Assembly (NCBI GenBank): GCA_029261065.1
Contig: JAJDCB010000024.1
Coordinates: 102,364 to 166,363 of the forward strand
Direction of reading: 5' to 3'
DNA: 64,000 nucleotides
DNA from: Candidatus Omnitrophota bacterium
GTDB lineage: Bacteria; Omnitrophota; Gorgyraeia; Zapsychrales; Zapsychraceae
The translations under genes were made by a program, and so were the position numbers. Below the pieces are notes generated by a model that was not told the origin of the DNA, made no database searches, and saw only the letters and a list, made by a program, of their open reading frames with translations. The stretch's first letter is position 1; the number at the start of each line of letters is the position of its first letter. Positions 1 to 64,000 of the stretch are shown here, piece after piece.

Positions 1-1370
1 ATCTGCAACGTATCTCCCTCAGCACTAAACTTTCCCCCTATGGCCAAAAAGACATATCCACAAACGGCAGCAATAATAAATCCCAATCCATTTTTTTGAA
101 TACGTTCAATAATAAGGCCTGTTAACACACAAATAAAACTCACAAATATAAATGTTTCATAGAGGTTTGAGACGGGCGGTCTTTGCAAAATGATAATGCG
201 CATGACAATGGATACGGCATGTAAAACAAAGCCGGAGATAAGTAAGGTGTACAATATTTTATAAAGCCAATTTTTGGAAAAAATTAAGAAAATAAAAAAC
301 AATAAAAATACAACAAAATACAATATTTGGGCATAAAAGAAACCTTTAATACGGTTGTAGATTAGCTCAAGTTCAACGAGATTCGCTAATCTAGGATGAT
401 TGAGTGTTAATCTTTCATAGATGGATTGTTTAAAGAGTCTTGCATTTAAATCAAATTCTAATTGTTGATCATTCCAGTAGTTGATAAGCAATTCTCTTAA
501 TGCCTTATATTCTTGACGCCCTTCTTCTCTCGTTACAGCCGCTCCAATAGCATCCCAAGGGCTAATCCATTTTTCATCATTTTGATACGTAGGAATAATG
601 GTAAAGCTCAAATCACGGTACAAAAGAGACCAATCAAACAAACTTGAAATAACACGAAACGTTTGCCGTTCTGTCTCACTCCATTGATCTTCGGGTAATG
701 TCTCTAGTGGCTTTGATAACACTTGTAATTCATCGGCTTTCTGAGCAACTTCTAAAAAACTAAACTGATGGACCTTCTCTTTAAAACCTAACGCTTCTTT
801 TAGATGAGGATCGGTTATGGCAAAATCCGGATGAGGAAAAGCAAATGAAAAACAAATACTTAAATGCGCGTAACTTTCCATATTCTGATAAAGGCGAATA
901 ATTTCATTTTCTACAATATCCCTTTCTTTGGGGTCAATATTTAAAGCAGCATTAGATAGTTCACGCAACTTTTCAAATTTAGGCTGTAATTGAGAAAAAC
1001 TGTACCTTCTTTTCTTCTCAGGCAATATGCCAAGAGAAGTAGCGATTCCAGGATGATTAATCAAAAACACCTTATCGTATCGTGCTGACTCTGGAGCAAA
1101 AATTAACTTAGATAACCAATTTATAGCCTCTTTCTTTTCAAATCGTGATCGTCCTGAAAATTGAATTAACGTGTTTTTTGCATAAGTTTCAAGCGGCTTA
1201 ATCCGACCATTATCTAAAATTGGAATCGCTTTTAATTCATCAACGTTAGCCACCGTTTTTGGTTTTATTTGACTAAAATTGAAAAAAGCATCCGTCTGTG
1301 CTAAGCAATATGTAGAAATATTTAGTAAAATAAAAACCAAAATTGTCGTTATTAATTTCTTCATCATCAT
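1..1370 (-). CDS. ccsA: Cytochrome c-type biogenesis protein CcsA/ResC-like (System II). 5'-partial: the C-terminus lies beyond the window start. Signal peptide, about 300-aa periplasmic domain, then TM helices.
   Basis: Reverse-strand hand translation from ATG at 1368-1370 (MMMKKLITTILVFILLNISTYCLAQT...) stays open to position 1. The TM region ...SGFVLHAVSIVMRIIILQRPPVSNLYETFIFVSF... matches the conserved CcsA/ResC N-terminal His / P-x-SNLYE motif. ATGA start/stop overlap with the upstream ccsB-like gene. Not in the ORF track because it is truncated. Confidence 0.55.
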   Translation of the reverse strand, partial: MMMKKLITTILVFILLNISTYCLAQTDAFFNFSQIKPKTVANVDELKAIPILDNGRIKPLETYAKNTLIQFSGRSRFEKKEAINWLSKLIFAPESARYDKVFLINHPGIATSLGILPEKKRRYSFSQLQPKFEKLRELSNAALNIDPKERDIVENEIIRLYQNMESYAHLSICFSFAFPHPDFAITDPHLKEALGFKEKVHQFSFLEVAQKADELQVLSKPLETLPEDQWSETERQTFRVISSLFDWSLLYRDLSFTIIPTYQNDEKWISPWDAIGAAVTREEGRQEYKALRELLINYWNDQQLEFDLNARLFKQSIYERLTLNHPRLANLVELELIYNRIKGFFYAQILYFVVFLLFFIFLIFSKNWLYKILYTLLISGFVLHAVSIVMRIIILQRPPVSNLYETFIFVSFICVLTGLIIERIQKNGLGFIIAAVCGYVFLAIGGKFSAEGDTLQ

Positions 1371-2491
1371 CTTTTTCTCTTAAAGGCCATAAACATAAAA
1401 TGAATAACTAAACCCAAAAATGTAATAAGACTCGAGATGTAGGGTAATAAATGCCCTCGATTTTTGACAACTGCGAGCGTTGAATACTTATCCCCATTTT
1501 GTCCTAAACTATATGAGGCTTGGTATAGGGCAAAGCTTTTATATCTTAAGGGTTCATTCATATAAATGAGGACTTCCCGTTTAAGTCCTTGATGCTCAAC
1601 TTCAACAAAACTTTGAAAATGTCTTGGGATCTCTGTTCCGGGGTGAACGGACATATCAAACTTATTTAAATGTATCGTAAAGGGCAATTCATATTTTTTT
1701 CTTCTTAACATCAAGAAATACTCATCCCTCTCAACAATAAAAGACGTTCCTTGAATCTCTCCGCCATACAACATAATGGTGTGTAATTTTTTTCCTTTAT
1801 GAAATATCTCAAATAAGCCACCTGCTATGTTTTTCTCAGGTTCTTTATCTTTGGCAATAGCTTGCAAGGATTGAATGCCTGAAGCATTGAGATACTCGTT
1901 GTTTCCCTCTTGATTAACATAGGCTTGCGCATTGGGATAATAAGATTTAACTTGAACATCTATATTAAACGGTAAAAAGGGATACATCTCTAAAGCTTTA
2001 AAATGATTACTATCAAATGCCAATACCTCTCTTTTATCCTCCTTTGTCTTTTTCCACAAAGCCAATTCCCACTCATGATACGAAACAGAAACATTACTTG
2101 ATTGATTCTCTTTTAGCATTAAATAAGATTCTTGTACTTCATGAAAGGTAACAAAAGCGGCAAAAAAGTAAGTCATTAATCCAAAGTGGATGATCAAAAT
2201 ACCTATTTGAGACATTTTATACACAAAACGCTTTATTGTATTTGCAGTTAAGTTTATAAATAAAACCCAAAGAACTAATCTTGCTCCGGGAAAAGGCAAA
2301 TATCCTAACACAAGAAAATACCAGGAGTAGAAAAACCGCTGCTGAGCTTCATAGAGCCCCGCCTCAACCTGCGCAATCGTTCCCCAAAGCGTGAGTATAA
2401 ATAATAAAATGAGACACACGACTGTAATCTTAATCGATGCTAAAAATTTAATAATTGGATTAGCTTTTAAGCTTTTTCTAAGTTGCGACAT
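1367..2491 (-). CDS. ccsB: Cytochrome c biogenesis protein CcsB/ResB-like (short form)
   Basis: N-terminus MSQLRKSLKANPIIKFLASIKITVVCLILLFILTLWGTIAQ resembles the ResB signature (L-x-S-x-K-x-AI-x-LL...GT). Large periplasmic region, C-terminal TM helices. Translationally coupled (ATGA) to the ccsA-like gene. Confidence 0.5.
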   Translation of the reverse strand: MSQLRKSLKANPIIKFLASIKITVVCLILLFILTLWGTIAQVEAGLYEAQQRFFYSWYFLVLGYLPFPGARLVLWVLFINLTANTIKRFVYKMSQIGILIIHFGLMTYFFAAFVTFHEVQESYLMLKENQSSNVSVSYHEWELALWKKTKEDKREVLAFDSNHFKALEMYPFLPFNIDVQVKSYYPNAQAYVNQEGNNEYLNASGIQSLQAIAKDKEPEKNIAGGLFEIFHKGKKLHTIMLYGGEIQGTSFIVERDEYFLMLRRKKYELPFTIHLNKFDMSVHPGTEIPRHFQSFVEVEHQGLKREVLIYMNEPLRYKSFALYQASYSLGQNGDKYSTLAVVKNRGHLLPYISSLITFLGLVIHFMFMAFKRKR

Positions 2492-2496
2492 AATCT

Positions 2497-3138
2497 TTAT
2501 TTAATGGATTGGCATAATTTGCGAAAGGAATTTTTAAAAACAGACATATCTGATTTTGTACCTTTCATCTTAATAAATATTGATTTTTGTTCGAGTGACA
2601 AAATCGTGGCCATCATTGAAGGTGTTTCTGGAGATTGATTGATTTGTAATTTCGAAAAATCATAAATCGTTACTTCATACCCACCTTTGGATGTTATTTT
2701 TTCCTGGGTTTTTACAAAATTGAGTAACTCTTTTGAAGTTAAATTAATATCAATTTGACGCATCCAACGCATGAGATTGGCTTGCTCCCCTCCAGCATTA
2801 CCAGCTAAAGAAACAATAGAACACTCCATACTTGAACTTACGGATGGGGCCGTAAGTGAGGCCACGCGCATACCACTGCCCTTCTTCTCAACCCAACCTT
2901 CTGGTGTTTGCCATTTAATGTCGGTCTTAACAACAGAATCTTTTAAAGCTTTTTGAATATTAGGATCATCACTTTGCATAGAAGCTTTTAAAGGAACTTC
3001 AGGATCCTTTGGGCTCCTTGTTTCTTCTAAATTGTCATTTAGCTCATGATAGACCCGCATCTTGCCTTTGTCATCGCAAGAAATGATAGTTACTATCAAA
3101 AGAATTAATATACAATATGTTACTGTTCTATTTTTCAT
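2497..3138 (-). CDS. Hypothetical lipoprotein (signal peptide plus lipobox IISC), function unknown
   Basis: MKNRTVTYCILILLIVTIISCDD. No CxxC motif, so not a ResA-type thiol-disulfide oxidoreductase. Tightly packed between hemY and ccsB. Confidence 0.55.
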   Translation of the reverse strand: MKNRTVTYCILILLIVTIISCDDKGKMRVYHELNDNLEETRSPKDPEVPLKASMQSDDPNIQKALKDSVVKTDIKWQTPEGWVEKKGSGMRVASLTAPSVSSSMECSIVSLAGNAGGEQANLMRWMRQIDINLTSKELLNFVKTQEKITSKGGYEVTIYDFSKLQINQSPETPSMMATILSLEQKSIFIKMKGTKSDMSVFKNSFRKLCQSIK

Positions 3139-4514
3139 ATCGTAACGCCTGTGGGTTCATTTTTAAGTTGTAATTCATTAACTCTCAAATACGCTTGTTC
3201 GATACAATCATTAAATGAAATCCCATTAAAATAATTGGAAACAAAATGCAGATGAGGATTTTGGCTTAAGACTTTAATAATCTTGGATTTGGCTTCTTTG
3301 CATTGAGCATTATATTGCGGTATCGCATGCTCAAATCTAACATAATGAATAGCGTAAGGCTTAGCCTTAATATTAAGAGTCCTTTGTAATTCCTGCTTAA
3401 CGAGATCACTCATTTCATCTTTATTATGGGTTAAAACAGAATTTTTCTGAGATTTTCCTAACATGACTCTTAATAAAACGTCATCCGATTGACAACGATT
3501 CTCAAAAATATTACTTTCAAAAAGAACACCTAATACATCTGTTTTCTCACGCGTTGTATTAAGATACCCAAATCCTTTAGGTAAATTTTCTAAATCTTTC
3601 CTTTTATAGACAAAACCCAAAACAGCGATGGGGGCATAAGATATTGATTTTAAAATAGATGATAACTCTGGTAAACATTCTTTTAATAATAGCTCTGTCA
3701 CATAAGCTGGCGTAGATAAAAAAAGTTCGTCAGCGACTATTTCTCGATCTTTTTCATGAATAACATACTGATCATCTTGAGAAGTAATATTTGTAATAGT
3801 TTGATTACAAAAAATAAATTTTTGATATTTCATTTTTAACGCATGGATAAGCGTTCCCATGCCATTTTTAAAAGTGGTTAAATGCCCCTTTGGCATACCT
3901 GCAGATGATTTGCCCTTTAAAGCTATCATGGCCTTAATTAAGGAGCCATACTGCTCTTCTAACGTTTTTATTCTAGGAAAAGCTTCTTTTAGAATAATCT
4001 CTCTGGCATCCCCTCCATAAATACCACGAACCATGGGATCCAAAAAATATTGCGCAAATTCTTCTCCTAACCTACGTTTTCCAAAGTCATATACGCTTTC
4101 TTGATCAATATCTTCTTTTCTCTTAAATGGTTCAGCTAATAAACGAAATTTTGCTTTCGTTGATAATAATGGCGTTGCTATGAGTGATTGGGGTGATGTG
4201 GGAAGCGCATAAAGTTTATTATTTTTGCAGACATAACGTAACTGGGATTCTCTATTGGCTTTAATCAATTCATCTTTTAACCCAAGCTCTTCAATAAATT
4301 CTAGCGTTCTTGGTTTTGAGTTAAGAAATCCATTAGGCCCCGTTTCAAATCTCGCATCCCCATCGATTAATGTCTGAATCGTACCACCAAGATGACCTTT
4401 TTTTTCAAGCAAGCTGACATTTATATCATTATTAAAATCATATTTTCCATTCAAATAATGTAAAACGCTAAGCCCACTAATGCCCCCACCTATTATGACA
4501 ATATTTTTTTTCAT
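3135..4514 (-). CDS. hemY: Protoporphyrinogen oxidase (oxygen-dependent, FAD, HemY-type)
   Basis: N-terminal dinucleotide-binding motif IVIIGGGISGLS. 459 aa. Sits between hemE and the ccs genes. Confidence 0.85.
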   Translation of the reverse strand: MKKNIVIIGGGISGLSVLHYLNGKYDFNNDINVSLLEKKGHLGGTIQTLIDGDARFETGPNGFLNSKPRTLEFIEELGLKDELIKANRESQLRYVCKNNKLYALPTSPQSLIATPLLSTKAKFRLLAEPFKRKEDIDQESVYDFGKRRLGEEFAQYFLDPMVRGIYGGDAREIILKEAFPRIKTLEEQYGSLIKAMIALKGKSSAGMPKGHLTTFKNGMGTLIHALKMKYQKFIFCNQTITNITSQDDQYVIHEKDREIVADELFLSTPAYVTELLLKECLPELSSILKSISYAPIAVLGFVYKRKDLENLPKGFGYLNTTREKTDVLGVLFESNIFENRCQSDDVLLRVMLGKSQKNSVLTHNKDEMSDLVKQELQRTLNIKAKPYAIHYVRFEHAIPQYNAQCKEAKSKIIKVLSQNPHLHFVSNYFNGISFNDCIEQAYLRVNELQLKNEPTGVTI

Positions 4515-4520
4515 GGGAAA

Positions 4521-5513
4521 TTACCGAAAGTCGTGTACTTGCTTGACAATTCTTTTTAAGGTTTCCACTTTGATATCGGGAAATACGCCATGGCTAAGAT
4601 TAAATATGTAACGTTTATATTTTTGGGCTGCTGTCAAAATCCTATTGACTTCAGCTTCGACTTGTTTTTCGTCAGCATATAATAGACCATTGTATAAATT
4701 TCCTTGAATACCCTTTTTTGAATTTAAAAGGATTTGATTATCTTCTATGTTGACATTATGCCCCACTGATAAAAAATCACTCCCCGATTGATCCATGAAT
4801 GCAAGTAAATGATGACAGTTACGCACATAATAAATAGAAGGTAAATCTATATGTTGAAAAATGTCTTGAACGTAAGGTAACACCCATTTCGCATAATCAT
4901 CTGGACGCAATATCTCAGCCCACGAATCAAATAATTGAAAAGCTTTAATGCCTGCTTGTTTTTGAAATTGTAAATAAGAGATGGTATTTTGAGTTATTTT
5001 CTTCATTAAGCGATGAAACATCTCTTGTTCTGTGTGAATAAACTTAAGCGTCTTTGTAAACTGAACGGAACTTCCTCCCTCAATCAAATATGTTAAAACC
5101 GTAAAGGGAGATCCTGCAAAGCCAATTAAAGGAACGTGGGAAGGTAATCGTTTGTTAATAAGCGCAATTGTCTCCCCTAAATATGGTAACTCATTAAATT
5201 CTTTTATTTTTTCTATTTGAAATTCTGTATTGATGAGAGGTCCCTTTTTGTTATCAAATCTTATTTCAAATCCCATAGCAATGGGAAGTGTTAAGATATC
5301 GGCAAAAAGAATGGCCGCATCAACACCTAAAATATCAATAGGCATACAGGTGATTTCAGCGGCAAGTGAAGGGGTTTGAAACATAGCTTCTAAACTATGA
5401 TTTTTTTTGAGCGCTTGATATTCAGGCAAATAACGACCCGCTTGGCGCATAAACCATAGCGGTATCTTGGTATTTGTTCCTTTAAAGGCTTCTAGAAGAT
5501 GTGATTCTTGCAT
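4521..5513 (-). CDS. hemE: Uroporphyrinogen decarboxylase
   Basis: Hallmark N-terminal PLWFMRQAGRYLPEY motif. 330 aa. Confidence 0.93.
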   Translation of the reverse strand: MQESHLLEAFKGTNTKIPLWFMRQAGRYLPEYQALKKNHSLEAMFQTPSLAAEITCMPIDILGVDAAILFADILTLPIAMGFEIRFDNKKGPLINTEFQIEKIKEFNELPYLGETIALINKRLPSHVPLIGFAGSPFTVLTYLIEGGSSVQFTKTLKFIHTEQEMFHRLMKKITQNTISYLQFQKQAGIKAFQLFDSWAEILRPDDYAKWVLPYVQDIFQHIDLPSIYYVRNCHHLLAFMDQSGSDFLSVGHNVNIEDNQILLNSKKGIQGNLYNGLLYADEKQVEAEVNRILTAAQKYKRYIFNLSHGVFPDIKVETLKRIVKQVHDFR

Positions 5514-6883
5514 TAGACTGTCTTGGAAAATTGTTGTTTGGTTTGTTGTTTTTGAAAATATTGATCAAATCCCATACAAATATTGCGCACAAAGATTTTG
5601 CCCATTTCGGTTACTTTTAGACCCTTGTCGTCTTCCAGAAGTAACCCTTCCTCTATACACCACACAATATGATCTCGCTCATCTCTAAAATACTCATCAA
5701 AAGGAATGTGAAACGTTTTATAAAAAACATCCCTTCTAAGCTGAAATTGACACATCAAAGCTCTGATAACCCATTGACGTATTTCATCATCTTCATTCAG
5801 TATCTTTCCGCGCTCAACCGCCAATCGATTTTCACTTAACATTTTGTAATATTCGGGCAATACTTTTACATTTTGAATAAAAGTTTTTCCGATAAAACCA
5901 ATAGAGGTCAGACCTAATCCAATATATTCATCTGCTGGCTTAACGGTATAGCCCATAAAATTACGATAAAGCTCACCCTCATTATAAGCTTGAGCTAATT
6001 CATCGTCTTTCCGTGCAAAATGATCCATTGCAATGGATAGATAATTATTCTCAATAAACGCATCTCTTGCTAATAAAAATAAATCTAATTTCAATTCATT
6101 ATCAGGCAAAGTGATTTGTGACAATTTATTTTGATGTTTTTTCAACCACGGGACATAAGCAAAACTGTATAATGCAATACGATCGGGTGTTAACTTGATA
6201 ACATCTTTAATTGTCTGAGAAAAACTTGCTTGTGTTTGGTAGGGTAAACCATAAATCAAATCAAAATTAATCGAATGAAATTTAAGGTCCCGACACCACT
6301 GATTCACTTCTTTGACCATAGCAAGAGGTTGAATCCGATTGATAGCTTCTTGAACTTTTTGATCAAAATCTTGAACACCAAAGGATATGCGATTAAAACC
6401 AATTTCCTTTAGCGTCACTAATTTTTCATAATCAATGGTTCTTGGATCAATTTCTATGGCTACTTCACTGGATAAATCAACATCGAAATGCTCTTGAACT
6501 TTTTTAAAAAGGGATCTTAATTGTTGGGTATTTAGGTAAGTCGGTGTTCCCCCTCCAAAATGAAGTTGCTTAATAGAGGGCTTTCGTCCGATTTCTTTAG
6601 AAATCAGCTCAATTTCTGTAAAAAGATATTTAAGATATTCATCTCCATATTTGTTTTCCTGCCTACGAATGACAACATTACAAGCGCAAAAAGTGCATAA
6701 CGATTGGCAAAAGGGAATATGGATATATAAAGATAACGTCTTATTAGATTGCCCGAATGAGCGTAATTTCTCACCATAAACAGATTCATTAACCTCATCA
6801 CTCCAAACAGGCGCTGTTGGATAGCTGGTATAACGTGGCCCAGGGATATTATATTTTTTTATGGATTCTCGAGATATGGACAT
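5513..6883 (-). CDS. hemN: Oxygen-independent coproporphyrinogen III oxidase (radical SAM)
   Basis: CxxxCxxC radical-SAM cluster motif (CQSLCTFCAC). 456 aa is HemN length rather than HemW. Shares one nucleotide with hemE. Confidence 0.85.
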   Translation of the reverse strand: MSISRESIKKYNIPGPRYTSYPTAPVWSDEVNESVYGEKLRSFGQSNKTLSLYIHIPFCQSLCTFCACNVVIRRQENKYGDEYLKYLFTEIELISKEIGRKPSIKQLHFGGGTPTYLNTQQLRSLFKKVQEHFDVDLSSEVAIEIDPRTIDYEKLVTLKEIGFNRISFGVQDFDQKVQEAINRIQPLAMVKEVNQWCRDLKFHSINFDLIYGLPYQTQASFSQTIKDVIKLTPDRIALYSFAYVPWLKKHQNKLSQITLPDNELKLDLFLLARDAFIENNYLSIAMDHFARKDDELAQAYNEGELYRNFMGYTVKPADEYIGLGLTSIGFIGKTFIQNVKVLPEYYKMLSENRLAVERGKILNEDDEIRQWVIRALMCQFQLRRDVFYKTFHIPFDEYFRDERDHIVWCIEEGLLLEDDKGLKVTEMGKIFVRNICMGFDQYFQKQQTKQQFSKTV

Positions 6884-6939
6884 AATGACGGTAAATGACT
6901 ATTAATAATAAAGGTAGGATAACAAACATCATTGAGAAT

Positions 6940-7695
6940 TTAAACAGAAAACTTGGCATCTCTGTATTCTCGATTCATGCGAGCAATATTTGAGACGCTT
7001 ATCTCTTTGGGGCAGGCTGCTTCACATTCATATTCATTCGAACAGTTTCCAAATCCTTCTTCATCCATTTTCTCTACCATTTGAACCACACGCTCTTTTG
7101 CCTCCAATTGGCCTTGAGGTAACAAGTTTAAATGGCTTATCTTAGCGGATGTAAATAACATCGCAGATGCATTAGGACAGGCCGCTACACAAGCCCCACA
7201 TCCAATACAAGCAGCAGCGTCAAAAGCTAATTCAGCGTTTTCATGTTTGATAGGTTGATTATTCGCCTCAGGCGCAGAGCCTGTTTTAACAGAAATGTAA
7301 CCACCTGCTGCAATAATACGATCAAAAGAACCTCGATCAACAACTAAATCTTTGATAACGGGAAATCCTTTAGCTCGCCAAGGTTCAATAACAACAGTAT
7401 CTTTATTCTTAAACTTTCGCATATGCAACTGACATAGCGTAGTTGCTTTCTGTGGACCATGCGCCTCTCCATTAACAATGGCCCCACACATGCCACAAAC
7501 ACCTTCACGACAATCGTGATCAAAGGCAATAGGCTCATCCCCCTCAAGGGTTAGCTTTTCATTTAGCACATCAAGCATCTCTAAAAAAGACATACTCGTA
7601 TCGATATCTTTCACTTCATAAGTTTCAAATTTACCCTTATCTTCTGAAATTTTTTGTCGCCAGACTTTTAACGTGAGTTCAATAGTATTTTTCAT
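6940..7695 (-). CDS. sdhB: Succinate dehydrogenase/fumarate reductase iron-sulfur subunit
   Basis: Three Cys clusters (CREGVCGMC; [12 protein letters not shown]; [12 protein letters not shown]). 251 aa. Confidence 0.9.
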
Positions 7696-7696
7696 A

Positions 7697-9607
7697 TTAT
7701 TTATAGCTTCTTTGACTTAAAGGGACTTCTTCAAAGGTTAAAGGTTCTTTGATAAGATTTGGAATTTTTCCAACGCCTTGATATTGCCAGGCCGCTACAT
7801 AAGCAAAATTGTCATCATCCCTTAGGGCCTCGCCCTCCTCCGTTTGAGATTCTTCACGGAAATGTCCTCCACAGGATTCCTTACGGTGTAAGGCATCATA
7901 AATAAGGGTTTCACCAAATTCTAGAAAATCTGACACACGACCAGCACGCTCTAAAGCCTGATTGAGATCTGCATCTGATCCGGGGACATTCACATTCTTG
8001 GAAAACTCATCGCGAATTTCAGGGATTTTCTCCAACGCTTCTTTTAATCCTTTTTCATTACGCGACATCCCACAGTTATTCCAAAGTAACTTTCCTAATT
8101 CTCTATGAAAATCATCAACCGTTTTTTTACCTTCAATTTTTAATATTTTTTGTGTCTTATCTTTGATTTTTTGTTCGGACTCTTTAAATTCAGGAAGATT
8201 CGCATCAATTTGACCAGAAGGGTTTTGCGCTAAATAATCCCCAATTGTATAGGGAATAATAAAATAGCCATCCGCTAATCCCTGCATCAATGCACTTGCG
8301 CCTAAACGATTGGCTCCGTGATCAGAAAAATTGGCCTCCCCTAATACAAAAAGCCCGGGTAAGTTACTCATCAAATTATAGTCAACCCATAACCCGCCCA
8401 TGGTGTAATGAAGGGCAGGATAAATCATCATCGGATCTTGGTAAGGACTAGAATTTGTAATCCGATCATACATCTCAAAAAGATTGCCATAGCGCGCTTT
8501 TATAACATCTTTACCTAATCGATTAATAGCATCAGCGAAATCTAGATAAACAGCTTCCCCTGTTGCTCCAACCCCGAAGCCATCATCACACACATATTTG
8601 GCATTACGCGAGGCTAGATCTCTTGGTACCAAATTCCCAAAGCTTGGATATTTACGTTCTAAATAATAATCTCTTTCATTTTCTGGAATATCTTTAGGTG
8701 ATCGGTCATCTTTGGCTTGTTTCGGTACCCAAACGCGCCCATCATTTCTTAAACTTTCACTCATTAATGTTAATTTCGATTGATAATCACCATGAACAGG
8801 AATGCAGGTTGGATGAATTTGGGTATAACAAGGATTGGCCAGTAACGCGCCTCTTTTGTGAGCTCTCCAAGAAGCCGTTACATTACAAGCTTTGGCGTTG
8901 GTTGATAAATAAAAAGCATTAGAGTAGCCACCCGTCGCTAAAATTACGGCATCCGCTGAATGAGATGTAACCTCTCCTGTTAAAAGATTACGAACAACAA
9001 TTCCGCGAGCAACACCCTTAACAACAACAATATCTAAAACTTCACAACGCGTATGAAGATCAATAGCCCCCTTACCAACTTCTTTCATTAAAGCGCTATA
9101 GGCACCAAGTAAAAGTTGCTGACCTGTTTGACCTCTAGCATAAAAAGTTCTTGAGACTTGTGCGCCTCCAAAGGAACGATTATCTAAGTAACCGGCATAT
9201 TCACGCGCAAAGGGAACGCCTTGAGCGACACATTGATCAATAATGTTATTACTAACCTCAGCCAATCGATGCACATTCGCTTCTCTTGAGCGATAATCAC
9301 CACCTTTAACGGTATCATAAAATAATCTATGAATGCTATCGCCATCATTTGGATAATTCTTAGCTGCATTAATTCCGCCTTGAGCAGCAATACTGTGAGC
9401 GCGCCTTGGACTATCCTGAATACAAAATACTTTGACATTGTAACCTAATTCAGAAAGAGTGGCGGCAGCCGCACTTCCCGCTAAACCTGTGCCAACAACA
9501 ATTACATGATATTTTCTTTTATTCGCTGGATTAACCAATTTGATTTTGGACTTATGATTTGTCCATTTATCTTTCATAGGTCCTTCAGGAATTTTGGAAT
9601 CTAGCAT
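7697..9607 (-). CDS. sdhA: Succinate dehydrogenase/fumarate reductase flavoprotein subunit
   Basis: FAD-binding [12 protein letters not shown]; covalent-FAD/active-site region HYTMGG. 636 aa. Confidence 0.95.
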
Positions 9608-9620
9608 AAGATATACCTTT

Positions 9621-10301
9621 TTAAGATGACAAAAATTGAATTAAGACATACACAGGAATTGAACTAAACGATAATGTAATAACAATAGCTGTCCACTGAC
9701 TTATATTTTTTATAAGCGGTGTATACGTTGGACTACTAAATCCAAAGGTTTGTGCAAAACTTTGTATACCATGATTAAGATGAAAACCTAAAGAAAACAT
9801 CGCGATGATGTAGAGTCCACTATGAATGGGATCCGTAAAAGCATTATAAACAACACCATAAAGACCATAACTCATGCCATCTTGCAAAACGCTTGCATCT
9901 CCATGTTTATCGGTAAACGTGAAATCAAGTAAATGCCATACGACAAATGCAATTAAGATAGTACCCGTAAAAGGCATTAATCGTGTGGATAATGAGCGCT
10001 GATTAGAAGATTTTTTTACGTTATAATTTACCGTACGTGATTTTATGTTTTCTAAAACTATAGAGGCTGTCAACGTCATATGAACAACAAAGACAACTAA
10101 TAATCCAAATTCAACCACATAGAATCCAGGACGTAAATCACTCAACTTTTTAGCATATTTATTAAAGGCTTCAGGCCCTAGGTAGAAAATTAAATTGCCA
10201 GCTAAATGCCCAACGATAAATAAAATAAGCATAAGACCTGTGACAGCAACAATTTGCTTTTTTCCGATAGAAGATTTGAAATAAGATAATAAATTGGACA
10301 T
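9621..10301 (-). CDS. sdhC: Succinate dehydrogenase/fumarate reductase cytochrome b membrane anchor (single 5-TM subunit, type-B enzyme)
   Basis: 226-aa polytopic protein with His-bearing helices, directly upstream of sdhA-sdhB. Single anchor gives a three-subunit architecture. Confidence 0.7.
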
Positions 10302-10371
10302 AACTTTACTCTTTCATTTATGAATAGAAATATTATATCATAAGGCTAATAGAATCTTAAGATAAACATCA

Positions 10372-11487
10372 TTATTTTTCTATTGGATCATACCAAATCC
10401 TATAAATGGCATTGGCATAATCATCTGAAATAAGTAACGCCCCATCAGGCATAACTAAAACATCAACTGGGCGTCCCCAAGGCTTTTCTCCTTCTAACCA
10501 ACCTTCAGCAAAAACTTCGTAATTTACGGGCTTGTTGTTTTGAAGTGTTACTAATGTAATGCGATATCCAATCTTTTTACTTCTATTCCATGATCCATGT
10601 TCTGCTATAAAAATTTGATTGTGATAATTCTCTGGAAACATCTCTCCTGTATAAAATCTCATTCCTAAACTAGCAACATGTGGGCCCAATTCTTGGGCTG
10701 CAGGAGTAAATTCATCACATTTTTCTTTTTTTCCAAACTTTGGATCCGCAATATTTTTACCATGACAATAAGGAAAACCAAAATGCATCCCCTTCTTCGG
10801 CGCATGGTTTAGTTCATCTGGTGGGAGCTCATCTCCTAGCCTATCGCGACCATTGTCCGTAAACCACAACTCATTATTTTTGGGATGCCAGTCAAATCCA
10901 ACAGAATTACGAATTCCTTTTGCATATATTTCCTGATTTTGACCCGTTTTATCCATTCGCATAATCGAAGCAAAACGATCATCCTTTTTTTCACAAACGT
11001 TGCAAGGGGCCCCCACAGGAACATAAAGTTTTTCATCAGGTCCAAAACGAATAAATTTCCATCCATGCCATTTTTCTTTTGGGAGTTGATCATAAACAAC
11101 TATAGGTTTAGGCGGTGCTGACAGATGTTCTTCAATATTGACTAATTTCGTTATTCGACTAATTTCGCTTATATATAAATCTCCATTTTTATAAGCCACA
11201 CCATTTGGAGAATTTAGGCCTTCGGCCAAAATATATATTTGATCCGCTTTGTTATCCTTATTTCTATCAACAATGGCATAAACTTTATCTAGTTTTCGTG
11301 TTCCTACAAAAACGACACCGGAATCGCTCAAACTTAGACTTCTTGCATTAAAAACATTTTTAGCGTAAAAATCTATATGAAAACCATGGGGAAGTTTAAT
11401 TTTATCTAAGGGTGACGCATAAGTGAGGCTTACAAATGGAAGAGTATAGATAAGGAAGATGAAACTAGATCTTAGAAACACATTCAT
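10372..11487 (-). CDS. Secreted PQQ-dependent sugar dehydrogenase family protein (soluble aldose/sorbosone dehydrogenase-like beta-propeller)
   Basis: Signal peptide. Family-typical blocks (GPDGKLYV, PDGALLISDD, YGFPYCHG). Assignment by similarity recall only. Confidence 0.55.
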   Translation of the reverse strand: MNVFLRSSFIFLIYTLPFVSLTYASPLDKIKLPHGFHIDFYAKNVFNARSLSLSDSGVVFVGTRKLDKVYAIVDRNKDNKADQIYILAEGLNSPNGVAYKNGDLYISEISRITKLVNIEEHLSAPPKPIVVYDQLPKEKWHGWKFIRFGPDEKLYVPVGAPCNVCEKKDDRFASIMRMDKTGQNQEIYAKGIRNSVGFDWHPKNNELWFTDNGRDRLGDELPPDELNHAPKKGMHFGFPYCHGKNIADPKFGKKEKCDEFTPAAQELGPHVASLGMRFYTGEMFPENYHNQIFIAEHGSWNRSKKIGYRITLVTLQNNKPVNYEVFAEGWLEGEKPWGRPVDVLVMPDGALLISDDYANAIYRIWYDPIEK

Positions 11488-11494
11488 AGCAAGA

Positions 11495-11905
11495 TCATAT
11501 ATTTTTAGTTTTAGCTTTCAATTTAGGAATATTATTGTAGATAGCTTCTTTCATTTTCATAAGTTCAATGGGTTTATTAATAAAATCATTCATCCCAACA
11601 TCAAAACATTTTTCTTTAACGCCTCTTTCTGTAGAAGCTGTTAGGGCAACAATTGGCAAATCTTTACTTAATTCTTTACGAATAAATCGGGTAGTCTCTA
11701 ATCCGCTCATTTCCGGCATAAGCAAATCCATAAAACAAATATCATAATTATTTTCTTTAATTTTTTTAATGGCCTCCATCCCACTATTGGCTAAATCACA
11801 TTGACATCCTAAAACATCGATGTAGGCACTGATAACTTCACAGTTTGCGATCACATCATCTACAGCAAGTATTTTAATTTTTTTTAGTGCTTTATCTTTT
11901 TCCAT
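11495..11905 (-). CDS. Single-domain response regulator (CheY-like receiver)
   Basis: ILAVDD ... CFMDLLMPEMSG ... VALTA ... INKPI: all canonical receiver positions present. Confidence 0.85.
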   Translation of the reverse strand: MEKDKALKKIKILAVDDVIANCEVISAYIDVLGCQCDLANSGMEAIKKIKENNYDICFMDLLMPEMSGLETTRFIRKELSKDLPIVALTASTERGVKEKCFDVGMNDFINKPIELMKMKEAIYNNIPKLKAKTKNI

Positions 11906-11925
11906 TAAGTCTCCTAAAACAGCAA

Positions 11926-13065
11926 TTAATGTTTAACGAGTGTTTGTTCAATCATTCCAACAAGCTTATTACTTTCTTTTAGTAAGGGCATATTAAAAAC
12001 ATCCACATAAGTCATCTCAAAACGGGTAATACCGCCTTTACCCATAATAGAGATATTTTCTATTGTCGGTAAGAAAAAATCCCAAACCATCTGGATCGTA
12101 TTAATTTGTTTTAAATGATTCTCGTCTGTTAGAGGCGTTAAATCTAGATCCTTACTTCCCTTTTGAAAACCAAACAAAGTATCAGAAAACAAATCTTTGG
12201 AAGCATTTAATGACTTTTGGTTTTTTTCAATATCAATTGAGAGGTAAACCAATAGAATTTCTTTAGAAATTTTCTGAGCCAGCATGCGTTGTTTTCCAGC
12301 TAAATTGAGTTTACTTGAATCTTTTGTGTTACCTTCCTCAGATAACGATTGCGAATCTTTTTCATACATTAAAACTGCTTTATTCATATTTTTAAGTAGG
12401 GTAACACTTTCGATACTTATACGAACTAATTCATCTTGGGTTAATTTATTGTTTTGAACAATTTTTAAATAAATGGGTTCAATCTTTTGAAAAAGTCCAT
12501 CAACAACCTCCAACTGTTGCTTAATCTCTTTACTATAACATTCTTCAAGGGCAAGGGAATCATCCCCCTCTTTTAAAGCCGCAAGCGTTTTCTTAAAGGC
12601 CTTTAAAGTTTTATCTAATTGATCACGATTAGATTGGATATCAATGTTTGATTGAACAAATAACGCTTCTTTAGCCATTTTCTGAGATAACATGCGTTGT
12701 CGACCAGCAAGATTAAGGGTGTGAGCAAATTGTTCTTTGGAAAACATTTTAATCTCCAGGACGGGCGCTGGAGGGGCAACAACAATGGGTGCAACAGCTT
12801 CTGGAATTGTCGCCAGCTCTTCAGCTTTAGGTTCAATAACCTCTGGGGATGGAGGTGTAACCGTTGCTTCAGATATTTCTTCTGGTACTATTTCAATTAC
12901 TGCTTCAGGTATTTCTTCAGGCGTTTTTTCAACAACAACCTTTAACTCCACAGCTTGTGGCTGAACTTCTTCTGCAGCAAGCTGTGATACAAAACAATAT
13001 TGAAAAAGTATTAAACAGATAATATATTTTAATAAATCTATATTTTTTAGTTCCTTAATTTTCAT
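11926..13065 (-). CDS. Periplasmic protein with a Glu/Pro-rich repeat region and two NarX/PilJ-type P-box four-helix-bundle sensor modules; no transmitter domain
   Basis: Signal peptide. EP-rich low-complexity segment. Two copies of the nitrate-sensor P-box: LNLAGRQRMLSQKMAKEALFV and LNLAGKQRMLAQKISKEILLV. Confidence 0.6.
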   Translation of the reverse strand: MKIKELKNIDLLKYIICLILFQYCFVSQLAAEEVQPQAVELKVVVEKTPEEIPEAVIEIVPEEISEATVTPPSPEVIEPKAEELATIPEAVAPIVVAPPAPVLEIKMFSKEQFAHTLNLAGRQRMLSQKMAKEALFVQSNIDIQSNRDQLDKTLKAFKKTLAALKEGDDSLALEECYSKEIKQQLEVVDGLFQKIEPIYLKIVQNNKLTQDELVRISIESVTLLKNMNKAVLMYEKDSQSLSEEGNTKDSSKLNLAGKQRMLAQKISKEILLVYLSIDIEKNQKSLNASKDLFSDTLFGFQKGSKDLDLTPLTDENHLKQINTIQMVWDFFLPTIENISIMGKGGITRFEMTYVDVFNMPLLKESNKLVGMIEQTLVKH

Positions 13066-13187
13066 TTTCTTCTCCCTCTGTCAGATTTTTTTCATGTTTA
13101 TAATTATAGTAACGGAAATACTATTAAATAAAAGTAAAATTCATAATATTACCAGAAGTAGAAAAAAGCTATTTCATTGTATACCAA

Positions 13188-15158
13188 TTACTTATCTTCA
13201 TATTTTTGTTTTAAAGCCTGAATAACATTTGGATCTGCAAGAGTCGTTACATCGCCTAATGCGCGACCTTCTGCAACATCACGTAATAATCGTCTCATAA
13301 TTTTTCCACTTCTTGTTTTAGGAAGTTCAGGGGTAAAAATAATAATTTTAGGACGAGCTATGGCACCAATTTTTTTTGCAACGTGTTCTTTTAGTTCTGA
13401 CTCCAGACTTTCTTCCGCTGAAATTTCTTCTTTTAGAATAACAAAAGCAGCAATCGCTTGGCCCTTTATTTCGTCTGTTATCCCCACCACAGCCGCCTCA
13501 GCTACAGATGAATGATCAACCAAAGCACTTTCAACCTCCATAGTTCCAATATTATGTCCAGCCACATTCATGACATCATCAACTCTTCCTAACAACCAAA
13601 AATACCCTTCTTTATCTTTGTTAGCCCCATCTCCTGGAAAATAAGTACCATCCCATTTGCTCCAATAAGTATCCTTAAACCTTTGATCATCTCCATAAAT
13701 CCCACGCAACATCGAAGGCCATGGCCGCGTAATGGCTAAATAGCCTCCTCCTTCTGTAAGCTCTTCACCGGTTTCATTTAATACGACAGCCTTGATGCCA
13801 GGTAAAGGTCTTGTAGCTGAACCGGGTTTGGTAGCTGTTAAACCAGGCAGTGGTGAAATCATAATACTTCCTGTTTCCGTTTGCCACCACGTATCAACAA
13901 TCGGAATTTTTTCCTTACCAATCTCCTTATGATACCAAATCCAAGCCTCAGGATTAATCGGTTCGCCCACGGTTCCTAATAACTTTAATGAAGACAAGTC
14001 AATATTGTCAATCCATTGGACACCCCATTTCATAAAAGCACGAATGGCTGTTGGTGCCGTATAAAAAACAGAGGCCTTATGTCGTTCAATAATTTTCCAG
14101 AAGCGATTTTTTTCAGGATAATCCGGCGTTCCTTCATAAATCACCTGTGTGACACCATTAGCCATAGGCCCGTATACGATGTAACTATGACCTGTGATCC
14201 AACCCACATCTGCCGTACACCAAAAAATGTCATCATCCGTTAAATCAAACACCATCTTTGATGTGGCTAAAACAGATGTCATGTATCCACCTGTTGTATG
14301 AATAATTCCTTTTGGTTTCCCTGTTGTACCAGAGGTATATAAAATAAATAAGATATCTTCCGAATCCATCTCCTCAGGCGGGCAGAAGTCATCAACGTTA
14401 GTCACTAAGTCATGATACCAATAATCTCTATTTGATTTCATTTCTATAGAATTGTCACATCGCTTCACAACAACAACATTTTCAATAGAAGGGCAGTCTA
14501 AAACAGCTTCATCGCACGTGCTCTTAAGCGGTATAATTTTTCCTCGACGGAAGCCACCGTCTGCCGTTATTAATAATTTTGCTTGTGCATCATTAATTCT
14601 ACCTTTAAGAGAATCAACACTAAACCCGCCAAAAACAACCGTGTGAATTGCGCCAATCCGTGCAGCTGCCAACATCGCATAGATAGCCTCAGGAATCATA
14701 GGCATATAAATAGCAATGCGATCTCCTTTTTTAATACCCAAAGATTTATAGACATTAGCCAACTTGTTAACCGCAAGATAAACATCATCATATGTTATCG
14801 TTAATACATCTTTAGGTTTTCCTTGGTCATTGGTCGGTTCCCCCTCCCAAACCAGGGCCGTTTTAGAACCCTTTCCATTTTTGACGTGACGATCCACACA
14901 GTTATAACAAGCATTTAATTTTCCCTTTATAAACCATTTGGCATACGGCGCCTTCCATTCTAAAATTTTCTCCCATGGAGATATCCAATCTAATTTTTTT
15001 GCCCATTGAGCCCAGTATTCTTCATAATTTGAATCCGCATCTTTATAAACCGAATCGTTATTATAAAAAGCCTGAGCCTGAAAATTTTTTGATGGTACAA
15101 ATTTTCGATTTTCTTCTAATAACACATCAACTGTTTGTTTGGTTTTAGAATCAGACAT
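13188..15158 (-). CDS. acs: Acetyl-coenzyme A synthetase (AMP-forming)
   Basis: AMP-binding motif YTSGTTGKPKG. 656 aa with the typical Acs N- and C-terminal blocks. Confidence 0.95.
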   Translation of the reverse strand: MSDSKTKQTVDVLLEENRKFVPSKNFQAQAFYNNDSVYKDADSNYEEYWAQWAKKLDWISPWEKILEWKAPYAKWFIKGKLNACYNCVDRHVKNGKGSKTALVWEGEPTNDQGKPKDVLTITYDDVYLAVNKLANVYKSLGIKKGDRIAIYMPMIPEAIYAMLAAARIGAIHTVVFGGFSVDSLKGRINDAQAKLLITADGGFRRGKIIPLKSTCDEAVLDCPSIENVVVVKRCDNSIEMKSNRDYWYHDLVTNVDDFCPPEEMDSEDILFILYTSGTTGKPKGIIHTTGGYMTSVLATSKMVFDLTDDDIFWCTADVGWITGHSYIVYGPMANGVTQVIYEGTPDYPEKNRFWKIIERHKASVFYTAPTAIRAFMKWGVQWIDNIDLSSLKLLGTVGEPINPEAWIWYHKEIGKEKIPIVDTWWQTETGSIMISPLPGLTATKPGSATRPLPGIKAVVLNETGEELTEGGGYLAITRPWPSMLRGIYGDDQRFKDTYWSKWDGTYFPGDGANKDKEGYFWLLGRVDDVMNVAGHNIGTMEVESALVDHSSVAEAAVVGITDEIKGQAIAAFVILKEEISAEESLESELKEHVAKKIGAIARPKIIIFTPELPKTRSGKIMRRLLRDVAEGRALGDVTTLADPNVIQALKQKYEDK

Positions 15159-15200
15159 ATCGACTCCTATTTTTTAAAAATATCAAACTACAAATTTAAT

Positions 15201-15740
15201 CTAACGAATGAGACTTAAAACTTTCTTAAAATGTTTATGTTCGGAACTTCGTAATAACTCACATATAATCATTTCGGTGTTTGTTAGGCCAGCGCCTATT
15301 GATTTCATACGGTTGATGGCACTTTTTTTGTTAAATATTGATCTAGAAGAAACGGCATCTTCAACAACTGCAACATTATATTTTGCATTTAATAAATCGA
15401 AGGCCGTTTGATAAACACATACATGTGTTTCAATACCACATACGATAATATCTTTACGTTTCAGAGCTTCTAATCTAGCTTTAAAAGTATCATTTAAATA
15501 GCAACTAAAAGATGTCTTGCTGATAGGTTCATCCTCATCAAAATAATGTGAAATGTGATCAATGGTTTTGCCGATCTTCTCTGGTACTTGTTCTGTAAAA
15601 ATGATTGGTATCTTCAGGATACGGGCCGACTTTACAAGATTAATAATATTGTTGTAGAGCTCGCCCTTTTCAATCATTAACGAAGCAAGCTTACCTTGTA
15701 CATCAATAACCACTAATATACTGTTTTCAATTTTAAACAT
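15201..15740 (-). CDS. Isochorismatase-family cysteine hydrolase
   Basis: Family blocks ILVVIDVQ and the catalytic Cys region IIVCGIETHVCV. 179 aa. Confidence 0.8.
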   Translation of the reverse strand: MFKIENSILVVIDVQGKLASLMIEKGELYNNIINLVKSARILKIPIIFTEQVPEKIGKTIDHISHYFDEDEPISKTSFSCYLNDTFKARLEALKRKDIIVCGIETHVCVYQTAFDLLNAKYNVAVVEDAVSSRSIFNKKSAINRMKSIGAGLTNTEMIICELLRSSEHKHFKKVLSLIR

Positions 15741-15753
15741 TTTTATTAAAAAA

Positions 15754-15781
15754 GGATAACTCTAATGAAATGAAGTTATCC
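15754..15781 (-). terminator. Candidate intrinsic terminator after the upstream cheY: 8-bp stem, 12-nt loop, followed by a T6 run on the minus strand
   Basis: GGATAACT-ctaatgaaatga-AGTTATCC is a perfect inverted repeat. The minus-strand transcript then reads TTTTTTAATAAAA just before the isochorismatase ATG. Stem is AT-rich (3 GC pairs). Confidence 0.3.
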
Positions 15782-15885
15782 GATTAATACCTTAATTGTA
15801 TGTAAATAACATATTTATTTGATTTTTTTAAGCATCTGCATTTTCTTCTATTTTAATGACGTAATATCATAAAAAAATGTTCCAA

Positions 15886-16248
15886 TCAAGTTAACGCCTT
15901 AGAAATCGCCTCAAGAACTCTTGCATCATCAAATGGTTTAACAACATAATCAACAGCCCCTAAACGAATTGCTTTCATTAAGGATTCTCTTTGGTCAATG
16001 GCTGTAACCATTATAATTTTTGCAGCCTTGTCAAAGGCAAGAATTTCTTCTAAAGCTTCAATACCAGTTTTCTCAGGCATAACTATATCCATTGTAACTA
16101 AATCAGGCTTTAGATCCTTGTATAACTTCACAGCTTCTTCACCGTTGTTCGCCTCACCTACAACCTCATAACCCTGTTCTGTCACAATATTCTTTAACTT
16201 TAAACGAATGATTGGCGCATCATCAGTTAATAATAATTTTTTTGACAT
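15886..16248 (-). CDS. cheY: Chemotaxis response regulator CheY
   Basis: LLLTDD ... VTMDIVMPEKTG ... IIMVTA ... YVVKPF. 120 aa, single domain. Confidence 0.85.
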   Translation of the reverse strand: MSKKLLLTDDAPIIRLKLKNIVTEQGYEVVGEANNGEEAVKLYKDLKPDLVTMDIVMPEKTGIEALEEILAFDKAAKIIMVTAIDQRESLMKAIRLGAVDYVVKPFDDARVLEAISKALT

Positions 16249-16265
16249 AACTATGCTCCATTTTT

Positions 16266-16916
16266 CTACTTTTCTTGCGCATAAAATTTAGTGGTAGATA
16301 TCCCCAATAATCGAATTTGTTCTATAATTTTTGCCATTTCATTGACGGATAACTGAAGATTTTTTACAAGAGGCTTTAAATCCTCCCTCTCCTCATCAGA
16401 TTTGAATTGATTTAATTTAGCTTCCAAAACGTCCAAAGACCCCATTAAGACTGCTAAGGGCTGACTTATTTTATTCGTATGCTCACCTGCCACATCTAAA
16501 ATTGACTTTGCAGATGTCATTTCAATGGCAATAAGATGCGTATTGACACGAGCTATTAATTCTTCAGAAGATGTCCCCTTTTGAACAAAATCATTTGCTC
16601 CGGTTTTTAATAACATCACTCTCACATCATGTGATTCATTAGCCGTAATCATAATAACAACAATATGTTGTAACTCTGGGTTCGAACGTACCTTTTTTAA
16701 AAGTTTTTCACCATTTATATCAGGCATTTCATAGTCGCATAAAACGAGATCTACCTTATTATTTTCTAAATATTTTAACCCCTCACTACCAGAACCAGCA
16801 ACTGAAACCGTATACCCAGCCCCATCTAACATCGCTTTGTAAAGATCTCGTGAAGCCTGGGCATCATCAACAACTAATATTTTGTAATCTTTCTTTTTTC
16901 TTTTTAGAATGACCAT
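16266..16916 (-). CDS. Response regulator: N-terminal receiver plus about 90-aa C-terminal helical domain of unknown type (contains a His in ...AGEHTNKISQPLAVLMGSLDVLEAKL...)
   Basis: Receiver hallmarks ILVVDD, LVLCDYEMPDING, IMITA, FVQKG. The C-terminal region is helical/coiled-coil with no recognisable DNA-binding or enzymatic motif. Confidence 0.75.
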   Translation of the reverse strand: MVILKRKKKDYKILVVDDAQASRDLYKAMLDGAGYTVSVAGSGSEGLKYLENNKVDLVLCDYEMPDINGEKLLKKVRSNPELQHIVVIMITANESHDVRVMLLKTGANDFVQKGTSSEELIARVNTHLIAIEMTSAKSILDVAGEHTNKISQPLAVLMGSLDVLEAKLNQFKSDEEREDLKPLVKNLQLSVNEMAKIIEQIRLLGISTTKFYAQEK

Positions 16917-16943
16917 AGGTTCCTATTTTTGTTAGTAGCTCAA

Positions 16944-17351
16944 TTACACTAATTGAATATCTGATTCATTAAGCCTTGAATTTCTCAATTTTATTATTTC
17001 AATTATCTGTTTAAACATCTCCATATGAAAGGGTTTAAATATAAAATCTAGAGCCCCACTGCTTAATACTTCTTTAACTTGTGATTCTGTTGCATAACCA
17101 GCCATCATAACGGTAGTTAACAATGGATTACGCATGTGTATTGTTTTCATCAATGACATACCATTGATCATAGGAAGTCTCAGCTCTATTAAAACAACTT
17201 GATATTTCTTTTTACTCATTATTAGCATAGCTTCATCAGCATTAGAAGCAAAATCTGCACTAATATTATTAAGATTTAAATAATCAACAACGCACTTTGC
17301 AAATAATACATTGTTATCTACAACTAAAACATTGAAATCATTTGTTTTCAA
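16944..17351 (-). CDS. Atypical receiver-domain protein with Glu in place of the phospho-acceptor Asp
   Basis: Receiver fold positions VLVVDNN ... VVLIELRLPMINGMS ... TTVMMAGYAT ... IFKPF. The position equivalent to CheY Asp57 is Glu (LIELRLP). 4-bp overlap with the downstream gene. Confidence 0.7.
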   Translation of the reverse strand: MKTNDFNVLVVDNNVLFAKCVVDYLNLNNISADFASNADEAMLIMSKKKYQVVLIELRLPMINGMSLMKTIHMRNPLLTTVMMAGYATESQVKEVLSSGALDFIFKPFHMEMFKQIIEIIKLRNSRLNESDIQLV

Positions 17352-17947
17352 ATTCCAGCCCCAAAACCTAGAATGCGTTCACTCCCATCAATTGGCAGTA
17401 AATACATATGACAGTTTAATTCTGTTTCAACAATCTCAAATAAACTTTCTATTAATAAAATTTTATCTTCCTGCAAAGCCATATCCATTATTAACTCAGA
17501 GAAAAGTGTTCCAGAGAAATCACGTATAACAGAAGGTGGCTCAGGTAACATCTTTATCTGAAAGTCTGATGCAAAAACATTAGAGATGGCACTTGATAAT
17601 ATATTACCAATTTCCTGAACAGTACTTGAAACATATTCATCATATGCTTTTGTTGTACCAACCTTTTGTCCTATAAATAGATCTGTTAATATGAAAGCAT
17701 CTTCTAGTTGAACATAAAATAAAAATTTAAAGGGCGCATCGCCCGACAACAAAATAAATGATCCAATGGCCTCGAAGTCAGATTGATTTACGCTAGCCGT
17801 TATCTCTGTAATATCTACAAAATTGACATTCTTTAATTCAATTTTTGCAGTTGTGTTAAGCATCTTAGTCAATACTTCTGAGGATTTTTCAATGCTGTGT
17901 TCAGCGACTAGCTGTACCGCACGATTTACATTTTCATTTGATTCCAT
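17348..17947 (-). CDS. cheC: CheC/CheX-family CheY-P phosphatase (single recognisable active-site motif)
   Basis: S-x3-E-x2-N motif (STVQEIGN) followed by a Pro about 19-20 residues later. 199 aa. Position immediately upstream of cheD as in cheC-cheD operons. First-half motif degenerate. Confidence 0.55.
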   Translation of the reverse strand: MESNENVNRAVQLVAEHSIEKSSEVLTKMLNTTAKIELKNVNFVDITEITASVNQSDFEAIGSFILLSGDAPFKFLFYVQLEDAFILTDLFIGQKVGTTKAYDEYVSSTVQEIGNILSSAISNVFASDFQIKMLPEPPSVIRDFSGTLFSELIMDMALQEDKILLIESLFEIVETELNCHMYLLPIDGSERILGFGAGI

Positions 17948-17951
17948 TTAA

Positions 17952-18437
17952 TTAAAATTCCTCTGGTTCTTCACCAAAAACACGACAATGAACCTTACCA
18001 GTATCCAAAAAAAAATCAACTTGAACACCCTTATCTCCACCCGTTTTTGAGTTTATGATACGAATGTTGTGTTGTTTTAGAATAATTTTTGTAGCATCAA
18101 TGTTTTGTTCACCTATATTACTAGTTACCATCCTCAAAACTTTTCCTCCACCAAAAATCTTTGCCGTCAAAGAGTCTTTAGGGATTGTGTATTGTTTTTT
18201 CATTGATTCTAGTAAATCATGGATGCCTGTATCTGCAAACTTAGCACGTTTAAAAGTGGGTTTTTCATGATGACCGGATGAGTCCGGTAACATTATGTGC
18301 AGCATACCACCAATTTTTTTACTATCATCATATAAACATATGGCTATACACGAACCTAATGTTGTACGAATAACATATGGAGCTTCACCAATTTTATAGT
18401 CTCCTATACCAACGACTAACTTATTATTTTCTGTCAT
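17952..18437 (-). CDS. cheD: Chemoreceptor glutamine deamidase CheD
   Basis: VVGIGDYKIG ... LGSCIAICLYD ... GGMLHIMLPDS; catalytic Cys and His blocks present. 161 aa. Confidence 0.85.
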   Translation of the reverse strand: MTENNKLVVGIGDYKIGEAPYVIRTTLGSCIAICLYDDSKKIGGMLHIMLPDSSGHHEKPTFKRAKFADTGIHDLLESMKKQYTIPKDSLTAKIFGGGKVLRMVTSNIGEQNIDATKIILKQHNIRIINSKTGGDKGVQVDFFLDTGKVHCRVFGEEPEEF

Positions 18438-18490
18438 GTCTTAATTAGTAGTTTTGAATTTGAGATAGAATTTCGATAAGATAAACTTGT

Positions 18491-21286
18491 TTAGCGAACA
18501 TTAACTTTTTGCTGCGCTTCACGGATAATTGATGTTGCATCTAAAATAAGAGCTATACTTCCATCTCCTAAAATCGACGCACCACTTATGCCTTGGACAT
18601 CTGAAAAATGGTCCGGCAAAGATTTAATAACAATTTCGTCTTCTCCAATTAACCGATCAACTTCCACTCCAATTGTTTCATCCCCATCTGTAAGAACCAC
18701 GATTTTCCTTGAATTTTTATTTTCATTACTTTTGGTATTCATCCTTAAAATTGTTTCTAGATCAACTAGGCTTAAGGCATGACCTCTTAATTTTACTGTT
18801 GTATTTCCCTCTACTGAGAAAATGGAGTCGTCTTCAACTTTAATAATTTCAGAAACACATTCTAATGGCATAGCAAAAACTTGATTATTGATAACCACTA
18901 AAAGAGCTTGAATAATGGCTAAAGTAAGAGGAATCTTAATGCTAAAATTTGTTCCTCGACCAAGTTCAGTATCGATTTCTACCGTTCCATTTAATTCTTC
19001 AATAGTTCTACGCACAACATCCATACCAACACCACGACCTGAAATACCGGTAATTTGTGCAGCTGTACTAAAACCTGGCATAAATATGATTTGAAATTTT
19101 TCTTTCTCTGTCATTTGATCTAGCTTTTCTTGTGTCAGTATTCCTTTTTCTAAAGCTTTTTCAGATAGTTTGTTTGAGTCCAACCCTTTACCATCATCAT
19201 TAATTTGGATACATATATTATTTCCTTCATAAGATGCTGACAATTTAACTGTTCCCGCTGCTGGTTTATCTGTTAGAGCTCTATCTTCGGTTGTTTCTAT
19301 ACCGTGATCAACAGAATTTCTAATCATATGTGTTAAAGGGTCCCCCAATTCATCAACAATTTTTTTATCAAGCTCTGTTTCTTCACCATAAATCTCTAAA
19401 TTAATATCTTTTTTTAATTCTTTAGCAATATCGCGAACCAACCTTTTAAAACGAGTAAAAACGCCCTCAATAGGAACCATCCTCGTTGACATCACACCTG
19501 ATTGGATGTCGCTTGATAATTTACTCAAAGCGCTGGTCGCCTCATCGAGACTATAAAGTTTTGTGTTAACCTCTTTCATTGAAAGTTTGTTCGATAAATT
19601 AAACATCTCAGATTCCAGTAAGCCAAAAATTTTATTCAATCTATTTGCATTTGCATTCTCATCCCCGAGTGATTGGGATGAATTTTTTCTTAACGCCATC
19701 TTTAATTCAGCAATTTTTCCACCAACTTGACTTAAACGCGTAACATTTTCCTTTGATTGTGAAACTTCATGTTTAACCTCACTAACCAACTGTGCAAATT
19801 TTGCTCTCGTAATTACAAGTTCTCCTGCTAAATTCATAAGGCTATCTAGCCTCCTAGTATCGATACGCATTGTTGTCACTTCAACGCCAGCAGTTTTGGT
19901 TGTTGATGGTGTTTCTTTTTCTTTCATAGCAACCTCTTTTTTTACAGTTTTTGTTGGATTTGCCGTTTTTGTCGTAGGAGCAACTTCTTGAACTAAAGAG
20001 ACTTCTTCTTTTTCAATATTAATTACTTCAATTTGATCAATGCTAATGGCAATATCAATGTCCTTTAACAATTTTGAGGTTGTCAAAATGACACCAACGT
20101 ATACGGCCGTTTCTACATTATCATCGATTAATTCGACATCAGGTTTACAATGAATAATTTCTCCTAGCATGGCTAATTTTTCATTACAAACATTTGCTTT
20201 AATGTTTTTTGTTACACAATTTGCATCAACAGCATAACTGACTCGAAACACATTTAATCCATCTTTTGTTGCATTCTCTTTTAAAGCTGTCAAGTTTTCA
20301 GGCAAATCACTAAATAATTGTGAAACATCAACAGAGTCACCTGTCGTTTCATTAAGAGATTTAGTTGATTTTTCAAGTTTTAATTTATCAATACATTTTT
20401 GAAGCTTTTGAATGACATCAGTATTATTCAAAAGGGCATAGTTTGTTTCGCGAATTTGAGCTGCGGAGTTTTTTATCCAATCAATCCCTATAAATAATGT
20501 AGAAACTATATCCGATTCAGGAACTAGCTTTTCTTCCCTGTATTTTGACAACAAATCTTCCATTTTATGCGCAACAAGTTCAATATCGTTTCTTTTAATT
20601 ATGCCAGATGAGCCTTTGATGGTATGTGAAATTCGAAATAATTCATTAACAGCTTCAATAGGATCAACTTTATTTTCTTCAAGTTGAATCATAACTTCAT
20701 TAAAACGATCAATATTTTGAAATGTATCATCTAAATAAGCTCCCACATATTTTAAAAAATCCTCGCTAGGGGCAGCTACTTCAGTCGCGGCTTCTACAGG
20801 CGGCGTTATTTTTTCTTGAGAAACACCAGCTTCTTCACTTGTCGTTTTAGCAGAATCTGTTTTCCCTGATGTTCCATCTAAAACGGCTTTTATTTCAGTA
20901 ACAACATCAGTGGTGTCCCCTTCATCCGTACCATCCGATTTTAAACGGTCCAATAAAGAACTCAATGTATCAAAAGCGTTGAATAAAACATCTATAATAT
21001 CAATTGTAAGCACAAGTTCACTATTTCGAACACGATCAAGAATGGTTTCCATCTCATGCGTTAATCCTGAAATATTTGAAAAATCAAGAAAACTTGCGGT
21101 GCCCTTAATCGTATGTGCCGCCCGAAACATTGTGTTTATCATATCTACAGAGACTTCTTCATCATTCTTAAGAATTTCTTCAGCTTTAAGAAGATTATCA
21201 TTTAACTCTTGTAGATATTGTTCACTTTCTGAGAGGAATTCAGCAATAATTTCGCTTCTATCATCGTCTATCTCTGAGTCACTCAT
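18491..21286 (-). CDS. cheA: Chemotaxis histidine kinase CheA with two N-terminal Hpt (P1) domains
   Basis: Two H-x-x-K-G phospho-His motifs (AAHTIKGTASFL; ISHTIKGSSGII) separated by a Ser/Thr/Glu-rich linker. HATPase_c blocks (HGIE..., GRGVGMDVVR) and a C-terminal CheW-like P5 domain. 931 aa. Confidence 0.95.
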   Translation of the reverse strand: MSDSEIDDDRSEIIAEFLSESEQYLQELNDNLLKAEEILKNDEEVSVDMINTMFRAAHTIKGTASFLDFSNISGLTHEMETILDRVRNSELVLTIDIIDVLFNAFDTLSSLLDRLKSDGTDEGDTTDVVTEIKAVLDGTSGKTDSAKTTSEEAGVSQEKITPPVEAATEVAAPSEDFLKYVGAYLDDTFQNIDRFNEVMIQLEENKVDPIEAVNELFRISHTIKGSSGIIKRNDIELVAHKMEDLLSKYREEKLVPESDIVSTLFIGIDWIKNSAAQIRETNYALLNNTDVIQKLQKCIDKLKLEKSTKSLNETTGDSVDVSQLFSDLPENLTALKENATKDGLNVFRVSYAVDANCVTKNIKANVCNEKLAMLGEIIHCKPDVELIDDNVETAVYVGVILTTSKLLKDIDIAISIDQIEVINIEKEEVSLVQEVAPTTKTANPTKTVKKEVAMKEKETPSTTKTAGVEVTTMRIDTRRLDSLMNLAGELVITRAKFAQLVSEVKHEVSQSKENVTRLSQVGGKIAELKMALRKNSSQSLGDENANANRLNKIFGLLESEMFNLSNKLSMKEVNTKLYSLDEATSALSKLSSDIQSGVMSTRMVPIEGVFTRFKRLVRDIAKELKKDINLEIYGEETELDKKIVDELGDPLTHMIRNSVDHGIETTEDRALTDKPAAGTVKLSASYEGNNICIQINDDGKGLDSNKLSEKALEKGILTQEKLDQMTEKEKFQIIFMPGFSTAAQITGISGRGVGMDVVRRTIEELNGTVEIDTELGRGTNFSIKIPLTLAIIQALLVVINNQVFAMPLECVSEIIKVEDDSIFSVEGNTTVKLRGHALSLVDLETILRMNTKSNENKNSRKIVVLTDGDETIGVEVDRLIGEDEIVIKSLPDHFSDVQGISGASILGDGSIALILDATSIIREAQQKVNVR

Positions 21287-21307
21287 ATTTTAGTCCTTCC
21301 TTAACCT

Positions 21308-22357
21308 TTAGTTTAGGTTACAGATTTTTGAGATGGCTTTACTAAAATTTTGAATATCTAATTCTAAATCAACAGCACCAGCGTTGTTAGCAGCTTTTGG
21401 CATTCCGTAAACAACACAGCTTTCTTCATCTTGCCCAAGAACATAGGCACCTTTTTCATGTAATTTGACCAGCCCTTTTGTTCCATCATCACCCATACCT
21501 GTTAATATCAATCCTAATATACTCCCTTTAAAATTTTCACTTACAGAGTCAAATAGCACATTACACGATGGACAAAAACCAGAAACTTTTTCTTCTCCAG
21601 CTAAAGATAAATAAGGACCCGTGGAACCAGATTTAAGTCTCATTTGAACTCCTCCACGCGCTAGATAACACCAACCTTTTTTTATTTTGTCTCCCTCTTC
21701 TGCTTCTTTGACATTAATTTTTGATAATTTGTCTAATCTTTCAGCAAAACTTTTTGTAAATTTTTCAGGCATATGTTGAACCCAAACGATCGGAGGACAT
21801 TCTTCTGCTAAATGTGGTAAAAATGCAGTTGATGCCTGAACCCCTCCTGTTGACGATCCTAGTGCAATTAGATCAATTTTTCTCTTAGGTAGTACGCTTA
21901 AATCAAATATCTTCTTTTTCGTTATGTTGCCATCTGGTGCTGTTTTATTAATAAGCTTAAACTTATTACGTAAAATAATACCCTCTATTTTACGAACAAG
22001 AGTATGAATTATCTCATCAATGCCTAAGGCATCCGATGCTGGTTTGACAAGATAATCAACAGCCCCATATTCTAAGGCTTTAATAGTTACTCTAGAGCCT
22101 TCATTCGTCAAAGAACTAAACATAAAAACAGGTAGTGGACAATCCTTCATGATACATCTCAAGGCTTCAAGACCATTCATGACAGGCATTTCGCAATCTA
22201 ATATTAACAAATCAGGCTTTTTTAATTTAACTAAATCAATAGCTTCTTTGCCATTTTTGGCCTGACCAACAACCGAAACTTTTCCTGTAGCTTCTAATTT
22301 TTCTTTTAAAACACTTCTTAAAAAAGCAGAATCATCTGCTAAAAGTACATTAGTCAT
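21308..22357 (-). CDS. cheB: Chemotaxis methylesterase/deamidase CheB (receiver plus methylesterase)
   Basis: N-terminal REC (VLLADDSAFLR ... LLILDCEMPVMNG). C-terminal catalytic triad blocks GSSTGG, VQHMP, GMGDDG. Confidence 0.95.
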   Translation of the reverse strand: MTNVLLADDSAFLRSVLKEKLEATGKVSVVGQAKNGKEAIDLVKLKKPDLLILDCEMPVMNGLEALRCIMKDCPLPVFMFSSLTNEGSRVTIKALEYGAVDYLVKPASDALGIDEIIHTLVRKIEGIILRNKFKLINKTAPDGNITKKKIFDLSVLPKRKIDLIALGSSTGGVQASTAFLPHLAEECPPIVWVQHMPEKFTKSFAERLDKLSKINVKEAEEGDKIKKGWCYLARGGVQMRLKSGSTGPYLSLAGEEKVSGFCPSCNVLFDSVSENFKGSILGLILTGMGDDGTKGLVKLHEKGAYVLGQDEESCVVYGMPKAANNAGAVDLELDIQNFSKAISKICNLN

Positions 22358-22363
22358 ACAATA

Positions 22364-23179
22364 TTAAGTTGATTTCTGAAACATACTCGAACGAATGAGT
22401 GTAAAATTTGAATTTATATCATTGATAGTTTCCGACAAACTTATAAACAAATAACCGTTCGATGCAACATTTTTTTCAACATTTGAAACAATTTCTTGTT
22501 TTGCTGGTTGATCGAAATAGATAAGAACATTTCTCATAAATATAATATCAAATTCTTTTTCAGAAAAGGCCTTTTTTAAATTGTGATTTGAAAATTGAAC
22601 CTTATTTTTTATAGAGTCAATAACTTTATATTCTGGTTTCGAGCCTTTAGATGCTTCTTCAATAGTAAAATATTTTGACACAAGAGAGTCCGGTGTTTGT
22701 CTTAAGCTTCTTTCATCATAGACGGCATTTCTAGCAAAGCTAACAACAGACGTATTGATATCTGAGGCAAAAATAGAATAGGTTATGCGTGAATTTTTTT
22801 TTGTAAATTCTTTTAAAAGAATAGAAAGGGAATAGGGCTCTTCGCCTGTCGAACAGGCAGCACACCAAATTTTAATTTTTGACTTTTTTTCAGCAAGAGT
22901 AGGAAGAACGACATCATACAAATAATTCATTTGAACAGAATGTCTAAAAAAATATGTTTCATTTGTCGTTATAGCATTTATAAATTCTTCAGTTTCTTCA
23001 CTATTAGGTTTCTTAACAACATCAATATACTCAGCAAAATCTTTTAAACTTAGTTCATTAACACGTTTGCCTATACGAGCACTCACCAAATGCTTTTTTG
23101 AGTCTCGTAACATGACCCCTGTTTTTTGATACATCAAATCTCGAATTTTTTTAAAATCAATATCTGAAATATCTTCCAT
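22364..23179 (-). CDS. cheR: Chemotaxis protein methyltransferase CheR
   Basis: CheR N-terminal helical domain plus SAM-MTase core (IWCAACSTGEEPYSL). 271 aa. Confidence 0.9.
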   Translation of the reverse strand: MEDISDIDFKKIRDLMYQKTGVMLRDSKKHLVSARIGKRVNELSLKDFAEYIDVVKKPNSEETEEFINAITTNETYFFRHSVQMNYLYDVVLPTLAEKKSKIKIWCAACSTGEEPYSLSILLKEFTKKNSRITYSIFASDINTSVVSFARNAVYDERSLRQTPDSLVSKYFTIEEASKGSKPEYKVIDSIKNKVQFSNHNLKKAFSEKEFDIIFMRNVLIYFDQPAKQEIVSNVEKNVASNGYLFISLSETINDINSNFTLIRSSMFQKST

Positions 23180-23184
23180 TGGTT

Positions 23185-23697
23185 TTATTTAGTATTACCT
23201 ACTCCTATTTCTCTAATGACATCTTCTTGTAACTTGCCTAAATCAATAATTGTCACCATTCTCCCTTCAAGTTCGCCAATACCAACAACGCAATCTTTAT
23301 CAATATTTGAGGCAACAGATGGGGCTGGGTCTATTTTTGATTTTGACAATTTAATGTTTTCTAATATTTCATCAACAATAAAACTAAAAGAAACACTACC
23401 GACCTCAGCGACAACAATTTTTGTTTTTTCACTAAAGGCAACATCCGCCAAATTAAACTTAATTCTTAAATCAAAAACACTGATTACGCTACCTCGAATA
23501 TTTATAACGCCTAAGACAAACTTAGGCATTTGAGGAATGTGCGTAATCATTTGAACACGATTGACTTCTTGAATATCAATAATCCTAACGGCATATTCTT
23601 CGTTTGCAAGTTTAAAACAAACGAATTGCTCCACATCATCAGAATCTTCCACATTTTGAATGTCTAACATATTGTCAACTGTTAAGTCTTCTACCAT
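23185..23697 (-). CDS. cheW: Chemotaxis coupling protein CheW
   Basis: 170-aa CheW-like domain (FVCFKLANEEYAVRIIDIQEV...VINIRGSVISVFDLR). Confidence 0.9.
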   Translation of the reverse strand: MVEDLTVDNMLDIQNVEDSDDVEQFVCFKLANEEYAVRIIDIQEVNRVQMITHIPQMPKFVLGVINIRGSVISVFDLRIKFNLADVAFSEKTKIVVAEVGSVSFSFIVDEILENIKLSKSKIDPAPSVASNIDKDCVVGIGELEGRMVTIIDLGKLQEDVIREIGVGNTK

Positions 23698-23721
23698 TGT
23701 TAATCCTTATCTAGAAGGTTT

Positions 23722-25980
23722 TTAACCAAAACTTAATTTTTCTTCATCATTATTATCTTTGGCTCTTGCTTTAGTTTGTGTGTTTCCTTTTTTAGCAGTA
23801 ATTGTTACAGGTTTTGAAGGCAGCTCTGTTGTATCGTTAGATTTTGTTTGAGTGGACTCTCTAGATTCTCCACCATCTTCCGATACACGAAACCGACCAA
23901 CAAGGTCAATAAGTGTTGCCGATTGTGCTGCCATTTGTTCTGAAGAGGATGCCAATGACTCAGAAGCGGTAGCATTCCCCTCGGTAATGGCTGTATTTTC
24001 TTCCATGGTAGCTGCTTGTTCAGATGTTGCATTAGAAATACTTTTTAACTGCTCTGCAACACTAGTAATATCCACAAGCATTTCTTTTAAACTATCACCA
24101 GCTTCTTTGGATAGATTAACACCTTGTTCAACTTGGTTAGAACTCTCAACGATAAGATTCTTAATATCTTTAGCAGACTCAGCACTTCTTTCTGCTAACT
24201 TTCTTACCTCATCAGCAACCACAGCAAAGCCCTTACCATGCTCACCAGCCCGAGCAGCTTCAATGGCCGCATTTAAAGCAAGTAAATTTGTTTGATCTGC
24301 AATGTCTGTTATTATTTCTACGGCTTCCGTTATCTGCTTTGAGCTTTTTTCTATTGAGCCTATAGCTTCAATAGTATTATCCATACCTTCAGCCGTTTTT
24401 TCCGCTTTCTTGGACACACTTTGAGCCGAATCATCAGCAGATGATGCACTGGTTGAGTTAGATTGGACTGAACTTGATAATTCTTCAAAACTTGCAGATT
24501 GCTGTTGCGCACCATCTGAAATTTTACTAGCACTTGTAGCAATCTCGTCAGTTCCTAAATTTAATTGTTGAGATGAAGATTTCACTTGTATTATGATATC
24601 TTCAATTTTAGTTACAAATTTGTTAAAATTATTAGCCAAGTCTCCTAATTCATCTTTATTCGCTATCTGTATTCTTTTTGTTAAATCCCCTTCGCCTTCT
24701 GCAATATCCTGCATATTTTTATTTATATAATTAATTGGTTGCGTAATCGATTTACTAACAAAAATACCTGTTACAGCAACAATACCAGCAATGATAAGTG
24801 CGACAAGAAGAACTTGCCAGGTTAAACTTTTTATAGGCGCCATAATTTCACTTAATTCAACCTCGGAAATTAAAAACCAATCTAGCCCTTCAATATCTAT
24901 TGTTGAATATGAAGATACAACTTTTTTTCCTTTATAATTTACATCTTCTATTGTACCGGTTTCTCCAGCCACAGCATTTTTACTAGACTCATTTTCAACC
25001 TTAATTTTTTGAATGGTTGATTCTTCTGAAAATCTGGAATCCGATTTAAAAAATTTATCAGAACCAATTATGAAACTTTCACCTGTTTCACCCATACCAG
25101 AGTGCTCTTGAACTACTTCATTAATCCCATCAACAGGCATTTGAAAAACTAAAGCTCCTAGTAGCGTGTCTCCATCATATATTGGTGAAGCTGTAAAAGA
25201 GGCGGGTGCATTGTAAGAGGGCTCATAAAAATCAAAATCGACAATATTAACAAAATCTTTTTGTCCACTTAACAACGCCTCTTTCGCCGCTCTTGCAAAA
25301 TTTGTATTGCTATATGGTCCATTAAACAATGAAGTTGCATAATCAACTTCCTTAAAAACAGAATATACAATGGCCCCATTTACAGGTTCAACCAAAAAGA
25401 TATCGTAATAACCAAATTCTTGCAAATAAGAACGAATTATAGCGTGATATTGTTCATGCAATTTAGAATATATTGTACTATCATTGGCTTTTTCTAAGGC
25501 TTCTTTGGCACCAATAGGATGTGAATTATTTGCAATGTAGTGATATTGCAAGACTTTTGCTGCAACTGTTTTTGGCATCCAACGATCAACAGCACTGGTG
25601 TCTGAACCATCTGTGTTAGCCTGTTGATATGTATATCGGTCTCTTAGTTTCCCATCGATCGTAGATTTATTTTCCTTATAAAAGTCACCTTCTGAATCTT
25701 CAATTTTTGAATAAGCATACGAAAATTGTTTCATTGCCTGAACTATCATACCATTCTGTGAAAAAGTTTTTACCTGGCCCTTATATGAAGCCATATTATC
25801 TTCCAAAGATTTTTTCTTAATGGCACTAACAGCTTCTAATTTTTTTTGTAAAACGTCCGAAGTCATTTTTGAAGCCGATTTAATACTTAAAATTGAAACA
25901 ATTAGCAAAGGAATCAAACCCAATGCCATAAAAAAGAAAATCAATTTTGTTTTAATTTTGAATTTTTTAAAAATGTTCAT
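23722..25980 (-). CDS. mcp: Methyl-accepting chemotaxis protein with about 350-aa periplasmic double-Cache-like sensor, HAMP and MCP signalling domains; Ser/Thr-rich C-terminal tail
   Basis: TM1 [21 protein letters not shown] and TM2 [19 protein letters not shown]. Highly conserved hairpin tip region ...[35 protein letters not shown].... No C-terminal NWETF-like pentapeptide. Confidence 0.95.
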
Positions 25981-26379
25981 TTAAGAACCTCCAATTGTGT
26001 TTGTAGATTTAATATATTTTGTAAGCGTCCATTGATCAGTATCATCAATGCCGTCAAAGGAAACAGCAACGTCATATAAATTGCCTGGTTGCTCCTTTTG
26101 GCAACGTTTAACACAAGCAATTAATTCTAAAGGCTTTTCATAAGAAAGCTCCTCGGGTTTATAAAAAGTAGAGCTATATTTTTTAAAATGTGGTATATAA
26201 ATTTTTAAATTCAAAATTTCTTTTTTAGAATAGCTTTTTTTTGAATAAAACAAAAGACCACCAACACTAATATTTTTTGTCTTAGAATTTTCTTGAGTGC
26301 TAAAATTATTTCGCCTTTGACAATCTAAGGAAAAATGTTTATTCAATCGGCTGTATTTTCTTTTCTCACTTATAGACAT
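25981..26379 (-). CDS. Single-domain PilZ (c-di-GMP-binding) protein embedded in the che operon
   Basis: Canonical PilZ motifs RxxxR (RKYSR) and D/NxSxGG (NISVGG). 132 aa. 10-nt overlap with cheV upstream and abuts the MCP gene downstream. Confidence 0.75.
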   Translation of the reverse strand: MSISEKRKYSRLNKHFSLDCQRRNNFSTQENSKTKNISVGGLLFYSKKSYSKKEILNLKIYIPHFKKYSSTFYKPEELSYEKPLELIACVKRCQKEQPGNLYDVAVSFDGIDDTDQWTLTKYIKSTNTIGGS

Positions 26380-27296
26380 AATTTATCAACAGTTTCAACA
26401 AGCAAATCGATTTCTGGTTTTGTTAATTGCCCATTAGCACCAACTTTTCTACACTTATCGGCCAACTCATCCGTTATCATAGAAGAAAAGACAACGCACG
26501 GTAAATCCTTTAAGTCTTTCTCTGCGCGAACCTTACTAATTAAATGCAATCCATCCATCTGCGGCATTTCTATATCTGTAATAAGTAAATTGCAAAAATC
26601 ACTTACATCTTTAAAACCTTCTGATTTTACCTCGTCTTGAAAGGCATTCCATGCCTTTTCACCATCTGTAAAAGCCTTAACTTTGTATCCAGCTGTTGAA
26701 ACATAATCAACCAATAATTGACGTATATATGCAGAATCTTCTGCTATAAAAATTTGTTTAGTTGATCTATCGACTTGATTTGTTGATTTTGGCTTAGCAT
26801 CGGCAACGCCTTCTAATCCAGCTTCGGGATTGATGATAGAAGCAATTTTTTCAAAATCTAGCAGAAATAGTATTCGATCTTCTATTTTGATAACTCCAAC
26901 AGCATATCCCATTTTAGAATTAACTAATCCCGACGGGGCACCAACATCCTTCCAAGAAATACGATGAATGCGGGTTACTTCATTAACCCAAAAACCTGCT
27001 TGAAGTTTATTGAATTCAGTAACAATAATACGACTGGCTTTTGGGTCGTAATCAACATCAATTTTTAATTGTTTAGCAAGTGTAACAACAGGCGTAATTC
27101 TACCACGTAAATTAACGACGCCAGCTACGGATTCATGAGAATCAGGAACAGGAACAATACCAATATTTGCCCGAATAATCTCTCTTACCTTGGCAACATT
27201 AATTCCATAATATTCATTTCCGATTTTAAACTCAATAATTTCTAACTCATTCGTTCCTGCCTCTAACAGAATTTGCTGCTTATTATTTTCGCTCAT
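26370..27296 (-). CDS. cheV: Chemotaxis protein CheV (CheW-like domain plus C-terminal receiver)
   Basis: N-terminal CheW-like (LEIIEFKIGNEYYGINVAKVREI). C-terminal REC (IFIAEDSAYIRQ ... LLITDIEMPQMDG ... VVFSS ... LTKPE). Confidence 0.9.
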   Translation of the reverse strand: MSENNKQQILLEAGTNELEIIEFKIGNEYYGINVAKVREIIRANIGIVPVPDSHESVAGVVNLRGRITPVVTLAKQLKIDVDYDPKASRIIVTEFNKLQAGFWVNEVTRIHRISWKDVGAPSGLVNSKMGYAVGVIKIEDRILFLLDFEKIASIINPEAGLEGVADAKPKSTNQVDRSTKQIFIAEDSAYIRQLLVDYVSTAGYKVKAFTDGEKAWNAFQDEVKSEGFKDVSDFCNLLITDIEMPQMDGLHLISKVRAEKDLKDLPCVVFSSMITDELADKCRKVGANGQLTKPEIDLLVETVDKLCL

Positions 27297-27417
27297 TTTA
27301 TGATCCTTATTTACTATTTGATTATGTTATTAATATAATCTACTGTTGATGTAAGTCAATAAAAAAGCAATATTTTTCACATCTTATACAAAACAACTAG
27401 GGAACCAATAGGTGGTG

Positions 27418-27771
27418 CTATAACGAATCTAAAATTTTTTTTGCTATCTCAACTGTTATTGGTTTTTTAATTAAAGAGATTGCGCCATTATCCTGTAATA
27501 TTTTCTCTCTCTCGTCGGTAGCTTCTACAGTAGTTACGATTAATTTTTGGTTTGGAAATTTAGCTTTAATATTTTTTAAAATTGTCAATCCATCTTCTGC
27601 GCCTAAATTATCATCAAGGATAATCAAATCAAAATTTTCTTGTTTATCTAATAAAGCATAAAGCCCGTCAGGATCTAATGTTGTTTTGACATCAGCACCA
27701 CACTCTAAAAAAAGATTTTTATGCTTGTTTAGTGCGAACTCGCCATTATCCAATAAACAAATTTTTGCCAA
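27418..27771 (-). CDS. Single-domain receiver protein
   Basis: ICLLDNGEF ... LIILDDNLGAEDG ... LIVTTVEA ... LIKKPI. Confidence 0.75.
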   Translation of the reverse strand: MAKICLLDNGEFALNKHKNLFLECGADVKTTLDPDGLYALLDKQENFDLIILDDNLGAEDGLTILKNIKAKFPNQKLIVTTVEATDEREKILQDNGAISLIKKPITVEIAKKILDSL

Positions 27772-27786
27772 TTTGATATCCTTTTT

Positions 27787-28143
27787 TTAAGCTATCTTTG
27801 ATTTAAAATCCAAATATGCACTTTTTAACTGTGGGCAGAGTTTACTTATTTCTGCAATATCACTTTCCGCTTTTGAAAGTTCATCAATACTAGCAGCAAT
27901 TTTTGAAACATGATCTATTCTTAAATTTGCATACACACCCTTTATTCTGTGCGCTATCGCTTGTATATCTTCATGATTTTGTTGTTCAATTCCTTTTTCT
28001 AAAGCTATTAAGTCAGTATCACATTGCGTAAATGAAGAAATTAATATACTCTTATAAACATCTACAGGAATACTTAACTCACCACTTTTTTCTTTAAGAA
28101 AACTATCTAGATCAAAGTCATTGTTTTCATTTTCATTTGACAT
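27787..28143 (-). CDS. Stand-alone histidine phosphotransfer (Hpt) protein
   Basis: Hpt H-x-x-K-G motif (IAHRIKGVYANL) in a 118-aa all-helical protein. Confidence 0.7.
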   Translation of the reverse strand: MSNENENNDFDLDSFLKEKSGELSIPVDVYKSILISSFTQCDTDLIALEKGIEQQNHEDIQAIAHRIKGVYANLRIDHVSKIAASIDELSKAESDIAEISKLCPQLKSAYLDFKSKIA

Positions 28144-28163
28144 AAATTTGTCCTAATTTTAAA

Positions 28164-28331
28164 TTAAAATAAATTTAAACTTTTTTGCGTATCATCTTCT
28201 TGGATGTTATTTTTATTGAAATTTTTTGCCAAGATTATAACAAGAGAAACGATAACTATGGCTATAATCACAAATGATATAACCACCCATAATTGTGTTC
28301 TTTTCTTTTTTGGATCATAAAATATTGACAT
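28164..28331 (-). CDS. Possible small single-TM membrane peptide (55 aa), absent from the ORF track (below 60 aa)
   Basis: Hand translation: MSIFYDPKKKRTQLWVVISFVIIAIVIVSLVIILAKNFNKNNIQEDDTQKSLNLF. Fills the otherwise empty 196-bp gap between the Hpt gene and the tandem-CheX gene. No clear SD. Confidence 0.2.
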   Translation of the reverse strand: MSIFYDPKKKRTQLWVVISFVIIAIVIVSLVIILAKNFNKNNIQEDDTQKSLNLF

Positions 28332-28340
28332 ATCTAAAAT

Positions 28341-30014
28341 TTAAGCTTCAAAGGTCTTGATTTTTTTCATCGCATCGTCTAATTTTTTTGCCGCATCCTT
28401 AGCAGATACAGTTACAATCTTCAATGTGATTTTAGACTCTTTTTTTTCTTCCTCTTCATTATTTGCTTTTTGAGCAACAGAATCATTGACTGTTTTTAAC
28501 TCATCTAATCTATTAACTTCATTACTCTTATCTTCTAAACTTGTATCATTAGAATCAGATTTTTCTGGTTGAGCAGCTTCTACTGCTTTATTTAAGGCTT
28601 CAAGAGGGTCTCTATCCTCATCGCTCTTATTTAAAGGTTCATCATCAGATTTTGTTTTTGATTCATCAAGCGCGTTTTGAAGTGCTGTTAAAGGATCAGA
28701 TTTTTCTTCTTTAGAGTCTTCAGTAGAATTACCAGGTGCCTTATTGGAATCATTAACAGCATTTTGAAGCATCGCTAAAGGATCTGCATTAGCTTCCTTC
28801 GCTTGTACACTCTTTTCGTCAGTTGGAGCAATTTTACTCAAAGCATCTAGCGCTTGTAACTTAGAGTCATTGACTGGTGTTTGGGCTGCAGAACCTTCAC
28901 TACTTTCCATAACTTTGTAAGTAAATATTATTAGAAATTGAAAATCCTCACATTTAAAATTCATTTCTAAATTGGATGTTTTTTCGGTATCACCAGAAAA
29001 TTCTAGATCAACGCCCATTACAGTAGATGGAATACTTATGTCAAAACCATAAGCTCCTTCAGCCCCCCCTAATTTCGTTTTAGCACCTCCGGCAATCATA
29101 TTAATTAATTCACCAACTCCATCCGTAACATCGGAATCAACTTCCTCAATGTCCATATATAACATTTTTGAAACAATGAGGCACGCTGCTTTTGAAGATA
29201 AACAAGCAGCGATATTTCCTTCAACCTTACCAGTCACACCAATAGAACTGACAATCCCTTCATCAGCAGAAGGCAGTATTTTCTCGTCAGTTTCTTCGAC
29301 ACTCAAAGTAAGCGTGGCTGAAAATGTATCAACGACAGCTTCTCTTAAAGCGTCTTTTAATGCCTCTTGAATTTCCATATCAGAAAATTTCCTTTCACTA
29401 GATACATTTTGATTATTGCTGATAATTGGCGTATCAACAATATTTTTTTCATCTTTTTTCAATTCAAGAGAAGAGCTATCCCCTGAAGCATCCAAAGCCG
29501 TTAATTTGTCTAATGCAGAAGTGGACGCTTCATCAACTTTAGCTGTATTTAGTTTATAATCTAAAATAGCAAGTATTTCTATATTATCTACTTTGTACTT
29601 TTTTAATATTTCGATTGTTTTGCCTTGACTATTTGACTTAACAATTTTTTTACCTCGAACGGTAGTTGGAATACTAATATCAAAAGGATGTTCTTTATCT
29701 GGTCCACCGATCCGATTTTTCATCCCACCAGCAATCATGTTAAGCAACTCGCCTATACCGTCTTTGACATCACTGTTAAGTTCCTCAATTTCCATATACA
29801 ACATTTTAGACACAATCTCACAGGCAATTTTTTCTGACATATAAATAGAAACAGTGCCTTCAAGAGATCCCGCTATTCCAATAGAACATATAAGGCTCTC
29901 CTCTACAGGTGAGATTGTGTCATCTAGGACTTCGGCTGATAACGCCATAGTTGTTTGAAAGACATCCAGAACAGATTCATTCAAAGTTACAATTAAATCA
30001 TCATGATAGGACAT
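28341..30014 (-). CDS. Tandem CheX-domain protein (two CheC/CheX-type phosphatase domains) with a long acidic C-terminal tail carrying repeated DPLxALQNA motifs
   Basis: Two D-x3-E-x2-N motifs each followed by Pro about 23 residues later (DGIGELLN...P and DGVGELIN...P) within two clearly paralogous ~150-aa halves. Tail has DPLAMLQNAV, DPLTALQNAL, DPLEALNKAV. Confidence 0.75.
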   Translation of the reverse strand: MSYHDDLIVTLNESVLDVFQTTMALSAEVLDDTISPVEESLICSIGIAGSLEGTVSIYMSEKIACEIVSKMLYMEIEELNSDVKDGIGELLNMIAGGMKNRIGGPDKEHPFDISIPTTVRGKKIVKSNSQGKTIEILKKYKVDNIEILAILDYKLNTAKVDEASTSALDKLTALDASGDSSSLELKKDEKNIVDTPIISNNQNVSSERKFSDMEIQEALKDALREAVVDTFSATLTLSVEETDEKILPSADEGIVSSIGVTGKVEGNIAACLSSKAACLIVSKMLYMDIEEVDSDVTDGVGELINMIAGGAKTKLGGAEGAYGFDISIPSTVMGVDLEFSGDTEKTSNLEMNFKCEDFQFLIIFTYKVMESSEGSAAQTPVNDSKLQALDALSKIAPTDEKSVQAKEANADPLAMLQNAVNDSNKAPGNSTEDSKEEKSDPLTALQNALDESKTKSDDEPLNKSDEDRDPLEALNKAVEAAQPEKSDSNDTSLEDKSNEVNRLDELKTVNDSVAQKANNEEEEKKESKITLKIVTVSAKDAAKKLDDAMKKIKTFEA

Positions 30015-30030
30015 AGCCTATATCCTTATG

Positions 30031-30420
30031 TTAACCCGCTGCGTTTAAAATTGGATCAATAGCTGCTTTTAATTGATCTGGTGTAAAGGGTTTTGGTATA
30101 TAACCAGCCAAATTTGGATTAGCTGCTTTTGCCTCTGCAATTTTATCATCTGTTCCCTCAGTTGTAACCATAATGACAGGTATTTCGGCAACGGCAGGCA
30201 CTTTAGCCACAGCACCGACAAATTCAATACCAGACATATTAGGCATGTTCCAATCGCACAAAACTAGGGCAACATCTTGGAAATTACCTGCTAAGGTTTC
30301 TATACCTACCGCCCCATCAGGTGCTTCTAAGATTTCATTTTCAAACCCAGCTTTTTTAATAATTTGAACAATCATTTTTCTTTGGACTCCTGAATCATCA
30401 ATAACTAGAATTTTTTTCAT
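30031..30420 (-). CDS. cheY: Chemotaxis response regulator CheY (second copy)
   Basis: ILVIDDSGVQRKMI ... LVLCDWNMPNMSG ... VIMVTT ... YIPKPF. Confidence 0.85.
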   Translation of the reverse strand: MKKILVIDDSGVQRKMIVQIIKKAGFENEILEAPDGAVGIETLAGNFQDVALVLCDWNMPNMSGIEFVGAVAKVPAVAEIPVIMVTTEGTDDKIAEAKAANPNLAGYIPKPFTPDQLKAAIDPILNAAG

Positions 30421-30458
30421 TTCTTAACTCCCTTTTATTTGGATAATTATAAAAGTTA

Positions 30459-31040
30459 TTAGCTCTTAATTTTGTCTATCGGTAACAAAACAAAATCAAC
30501 AACTAAAACCTTCTTTTTCTTTATGAAGAAACTCATTTCTGTTAACTTTTCTTCATTATAATTAAATTCCACACCCTCAGGCACATCATTTCTATATTTT
30601 AAAGGGGCAGAAATAATTAACTCACCATAACCTTCATTTTTGATATCATTTTTAGTTTTTCCAGAAATAACATTATGAATTTCACCGCAATTATCCATAA
30701 CAAACTCTTCATCTTCATCATCAAACCCAGTTTGCCCCAAGGCTTTTAATAGCTCCCGAGCATAAACCTCTTCTACATAAAAAACCATAGTTCCACAGGT
30801 ATCTTTACTGTCAAATTTTGATTTATCAGCATAAAAATTAATAACTGAAATAAAACAGGGTCCATTAAATTTCTGAAGACCAAAAACTCTCATGCGGCTT
30901 TCATATTCAATGATATCTTTTTCCTCAAATTCAGGATCCTGGGAGAAAATAGCGCTAGCCATTGTTTCGCAGGTTTCTTCAACGGCTTTCATAACAATTT
31001 TAATTATTGGGTCATTTTGAATAACATCTTCTTCACTCAT
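30459..31040 (-). CDS. cheX: CheX-type CheY-P phosphatase
   Basis: Exact CheC/CheX/FliY consensus D-x3-E-x2-N-x22-P present once: DNCGEIHN followed by 22 residues then P. 193 aa. Confidence 0.7.
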   Translation of the reverse strand: MSEEDVIQNDPIIKIVMKAVEETCETMASAIFSQDPEFEEKDIIEYESRMRVFGLQKFNGPCFISVINFYADKSKFDSKDTCGTMVFYVEEVYARELLKALGQTGFDDEDEEFVMDNCGEIHNVISGKTKNDIKNEGYGELIISAPLKYRNDVPEGVEFNYNEEKLTEMSFFIKKKKVLVVDFVLLPIDKIKS

Positions 31041-31064
31041 TTATTTAAACAACTCCTTATTTAG

Positions 31065-32933
31065 TTAATCATTCAAAACATTACTTACATCGAAACGTAA
31101 ATTATCTCTTAAAGTGTTTCTCTTAGTCTCAACAGCTTCTTCTTCCTCTTGGCTTGATTCAAACGTTTCAATATCTGATTGCGTTGATAAAAGATTATCA
31201 AAATATTTATCCATTTGCGTATTAAGCAATCTTTCTACTTTTTCACCTCTTAAAACTTCATCTTTTTTAGTTTTTTGAATTTCCCCTTTGTTGATATTTG
31301 CAAAATCAAATGCCAATTTGTTTAGTACAAAGATAGAATCTTTAAGGTAATGAGAAATTTTCATACTATTATTAAAGTTGACAACATCTTTCGAAGGATC
31401 TGTGGCATTTTGCTTTAATTTATCTAAAACATTATTAAGTTGATCAATTTGTTTTAAATTTCTCAAATATATCTCTTCGATAAACTGAAAATTATTTTGC
31501 GACCTCTCTACATATTGTGACAAATCCTGCAAATTATTTAATGATGAACTTTTGTAATGGTTAAAGTGCTTTACCCCTTTTAATATTCCCTCATTTGTCA
31601 TATTAACGGCTTTAGTCATTTTCTGAGAGAGAATAAGCAAGTCTTTTACGTCCGAGGTAGAGTCAGTACCTTTTTTTGCTTTGGTCCGTTTAGGAGCTTG
31701 TTTATCTTTTCTTTCAATTTTTCTAATAATTTTCTCAATCTGTTTTGAAACGCCTTGCATGGTCTGCGTTAAATCATTTAAGTTATTGGAATGAGCATAA
31801 TAACCAACGATGCTCTTATTGACATCTTGAACTTGTTGGTGTTGATCTTTTATTATCTGTTTATTCTTTTGATATTGAATGTAGACCTCTTTAATCTTAG
31901 TTTGATTCCCCTCCATTTGTGCTGTCAATTTTGTAATTTCGTTCTCAACGTTTTTTGTTAAAACATTTCTATCGTGATAGGATGTTAATGCCATGTAAAA
32001 AGACTCGATAAATTCTTTAACATATTGCGTTAATCTTCTCGTTTCACCCTGTAATTCCGTTGTTGATTCTTTATAACTGCCTAAAATGTTGCGTACATAG
32101 TAAGCAATGAGTAGCAAGAATATAAAAATTGATCCAAGAATTAATATTTGAAATGTTTTGCTTCCGTTATTTTTTAATACTGTAGAATAGACTTTAGCAT
32201 CATAATTTTGTCGATTTTTGCTATCTAATCGTCTTAACCCTAAATGCAAACTTAAAAATGTAGTCTCGAGAATCTTTTTAGAATTATTTATTGACCTTTC
32301 ATATTCACTATTTAATTTTGTGGCATAAACCTCAAGCTTGTCTAACCTGTCTATAAGTTCAAGTTTTATAGCTCCGATCTCTTCTATTCCGTTTACGGCA
32401 TTAACAACTAGAGAAAGTTCATTTAACGCATACCCCAACAAACGATCTTTTTGGGCCAAACTTTCGTTTTGTTCAACAAATAAATTCACAGCATCTAACA
32501 TCTTTTGTGTTTCCCCACCTTCACCTTCTGGATTAGGAAACTTTAGATTAAGTTGATTGATTTGAAACTCTAAAACTGCTTTTCTTTTATTATCGAGATA
32601 ACCAATATTTCTTATCTCACTTTTTATTTTTAATAATTTCTTTGAGTCAATTTCAGGAAAGCCGTTGAGATGAGAAATCAAAAGATTAATTTTTTTATCA
32701 ATTACTTTTTCGTGAGACCCAGAGTGAGGAGAATTTTCAAATACCTGATCTGTTAGGGATTGGACACCATTTAATTGCTGAGTTGAGAAATCTAATCGTG
32801 CTCGAATACGATCAAATTTTTGATGGCTTGAGTTTAATTCGATGAGTGATTGAGGACGTGTCAACATGTACGTGACACCAATCATAAATATAAATACAAA
32901 ATATAGTAAAAATCGAAGAATAGTTTTATTCAT
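31065..32933 (-). CDS. Two-TM membrane protein with about 225-aa periplasmic helical region and about 350-aa cytoplasmic coiled coil; no recognisable MCP signalling, HAMP or kinase motifs
   Basis: TM1 ILRFLLYFVFIFMIGVTYML, TM2 FQILILGSIFIFLLLIAYYV. Cytoplasmic part is heptad-rich with an acidic C-terminus. Sits inside the che supra-locus. Confidence 0.6.
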   Translation of the reverse strand: MNKTILRFLLYFVFIFMIGVTYMLTRPQSLIELNSSHQKFDRIRARLDFSTQQLNGVQSLTDQVFENSPHSGSHEKVIDKKINLLISHLNGFPEIDSKKLLKIKSEIRNIGYLDNKRKAVLEFQINQLNLKFPNPEGEGGETQKMLDAVNLFVEQNESLAQKDRLLGYALNELSLVVNAVNGIEEIGAIKLELIDRLDKLEVYATKLNSEYERSINNSKKILETTFLSLHLGLRRLDSKNRQNYDAKVYSTVLKNNGSKTFQILILGSIFIFLLLIAYYVRNILGSYKESTTELQGETRRLTQYVKEFIESFYMALTSYHDRNVLTKNVENEITKLTAQMEGNQTKIKEVYIQYQKNKQIIKDQHQQVQDVNKSIVGYYAHSNNLNDLTQTMQGVSKQIEKIIRKIERKDKQAPKRTKAKKGTDSTSDVKDLLILSQKMTKAVNMTNEGILKGVKHFNHYKSSSLNNLQDLSQYVERSQNNFQFIEEIYLRNLKQIDQLNNVLDKLKQNATDPSKDVVNFNNSMKISHYLKDSIFVLNKLAFDFANINKGEIQKTKKDEVLRGEKVERLLNTQMDKYFDNLLSTQSDIETFESSQEEEEAVETKRNTLRDNLRFDVSNVLND

Positions 32934-33077
32934 AATTTATTTAGTTAGTTAATAATAATTAATTATACCGTAACTAAATGGTTATGAAACAATTATTGTG
33001 TTTATTTTTTGTTTAAGAAAAGAAAGCAATGAGTGGATTTTAAGTAGGTAATTCCTAGTCTTATTTGTCTTTTTAAA

Positions 33078-33485
33078 TTAGACGAATCGAAAATCAGACA
33101 TTTTACTTTTTGCTTCAAGAATAACATTAACAATGTCTGCTCTACTAACAATACCAACTAATTTCCCATCCTTCGTAATCGGAACACGACGAATATGATT
33201 TCTTATAAAAAACTTACAAATATCAATGGCATCATCATTTTCGTTAAAAGAGATAACATCTACAGTCATGTAATCTTCTACGTTGTTTTTAATATCGAGA
33301 TTTTTGTCGAGTAAAATACGTAACACATCTTTTTCTGTAAGAATACCTACAATAGATTCATGTTCGTCAACCACGGGTAAACCGCTGACTTTATTTTTAG
33401 AAAGCAAATCTAGAGCCTCATAAATCGGTGTTTTTGCTGATACCGTGTGGATATTTGTACTCATGATAGACTGAATTGAAAGCAT
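33078..33485 (-). CDS. CBS-domain pair protein
   Basis: Two CBS motifs (VSGLPVVDEHESIVGILTEKDVLR; IRRVPITKDGKLVGIVSRADIV). Strong SD AAAGGAGG about 7 nt upstream of the ATG. Confidence 0.85.
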   Translation of the reverse strand: MLSIQSIMSTNIHTVSAKTPIYEALDLLSKNKVSGLPVVDEHESIVGILTEKDVLRILLDKNLDIKNNVEDYMTVDVISFNENDDAIDICKFFIRNHIRRVPITKDGKLVGIVSRADIVNVILEAKSKMSDFRFV

Positions 33486-33684
33486 TTTTGCCTCCTTTAA
33501 AATTGGTTTGATTTCAAGTCTGAAAATAAAAAAGTCCGAGAATGAAACCCTTAATGCAGACTATATAAGTATAATACGTATTTAACACATGCGAAAGGCA
33601 AAATAGCAATTCAATTATTACTTCATAAGTTGTTGAAATTAAAAGGCTTACAAAGTAAAAATTATCTAAAACATGAGATTTATC

Positions 33685-34158
33685 CTAATATAACAATTTT
33701 TCGATGGCAGAAAGCAATTCTGGCGTCTGAAACGGCTTTTTCATATAAAAATCAACCCCCGCATCCATCGCCTTTTCCTTCGATTCATCGTCCACCGAAC
33801 CTGTAAGCATTATGACCGGAATTAAAGGTTCCTTAAATTGATCCTTGATTCTAGCTGTTAACGCGGATCCATCCATATCTAATAATTGTCCATCTGTAAT
33901 CACCAAATCAGGCTTATTCATTTGCAGGACATCAAGTGCCTCTTGGCCAGACAAGGCCGTTAAAACTTCAAAATTTTTTGATCGAAGGATGTATGCCAAT
34001 AATTTAATAAGATCTGGGGCATCATCGATAATGAGAATTTGAAAAGATTGTTTCTTCACAACTTCACTAACTTTTTGTAGAAGGCAATAAAAAGAAGAAT
34101 GTTGAACCTTTACCAAGTTCTGACTCAACCCACATTTTGCCACCATGACGTTCAACAA
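33685..34158 (-). CDS. Receiver-domain response regulator. Real start probably GTG at 34059 (about 124 aa) rather than the track start, which overlaps the kinase gene by 92 nt.
   Basis: ILIIDDAPDLIKLL ... LVITDGQLLDMDG ... VIMLTG ... YMKKPF. In-frame GTG 7 nt after the kinase stop codon gives MKKQSFQILIIDD. Confidence 0.8.
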   Translation of the reverse strand: MLNVMVAKCGLSQNLVKVQHSSFYCLLQKVSEVVKKQSFQILIIDDAPDLIKLLAYILRSKNFEVLTALSGQEALDVLQMNKPDLVITDGQLLDMDGSALTARIKDQFKEPLIPVIMLTGSVDDESKEKAMDAGVDFYMKKPFQTPELLSAIEKLLY

Positions 34159-35893
34159 TAATTTTTGATATTACCAAACCTAAACCGGTATTTCCCGACT
34201 CTCTTCTCGCACCCGTCGTTAACTGTCCGAATATTCTAAATAATTTTGAAATATCTTCTTTTTTAATCCCAACGCCTGTATCTTTAATTGCAATACAGAT
34301 AATGCCTTGCTGCACACTAGAAATAATGGAAACTCCACCCTTTTTTGTAAATTTTGTTGAATTTTCAATCAAATTTAACAAAACCTTCTCAATTTTTTCT
34401 TCATCAAACATGCAAACTGGTAACTCTTTATCTAATTTCAGAGTGATTTCAAGTCCTTTCTCTACAATTGCTGGCTCGCATTTATCTTTAACGCTTTTAA
34501 TTAAATCATTAATATTTCCTTGAGCTAATTTAAAATTTGTTTTTCCCATTTCAAGCTTTTGATAATCAACAACATCATTGATGAGACAGTCCAATCTATC
34601 TAAATTTCTTTTTGCTGTATTTAAAAAGTCTTGTTGCTCTTCGCTAATATCACCGGCCGAACCATCCAAAATTATACCTATACTCCCTTGAACAGCTGTT
34701 ATTGGACTTTTTAATTCATGGGCAACCATATTTAAAAAATCATCTTGCATCTTTGATGCCTTTTCAATACCTTTTTCAGCAATTTTTCGCTTACTTACAT
34801 CATTAAGGACCCCGATAGATCCCGTCACAACACCTTCTTCATTCTTTAATATACTTAAAGTTAATCCAACATCAATTATCTTATTATCTTTTCTTTTTAT
34901 TTTTGTTTCAATATTATGCCGACTTCCTGATTTACGAAAATCCGCTGATCTAATTTTCTTCCATTCCTCAGGTGGATAGAGCAAACTCACTTGTTGCAAG
35001 TACAACTCTTTTTTTCCCATACCTAAAAGCTCTTCCGTATTTTTATTCCAAGAAACAATCCTTTCTTGATCATCAACAAACATAATCGAGACGCCGGAAT
35101 TTTCAAATATTAATTTGTAGCGCTCCTCAGCTTCTTTTGCATCAACTTCCACTTGATTTAGTTCTCTGTCTCGATTAGAAAAATTTGTAATATCCGTAAT
35201 GACAACCAGTATTCTCGAAGGCTTACCATTTTCATCTCTAATTAAATTTTCAGACACCAAACCAATCTTGATGGAGTTATCTTTTGTTCGCAATTCTATT
35301 TCATAAGGTTCTAAATCTTCGCCTTCGAGTCGATCGGAAAATTTTTCTAATATTCTCATTTTGCTATCTTTTGGAATAAAGGGTAACATTAAAATATTTC
35401 TCCCCACATATTCCTGTATATCATATTGCAACCAGTCTGATAATTTATTATTTAACTTCACAATCTTTCCGTTTATGTCCACCACAACAATTGCTTGTGG
35501 GGATAGGTTAAATATCATTTGATAATCGAGAGGCTGTGGCAAACTTTGTCCTTTGAGACTAAGGTTTTCTTCAATAAGAAGTCTCGCGACATTGACACTA
35601 TTACTCCCTAAAATATCAGCATGAGCAGGCTTCTTCTCTTTTAATTCTTCATGAATATCTAATTTTCCAGAAACATCAAAAACGATATTTAAGGTTGGAT
35701 CTTTAAGAAAAGGATTAAAATCGGAAGCTATTTGAAGACCTAATCGATTGGCCAATTCAATGGCGGGGGTATCCAATTCGGAGGCAACAACAGCAAGGAT
35801 ACGCACGGTTGTTGTGTTACTTAAAATTTCAAGCAGAGACTTACAATCATCGCCTGATCCAATAATAAGAGCGCTATATCCGCTATTTGACAT
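34067..35893 (-). CDS. Cytoplasmic sensor histidine kinase (N-terminal unknown domain, PAS, PAS, HisKA, HATPase_c)
   Basis: H-box MVAHELKSPITAV. ATP-lid blocks (LIENSTKFTKKGG; DTGVGI; GNTGLGL). Two PAS-like segments. No TM helices seen. Confidence 0.9.
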   Translation of the reverse strand: MSNSGYSALIIGSGDDCKSLLEILSNTTTVRILAVVASELDTPAIELANRLGLQIASDFNPFLKDPTLNIVFDVSGKLDIHEELKEKKPAHADILGSNSVNVARLLIEENLSLKGQSLPQPLDYQMIFNLSPQAIVVVDINGKIVKLNNKLSDWLQYDIQEYVGRNILMLPFIPKDSKMRILEKFSDRLEGEDLEPYEIELRTKDNSIKIGLVSENLIRDENGKPSRILVVITDITNFSNRDRELNQVEVDAKEAEERYKLIFENSGVSIMFVDDQERIVSWNKNTEELLGMGKKELYLQQVSLLYPPEEWKKIRSADFRKSGSRHNIETKIKRKDNKIIDVGLTLSILKNEEGVVTGSIGVLNDVSKRKIAEKGIEKASKMQDDFLNMVAHELKSPITAVQGSIGIILDGSAGDISEEQQDFLNTAKRNLDRLDCLINDVVDYQKLEMGKTNFKLAQGNINDLIKSVKDKCEPAIVEKGLEITLKLDKELPVCMFDEEKIEKVLLNLIENSTKFTKKGGVSIISSVQQGIICIAIKDTGVGIKKEDISKLFRIFGQLTTGARRESGNTGLGLVISKIIVERHGGKMWVESELGKGSTFFFLLPSTKS

Positions 35894-35900
35894 TCTTAAT

Positions 35901-38645
35901 TTAGTCCGTTTTAAGATTTGCTTGTTTTAATAATTTAGAAACGCAGGATAATAATCCATCACGATTAAATGGTTTGGAAAGATGTTCATCTGCACCAGCT
36001 TTTTTAGCAGAATTAATAAGACTTAACGATGTATGTGATGTTAGTAATATTATGGGAATAATAGCTGTCTCTAGGCGAGATTTCAAAATGTTGATTGCTT
36101 CAACTCCATTCATTCCCGGCATATCATAATCAATGACAATCAAATCAGGCTTTTCTTTAAAAGTAGTCACCACACCTTCTTTACCATTACTTGCCTTTAT
36201 AACACTGTATCCTGAAAATTCCAAGATTTTTACAATAATCTTTTGGACATCTTCATCATCTTCAACAACCAAGATTCGAGACCCACTACTTTTTGGTTTC
36301 TCACGCACTTGGGGCTTGATTATTTTCTTTTTCTTTTCGACAATTATTTCTTCTTTTGGTGCACTCTCCTCCGAAATAATATCTTTAACAATATTTTCTT
36401 CTGGTTCTTGAGTTTCAAAAACAATAGGTTCTTTTTCAGCTTCAACAAAAGGCACATCTTCCGAAACAATCGGTACTTCTGAAACTTCTATTTTTGACTC
36501 AAGGGCAGCCTCAAGAGCTAATTGCTCTTCATCCAAATCTATAGCATCTTCTTCATCTAACTCAACCTCATTGCTTGTTTCATTTGTTTCGATTTCCTTA
36601 TCTTCCTCTTGATTTTCAACGGCTTCTTCAGGTTCTATGGTTTGATCTTCTTTTAATATTTCAACAGGTTCTATTTTTTTTACTTTTTTAACAACTTTAG
36701 CTTTCTTTACTTCTTTGACTTCCTCAACAGCTTCCTGCGCCTCTATTTCCTCCAACTCCGCTACAGGTTCTGTTCTTTTTGGCACTTTTTTCTTTTTAAC
36801 CACTTCAATTTCTTCAGATAACTCATCGTCAATATCGTCGTTAACCTCCATAGTTCTATGTGACAGTTCAGAATCATCCTCCTCCACAGGCGGCAATGTC
36901 TCGGCCCCCTTGGTTAATGTCCCTACAGATTTTGTAACCTCTTCAAAAGTTGTAATCCCTTGAGCAATTTTCTCTATCGCAGAAATTTTTATCGCTTTAA
37001 ATCCACCCCTTATAGCTGTTTTTCTAATTAAAGCTTCATTCGATCCTTTTGCAATAATGTCTTTTAATTCTTGTGTAATTTTTAAAACCTCAAATACGGC
37101 TGTTCGTCCAAAATAACCTGAATAACCACACTGTTGACATCCATCCCCTTTATAAAATTTTGTAATATTATACTCATCGATCAAATCTTGATATTCTTCT
37201 AAATAATCAGCATCAGGCGTATATTCAACCTTACATTTGCTACAAATAACTTTTACTAACCGTTGACTAACAATTAAAATAACAGCTGAACCAATCATAT
37301 AAGGATCAATACCAATATCAGCCAATCTTGAAATTGTAGCAATGGTGCTATTGGTATGCAGAGTGGATAATACAAGATGACCTGTAATAGAAGCTTTTAA
37401 TGCTATTTCAGCCGTTTCTAAATCCCTAATTTCTCCAATAAGAATAACGTTAGGGTCTTGACGTAAAATACTTCTTAATCCAGAAGCAAACGTGACACCT
37501 CGAGCAGGATTAACTTGAATTTGATTAATCCCCTCATTAACAAATTCAACAGGATCTTCAATCGTAACAATATTGGTTGTTTCACTTTTTACATAATTTA
37601 GAGCAGCGTATAACGTAGACGTTTTACCAGATCCTGTTGGTCCTGTTACAAGAACCATGCCTTGCGGCTGAGTAATCGCTTTTTGAAAAGCATTCGCCTC
37701 TTTTTCATTAAATCCAATTTTTTCCATATCCGTCTTAGCTTCAGCAGCATCAAGAATTCTCGCTACAACTTTTTCACCGTAATACGTTGGAATCGTTGAG
37801 ATACGAAAATCCACCTTTCGTCCCTGGACAAGCAAATTAATGCGACCATCTTGAGGTTTCACATCTTGAGCGATATCTAAATTTGCCAATATTTTAATAC
37901 GCGCAATCATCTTTGAATGCACGTTTTTAGGAACCTTCATAATATTTTTTAAATCACCATCAACACGATACCTAACATCAACATTTCCTTCTCGTGGTTC
38001 TAAATGAATATCACTGGCCCTTACTTTAATCGCATCACTTAATATTAAATTGATTAATTTTACGGTGGGACTACTATTTTCTTCTGTTTCAGCAATATCA
38101 ACCGTCTGACCGCCAGACATTTCAATATGAATACCACTAGGATCTTCTTCTTGAACAGCAGCTTCAGCTTCTTCCTCAGCACTCTCATCAACAACATCAT
38201 TCATCGCATCAAATAATTTATCATTAGATTGATAATACTCTTCAATATGTGTGTTAATTTCGCTTCTTGGAGCCAAGACGGGTTTTATAGGGACATCGTA
38301 AATATATCTTAAATCATCAAGAGCAACTACATCGTGAGGATTGCTCATGGCCAAAATTAAATTATCATCTTCTAAACAAATAGGAAATACGCCATGACGT
38401 TTGGCTAATTCGTAATTCATTTTTTTAACAACTTCAGGATCCAGATTCCCATTTTCAATATGATAAACTTGCATCTTAAACAAATCAACAGAAATGTCTA
38501 ACAGCTGTTTTTCCTTAACATAGCCTAACTCTATTAAAGCTTCATGAACTGGCACTTTTAAAACTAAATGTTTTGCTTTAGCTTCTTTAAGTTGCTCTTC
38601 GCTTATTAATTGGTTTTTTAATAGTTTATCAACTAAAGATGCCAC
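35901..38645 (-). CDS. GspE/PilB-family type II secretion / type IV pilus assembly ATPase fused to a C-terminal receiver domain through an about 215-aa Glu/Lys-rich linker
   Basis: N-terminal T2SE_N/MshEN-like domain. Walker A GPTGSGKT. Tetracysteine CSKC...CQQC. C-terminal REC: RILVVEDDEDV ... LIVIDYDMPGMNG ... IILLTS ... LSKPF. Start is GTG (38643-38645) with strong SD AAGGGAG 5 nt upstream. Confidence 0.9.
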   Translation of the reverse strand: MASLVDKLLKNQLISEEQLKEAKAKHLVLKVPVHEALIELGYVKEKQLLDISVDLFKMQVYHIENGNLDPEVVKKMNYELAKRHGVFPICLEDDNLILAMSNPHDVVALDDLRYIYDVPIKPVLAPRSEINTHIEEYYQSNDKLFDAMNDVVDESAEEEAEAAVQEEDPSGIHIEMSGGQTVDIAETEENSSPTVKLINLILSDAIKVRASDIHLEPREGNVDVRYRVDGDLKNIMKVPKNVHSKMIARIKILANLDIAQDVKPQDGRINLLVQGRKVDFRISTIPTYYGEKVVARILDAAEAKTDMEKIGFNEKEANAFQKAITQPQGMVLVTGPTGSGKTSTLYAALNYVKSETTNIVTIEDPVEFVNEGINQIQVNPARGVTFASGLRSILRQDPNVILIGEIRDLETAEIALKASITGHLVLSTLHTNSTIATISRLADIGIDPYMIGSAVILIVSQRLVKVICSKCKVEYTPDADYLEEYQDLIDEYNITKFYKGDGCQQCGYSGYFGRTAVFEVLKITQELKDIIAKGSNEALIRKTAIRGGFKAIKISAIEKIAQGITTFEEVTKSVGTLTKGAETLPPVEEDDSELSHRTMEVNDDIDDELSEEIEVVKKKKVPKRTEPVAELEEIEAQEAVEEVKEVKKAKVVKKVKKIEPVEILKEDQTIEPEEAVENQEEDKEIETNETSNEVELDEEDAIDLDEEQLALEAALESKIEVSEVPIVSEDVPFVEAEKEPIVFETQEPEENIVKDIISEESAPKEEIIVEKKKKIIKPQVREKPKSSGSRILVVEDDEDVQKIIVKILEFSGYSVIKASNGKEGVVTTFKEKPDLIVIDYDMPGMNGVEAINILKSRLETAIIPIILLTSHTSLSLINSAKKAGADEHLSKPFNRDGLLSCVSKLLKQANLKTD
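35904..36281 (-). other. Receiver (REC) domain portion of the GspE-REC fusion protein (approximate coordinates)
   Basis: Last about 126 residues contain all receiver signature positions (DD, D, T/S, K). Confidence 0.8.
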
Positions 38646-38738
38646 AACATCTCCCTTGGGTGTAGTAACACTTATATTATGACTACAGAATATACACTCT
38701 TACTTAGTTTAGCATTCGAAGTATATTTATTGTAACTC

Positions 38739-38766
38739 ATTATACTTCATAATATTTAGCGGGCAA
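38739..38766 (-). promoter_or_regulatory. Candidate sigma70-like promoter for the GspE-REC / kinase / receiver transcription unit
   Basis: Minus strand reads TTGCCC-N16-TATAAT (perfect -10). About 90 nt upstream of the GTG start. By eye only. Confidence 0.2.
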
Positions 38767-38833
38767 ATGTTAAATCAGTTTTTTTATAATTTGATTTAAA
38801 ACTATTAGGTAGGATTAATAACATGTGGACAAA

Positions 38834-40219
38834 TTAATCTAAAAAATCTAACATATCTTTAACATGCACAAATTTCTCACGCGGTTTGCCTTTAGGTTGA
38901 CCACGTTTTATTTCTTCATCATCAATTTTCTTCCATTCTTCAAAATTAACGTAACGAACATTATTCTCTTTTAGTAATTCTTCAAGCATTTTATTATCAG
39001 GATTTTTACAAGGATTCAATTCTTTGAGATCATCCAATAAATGCTTTATGGTTTCTTCAGAATCTGGTTTATTCGTACCAATAATGCCAGAAGGCCCTCT
39101 TTTAATCCAACCAACAGTGTATAAACCTGGATAAATCTGCTCTGAATCAGATACGCGTCCTTCTGTATTCGGTATAATCCCAGCCTGCTCTTGAAAAGGC
39201 AAACCTGTTATCGGCACACCTCTATAACCAATACTTCTAAAAATAATGCCACACTTTAATTCTTCCTTTTCACCCGTCCCTTTTGATTTTTGATGATTAG
39301 GCTCTCCAACTAACACATTTTTCTCCAAATAAATCTTCCCAACTTTATTCTCATCATCTATTCCATAAATCGCAGCAGGACTCTTTTTAAAATGCAGAAC
39401 AAACCGTTTATTCTTTTTAGGCTCTTCTCTTTGAGCAAAATCTTCTAAAATCGAACAATTTTTCTTCTTCGGTGCATTTTTGGGATCTTCTAATTCAATT
39501 TGACTCGGATAACTTAATTCCATATCTTCTTTTCTTACGATGGGATCACAATTGGCTAGCTCGCCAAATTCTCTTAATTCGACAGGAGTAAAGGCTGCTT
39601 GCGCTGGGCCCCTTCGCCCAACGACATGAACGGTCTTGACTTTACTTTTAGATAACACATCTAAAGCATTTTGAGTGATATCCGTTTCTTTAAGTTCATC
39701 TATTGTTTTCGTCAATATTCTTGCCACATCCAACGCCACATTCCCTTGACCGATAATAACGGCTGTTTCGCAAGATAAATCAAAAACGTTTTCTTGAAAA
39801 TCTGGATGACCATTGTACCAAGCCACAAATTCTGTTGCCGTATGATTTCCCTTAAGTTCTGAGCCATGAATACCCAATTTACGATCGGTCTCAGCTCCAT
39901 TTGCAAAAACCAAAGCGTCAAAATACTTCCTTAGTTGGTGAACCGTTAAATCTACTCCAATTTCAACATTACCATAATAAAAAAATTGATCGTGAGCTGC
40001 AGTCTTTTCATATACTTTTATGACATTTTTAATCTTACTATGGTCTGGAGCGACTCCGAAACGGACAAGACCATAAGGCGTAGGTAAACGTTCAAACATG
40101 GACACAGAAATGGTTAAATCAGATTTATAAAGGGAATCTGCCGCATAGAATCCACTTGGACCACTTCCTATTATAGCAACTCTTAAAGGACGCTCTGGCG
40201 TTCCTAAATTATTTGGCAT
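38834..40219 (-). CDS. fpr: Ferredoxin--NADP(+) reductase, adrenodoxin-reductase/FprA-like
   Basis: VAIIGSGPSGFYAA dinucleotide-binding motif; second NADP site IIGQGNVALDVARIL. 461 aa. Confidence 0.8.
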   Translation of the reverse strand: MPNNLGTPERPLRVAIIGSGPSGFYAADSLYKSDLTISVSMFERLPTPYGLVRFGVAPDHSKIKNVIKVYEKTAAHDQFFYYGNVEIGVDLTVHQLRKYFDALVFANGAETDRKLGIHGSELKGNHTATEFVAWYNGHPDFQENVFDLSCETAVIIGQGNVALDVARILTKTIDELKETDITQNALDVLSKSKVKTVHVVGRRGPAQAAFTPVELREFGELANCDPIVRKEDMELSYPSQIELEDPKNAPKKKNCSILEDFAQREEPKKNKRFVLHFKKSPAAIYGIDDENKVGKIYLEKNVLVGEPNHQKSKGTGEKEELKCGIIFRSIGYRGVPITGLPFQEQAGIIPNTEGRVSDSEQIYPGLYTVGWIKRGPSGIIGTNKPDSEETIKHLLDDLKELNPCKNPDNKMLEELLKENNVRYVNFEEWKKIDDEEIKRGQPKGKPREKFVHVKDMLDFLD

Positions 40220-40343
40220 GTATTACTCCAACGTTTTATTTGTTTGTTGATAGGCCCCTAAAATATAAGAATTTTTCGATAACAGCTTTTCTATCCTCCC
40301 ACCCCAAATCTTTATTGTCAACACACAATTATAGTTTTATTCC

Positions 40344-40371
40344 TTGACATTAAAGAGTGTTTTGTTAATCT
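40344..40371 (+). promoter_or_regulatory. Candidate sigma70 promoter for pntAA-pntAB-pntB in the 200-bp divergent region
   Basis: TTGACA (40344-40349) - 16 nt - TAATCT (40366-40371), about 48 nt upstream of the pntAA ATG. Confidence 0.3.
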
Positions 40372-40419
40372 GAATCTAATTAAATTTTACTAAATGTTTA
40401 ACTTTCTGGACGTCACATT

Positions 40420-41553
40420 ATGCTTATTGGAGTACCCAAAGAGACACAACCAGGTGAAAAAAGGGTTGCCTTAGTCCCAACACAAGCTGAAAAATTAATC
40501 AAAAAAGGTTTTGATATTCAAGTTGAATCAGGCCTTGCAAGTAGTATTGGTGTTGATGATACAGCTTTTACTAAAGTTGGGGTGAAGCTCACTGATAGAA
40601 AAAATCTCTTAAAAACATCAGAACTTCTTATTCGATTACGTAAACCCGCCCTTGATGAAGTTAGTCAAATAAAAACCAATGTCCTACACATCAGCTTTCT
40701 CGATCCTTTTAACGAAAGAAAGCTTGTAGAAGAATTTGCAAAACATAACATCAGCGCCATTAGTATGGAAATGATTCCTCGGACAACTATTGCACAAAAA
40801 ATGGATGCGTTAAGCTCACAAGCTAATCTAGCAGGTTATGTCGCTGTAATTTTAGCCACTGAAAGACTAAATAAAATTTTACCCATGATGATGACACCAT
40901 CAGGGACAATCACCCCCTCTCGCGTTTTCATTATTGGGGCCGGTGTTGCTGGTTTACAGGCCATTGCTACAGCTAAAAGACTTGGAGCTCGCGTTGAAGC
41001 TTTTGACACACGCCCTGTTGTCGAAGAACAAGTACAATCTCTTGGAGCCAAATTTGTTAAAATCGATTTAGGCGATACGGGTCAAACAAAAGATGGTTAT
41101 GCGAAAGCCTTGAGTCCTGAACAAATTGAAAAACAACGTCAAGGCATGGCCAAAGTATGTGCGAATTCCGATATCGTTATAACAACGGCCCAACTATTTG
41201 GACGTAAAGCTCCTGTCATCTTATCAAAAGATATGGTGGCTCAAATGAAACCTGGAAGTATTATTATTGATATGGCTGTTGAAACAGGCGGAAACGTTGA
41301 AGGATCTAAACTAGATGAAGAGGTTGATGTCAATGGGGTTCGCATCATTGGATTAGGAAACTTACCAGGCCGCGTTGCAATCAATGCCAGTCAAATGTAT
41401 TCAAGTAATCTTTCCAATCTTATTGAAAGCTACTGGGACACAGATAAAAAGACTTTTAATCTGGATGTAACGAATGAAATAATTAAAGGTTGTCTCATTA
41501 CCCATGAAGGACAAATCATAAACGAGATGATAAAAAATCATTATAGCAAATAA
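40420..41553 (+). CDS. pntAA: NAD(P) transhydrogenase subunit alpha part 1 (dI, NAD(H)-binding)
   Basis: Alanine-dehydrogenase/PNT fold. GAGVAGLQAIATAKRLGA Rossmann motif. 377 aa. Confidence 0.9.
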   Translation: MLIGVPKETQPGEKRVALVPTQAEKLIKKGFDIQVESGLASSIGVDDTAFTKVGVKLTDRKNLLKTSELLIRLRKPALDEVSQIKTNVLHISFLDPFNERKLVEEFAKHNISAISMEMIPRTTIAQKMDALSSQANLAGYVAVILATERLNKILPMMMTPSGTITPSRVFIIGAGVAGLQAIATAKRLGARVEAFDTRPVVEEQVQSLGAKFVKIDLGDTGQTKDGYAKALSPEQIEKQRQGMAKVCANSDIVITTAQLFGRKAPVILSKDMVAQMKPGSIIIDMAVETGGNVEGSKLDEEVDVNGVRIIGLGNLPGRVAINASQMYSSNLSNLIESYWDTDKKTFNLDVTNEIIKGCLITHEGQIINEMIKNHYSK

Positions 41554-41567
41554 TTAAGGATTTCTTT

Positions 41568-41876
41568 ATGGATGCAAATACCCTTATTTTTCTCTTCTTT
41601 ATTTTAGCCCTTTCCATTTTTCTAGGCTTTGAACTCATCTCGAAAGTACCAGCAACGTTACACACACCTCTTATGTCAGGATCGAATGCCATTTCTGGAA
41701 TAACCCTAGTTGGTGCAATCACATCAGCTGGTGGTGAAGGAAACCAGATCAGCATTCTTTTAGGCACGTTGGCCGTTTGTTTTGCTACGATTAATGTCGT
41801 TGGAGGCTATATGGTGACTGATCGGATGTTGGCTATGTTTAAGAAAAAAGATTCATCCACGGGAGATAAGAAATAA
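41568..41876 (+). CDS. pntAB: NAD(P) transhydrogenase subunit alpha part 2 (membrane)
   Basis: 102-aa 3-4 TM protein between pntAA and pntB. Confidence 0.85.
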   Translation: MDANTLIFLFFILALSIFLGFELISKVPATLHTPLMSGSNAISGITLVGAITSAGGEGNQISILLGTLAVCFATINVVGGYMVTDRMLAMFKKKDSSTGDKK

Positions 41877-41877
41877 C

Positions 41878-43242
41878 ATGGATATTTATATCAACATCAC
41901 CTATATCATTGCAGCCGTCCTTTTCATTTTTGGTTTAAAAAAATTAGGATCACCCGCCTCTGCTCGCCAAGGAAATTTAATTTCAGCTGTAGGCATGTTA
42001 TTAGCTGTGATGGCAACATTACTCACTCAAGGTTTAAGTTTTCAATGGATTGCTATTGGCTTTGGTGTTGGTGCCCTCCTAGGTATTTTTTCAGCAAGAC
42101 TTATAGCAATGACAGCGATGCCTGAGATGGTAGCTCTCCTTAATGGGACAGGCGGCATTGCAAGTTTATGTGTTGGTTGGTCCGTTTATCATTACATGCC
42201 TGATAACGATTTATTTACAAGTGTTACTATTTTTCTTTCTGTATTAATTGGTGGGGTCACCTTTACAGGGAGTATTGTTGCTTGGGGAAAATTGAGTGAA
42301 AAATTACCAGGAAAACCTATACTTTATGCAGGACAAAAATTTGTTAATATCATTATCCTTCTGGGAATTTTAAGCTGTGGCGTTTTATATTCTTTAAATC
42401 CAGCGAGCAGCTATACCCTCTTTATTATTGCCGTAATCCTATCATTACTCTTAGGGATATTAGTTGTCATCCCTATTGGTGGCGCTGATATGCCCGTCGT
42501 TATTTCTCTTTTAAATAGTTATTCTGGCATTGCCGCTTGTGCCGCTGGTTTTGTTATTCAAAATAATATTCTTATCGTCGCCGGTTCTTTAGTTGGAGCG
42601 AGTGGTATCATCTTAACGCAAATCATGTGTAAAGCCATGAATCGTTCCATAACGAATGTTTTATTTAGCGGTTTTGGATCCACGGGTTCGAAACAATCAA
42701 CGGGAATTGAAGGTGAAGTTAAACCTATTACTGTTGAAGATGCTTTTTTTATTCTGGAAGCCGCATCAAGTGTTGTTTTCATTCCAGGCTACGGTATGGC
42801 TGTTGCTCAAGCACAACATACTGTGAGAGAATTAGCTGAACTTCTTGAAAGTAATGGTGCTGAGGTTCGCTTTGCGATTCATCCTGTGGCAGGTCGAATG
42901 CCTGGACATATGAATGTTTTATTAGCTGAAGCTAACGTTTCCTATGATCAACTATTTGAAATGGATGATATTAACCCCATAATGGAAACTATGGATGTTG
43001 CTGTAGTTATTGGCGCCAATGACGTTGTCAATCCTGCCGCACGCCATGATGAAAACTCCCCTATCTATGGCATGCCCATCATTAATGCCGACAATGCCAA
43101 AACTGTTTTCGTTTTAAAACGATCCATGAATACAGGTTTTGCTGGTGTTCAAAATGAACTTTTCTTTTATGAGAATACGCGGATGTTATTTGGGGATGCT
43201 AAAGCTTCTATTCAAGGGTTGGTGGCAGAGTTTAAAGATTAG
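41878..43242 (+). CDS. pntB: NAD(P) transhydrogenase subunit beta
   Basis: N-terminal membrane domain plus C-terminal NADP(H)-binding dIII (GYGMAVAQAQH ... VIGANDVVNPAA). 454 aa. Confidence 0.95.
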   Translation: MDIYINITYIIAAVLFIFGLKKLGSPASARQGNLISAVGMLLAVMATLLTQGLSFQWIAIGFGVGALLGIFSARLIAMTAMPEMVALLNGTGGIASLCVGWSVYHYMPDNDLFTSVTIFLSVLIGGVTFTGSIVAWGKLSEKLPGKPILYAGQKFVNIIILLGILSCGVLYSLNPASSYTLFIIAVILSLLLGILVVIPIGGADMPVVISLLNSYSGIAACAAGFVIQNNILIVAGSLVGASGIILTQIMCKAMNRSITNVLFSGFGSTGSKQSTGIEGEVKPITVEDAFFILEAASSVVFIPGYGMAVAQAQHTVRELAELLESNGAEVRFAIHPVAGRMPGHMNVLLAEANVSYDQLFEMDDINPIMETMDVAVVIGANDVVNPAARHDENSPIYGMPIINADNAKTVFVLKRSMNTGFAGVQNELFFYENTRMLFGDAKASIQGLVAEFKD

Positions 43243-43634
43243 ACGCGTTTAAGACTTCTTCGTTTGGTGGTTGCATTCTTTCTCGTTGTAGCTGTATAAT
43301 TTTTGGCCGTTCTTTTTCGTTTGTAATCGGGGAAATTAATTGCGATGAGATTATGTGAGGATCGAGTTTTTTCTTCTATACGAATTATTTTGCCCATACC
43401 TTTAAAAATTTGTAAAACTCCAGACATTACAACAATTACTTCTAACGTCTCACCCGCCTTATAGTCAATTTCGGAATAAAACGACAAACCACTTAAACTC
43501 ATATCATGTGTAGTTGAAAGATGCCAAGATTTGTCAATTTTTTTTCGTCGAGATTTTGACAGACGATATTGGATACTTAAGACACGTTTGGCCCTAATTG
43601 TTGCTCTTCTTTCTTCGTTTGATGATTTAACCAT
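43239..43634 (-). CDS. Single-domain PilZ (c-di-GMP-binding) protein with basic C-terminal tail
   Basis: RxxxR (RATIR) and DxSxxG (DMSLSG) motifs. Its stop overlaps the convergent pntB stop. Confidence 0.7.
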   Translation of the reverse strand: MVKSSNEERRATIRAKRVLSIQYRLSKSRRKKIDKSWHLSTTHDMSLSGLSFYSEIDYKAGETLEVIVVMSGVLQIFKGMGKIIRIEEKTRSSHNLIAINFPDYKRKRTAKNYTATTRKNATTKRRSLKRV

Positions 43635-43710
43635 AATGATAGAATATAGGTATCTCTAAGTTTCGTCAAGGTTTATGTAGGGCTTTAATGCAATTTTAAA
43701 ATAGCCTTTG

Positions 43711-44211
43711 TTAGATATCATTTAATTCTTTAATGTCATAACGAATATCAATTTCCCTTAATTGAGAATTTTCTTTAAGAGGAATTTCATAAAGGATATG
43801 GTCAAATAAACAAATACCGAACTCTCCTTCTCGACAATAAAATAAACTAATATGGGCAAAAACTTTATTTCCAGTAAAAGACCGCTTTATACGAAAACTC
43901 TGTTTCTTTTTTTTAATGATAAACTTCTTATAAAACCGCCCCTTATCATCATAAATTTCGATATGTGGTGAGGCCTCATATAAGGGTTTATAATTTTGAG
44001 GATACGAAAATTGAAGATTTAGTTGATTAACTCGTGCTGAAATTGGGTGCGAAAAAGAAATTTTTTCACCCAAAAAATTTTCAAAATCAAAAACGAATTC
44101 TTCTTTTATATCACTTCCTTCATCGTTTGTCTTAGCTTGCACGCATGTAGTTATACATACTATGCTTAAAACAAACAAAATAATACGTGAATATGTAAAT
44201 ATTGTTTTCAT
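43711..44211 (-). CDS. Secreted hypothetical protein (signal peptide)
   Basis: MKTIFTYSRIILFVLSIVCITTCVQA. No recognisable motif. Confidence 0.5.
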   Translation of the reverse strand: MKTIFTYSRIILFVLSIVCITTCVQAKTNDEGSDIKEEFVFDFENFLGEKISFSHPISARVNQLNLQFSYPQNYKPLYEASPHIEIYDDKGRFYKKFIIKKKKQSFRIKRSFTGNKVFAHISLFYCREGEFGICLFDHILYEIPLKENSQLREIDIRYDIKELNDI

Positions 44212-44222
44212 GATGTAGAAAA

Positions 44223-45617
44223 TTATTGTTTTTTAGGCCTTATCATATCTTTAGGTTCTACATACTTATCAAAATCAGCTTCGCTGATATAACCTAAAGT
44301 GACTGCAGCTTCTTTGAGTGTCGTGTTTTCCTTATAGGCTTTTTTAGCAACTTCTGCGGCCTTATCATAACCAATATGGGGATTAAGAGCCGTAACGAGC
44401 ATTAAAGAGTTTCTTAAGTTTTTCTCTATATTTGCAATATTCGCCTCAATCCCTTCAACACAATTTTCTCGAAAACTATCAGAGCCATCGGCAAGCAATC
44501 GAATCGATTGTAATAAATTATAAATCATCACAGGCTTGTAAACATTTAATTCAAAATTTCCGCTAGCTCCTGCAATGCCAATGGTTGTATCATTTCCCAT
44601 GACTTGCGCACACACCATCGTTAACGCTTCGCATTGTGTGGGATTCACTTTTCCTGGCATAATGGAGCTACCAGGTTCATTTGCTGGTAATGTAATTTCT
44701 CCAATTCCACATCGTGGCCCTGATCCCAACCAGCGCACATCATTAGCGATCTTCATAAGAGATACAGCAATTGTTTTTAACGTTCCGCTAAATTCAACTA
44801 TGGCATCATGCGCCGCCAACGATTCGAATTTATTGGGAGCCGTTATAAAAGGTCTATTTGTTAACTCCGCAATTTTTTGAGCAACTGTTTGAGCAAAGTC
44901 AGGGTGCGAATTTAACCCCGTTCCTACAGCCGTTCCCCCAAGAGCTAATTCACACAAGCTTGGCAAACTTGACTCAATGCGCTTAAGAGCATTCTCTAAC
45001 TGAGTAGCATAACCAGAAAATTCGTCTCCAAGTGTTAAGGGAGTAGCATCCATTAAATGCGTACGTCCAATCTTTATAATATCTTTAAAATCGTGACTCT
45101 TTGTCTCAAAGACATCTTTTAAAGCAGACACACAAGGAATAAGGCGCGCGAATACTTCTTCTACAGCTGCAATATGCATTGCTGTTGGAAAGGTATCATT
45201 GGAGGATTGCCCTTTATTCACATCATCGTTGGGATGAATAGGATCTTTGCTTCCTAATTTTCCACCAGCTAATTCAATAGCACGATTAGCAATGACCTCA
45301 TTAGAATTCATGTTACTTTGGGTACCACTACCCGTCTGCCACACAACTAAAGGAAAATGATCATTTAGCTTTCCCTCAATCACTTCATCAGCTGCTTTTA
45401 CAATAAGATCCGCCTTCTCTTTAGAAAGAACTCCTAATTGAGCATTAACTAAAGCGGATGCTTTCTTGACAATTCCAAAGGCTTTTATCAATTCAGGAGG
45501 AAATGTTTCGCCTCCAATTTTAAAGTTTTTAAGTGAACGAGCCGTCTGTGCCCCGAAGTACATATCATTGGGAACACTAAGCTCACCCATACTATCTGTT
45601 TCAATTCGAGAATCCAT
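44223..45617 (-). CDS. fumC: Fumarate hydratase class II
   Basis: Signature [16 protein letters not shown]. 464 aa. Confidence 0.95.
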
Positions 45618-45625
45618 GGTTACTC

Positions 45626-46402
45626 CTATTTAGTTAATTTAGAGCTCATCGCACTGAAAATATCTATCGGAATAGGAAAAAGTGTTGTTGTGTTATTTTC
45701 ACTTCCTATTTCAACCAACGTTTGCAAATAACGTAATTGTAAAGCCATCGGATACTTTTGCATTAAATCAGCAGCCTGACAAATTTTCTCCGCAGCCTGA
45801 AACTCACCTTCTGCTGCAATAATTTTAGCACGACGTTCCCGCTCAGCCTCTGCTTGACGAGCCATCGCACGCCTTAAATCTTCGGAAATATCAACATGTT
45901 TAATTTCAACATTATGAACCTTTACACCCCAAGGATCTGTTTGCTTATCAAGAATAACCTGCAACTTTGCATTAATAGCTTCCCTTTGACTTAAAAGATC
46001 ATCTAATTCAACTTCACCTAAAACACTTCTAAGGGAAGTTTGCGCCATTTGATTGGTTGCATATTGAAAATCTTGAACCTCATTAATCGCTTTTATGGGA
46101 TCCATAACACGAAAGTAAGCAACTGCATTAACCTTAGCTGAGATATTGTCTTTCGTTATAATATCCTGTGGAGGCACATCAAGTGTTATAATTCTCAAAC
46201 TTACCTTAACAGCTTGTTCAAAAGGCCAAGCCACAATCGTTAAACCTGGTCCACGAGGTGCAGGAACAACGCGCCCTAAAAAATAAACCACCAAACGCTC
46301 ATATTCTCTTGGGAACTTAACCCAGTTATATAATAAAGTAAAAATAAGACCTGCAATAATTAAAAAAACTGGCATATCACTTCTCCTTGTTTTGAGAATC
46401 AA
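45626..46402 (-). CDS. SPFH/band-7 (stomatin/prohibitin-like) membrane protein
   Basis: N-terminal TM. SPFH core. C-terminal coiled coil with Ala/Glu-rich [22 protein letters not shown]. Confidence 0.85.
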
Positions 46403-47882
46403 TTTTAGAAATTGTTAAGTTAAGTCCCTCGATGCTTTTAACGACAACGGCCATTCCTTTTTTAATGTCACCGTCATCGGCAATAGCATTCCAAATAGTG
46501 CCATGAACAAATACCTTTCCATATTGGGAGGCTGAGAATTGAGTTAAAGCCTCACCTTTCTTGCCAACGATTCCCGCTTCACCTGTTTGAACTTTTAATT
46601 TTCTAAATTTGACAAAGATACGAAGAAAATAAAAAGCAACACATCCTGAGATGACTACGACACTAAAAATAGCTGATTGTGAAACACGCATAATAGGATC
46701 AACAGATTCAAATAAAAGCATAGAACCTAATACAAGACAGACTAATCCCCCTAACGTCAATAGACCAAATCCTGGGATAAAGGCCTCTGAAACTAATAAC
46801 ACTAAACCCAAAACCATTAAAGAAAGGCCTGCATAATTAGTAGGTAATGTCTGCATACTATAAAAAGCCAAAATTAAAAATATCGATCCTAATATTCCAG
46901 GAACCCCAACGCCAGGATGTGTAATTTCATAGAGCAGACCATAAAAACCAAAAATCATCAAAAAATATGCGATATTAGGACTTGCCAATATATTAAAAAA
47001 TTGCTGACGCATATCCATTTTAGACTCTTTTATCTCAGCATATTTCGTTTCCAATGTGATCAGCTCACCGTTAACCTTTAATTGATATCCATCTAACTGT
47101 TCTAATAAATCATTTCGATTTGCGGCTAAAATTTCAATAACACCTTTTTCGTGAGCTTCATCTGCCGTAATCGAATCACTTTTTGTAACACTTTGAACCG
47201 CCCACTCTACATTTCGATTTCTTTCATTTGCAATTGATTTAATAAAGGCAACCGTATCATTTAAGATTTTACTAGCCATGGGATTCTCATCCTCGATGAA
47301 AGTTTCATCTTCTTTATCGTCTGAAATGTTCTTTGTTTCGGAATTTTCTTCTTCCTCCAAATGTTCAACATCTTCTTTTAAACCCTGACGTTGGTTTTTA
47401 AGTTCATCAATCAATTCTTTAAGCTCTGACCAATCTCCTCTGCCCTTAGGTGCTTTTCCTCCTCCTAATTGAACAGGATGTGCAGCTCCAATATTGGTTG
47501 ATGGAGCCATTGCTGCTATGTGGCTTGCATATGTTATGAAAACTCCGGCTGATCCAGCCCGAGATCCGTTAGGAGCTATGTAGACTATAATAGGAACCTT
47601 GGCTCTCAGCATCCTTTTAACAATCAAACGCGTTGATGAGAGAAGTCCTCCGGGAGTATCTAACTCGATGATAAGGGCTTTTGCATTATCACTTTCAGCA
47701 TATGTAATCGCATCTGTAATATACTCAGCTGTGACAGGATTAATCGAATCATCTTCTAAGCTAATGAGATGAAAGATGTTTTGGGGTAAACTTTGTGTTT
47801 GCTTTGAAAGAAAAATTAAAAATAAACCAACGCATAGGATAAGAAGATACGGAAAACAACGTTGGCTTTTAGTTTTTGTCAT
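46377..47882 (-). CDS. NfeD-family membrane-bound ClpP-class serine protease (long form, C-terminal OB-fold)
   Basis: N-terminal ClpP-like domain. Acidic insert. Multi-TM segment. C-terminal NfeD beta-barrel ([27 protein letters not shown]). Overlaps the SPFH gene by 26 nt. Confidence 0.8.
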
Positions 47883-47900
47883 AAAATATTTAACGATTGA

Positions 47901-49355
47901 CTACGCATGATGTTGAAGATAGTGGGTAAGAAGTCGCACCCCCGCTCCTGTAGCGCCATGAGAGAAATACCATCTCTCTGCGCCATCAACAAAAGAAGTC
48001 CCTGCAATATCCAAATGAGCCCAAGGGGTAGCTTCTGTAAATTGTCTTAAAAACTCTGCAGCCGTTAACGTACCTGCTGCTCCTCTGGGGGTACCTAAAT
48101 TTTTAATATCGGCAATCTCGGATTTTACGGAATCTTTAAGTTCTGGATAAGTAGGTAATCGCCATACCCGATCATTCGTTTCGTTGGAGCTATAAACTAA
48201 ATCTCTTGAAAGATTATCATCTGTAGTAATGAGTCCGGTATAATCATGACCCAAGGCCACAACACAGGCGCCTGTTAGTGTAGCAATATCAATAATTCGT
48301 TTTGGTTTATAATTTTTAACCGTGTAACTAATAGCATCCGCTAAAACAAGCCTTCCCTCAGCATCTGTATTGGCAACTTCAACAGATTTTCCAGCATATC
48401 CTATGATGACATCCCCTGGCTTATACGCCTTAGATCCTGTCACGTTTTCAGCTACACCAAGAACAAAAATAGCGTTCTTTTTTAATTTTAGATCCAATGT
48501 ATTTTTCAAAGCACCCACGACAGCGGCCGCACCACTCATATCAATACGCATCGATTCAATACCGCCTGTAGGTTTTAAATTTAATCCCCCTGTATCAAAT
48601 GTTAATCCCTTTCCAACTAAGGCTGTAAAATCTCCTTTTTTGGCTGACCCTTGATATTTAACAATGATTAATTTCGGTTCATTGACACTACCTTGATTAA
48701 CAGCTAAATGAAAGCCCAATCCCTTTTGCTTCATTTCCTTCTTATTTAAAATTTCAAGAGAAATATTTTTCTTTCCCTTAATAAGCGCCCGAACAACTTT
48801 TTCAAAATGAGTTGATGTAACACTATCGGCATTATCATTGACTAAATCACGAGCAAGATTATTTCCTTCACAAATAGTAACCGCATCTTGATAAAGCTTT
48901 TTCTTAAGAGCAATAAGAAACACATTTTTTTGTTCCTCTTTTTCTTTTTTTGATTTTTTCGAAAAATATTTATTCCACTTATAGCTCCCTATCATGATGG
49001 ATTCTATTAGGGGAACGATAATAGAATCTTTTTGTTGATGAGCAATTAACTCTAATGTATTACAATGAGTTAAGAATGATGAGATTAGGGCATTTTTTAC
49101 AGAAATCTTTAAAGATGTCTGTGTTCTTTCATTGTCTTTACCTACACCAACAAATAATAACGTTTGTTTCTTATGGACCGCAGGACATAGCTGCCCATTT
49201 TCTGCTTTAAATAATTTATTATCAACTAAAGGTTTTAGGAGAGATCGTATCTGTGCGGGCAGATGTGTTAACGTATTCTTTTTTATCTGTTCTTCACTTA
49301 ATAAAATAATACAGGCCTGCTTATCATACAGAGCTTTGGAACGAAAAGTAATCAC
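47901..49355 (-). CDS. pepA: Leucyl (cytosol) aminopeptidase, M17 family
   Basis: M17 signature NTDAEGRLVLADAI. Metal-binding residues present. 484 aa. Confidence 0.9.
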   Translation of the reverse strand: MITFRSKALYDKQACIILLSEEQIKKNTLTHLPAQIRSLLKPLVDNKLFKAENGQLCPAVHKKQTLLFVGVGKDNERTQTSLKISVKNALISSFLTHCNTLELIAHQQKDSIIVPLIESIMIGSYKWNKYFSKKSKKEKEEQKNVFLIALKKKLYQDAVTICEGNNLARDLVNDNADSVTSTHFEKVVRALIKGKKNISLEILNKKEMKQKGLGFHLAVNQGSVNEPKLIIVKYQGSAKKGDFTALVGKGLTFDTGGLNLKPTGGIESMRIDMSGAAAVVGALKNTLDLKLKKNAIFVLGVAENVTGSKAYKPGDVIIGYAGKSVEVANTDAEGRLVLADAISYTVKNYKPKRIIDIATLTGACVVALGHDYTGLITTDDNLSRDLVYSSNETNDRVWRLPTYPELKDSVKSEIADIKNLGTPRGAAGTLTAAEFLRQFTEATPWAHLDIAGTSFVDGAERWYFSHGATGAGVRLLTHYLQHHA

Positions 49356-49393
49356 GTCTTTATATCCTCTCTCTTTTTTAATTATTTATTAAA

Positions 49394-50683
49394 TTAACGT
49401 TGATCTATAGGAACAAACGGACGTTCCGTCGCCCCAGTATAAATTTGTCGTGGTCGACCAATTTTTGACTTTGGATTTTCTTTCATTTCTTTCCAATGAG
49501 CAATCCATCCTGGCATACGTCCAATCGCAAACATGACTGTAAACATATCTGTTGGAATTCCTATAGCCTTATAAATGAGACCACTATAAAAATCGACATT
49601 CGGATAAAGTTTGCGTTTAACAAAATATTCGTCTTTAAGTGTTGCCTCCTCCAGTTTGAGGGCAATTTCCAAAAGTGGATCATGGATTCCTAATTTATCG
49701 AATAGTTCATGCGTTCTCTTTTTAATAATGATACTTCGTGGATCAAAATTTTTATAAACCCTATGACCAAATCCCATCAATCTATAGGAATCATCAGGGT
49801 CCTTGGCTTTATCAATAAATTTTTGAACATCACCGCCGGCTTGATGAATTTCCTCCAACATCTCAAGAACCTTTTGATTAGCGCCACCATGTAATGGCCC
49901 CCACAACGCACACACTCCCGCCGAAATGGAAGCAAACATATTCGCCCAAGAACTCCCCACCAATCGTACTGTTGAAGTACTACAATTTTGTTCATGATCA
50001 GCATGTAATATTAAAATTGAACGTAAAGCGCTAACAATAATATCATCAATAGGAAATTCTTTTTCTTTTGTTGAAAACATCATATGTAAAAAATTAGCAA
50101 TATATGATAAATCACTACGTGGTGGGACAAAATCTTGATTAAGACTTTGTTTATATGTATAGGCAGTTATTGTACGCACCTTTGATAACAATTGTGCAGC
50201 TGTTTTTTTCATCTCTTCCTGACTGGGTTCAGGCGCTAATAGTTCTGGATAGTAACCTGATAGGGAACAAATCATAGCAGATAAAAGCCCCATAGGGTGC
50301 CCCCCTTGAGGATAACCGCTAAAGGAGCTTATCATATCTTTATGCAAGTCAGCGTGGGCTGTAAAAGACTGTGAAAATTGTGATAATTCATCCTTTTTAG
50401 GTAACTCACCTTCAATAAGCAGGTAGGCTGTTTCGACAAAACTCGATTGTTCAGCAATTTGTTCTATAGGATAACCTCTATAGCGTAGAATACCCTTCTC
50501 TCCATCCAAATATGTAATGGCACTGGTGCATGAGCCAGTATTACCAAACCCATTATCAACTGTGATATAAGAAGTCTCGCCACGTAACTTCGTTATATCA
50601 ATACCCTTTTCATTCTCTGTACCAATAATCACAGGAAAGTCGTAACTTTTTCCATCAATAACAATTTGAACTTTTTCATCCAT
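49394..50683 (-). CDS. gltA: Citrate synthase
   Basis: GFGHRVYKNFDPR signature and catalytic His/Asp blocks. 429 aa. Confidence 0.95.
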   Translation of the reverse strand: MDEKVQIVIDGKSYDFPVIIGTENEKGIDITKLRGETSYITVDNGFGNTGSCTSAITYLDGEKGILRYRGYPIEQIAEQSSFVETAYLLIEGELPKKDELSQFSQSFTAHADLHKDMISSFSGYPQGGHPMGLLSAMICSLSGYYPELLAPEPSQEEMKKTAAQLLSKVRTITAYTYKQSLNQDFVPPRSDLSYIANFLHMMFSTKEKEFPIDDIIVSALRSILILHADHEQNCSTSTVRLVGSSWANMFASISAGVCALWGPLHGGANQKVLEMLEEIHQAGGDVQKFIDKAKDPDDSYRLMGFGHRVYKNFDPRSIIIKKRTHELFDKLGIHDPLLEIALKLEEATLKDEYFVKRKLYPNVDFYSGLIYKAIGIPTDMFTVMFAIGRMPGWIAHWKEMKENPKSKIGRPRQIYTGATERPFVPIDQR

Positions 50684-50889
50684 AAATATACTCCATTTAA
50701 TTTTGAGAGGTTGATCTGGGTTTATTTCTTGTGATAAGGATCAATCGGTTTTGTTCTTCACAGTTAACTTTTTTGTTCTATCACATAGATTTGAAACAGA
50801 ATAACAATAAATCAAAACACATTCCGCTGATTCCTATTACCATTATATTATGAAAAAGCATTTATTCAAGATGATTCACACAGGAGTCA

Positions 50890-52146
50890 TTATTTTTTTA
50901 ATTTTATTACATTTTTTAGCTTAAAAAATACAAAAATGAATGCAATTGCGGCAATACTTGAAATCAAATGTAAAACTAGCTTCTCCCATCTATTGTTTAC
51001 AGGTGTAATATTCGGTTTTTCTATTGTAAACATATTACTCATCATAGTTGATATTTGCGATGATTCAAACTTATATTCTTCTAATTCCTTTAAATAAGTA
51101 TCAACTAACTTATTGGTTTCCTTTTTTATTTTTATATAGCTATTATCATTTAAAGATGCCGTAACATCATCTATATAATAATGATTCATTATAGATAAAA
51201 GCATGCGTTTTCTATTTTCGAGAAACAACTTTCTTATAGCTAGAGAAAAATCAAGTTCTAACTCCATTGTTAGCTTATTTTTAAGTTGTTCTTTTAACTG
51301 ATCAATAATAAGAGTTTTATACTTGTTAATTTTTTTTGTTTTTTCTTGCGACTCCACATTTCTTGAACTTAAAATCGCGCTTACCTTTTGTTCGAATTCA
51401 AGCTCTAGAATACGACGTTCTAAATTAAAATATAAAAAATTGTCTTTAGAAACTTCTTTTATTAAACTCTCAAAAAGTTGATGGGTATTATGAGAAAGAA
51501 GTACATTTTTGTATTTATTAATGTCACGTATAACCTTATTGATTTCTGTCTCTATTTTCATAGATGCTAATAACAAAATCGTATCCAAAGTTTCTTTATC
51601 CTCTTTATTAAGGACTAAGACCTTTTTATTAAAAGGAAACATATAAAGCGTTTGTTCGTTGAGGATAATGTCATCAATTTTTTTAGAAAATTTATGTTGA
51701 AGGCGATCCAATTTATCCACGGTGTATTGGTTAATATCATCCATTTTCTGTTCGACAAACACGTCTCCAAAAGCAGCCGCCATCAAAGCCGCTTTTTTAG
51801 GATTATCGGAAATGACACTTATTGCAACTTTATTGCTCGCAATTTTTTCAACATTAACATTAGATTGCAAGGATATAGAGGAATCATAGACAAAATCCTG
51901 TGTATTCCTCTCATCCACGGGCATCACATGTGTTTTGGTTATAATTCGATTGACTACAGGTAAACTTCTAATAAACTGTATTTCCTTATTGATATCAAGA
52001 TCTCTACCTTCAAAGTTTTTAAGTGATAAAAAGATTTTAGCCTCATAAACATTTTTGTGGAATAACTGATAACAAAACACAATAATATTAACGATAAGTA
52101 GGATTTTTAAAATTGTAAATTTTTTATTCTTTAACAGTTGAAGCAT
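50890..52146 (-). CDS. Membrane-anchored coiled-coil protein (N- and C-terminal TM helices), unknown function
   Basis: TM FTILKILLIVNIIVFCYQLF near the N-terminus and LVLHLISSIAAIAFIFVFFKL at the C-terminus. 6-nt gap to the upstream gene. Confidence 0.55.
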   Translation of the reverse strand: MLQLLKNKKFTILKILLIVNIIVFCYQLFHKNVYEAKIFLSLKNFEGRDLDINKEIQFIRSLPVVNRIITKTHVMPVDERNTQDFVYDSSISLQSNVNVEKIASNKVAISVISDNPKKAALMAAAFGDVFVEQKMDDINQYTVDKLDRLQHKFSKKIDDIILNEQTLYMFPFNKKVLVLNKEDKETLDTILLLASMKIETEINKVIRDINKYKNVLLSHNTHQLFESLIKEVSKDNFLYFNLERRILELEFEQKVSAILSSRNVESQEKTKKINKYKTLIIDQLKEQLKNKLTMELELDFSLAIRKLFLENRKRMLLSIMNHYYIDDVTASLNDNSYIKIKKETNKLVDTYLKELEEYKFESSQISTMMSNMFTIEKPNITPVNNRWEKLVLHLISSIAAIAFIFVFFKLKNVIKLKK

Positions 52147-52152
52147 TTAAAT

Positions 52153-53340
52153 TTAATCCTCTTTCATTTCATCAAGCATCTTCTTTAATTGTTCTGAATC
52201 CAAATCATCCTGTGACTTCTCAGCTAAGTCTTCTTCATCGCTCGGCTCTTTAACACTCCCCTTATCCTCACTCAATTCTGCTGCAACTTCAGTTTCCTCA
52301 GGTTTAACTATTTGTTCAAAATAAGCCTCCACACTAGCATTTGGAAAATTTTCGTCATTAACCAAAGACTCTTCATTATTCTGCTCGTTTTGTTCTTTAG
52401 TTGTAAAGGCTTGGCCAATTATCGTATCTGATGATGTATTAAAAAGAGGAGCATCATTCTCTGAAGCAACAGACTCTTCATCTCCAGTAGGTAATAGTAG
52501 CTTTTCTTCATCTGAATCTATTGATACTTCAGGCAAATTTTCACTTTGATCTATTTCATCATCAACGGGCTTTGGGGAGGTTTTCCCTTTTTCGATATCA
52601 TCTACTATTTGTAGAATATTGGCGTCACTATCATCAGGTATTTCCAATTCCATAATTTCTGCTGTAGCCTCTTTATCAACTGTCTTTTTAGTTTCATTTA
52701 TTTTCGTATTCTCTTTTGGTTTTTTTTCTACAGTAGTTTGCGTTGGTTTCTCTTCCTTAGGCCTATTAAATAAATAATAAAATTTTTTAAGCAAAATATA
52801 ATTAACGATAAAACCAAGGACTATTAGAACCAAAAATTGAAGTAAAAATCTAATACTAACCATCTCTTTAAGTTGATAAAAATAGCCAGGCATTAGACTT
52901 TCAACGGCAATAATACTTTTCAGTTGGCGATTATACAGAAATCGAATATGTCTTACTGATTCAAAATTTTGCTCATAAGTATTTTCTGGGTATGAAATCC
53001 AGCCCTCTTTAAACTTTTGCATTTCAAAAACAATTTTGCTCTTATACATCCGCCAATAATTGTCCTTTTTCTCTCTATCAAGAATCATAGCCCCTGTCGC
53101 TTGATCAGTAATATATACCAAAACATTTTTTGAATACAATTCTTTTAAATCAATGTCTGGCGAATCTAATTTAGAATTTAAATAAACGGCGAGATTATCT
53201 AAGTTTTTTTTCTCAAGCAGGGTAGTTTTTTGAAGATGAATAAAGAGTTGATGAATTGTAATGGAAGAAAAGGCACAAATAAAAAAGAAACAGTATATTA
53301 TGAAAAGAAATTTAAATGTATTATTTTTTTTATTTGGCAT
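52153..53340 (-). CDS. Two-TM membrane protein with about 140-aa extracytoplasmic domain and long acidic disordered C-terminal tail
   Basis: TM1 FKFLFIIYCFFFICAFSSITI, TM2 FLLQFLVLIVLGFIVNYILL. Tail rich in E/D/K/S/T. 46 nt downstream of the giant gene. Confidence 0.55.
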   Translation of the reverse strand: MPNKKNNTFKFLFIIYCFFFICAFSSITIHQLFIHLQKTTLLEKKNLDNLAVYLNSKLDSPDIDLKELYSKNVLVYITDQATGAMILDREKKDNYWRMYKSKIVFEMQKFKEGWISYPENTYEQNFESVRHIRFLYNRQLKSIIAVESLMPGYFYQLKEMVSIRFLLQFLVLIVLGFIVNYILLKKFYYLFNRPKEEKPTQTTVEKKPKENTKINETKKTVDKEATAEIMELEIPDDSDANILQIVDDIEKGKTSPKPVDDEIDQSENLPEVSIDSDEEKLLLPTGDEESVASENDAPLFNTSSDTIIGQAFTTKEQNEQNNEESLVNDENFPNASVEAYFEQIVKPEETEVAAELSEDKGSVKEPSDEEDLAEKSQDDLDSEQLKKMLDEMKED

Positions 53341-53386
53341 TGCAATATACTGTTTTGACGATACATATGCATTTGGTTAACAAGTA

Positions 53387-56300
53387 TTATTCGTAAGCTT
53401 CTATAAGATCCAAAGCATTATTAATTTCACTTTGTAATTCTTGAAAAACTGGATTTTGATCCCTGGGCTTATCAAATATGGTTGTTTTATCACGTTCTTG
53501 AGAAAGCAATTCTTCATACTTCTTTTTTGAATCATCTAAATCTTTAGTTAGATTGTGAATCGCTTCCTGTAAGGAGGATCTTTCCTTCATTAAAGAAAAA
53601 AGCTCACTATCTAATACTCTTTTCTGGTTTTTCAACTCATCATTAACAGACTTTTGCTCTGATAAGAGACCTTCTGTATCATTAATCTTCTTTTTAAACT
53701 CTTCAATATCTTTCTGTAGTGGACGCACATTAGTTAAAACCTTACTTTTAAAGGCTTCATCCATATTACTCATTTTGTCTTCAAGTTCATTTACCTGTTT
53801 TTGTAAAGGCACTCGAGCCTCCATAACTTTATTTTTAATCTCCCCTTCATGCGCATCTACTTCTTTTGTCAAATCATCCACTTTATATTTAAGGCTCTTT
53901 TTTTCAGACTCTTCTTGAGCCAATTCTGTTTCTAAAACATTTAACTTTTGCTTCATACGAGACAAAATTTCATCTTTCTCAGAAAGCAATTCTTTAGACT
54001 TTTCCAATTTTTTGTTAATTTTACTCATTTCTTCATTTAAGCTTAAGGCTCCAGAGCTCTCAATTTCTCTAACTTCATTCTCTTTTTCGATTAACTTTGC
54101 GGTTAAATTCTCAATTTCTTTTCTTAAAACTGATTCAGCAGCTTTAATTTTTGAAGGTAAAGCCTCTTCTGTATTTTTTAATTTTGATATCGTTGACTGA
54201 AGGAGACCTTCTGTATTCTCTCTTTCCGATTGAATATCTATTAATTGTTTCTTAATATTATCGAGGTTTCGATCCTTTTCAGCTATCAAAGCTTCCCGAT
54301 CCATAAGAGATTGTTTTAAGGATCGCACTTTCTGATCAACATCACCCTTACTTTGTTCCTTGATTTTTATAAAATCAAGGCGAACGTTTTCAATTTCACT
54401 TTTAAGAGAAGCAACTTCTGTATTCTTCTCATTTTCTAAGTTTTGATATTTTACTAATACTTCATCCCTCTCTTTAAGAGCTAATTTATAATCAGACTCT
54501 AATCCCGTCTTTAATTTTGTTTGACCAGTTTTTAATTCTGCAACAACCTTCTGATTTTCAATAACTTCTTGCTGGGCTAACTTAAGTCTACTTTCTAAAT
54601 CCAACATCTCCTTATAATATTCCTCCTTCTCTGCCTTAACCAATTTATAGTCTGTCTCCAAAGTCTTGTTTAATTTTGATTGATTTCTTTTTAACTCATC
54701 AACTATTTCTTTATTCCTAAAATTTTCTTTTTCAAACAACGCAGCTTGATCTTTTAACTCTACAATCTTTTGCAAATACTGATCTTTTTCTCTGTTAAAG
54801 ATAGACACCTTCATATCAGATTGATCATTCAATACGCTAATTTTGTTCTCAAGCTCTGTTGTCTTTTTCTGATATTCAGCAATTTTATTTCTTAATTCCT
54901 TAAAATCACTATCCTTAGTCTCAAGTTCTTTTTTAACCTTCGACATATTGCCATCAATCCCATTAAGTTGTTTTTGCAACTTATCATTTTCAATAACAGA
55001 TAAATTGAATTCTTCCTCTAATCGTTGTTTTTGTAATACAAGCTTATCTGTGTGTTGTTTTTGTTCAAGATTAATTTGATTAGAAGCCTTTAGCCGCTCA
55101 TTTAGACTCTCTTGTTGATATATTAAATCTTTTCTTAATGCCGCAATTTCTTGATCAAATTTGTCTTGAATTTGATTATTCTGTGTTTCTAATTGACTAT
55201 TAGTCCTTTTAAGGTCATTACTTTGATTTTCAGCCTCTCTAATTTTTCGCATTAAATCTTGTTTCTCATTATCAAAATTTTTTAACTGTACAGAGTTTAA
55301 TTTCTCACCCTCTTTTAAAACATCAAGACTCCTCTTTAGACCATTGATTCTTTCTAATAATGGTTTTTCAATAAGAGTTATTTTATCTGCAAACCCAATC
55401 TTCAAATTATTGACATCCTTTTGTAAATTAGAAGCACTGTTATTTAAGTTTTCATTCTCTTTTGTCAAGGACGAGACCTGGTTAATTAAATTCGAATTTT
55501 TTGATTTATAATCTGTCAAATTCGCTAACTGATTGTTAACAATATTTTGAAGATCTTTATTTTCATCAGCAGATTTAAGAAGCTTCTTATCCAAACTCAA
55601 TTTAAGATTAGAAAGAGTTTCTCGGTACTTTTCTTCAATTTCTTTTCTTTGCTCAGAAAGATCATTACGTAAGTTTTCATTTTTACTCATTACGAGATTA
55701 TTGGATCTATTTAATTCTTCAAATTTATCAGAAGCTTCCTTAAGACTTGCCTGATATCTTCTATTTTCTTCTTTTTCTACTGCCAAATTTTGAGATAATT
55801 CTGTTAATTCTGTCGTTTTAGAAACTAATTGTTTGTTCAACTTATCCAATTTCCCACCAAATTCTACCGTAGATGTATTATTTTTAGATTCCAACTGTTT
55901 AAGACGCGCGAGTAAACTTGTTTTTTCATTCTCTAAAGCAGAAAATCGGTTACTTGTCTCCTTTAATTGAGAGTTTAAATCTTGATTTTTGTTTTCTAGC
56001 TCCTGATTAACAGCCATATGATCGTTTAATTTAAGCTTTCCAGCCTCTATTTCTTTGAGTAACGGTGCCTTTTCCTCATTAATGCGTTGAGGTATAACAC
56101 TAGTGACATCACGCAACTTTATTTCTAACTTTGAGTTCTCTGTTTGCCATTTGGAATTCGTTTCCTTTTCGTTATTTAATCGAGTAAGAAGATCGTTGTT
56201 CTCATCATTAAGCAGTGACATTTCTTGAGAATTTGTTTTAATTTGGTTCGAAAGATTCGTTTTCTGCTTTTTAAAATCTTCAATTTCTTTTCTTAAAGGA

Positions 56301-59300
56301 GCTTGGGCCATCTCAACTAAACTTGGGATATCACTTTCCCTTTGTTTAAGCTGCTCTTCTAATAGAGATATATTATTACTTTTCTTGACAAGATCTTCTT
56401 CAAATGTGCTAACAAGTCCCTGCAGCTCCTTTTTTTCGACTACTAGTTGTTCTTCGGTAATTTTTAACGTGCTATATGAATTTTGAATTTCTTGATTTTT
56501 ATTCTTTAATTCTTGAATTTGACTATTTAATTGAGAAGTTTCACCTGCAAACTTCTCACTAGAGGCCTTTATCTGATTTAATAGATTCTTTTTTAATTGA
56601 GCAATTTCTTCATTTAACGCCTCTTTAGATTGTTTACTTTTTAAATTCAAACCCACAATAGACTCTTGTGCTTTTTGTAATTTATTAGATAATTGAGATA
56701 TTTCAGACTCAAAATCTCTATTTTTGCCATTTAATGAAGCAATTTCATTTACAAGTTTAGAATTATTACTTTTAAGTTCATTTTTCTGCGCACTAAAAAC
56801 TTGGATTTCTTCTTCTTTTTCTCTTATAAATTTTTGCTTAATATTCTTTATACGGGCCTCCATTTCATTTTTTTCATTAAACAAGGCTGTATATTCAATA
56901 CTCTTATCTTTAAATTGTTTTAATAACGTTTCTTTTTCCTTTAAATTCTGAGATATTACAAGCTCTTTATTTTTTAATTGCGAACTTATATCTGTTATTT
57001 TTTTTTCTAAAATGGATTCTTGTAATTCTAAAGGCTTTCGAGCTTCAGCCAATTGTTTGGGAATGTTATTTTCAATTTCTTGTTTAACTTTGGCCAAATT
57101 TTCTAATTTTTCATTTAACTGAATAACGTTTTGACCTAATTTTTCTAAATCCGTTTTGTATTTATTATTTGAATTGGTGAGTCTTTGTATTGTCTTTACT
57201 TGAGCTGAATTTTGCTGATCTTTCTTTTGAAAGGTAAGTTGCAGCTCTTTATATTTTTCATTTAACTGAATTAGCCTCTGATCAACTTTTCCTAAGTCCG
57301 CTTTATATTTATTGTTTGAACTGGTGAATGCATCTATTGTCTTTTCTTGAGCTAAGTTTTGCTGATCTTTCTTTTGAAAGGTAAGTTGCAGCTCTTTATA
57401 TTTTTCATTTAACTTCTCAAGTGTCACATTTAATTTCTTAAAATTTAATTGAGAGCTGTTCACTTGATTCGAAGCCTTCTTAACATCTGACTCTAACTGC
57501 GCAATAATCTTTGTTTTATCTAAAAGGTTTGCATTTAATTCACTTTTCTGAGTATTAATATTACCCAATTTTTTCTCAAATTCCGATTTTGCTGAATCTA
57601 GAAGCTGCTGATTTTTTAAAACAATTTGATCCACTTTCGCCTTTAAGGCATCTACTTGAGCTAATAAATTTGTTTCTTTTTGTGATTTTACTTCTAGACT
57701 ATTTGATAAGCCCTTTATTTGCTTCTCTAAAGACGCAACATGAGCTTCTTTATCTTTAGTAATGTTTTCAGCATTTTTTAGTTTCATCTCATTTTGACTT
57801 ATATTATCTCTAAGGGTTTGCTTTTGAACTTCATGTTTATCGGTTAATGCTTCAAAAGCCTTTACATTTTCTTTCTTCAAAGTTTCAATTCTTGTGTTTA
57901 ATTGCGCAACAGCATCATTTGCCTTGCCTAATTTTGTGATAATATCTGTTTTGTTTTCTTCTAAATTTCTTGAGTTCTTAATTTCATTGTTTAAATTTTC
58001 ATTAACACCCCTTAAATGCCCTTCTAACGTTTTAATTTCATTTAACAAAGGTGTGGTCTCTTTCGATATTAGAGCAGGCATAGCTTCTTTGGTTGCTTTC
58101 AAGGTGGTCTCTACAGCTACTTTTTGCTTAACTAAATCCTCTTGTTGAACTTTTAAATTTGTTAAATTCGACTGTAAAGAAGCATAAGACTTCGTTAACT
58201 CTTGAAATTTTTGTGTATTTTGTTTAATAGCACCTTTTTTTTCCTCTAATAAATTCTTAAAAGACAACAACTGCTCATTTAATGGCTTTTTAACCAATTC
58301 GATCGTTTTTGGAATTTCATTTTTTATCTTAACAATTTTATTTTCTAAATCATTAATAACATTTGCTTGATTTTTCAACTCTTTGGCTTGTGCCTTATTC
58401 ACAACTTCTTTTTTTGTAACTGTATCCCTTAAATTGGCTACATCTTTAGATTTACTCTTTATAGTCTTAGTTATTTGCTCATTACTATCCTTTAAACTTT
58501 TAATTTGAAGCTGATAATCTTTTTCTAATTTCGATAACTTTAAATTTGCAGCTGTTTTATCTTTTTTCCAATCTGCGTTTGCTTTAACCCATCTGTTGTC
58601 TTTTTCACTAATCGCACCAGATAAATCTTTTATTTTGTTATTAAGATCGGCATTTTTATTATTTAATACTAAAAATGTTTTTTCCTGTTCCTTTATAAAT
58701 ACATTTTTTTGCTTAAAACCTTCTGTTAATTGAGCAATTTCGCTTAATAAGGGAGCCTTTTGTGCATCAATCATTCCAGGAATATTTGCCTTTGTCGTAT
58801 TTAAATTTTCAGTTAATTTTGCTACGTTCTCATTAGACGTTGATAGCTGACTGTCCGTGTCGTTAAGCTTGTTAACTAATTCTTTGCTTTGAGCATTTAA
58901 AGAATCATACGCCCCATTACGCTCATAAAGCTCATTTTTTATTTTTACAATTTGATCCTTAAGAACCCCCATCTCTTTAAAAAGCGGTTCTTTAGCCTTC
59001 TTTATCTGAGCAGGGATAGTCTGCTTTACAGAGGTTAATTCTTCACCCTTTTGATTTAACAAATCTTGTAATTTCTTTCGATTTGCCGCATCTAATTTTT
59101 GTTGACTTAATAACCGCCCTTTTTGTTTCTCCATTTCAGAGACGGAGTTCTGATAACTCTCCAAAGCCTTTGTTAACTCAACTATTTTGTTATCTGATTC
59201 CTTTAATTTAAATTGTAATGGATCACGAACCTTAGCAATCTGTTGTGGAACACTCATTTTCAGATTATTAAAATTTTCCGTTAATTTATTAATATCGCTA

Positions 59301-62300
59301 ATTTTCTTTTTATTCTGAATGCTTAACGTTTCTATAGCCGTATTATTCTTTGATAATTCATCCCTTTGCTTCTCTATAAGAGCATCTTTGGTCTTTCCAG
59401 ATGTAGCAAATTGATTTATCTTCTGATTTAAGCCATTAATCTTATTCTCTAATGGCTTCTTGGCTTGCGCAATTTGTGATGGATAAGCCGCTTCTTTTTC
59501 TTTGATGATATTCGCATAATTCTTCACTTTCTTCTCTAGATTAGTCTTTACTGATGAAACCTTCATCACGGATTCTTCAGAGTCTTGTAGAAGTTTATTT
59601 AATTCAGAGATTGAAATACTCTTATCTTCTATATCATCAGTTAGAACACTTAATTGTTTTTGTTGTGCAGCAATCTTCTCATTTAAAGGCTTTAAGGATG
59701 CAAGAAGATCACGATTATATTTTTTATTGGCAACAACTAGGGCGTTATCTAATTCAGAGGCCTTAGTTTGAAAGTGATCGGACTGCTCTTTTAAAGCATC
59801 CATTTTTTGCTTTAAACTATTGCGTTGTAGCTCAGCATTGCGGATTGATTTATCTTTGTTTTCTACACTTTGAGTAAGTTGTTTCACCTGCCTATTTAGA
59901 GATGAATTTTCCTTCTCTAAAGGTGTCTTTGCCAAAGAAATCTGTTGAGGGATGCTTTTCTTTAATCGATCAGAACTTGCTAGCTGGGCATCTAACTTTT
60001 TTTGATATTCGCTAATAACTTCCGTTTGCGTTAAGACTTTTTGAGTTAACGTTTCTTTTTCTTTATTTAAAAAGACTAACGACTTCTCCCTTGCTTTATT
60101 TGCATTATCTAGAGTATTTACTTTGTTAAGTAACTGTGAGGCTTTCTCCTCTAACGGTCGCGTGGCTTCACTAAGTTGCTGGGGAATCGATTTAACAGTA
60201 TCATCCAATTTCTTCTCAAGAGCTGTCTTTGCTTTAGATAGAAAAGATTCGCTTTCTTGTAATTTCGTATAGCTTTCTTTTAAACGTAATTGATCTGCGT
60301 TTAATTTTTGTAAAAGCGATGCCTTTTCAGATAAATTCACAGTTAATTGCTGAAGTTTTTCTTCCAATGGTTTTTTGGCTTGTTGTATTTCAAGCGGTTT
60401 ATTCTTTAAAGTATTGCTTAGTTTTGCTTGCGAGAGATTTAAATTTTGCTCATACTTTTTTATCTCAACACTTGACTTTTGTAATTGGCTTATTAAACTT
60501 TCCTTCTCTAAATTTAAATTTTTTAATAGTTTTTTGTTTTCTTCATTAATTTTTAAATATTCGGATTCCATAGATTTGGCATTTGCTTTGCTTTGCTTCA
60601 AAGCATCAGCTAAGCGCGAACTATTGCCTTCATAAGTCCTCTTCTCTTCAGCTAAAGATTTTTGCAAATCAGAGACTTTAGAATTTAAAGGATCTCTCAC
60701 CGCATTTACTTTTAGAGGAATACTTGCTTCTAACTGTTCGAACTTCTTAGCCAACTGATATAATTGCTTCTCCGTATTATCTTTGGCCACCTTTAAAGAT
60801 TTAAAGCTATTCGTCATAGTCTTATTTTCATTTACAATTTCTTGAACACTTACTTGACTGCTCTTTAAATTTTCCGTTGTTGTTATAAGACTCTTTGTTA
60901 ATTCTTTAATCCTGGCTTCTAATGGCTGCTTTACTTTTTCAATTTCTGTAGGAATGCTCGAGATAAGCTCAGCATTCTTTTGTTCCAAACCGCCCTTTGA
61001 TTTTGACAATAAAAGATTTTGTTCTTTTAATTTTTGAAGTTCTGTGATCTTTTGCTTATTCCCTTTATCCAGCTCAACAATGAGTCCATCCTTTTTATTT
61101 AATTGCGCATCGCTTAAAGATAATTTCTTATTTAATTCAGCCATTTGAGCTTTAAGCGGCTCTTTCGCTAATTCAACTTTTGAAGGTAAAGATTTTTTTA
61201 GTGCATCCAATTCTTTACTCAGTTGATTAACCTCAGCATTTAAATTATTCCTCAAAGTAAAAAGTTTTTCTTTATCAGAATTTAACGAATTAACTTTATT
61301 GCTATAATTTTTTAAATTTAGATTTCTTTGTGACAGAGTCTCTTTTAGATCAGCAACAGTGTTTTCAAGCGGCAATTTGGCTTCTTTTAGTTTTGCTGGC
61401 CAAGCTTGATTTTGTTTTGAGAGTTCTGAAGCGAGCTTTTTTCTCTCTGACTCTACTTTGATGAGCGTATCTTTAAGCTCTAGAAGACTATTTTCTTTTG
61501 CAGTATTTAGTTGTTTAAGTTTCTCCTCAGAGCTTTTAAAACTTACTTCTTTCAATTGTAACGTTTTATTTTGCTCCGCTATTCTTTTCTCTAAAGGTAA
61601 CGTTGCTTTTCTTATCTCTACAGGTAATTTTTTCTTAAACAGATCAAATTCTTTAACAATTGCTTTTCTTTGATTCTCAGAATTACGGAAGGCTGTATTT
61701 CTATTATCAAGATTATTTTGAAGATCTGAAATTGTTTTCACTAAAGGCGTACGCACAGATTGAATTTGATTAGGCAACGCTGCATTTAATTGTTTAATTT
61801 CATCTTTAAGAACTACAACCTCTTTATTACTTGCATCTAAGGCTTGTTTTCTCTGATTTGAAATAGCCGCTAATTTACTCTTTTCAGCTGAACTAGAAAG
61901 TTCTTTCTCTTTTGAAACAAGTAATTGTTTTTGGAAGCTTTGTAATTGTTCTTCTAAAGGTTTCTTAACACGACTTATTTCAGCAGGAATAGAGGCTTGT
62001 AACTTTTTAACTTCAGAAGTTAAAGCAGCAACCTTTGAATCTTTTGTTTCAAGAGCACCACCCTGTACTTTTAATTGAGTCACTAAAACAGAGATCTTGC
62101 TAAGTAGAGGCTCTTTGCTATCTTTAATTTGCTTTGGAATATTCCCTTTTAGAGCTCTTAATTGAGAATCTTTGGTTTTAATCTCTTTTGAAAGGGCTGT
62201 AAAATTAGCTTGGATGTTACTGTATTTGCTGAGAGTCTCTTTTCTGGATTGCGATTCTTTGGACAATTGCGATTCTTTTAAAGCAAGCTGCTTCTCTAAT

Positions 62301-64000
62301 TCCTTCATAGATGCTTGAATGAGTTTTAATTGTTCTTCTAGAGGAGCTTTAGCCTCTTTCACTAGTTGAGGAACAGCTTGTTCTTTACTTTTCAGTTGAC
62401 TCTTTATCTGAATATTTTCATTTTTTAAATTTTTAAGTGCGGTATTTGATACTTGCAATGTTTTTTGAGTATCACCTTCTAATGTTTGAAATTGCTTTTT
62501 AGAATTTTCTAATTCTGCGTTTAATGTTGATAATTTGCTTTTTTGTGCGTCACTATCCTTACCTAAACGTTGAATTTTTTCATTTGCAGCTTTCAATTTT
62601 ACCTGCGTCGCTTCATAATCGTTGCTTATCGATGTCGTTTCAAGCTTATGTTTTTTTTGTTCTTCTACCACTAATTTTTTTAAATTTTCAAGTGCGGTAT
62701 TTGATACTTTCAATTTTTTCTGAGCATCACTTTCTAATATTTGAAATTGCTTTTTAGAATTTTCTAATTCTGCGTTTAGTGTTGATAATTTGCTTTTTTG
62801 TGCATCACTATCCTTACCTAAACGTTGAATTTTTTCATTTGCAGCTTTTAATTTTGCCTGAGACGAATCATAATCTTTACCTTTTGAAGTCGTTTCAAGC
62901 TTATGTTTTTCTTGTTGTTGTGCCACTGATTTTTTCAAATTTTCTAATTCTTTTTTTAAGAAAATCTCACTTTTTGTAAATTCGCCGCTTACCCTTTCTT
63001 TTTCCGTATTTGCCGTTAGAAGTTGCTTATTTAATTCTTTAAGGTCATTGCTTAACTCAACTATCTGGTTATTAAGTTGGGCATTGACTTGCTTATCTCT
63101 TTTACTTATAGCTTTTTGATTAGTTAATGTCGTTTTTAATTCTTTAAGGGATGCTTCTAAAGGTTTTTTAACCAGCTCGATTTTTTGGGGAATTTCGTCA
63201 GTCTTTGTTTTTAGCTGTATTTTTAAGTTTTTAACTTCTTTTTCTGAAGAATCATTTTGTGCTAGAAGATTATTTTTTTCTTGCCTTAGTTGATCAATAA
63301 CTTTTTGATCATTTTCCATCAAAGCTTCTTTGGATTGCAGCGACTTCTTTTTCTCTTTTAATTTCTTAGACAATTCAGAGATTTGAAAATTTAAAGGCGC
63401 TACAACTTCTTTCTTTTGCTGCACCATACTGGCATTGAGCTCAACCAATTGGGATGTAAGACTTTCCTTTTTGGCCATTAGTAAGGCTTGCTTTTCTTCA
63501 GACGATTTCTTTACTGATAAAAGTTCGCTAGAAAATTTATTCCCCAAACTATCTACCTCTTTAAAATGGGCTTGCTGTTGCCTTGCAAGTTTATCATTTA
63601 GATTTTTCAAATCAGCTTCTAAAACTTGAGTCATGGACTTTTTGCGTGCCATTTCTTTTTTTAATTTATCAATTTGTTTTTGATAGTCGCTTACTTCACT
63701 CGATTTTTTGGAAATATTTTCATTTAATTTGGTAATATCCGTTTTATATTTACTCTCATTTTGTTCAAGCAACTTTTTATTTGAAACTTTTAGCGTTGTT
63801 AAATCCTTATTTAACAACTTTACCTTTTCTTCTAATGGCGTTTTAGCTGATGCAATCTTTTTAGGTAAATTTATTTCTAAATTTTTAATTTTTGATGTTA
63901 ATTTCGCAACCTCTGCATCTAATCGCTCATTATTGACCCGTTCGCCTTTTATCTGTTTATCCAACAACTCTTTATCCTTCTTAATGTCATGTAATGTTTT
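53387..64000 (-). CDS. Giant coiled-coil repeat protein, more than 3,530 aa. The ORF is open at the window end, so the real N-terminus lies beyond 64000.
   Basis: One uninterrupted minus-strand ORF of more than 10.6 kb. The in-frame sequence upstream of the track's TTG start (63965-63967) has no stop up to 64000. Composition K/E/Q/L/N/S-rich with heptads. A recurring motif appears at least 25 times: [IL]P-x-[QK]-[IL]-x-x-[AV][KR]-x-PL-[EL]. Confidence 0.85.
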   Translation of the reverse strand, partial: KTLHDIKKDKELLDKQIKGERVNNERLDAEVAKLTSKIKNLEINLPKKIASAKTPLEEKVKLLNKDLTTLKVSNKKLLEQNESKYKTDITKLNENISKKSSEVSDYQKQIDKLKKEMARKKSMTQVLEADLKNLNDKLARQQQAHFKEVDSLGNKFSSELLSVKKSSEEKQALLMAKKESLTSQLVELNASMVQQKKEVVAPLNFQISELSKKLKEKKKSLQSKEALMENDQKVIDQLRQEKNNLLAQNDSSEKEVKNLKIQLKTKTDEIPQKIELVKKPLEASLKELKTTLTNQKAISKRDKQVNAQLNNQIVELSNDLKELNKQLLTANTEKERVSGEFTKSEIFLKKELENLKKSVAQQQEKHKLETTSKGKDYDSSQAKLKAANEKIQRLGKDSDAQKSKLSTLNAELENSKKQFQILESDAQKKLKVSNTALENLKKLVVEEQKKHKLETTSISNDYEATQVKLKAANEKIQRLGKDSDAQKSKLSTLNAELENSKKQFQTLEGDTQKTLQVSNTALKNLKNENIQIKSQLKSKEQAVPQLVKEAKAPLEEQLKLIQASMKELEKQLALKESQLSKESQSRKETLSKYSNIQANFTALSKEIKTKDSQLRALKGNIPKQIKDSKEPLLSKISVLVTQLKVQGGALETKDSKVAALTSEVKKLQASIPAEISRVKKPLEEQLQSFQKQLLVSKEKELSSSAEKSKLAAISNQRKQALDASNKEVVVLKDEIKQLNAALPNQIQSVRTPLVKTISDLQNNLDNRNTAFRNSENQRKAIVKEFDLFKKKLPVEIRKATLPLEKRIAEQNKTLQLKEVSFKSSEEKLKQLNTAKENSLLELKDTLIKVESERKKLASELSKQNQAWPAKLKEAKLPLENTVADLKETLSQRNLNLKNYSNKVNSLNSDKEKLFTLRNNLNAEVNQLSKELDALKKSLPSKVELAKEPLKAQMAELNKKLSLSDAQLNKKDGLIVELDKGNKQKITELQKLKEQNLLLSKSKGGLEQKNAELISSIPTEIEKVKQPLEARIKELTKSLITTTENLKSSQVSVQEIVNENKTMTNSFKSLKVAKDNTEKQLYQLAKKFEQLEASIPLKVNAVRDPLNSKVSDLQKSLAEEKRTYEGNSSRLADALKQSKANAKSMESEYLKINEENKKLLKNLNLEKESLISQLQKSSVEIKKYEQNLNLSQAKLSNTLKNKPLEIQQAKKPLEEKLQQLTVNLSEKASLLQKLNADQLRLKESYTKLQESESFLSKAKTALEKKLDDTVKSIPQQLSEATRPLEEKASQLLNKVNTLDNANKAREKSLVFLNKEKETLTQKVLTQTEVISEYQKKLDAQLASSDRLKKSIPQQISLAKTPLEKENSSLNRQVKQLTQSVENKDKSIRNAELQRNSLKQKMDALKEQSDHFQTKASELDNALVVANKKYNRDLLASLKPLNEKIAAQQKQLSVLTDDIEDKSISISELNKLLQDSEESVMKVSSVKTNLEKKVKNYANIIKEKEAAYPSQIAQAKKPLENKINGLNQKINQFATSGKTKDALIEKQRDELSKNNTAIETLSIQNKKKISDINKLTENFNNLKMSVPQQIAKVRDPLQFKLKESDNKIVELTKALESYQNSVSEMEKQKGRLLSQQKLDAANRKKLQDLLNQKGEELTSVKQTIPAQIKKAKEPLFKEMGVLKDQIVKIKNELYERNGAYDSLNAQSKELVNKLNDTDSQLSTSNENVAKLTENLNTTKANIPGMIDAQKAPLLSEIAQLTEGFKQKNVFIKEQEKTFLVLNNKNADLNNKIKDLSGAISEKDNRWVKANADWKKDKTAANLKLSKLEKDYQLQIKSLKDSNEQITKTIKSKSKDVANLRDTVTKKEVVNKAQAKELKNQANVINDLENKIVKIKNEIPKTIELVKKPLNEQLLSFKNLLEEKKGAIKQNTQKFQELTKSYASLQSNLTNLKVQQEDLVKQKVAVETTLKATKEAMPALISKETTPLLNEIKTLEGHLRGVNENLNNEIKNSRNLEENKTDIITKLGKANDAVAQLNTRIETLKKENVKAFEALTDKHEVQKQTLRDNISQNEMKLKNAENITKDKEAHVASLEKQIKGLSNSLEVKSQKETNLLAQVDALKAKVDQIVLKNQQLLDSAKSEFEKKLGNINTQKSELNANLLDKTKIIAQLESDVKKASNQVNSSQLNFKKLNVTLEKLNEKYKELQLTFQKKDQQNLAQEKTIDAFTSSNNKYKADLGKVDQRLIQLNEKYKELQLTFQKKDQQNSAQVKTIQRLTNSNNKYKTDLEKLGQNVIQLNEKLENLAKVKQEIENNIPKQLAEARKPLELQESILEKKITDISSQLKNKELVISQNLKEKETLLKQFKDKSIEYTALFNEKNEMEARIKNIKQKFIREKEEEIQVFSAQKNELKSNNSKLVNEIASLNGKNRDFESEISQLSNKLQKAQESIVGLNLKSKQSKEALNEEIAQLKKNLLNQIKASSEKFAGETSQLNSQIQELKNKNQEIQNSYSTLKITEEQLVVEKKELQGLVSTFEEDLVKKSNNISLLEEQLKQRESDIPSLVEMAQAPLRKEIEDFKKQKTNLSNQIKTNSQEMSLLNDENNDLLTRLNNEKETNSKWQTENSKLEIKLRDVTSVIPQRINEEKAPLLKEIEAGKLKLNDHMAVNQELENKNQDLNSQLKETSNRFSALENEKTSLLARLKQLESKNNTSTVEFGGKLDKLNKQLVSKTTELTELSQNLAVEKEENRRYQASLKEASDKFEELNRSNNLVMSKNENLRNDLSEQRKEIEEKYRETLSNLKLSLDKKLLKSADENKDLQNIVNNQLANLTDYKSKNSNLINQVSSLTKENENLNNSASNLQKDVNNLKIGFADKITLIEKPLLERINGLKRSLDVLKEGEKLNSVQLKNFDNEKQDLMRKIREAENQSNDLKRTNSQLETQNNQIQDKFDQEIAALRKDLIYQQESLNERLKASNQINLEQKQHTDKLVLQKQRLEEEFNLSVIENDKLQKQLNGIDGNMSKVKKELETKDSDFKELRNKIAEYQKKTTELENKISVLNDQSDMKVSIFNREKDQYLQKIVELKDQAALFEKENFRNKEIVDELKRNQSKLNKTLETDYKLVKAEKEEYYKEMLDLESRLKLAQQEVIENQKVVAELKTGQTKLKTGLESDYKLALKERDEVLVKYQNLENEKNTEVASLKSEIENVRLDFIKIKEQSKGDVDQKVRSLKQSLMDREALIAEKDRNLDNIKKQLIDIQSERENTEGLLQSTISKLKNTEEALPSKIKAAESVLRKEIENLTAKLIEKENEVREIESSGALSLNEEMSKINKKLEKSKELLSEKDEILSRMKQKLNVLETELAQEESEKKSLKYKVDDLTKEVDAHEGEIKNKVMEARVPLQKQVNELEDKMSNMDEAFKSKVLTNVRPLQKDIEEFKKKINDTEGLLSEQKSVNDELKNQKRVLDSELFSLMKERSSLQEAIHNLTKDLDDSKKKYEELLSQERDKTTIFDKPRDQNPVFQELQSEINNALDLIEAYE
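57111..57420. repeat. About 2.1 tandem copies of a 147-bp (49-codon) unit inside the giant gene
   Basis: tgctgatctttcttttgaaaggtaagttgcagctctttatatttttcatttaac occurs at 57213 and 57360. tcatttaac anchors at 57111, 57258 and 57405. Protein LNEKYKELQLTFQKKDQQN(L/S)AQ...IQLNEK is repeated. Confidence 0.75.
62430..62940. repeat. Two tandem copies of a 255-bp (85-codon) unit inside the giant gene, about 90% identical (coordinates +/- a few bp)
   Basis: Anchors aagtgcggtatttgatact at 62435 and about 62690. Protein copies ...KLKAANEKIQRLGKDSDAQKSKLSTLNAELENSKKQFQ(I/T)LE(S/G)D(A/T)QK... are near-identical. Confidence 0.8.

Follow-up and report, generated by a model that had tools for sequence, protein, structure and literature searches.

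The window analysed here is a stretch of 64,000 nt whose right edge falls within a giant coiled-coil gene on the minus strand. The features discussed below, in window coordinates, are the following:

53387-64000 and beyond, minus strand: 3′ 10.6 kb of the giant coiled-coil gene, a single stop-free ORF encoding the C-terminal 3,537 of 3,913 aa
62693-62947, minus strand: copy 1 of the 255-bp duplication, 85 aa, LENLKKSVAQQQEKHK...KVSNTA, aa 352-436 of the window translation
62438-62692, minus strand: copy 2 of the 255-bp duplication, 85 aa, LENLKKLVVEEQKKHK...QVSNTA, DNA 89% identical to copy 1
62420-62437, minus strand: third boundary microhomology of the 255-bp duplication, CTTAAAAATTTAAAAAAT, LKNLKN, completing the a-X-a-X-a layout
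58616-60253, minus strand: seven consecutive canonical 78-aa units with IPxQIxxAKxPLE in each, the clearest old periodic stretch
57266-57412, minus strand: copy 1 of the 147-bp duplication, 49 aa, LNEKYKELQLTFQKKDQQNLAQEK...RLIQ, aa 2197-2245 of the window translation
57119-57265, minus strand: copy 2 of the 147-bp duplication, 49 aa, 85% identical to copy 1
57107-57118, minus strand: third boundary microhomology of the 147-bp duplication, part of AGTTAAATGAAAAAT, LNEK, after copy 2
52153-53340, minus strand: downstream gene 1, 395 aa, two transmembrane segments flanking an outside domain of ~130 aa, then an acidic disordered tail
50890-52146, minus strand: downstream gene 2, 418 aa, N- and C-terminal transmembrane segments, distantly Wzz / polysaccharide co-polymerase-like

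The giant gene starts past the right edge of the window, where its start codon and the 5′ part coding for the signal peptide lie, and the window translation matches the C-terminal end of the 3,913-aa protein P0001 exactly. The latter begins MKNRKYPFYKITLILITFNICFLTPHLYAQKD, and its N-terminus (MKNRKYPFYKITLILITFNICFLTPHLYA/QKDD) was judged by eye to be a Sec-type signal peptide; no lipobox cysteine in the right context was found there. This signal peptide could be an uncleaved signal anchor. P0001 is nearly all heptad coiled coil and measures ~0.5 µm at full extension. Its hydrophobic residues recur with a 3.5-residue periodicity (power 0.90, against 0.18 ± 0.02 in shuffles), and an AF2 model of three units is a single continuous helix (pLDDT 88.7), the model being single-sequence and monomeric and thus saying nothing on the oligomeric state. 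The part of the gene inside the window encodes about 25 old units, mostly of 78 aa, each with an IPxxIxxAKxPLE motif. Motif spacing, unit alignment and an HMM domain map give units of 78, 71 and 50 aa in which P24, P33 and L34 are invariant. The protein ends in ...QELQSEINNALDLIEAYE, with the tail motif ...EINNALDLIEAYE.

In Pfam, the 3,537-aa window product matched sub-threshold coiled-coil families only (Tup_N, Filament and TolA_bind_tri), and the Pfam and NCBIfam scans found no surface-anchor domain (LPXTG, choline-binding or beta-barrel). A PDB profile search gave generic coiled-coil matches to the C-terminal half of the unit, none of them to the proline motif, and the 7n+1 unit, whose two prolines stand nine residues apart, matched none of the Pfam, NCBIfam or PDB entries searched. 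NCBIfam SMC and Rad50 models do match the giant protein, with E-values down to 1e-62, and relatives carry labels such as "Exonuclease SbcC" and "chromosome segregation ATPase", which would make it a cytoplasmic chromosome protein. SMC, Rad50 and SbcC proteins have N- and C-terminal halves of an ABC-type ATPase head, an antiparallel coiled coil and a hinge or zinc hook. Here, however, the matches are scattered over 8-16 coiled-coil stretches (16 for SMC_prok_B) and include no ATPase head or hinge; SMC_prok_B reaches 209 bits against a curated cut-off of 567 bits, and all SMC/Rad50 scores fall far under their cut-offs. The Pfam matches are likewise weak coiled-coil ones, and the signal peptide contradicts a cytoplasmic role. 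With no Walker A/B head domains and a signal peptide present, the SMC / SbcC / Rad50 identity is refuted, and we give it practically no credence.

Within this gene, the original prediction had placed two in-frame tandem duplications, and both were borne out far above chance by two repeat searches. Tandem Repeats Finder (TRF), one of the checks proposed there, recovered both without indels (0%) and with 2.1 copies each: the 255-bp period at 62421-62944 scored 859 with 89% matches, and the 147-bp period at 57106-57414 scored 464 with 86% matches. As a chance control, the giant gene was codon-shuffled 100 times, and the top score obtained was 83. The second search delimited the copies at 62421-62675 and 62676-62930 (90% identity) and at 57106-57252 and 57253-57399 (85% identity). 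The coordinates first given lay within about 10 bp of the computed ones, and both copies contain the peptide cores quoted with them (AANEKIQRLGKDSDAQKSKLSTLNAELENSKKQFQ and LNEKYKELQLTFQKKDQQN). The exact repeats of at least 25 nt in the whole 64-kb window are of 58, 44 and 39 nt and occur only within these two duplications; the short-period TRF rows in the giant gene score low and reach no more than 3.4 copies. Each of the two periods is divisible by 3, and the repeats share one minus-strand ORF, so the duplications are truly in frame.

The description of these events as recent was overstated, because the copies differ by a dS of about 0.22-0.29 and by many residues. For the 255-bp unit, 28/255 nt differ between the copies (dS ~0.23, dN ~0.09), with 23 changed residues over the compared span and a longest identical run of 44 nt; for the 147-bp unit, the corresponding values are 22/147 nt, dS ~0.29, dN ~0.14, 14 residues and 58 nt. 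Both duplications thus appear moderately old. Judged from copy divergence alone, as are their timing and polarity, they are nevertheless the youngest visible events in the gene's long history of in-frame duplication.

The divergence is strongly uneven along the units. A 38-aa core of the 85-aa unit shows synonymous differences only, with flanks about 80% identical, and the initial 56-58 nt of the 147-bp unit are identical between copies, with the remainder at about 77%. The scarcity of differences in the 38-aa core has a binomial P of 3e-6, for a window picked after seeing the data. The copies might therefore have been kept for function, with the 38-aa core and a 19-aa core of the 49-aa unit acting as binding or assembly sites whose doubling was selected, and with purifying selection or gene conversion preserving them while the flanks drifted. 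We regard this as rather unlikely. The boundaries of the cores were set post hoc, and the cores are not conserved in the other family members examined, nor is a partner or motif known for them. Moreover, dS in the 38-aa core (0.12-0.14) lies below that of most flanks without falling to zero, and in one flank it is 0.10, so that selection and gene conversion are inseparable.

In our preferred reading, which we hold to be probable, in-frame segmental duplication built the giant exported coiled-coil gene, and the two repeats are its latest visible products. Each duplication has an a-X-a-X-a layout with a boundary microhomology of 15-18 nt that occurs three times, CTTGAAAATTTAAAAAA-like at the 255-bp unit and AGTTAAATGAAAAAT at the 147-bp unit. 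This matches what is expected of slippage or unequal recombination, the origin first proposed. Each duplication would have arisen when two short A-rich direct repeats of this length, of a kind abundant in the low-complexity coding sequence of the giant gene, underwent unequal exchange or replication slippage, which would leave the a-X-a-X-a structure. The unit sizes (85 = 7x12+1 aa and 49 = 7x7 aa) keep both codon and heptad phase, which is probably why the duplications were tolerated. The copies have since drifted apart to 85-90% identity at the DNA level, apart from one nearly identical core in each, which purifying selection or gene conversion would have preserved. We infer both this mechanism and the filter on heptad phase, and the filter is not universal, since duplicated periods of 145, 138 and 132 aa in relatives are neither 7n nor 7n+1. 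These off-rule periods may span several units (145 = 5x29). The 85-aa segment could be seen as a degenerate unit only speculatively, as it lacks a proline motif, and none is detected there by the unit HMM.

The gene had also been proposed to encode a size- or phase-variable surface protein. Phase-variable contingency loci have short units (1-9 nt) whose change in copy number shifts the reading frame or promoter spacing. The 255- and 147-bp units lie within the ORF and are divisible by 3, so that a change in copy number keeps the frame, and phase variation is excluded. What stood of the proposal is that the product is exported and that the family varies in length and shows repeated independent duplications. 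An actively size-variable antigen, in which the repeats act as hot spots of recombination and strains differ in copy number to give antigenic or length variation, as in streptococcal Alp/Rib or M proteins or Bartonella BadA, is improbable. The signal peptide, judged by eye, would fit a surface antigen, the identical runs of 39-58 nt shared by the copies are of sufficient length to recombine homologously, and the family combines many independent duplications with a 4-fold length range. Size-variable surface proteins have several near-identical units (about 95-100% at the DNA level), whereas here there are 2.1 copies each at 89% and 86%. With two copies only per unit, 10-15% diverged and at a dS of 0.22-0.29, the copies must have coexisted for long without homogenisation or loss. 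Such proteins also carry a surface anchor, yet the Pfam and NCBIfam scans found no cell-wall or outer-membrane anchor domain. Nor did any collection searched hold a polymorphic relative: P0001 is a singleton at 90% clustering, and searches of GTDB representatives and JGI metagenomes gave no close relative of the repeat region. P0005 and P0136, the one near-identical pair of the family, differ in the called start only.

The risk of assembly collapse, a further concern of the original prediction, is low, because the identical runs (44 and 58 nt) are far shorter than reads. The converse error, in which two strain alleles were set in tandem or a metagenome assembler mis-resolved a repeat, is very improbable. 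The source is evidently a metagenome-assembled contig, and the sole other assembly of this organism, the Logan contig L001, is identical to it and ends 285 bp before the 147-bp repeat, thereby spanning neither duplication. That end is not at a repeat, however, and both duplications are exactly in frame with clean, microhomology-bounded junctions. The 22-28 scattered differences between copies, with no identical run above 58 nt, make 150-nt reads uniquely placeable, and duplications of the same type recur in other family genes, across at least five independent assemblies.

These relatives were found with a profile of the repeated unit, which matched 133 of 1.84 billion representatives at E < 1e-3 and 37 at E < 1e-10. 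Family members have 1,000-4,100 aa, signal peptides and the 78-aa spacing; P0002-P0014 share the motif spacing of the window protein, and across the family 257/315 intervals equal 7n+1. A C-terminal E[IV]xxAL[DE]LIE tail is found in the window protein and in P0002, P0005, P0007, P0009, P0011, P0015, P0016, P0021, P0037, P0039, P0056 and P0091, and other subgroups have different tails. Internal duplications were detected at the protein level in P0003, P0004, P0007, P0012, P0053 and P0079, and at the DNA level in L084 (435 bp x2, 89%), L086 (297 bp x2, 85%), L099 (195 bp x2, 96%; 174 bp x3.1, 85%) and L100 (414 bp x3.8, 83%). In-frame duplications have thus occurred independently in at least five other genes of the family; they are routine in it and give no sign of a switchable antigen. 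The family is otherwise unannotated or mis-annotated as "SbcC" or "SMC". The source bacterium is Omnitrophota-like: the family member P0004 is labelled Candidatus Omnitrophica, and a seven-gene syntenic block is shared with an Omnitrophota MAG (L002) at 48-72% amino acid identity.

The genes downstream suggest a link to polysaccharide export. Downstream gene 1 starts 46 nt past the stop of the giant gene, and no terminator-like site was found between the two on the minus strand. Its homologues (28-29% identity, E 1e-17 to 1e-20) lie within polysaccharide-export clusters (L100 and L082/L083). The product of downstream gene 2 is 28% identical to P0135, which bears PF02706 Wzz and PF13807 GNVR, and 25% identical over 434 aa to a Wzc-like protein of L100. 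For both membrane proteins, homologues lie in GT4 / Wza / Wzc / Wzy clusters, one of which, in L100, directly follows a family gene. The linkage was seen at two loci only (the window and L100); elsewhere the family genes have other neighbours, for example a UppP-like gene. An envelope or surface location is plausible because the full-length product has a signal peptide, and this peptide together with the Wzz-like / polysaccharide-export linkage suggests that P0001 may be an envelope or surface fibre. More tentatively, and with more doubt than confidence, we propose an undescribed family of Sec-exported half-micrometre coiled-coil rods in Omnitrophota and other uncultured bacteria, built by a strict 7n+1 rule in which each IPxxIxxAKxPLE motif adds one skip residue to the heptads. 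Working with Wzz/Wzc-type polysaccharide export, such rods might be scaffolds, tethers or length rulers of the envelope or capsule, with duplications tuning their length in evolution.

The repeats themselves are ordinary, in-frame segmental duplication being the normal evolution of long repetitive coiled-coil genes, and nothing about them points to a switch or to mis-assembly. The by-product of interest is the gene family, whose members are rare, exported coiled coils with an unusually regular 7n+1 unit rule and form a clean natural data set on the duplications that a coiled coil tolerates. The cells of Omnitrophota are very small and are presumed to attach to hosts or prey, and an exported rod of 0.5 µm could matter for their envelope architecture or cell-cell contact.

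Comparable known systems include the alpha C and Rib proteins of group B Streptococcus and the streptococcal M proteins, which have many near-identical repeats, an LPXTG anchor and documented copy-number variation. Like P0001, they are exported and fibrous with in-frame tandem repeats, theirs arising by unequal recombination; a change in repeat number alters length and leaves the frame intact, and the M proteins are also heptad coiled coils. P0001, in contrast, has two copies at 85-90% and no anchor motif that we could find. Trimeric autotransporter adhesins such as Bartonella BadA and Yersinia YadA are similarly very long, signal-peptide-bearing, coiled-coil-rich fibres, which lengthen or shorten in evolution as stalk modules are duplicated or lost. 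They depend on head/neck domains and on a YadA-type beta-barrel that anchors the C-terminus. Pfam gave no YadA anchor or head, neck or stalk beyond the sub-threshold families named above, and the C-terminus of P0001 is instead the short helical E[IV]xxAL[DE]LIE tail, so that this class was rejected. Long alpha-helical rods, some of them envelope spacers or stalks, are also known from Streptomyces Scy/FilP, Thermotoga Omp-alpha, Staphylothermus tetrabrachion and Lpp; their register, like that of P0001, is interrupted at regular intervals, although there is no sequence relationship. Finally, the giant proteins described in Omnitrophota (Archaeovorins and Dockerin-type) have 10,000-147,000 aa with HEAT, TPR, dockerin, TSP3 and enzyme domains, and, like P0001, are long and secreted or membrane-bound, with internal repeats as a general feature; the word "coiled" is absent from both papers (bioRxiv 10.1101/2023.11.21.568195; 10.64898/2026.06.07.730766). 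P0001, with 3,913 aa and coiled coil only, falls outside that class (at least 10,000-30,000 aa, with HEAT/TPR/enzyme or dockerin plus TSP3 domains, none of which is present), but the phylum-level background is probably the same.

Two tandem arrays were mapped in the open reading frame of the giant coiled-coil gene, which lies on the minus strand and extends from 53387 past the window's right edge at 64000:

62421-62944, minus-strand ORF: array of a 255-bp unit; 2.1 copies, 89% matches, no indels, score 859 (Tandem Repeats Finder, TRF)
57106-57414, minus-strand ORF: array of a 147-bp unit; 2.1 copies, 86% matches, no indels, score 464 (TRF)

The same copy pairs were recovered by a second repeat search, at 90% and 85% identity, respectively, and the top TRF score in 100 codon shuffles of the giant gene was 83. 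Both arrays are thus real, and the coordinates of the original prediction were off by about 10 bp at most. In a 25-mer index of the 64-kb window, the only exact repeats of at least 25 nt measured 58, 44 and 39 nt, all within the two arrays. The 255-bp array falls between motif anchors 278 and 551 and the 147-bp array between anchors 1982 and 2321, both in stretches without the motif of the internal repeat unit.

Codon-by-codon comparison of the copies
255-bp pair: 95 codons compared, 64 identical, 8 with synonymous differences only, 23 amino-acid changes
147-bp pair: 56 codons compared, 36 identical, 6 with synonymous differences only, 14 amino-acid changes

Nei-Gojobori comparison of copy 1 with copy 2 puts dN at 0.093 and dS at 0.234 in the 85-codon unit; the 49-codon unit has dN 0.142 and dS 0.288. 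The duplications had been taken to be recent; at these dS values they are not very recent, and both are moderately old. Identity along each unit is uneven. The 85-aa unit holds a 38-aa core (KLKAANEKIQ...SKKQFQ) with zero amino-acid changes and three synonymous differences only, between flanks that are about 80% identical. Similarly, the 147-bp unit starts with 56-58 identical nucleotides, the remainder being 77% identical. Purifying selection and intragenic gene conversion are both compatible with these conserved cores, and the two are not separable here.

The repeats had also been proposed to be phase-variable, length-variable between strains and prone to collapse in assembly. Phase variation is excluded because 255 and 147 are multiples of three. 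The copies share identical runs of at most 44 nt (255-bp unit) and 58 nt (147-bp unit) and their differences are scattered, so that ordinary 150-nt reads should resolve both arrays; the risk of collapse is probably low, contrary to the earlier claim. As for strains, the full-length product of the gene (P0001) is a singleton at 90% identity clustering, and no relatives of the repeat region were detected in GTDB representatives or JGI metagenomes. The sole other assembly of the organism is a Logan contig of 6.5 kb, from SRR15505515. It matches the window at 100% identity and stops at 56822, outside any repeat and 285 bp short of the 147-bp array. Within the family, just one pair of proteins is near-identical, P0005 and P0136; it was considered as a length variant and set aside: the two differ solely in the called start codon.

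P0001 was found by searching 1.84 billion representative proteins with a profile of the internal unit. It has 3,913 aa, and the window translation is exactly its C-terminal 3,537 residues. The 376 residues beyond the window begin with MKNRKYPFYKITLILITFNICFLTPHLYA, followed by QKDD. This N-terminus was read by eye as a putative Sec signal peptide: its n-region is charged, the hydrophobic core spans 13 residues and the cleavage site resembles A-x-A. The signal peptide lends support to the surface-protein part of the original prediction. The protein is rich in K (15.6%), L (13.6%), E (11%) and N (8.7%) and has zero Cys. Its hydrophobic residues show a 3.5-residue periodicity (power 0.90 vs 0.18 +/- 0.02 in shuffles), and three units were modelled by AlphaFold2 from a single sequence as one continuous helix (pLDDT 88.7). 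Pfam and NCBIfam searches gave solely sub-threshold coiled-coil matches (Filament, SMC and Rad50 models), and a PDB profile search gave generic coiled coils only, matched solely by the C-terminal half of the unit.

The window translation contains about 25 occurrences of the motif [IP]xxIxxAKxPLE, predominantly spaced by 78 aa and otherwise by 71 aa or 50 aa. In the unit alignment, two prolines and the next leucine are invariant or nearly so, and the unit HMM covers most of the protein in the 78-residue register. Across the family (the window gene, P0001-P0047 and the metagenome loci L084-L101), 257/315 intervals between consecutive xPL anchors equal 7n+1, with spacings of 29, 50, 64, 71, 78, 85, 92 and 99 aa. 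Each unit thus comprises complete heptads and a single extra (skip) residue. Two units 4.9 kb apart, at 58280-58318 and 63158-63196, share 79% DNA identity over the 39 nt coding for the motif (EIPKTIELVKKPL vs EIPQKIELVKKPL), above other unit pairs. An extra conserved stretch, PLQASI[KR]FLEKRLL, is found in one unit of P0011 (about residue 1635), P0007 (about 2545), P0016, P0031 and P0002; its recurrence in distant family members suggests that the unit bearing it is orthologous and functionally special. A possible proline-less counterpart in the window protein, SEIFLKKELENL, lies right where the 255-bp duplication begins.

The duplicated lengths, 85 aa (7x12+1) and 49 aa (7x7), preserve the codon frame as well as the heptad register, which agrees with the family rule. 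In each duplication, one short sequence is present three times, ahead of copy 1, at the junction and past copy 2 (TTAGAAAATTTGAAAAAA / CTTGAAAATTTAAAAAAA / CTTAAAAATTTAAAAAAT for the 255-bp unit; AGTTAAATGAAAAAT at all three places for the 147-bp unit). Such a-X-a-X-a boundaries are what unequal exchange or slippage between short direct repeats should leave behind. Exchange of this kind probably produced the two in-frame, heptad-preserving segmental duplications of the giant gene. A reading of the 85-aa unit as a degenerate, proline-less 78+7 unit (KKSVAQQQEKHKLE vs KKSIPQQISLAKTPLE) found no support from the unit HMM. Periods of 7n or 7n+1 include the 85 and 49 aa of the window and the 99 and 29 aa of relatives. 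A rule that every duplicated period takes this form fails for 145, 138, 132, 65 and 58 aa in relatives, which may span several units; the 7n+1 rule is therefore claimed for unit spacing only.

Duplications were also found elsewhere in the family. Protein self-comparison revealed lineage-specific internal repeats in six members:

P0004: internal repeat of 156 aa, 85% identity
P0012: internal repeat of 156 aa
P0003: internal repeat of 71 aa, about 8 copies
P0007: internal repeats of 371 aa and 99 aa
P0053: internal repeat of 198 aa
P0079: internal repeat of 71 aa

With a degenerate DNA pattern for IPxKIxxA[KR]xPLE, 20 loci were picked up in JGI metagenomes. About 13 are true family genes, and TRF identified in-frame tandem duplications of 83-96% identity in four loci:

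L084: 435 bp x2
L086: 297 bp x2
L099: 195 bp x2 and 174 bp x3.1
L100: 414 bp x3.8

A further locus carries dense repeats that contain the motif:

L103, 1-3627: repeats of 395-396 bp (82-89% identity) and 274-275 bp, with about 2% indels

In L103, the unit profile picks up only a short ORF, and the locus may represent either a degraded family gene or an assembly rich in read errors. The duplications in the window are one instance of a process that is recurrent across the family. Recurrent in-frame duplication also accounts for the four-fold range of lengths among family members, and both the whole architecture of the giant gene and the history of its family consist of such duplications.

Of the 1.84 billion representatives, 133 match the unit profile at E < 1e-3, and 37 of these pass E < 1e-10. 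Signal peptides at the N-terminus and the same 78-residue spacing characterise the long family members (1,000-4,143 aa), none of which has a curated family assignment. Many of them, otherwise divergent, share a C-terminal tail, E[IV]xxAL[DE]LIE, which may be a docking or sorting signal. The tail of the giant protein, ...EINNALDLIEAYE (53390-53440, minus strand), fits this pattern; the tails of other subgroups read ...ENxRLNQELGSL... or ...LDKNVDLGQKLxEMEARLK....

Two genes, together spanning 50890-53340, follow the giant gene, with no intervening minus-strand terminator-like sites:

46 nt downstream of the giant gene, minus strand: gene for a 395-aa protein with two transmembrane segments and an acidic tail
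next downstream after a 6-nt gap, minus strand: gene for a 418-aa protein with terminal transmembrane segments

Homologue searches with the two proteins returned themselves and one distant match, P0135, a protein with Wzz and GNVR domains to which the 418-aa protein is 28% identical. The gene order of the P0135 cluster is AAA_22, HD_5, Poly_export, Wzz. In L100 (1-11757), GT4 comes directly after the family coiled-coil gene; next are a homologue of the 395-aa protein, AAA_22 and HD_5, then Poly_export (Wza), Wzz/GNVR/AAA_31, Wzy_C and ABC-2; the Wzz/GNVR/AAA_31 protein is a Wzc-like homologue of the 418-aa protein. Two further loci, L082 and L083, have the same gene order from GT4 on. In one family subgroup, the coiled-coil gene is directly followed by a UppP/BacA-like gene. 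These genes, assigned by eye as undecaprenyl-diphosphatase, carry GITEFLPISSTGHLIL:

L092, 1972-2742: UppP/BacA-like gene
L094, 3731-4504: UppP/BacA-like gene
L099, 12038-12928: UppP/BacA-like gene
L101, 11697-12467: UppP/BacA-like gene

Gene order at two loci is suggestive of a link between the family and the envelope polysaccharide machinery.

The citrate synthase adjoining the giant-gene cluster is 72% identical to the citrate synthase of an Omnitrophota MAG (contig L002). Seven consecutive genes are syntenic (window 38837-50740 vs L002 9974-18611, 48-72% identity), encoding citrate synthase, M17 aminopeptidase, NfeD, SPFH, fumarase, a 131-aa protein and a 461-aa protein. L002 lacks the giant gene, which therefore sits at a synteny break; the upstream break of the block coincides exactly with the giant gene and its two partners. 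Other genes in the window were noted:

35901-38645, minus strand: PilB type IV pilus assembly ATPase (residues 4-573) fused to a response-regulator receiver (789-913)
34067-35893: PAS histidine kinase, adjoining the PilB-receiver fusion gene
18491-30014, minus strand: chemotaxis cluster including a 931-aa CheA, a 752-aa methyl-accepting protein and a 557-aa protein that has two CheX-like stretches

The main interest is peripheral to the repeats: the giant gene's membership in a rare, unannotated family of exported coiled-coil rods built of 7n+1 units, with a possible link to polysaccharide export. Its members are labelled in their sources 'hypothetical protein [Candidatus Omnitrophica bacterium]', 'Exonuclease SbcC' or 'chromosome segregation ATPase'. 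The latter two labels, carried publicly by members including P0007 (the gene in L086) and P0012, are apparently misannotations arising from coiled-coil similarity. The published giant proteins of Omnitrophota have at least 10,000 aa and contain HEAT, TPR, dockerin or enzyme domains (bioRxiv 10.1101/2023.11.21.568195; 10.64898/2026.06.07.730766), and are of a different class from P0001.
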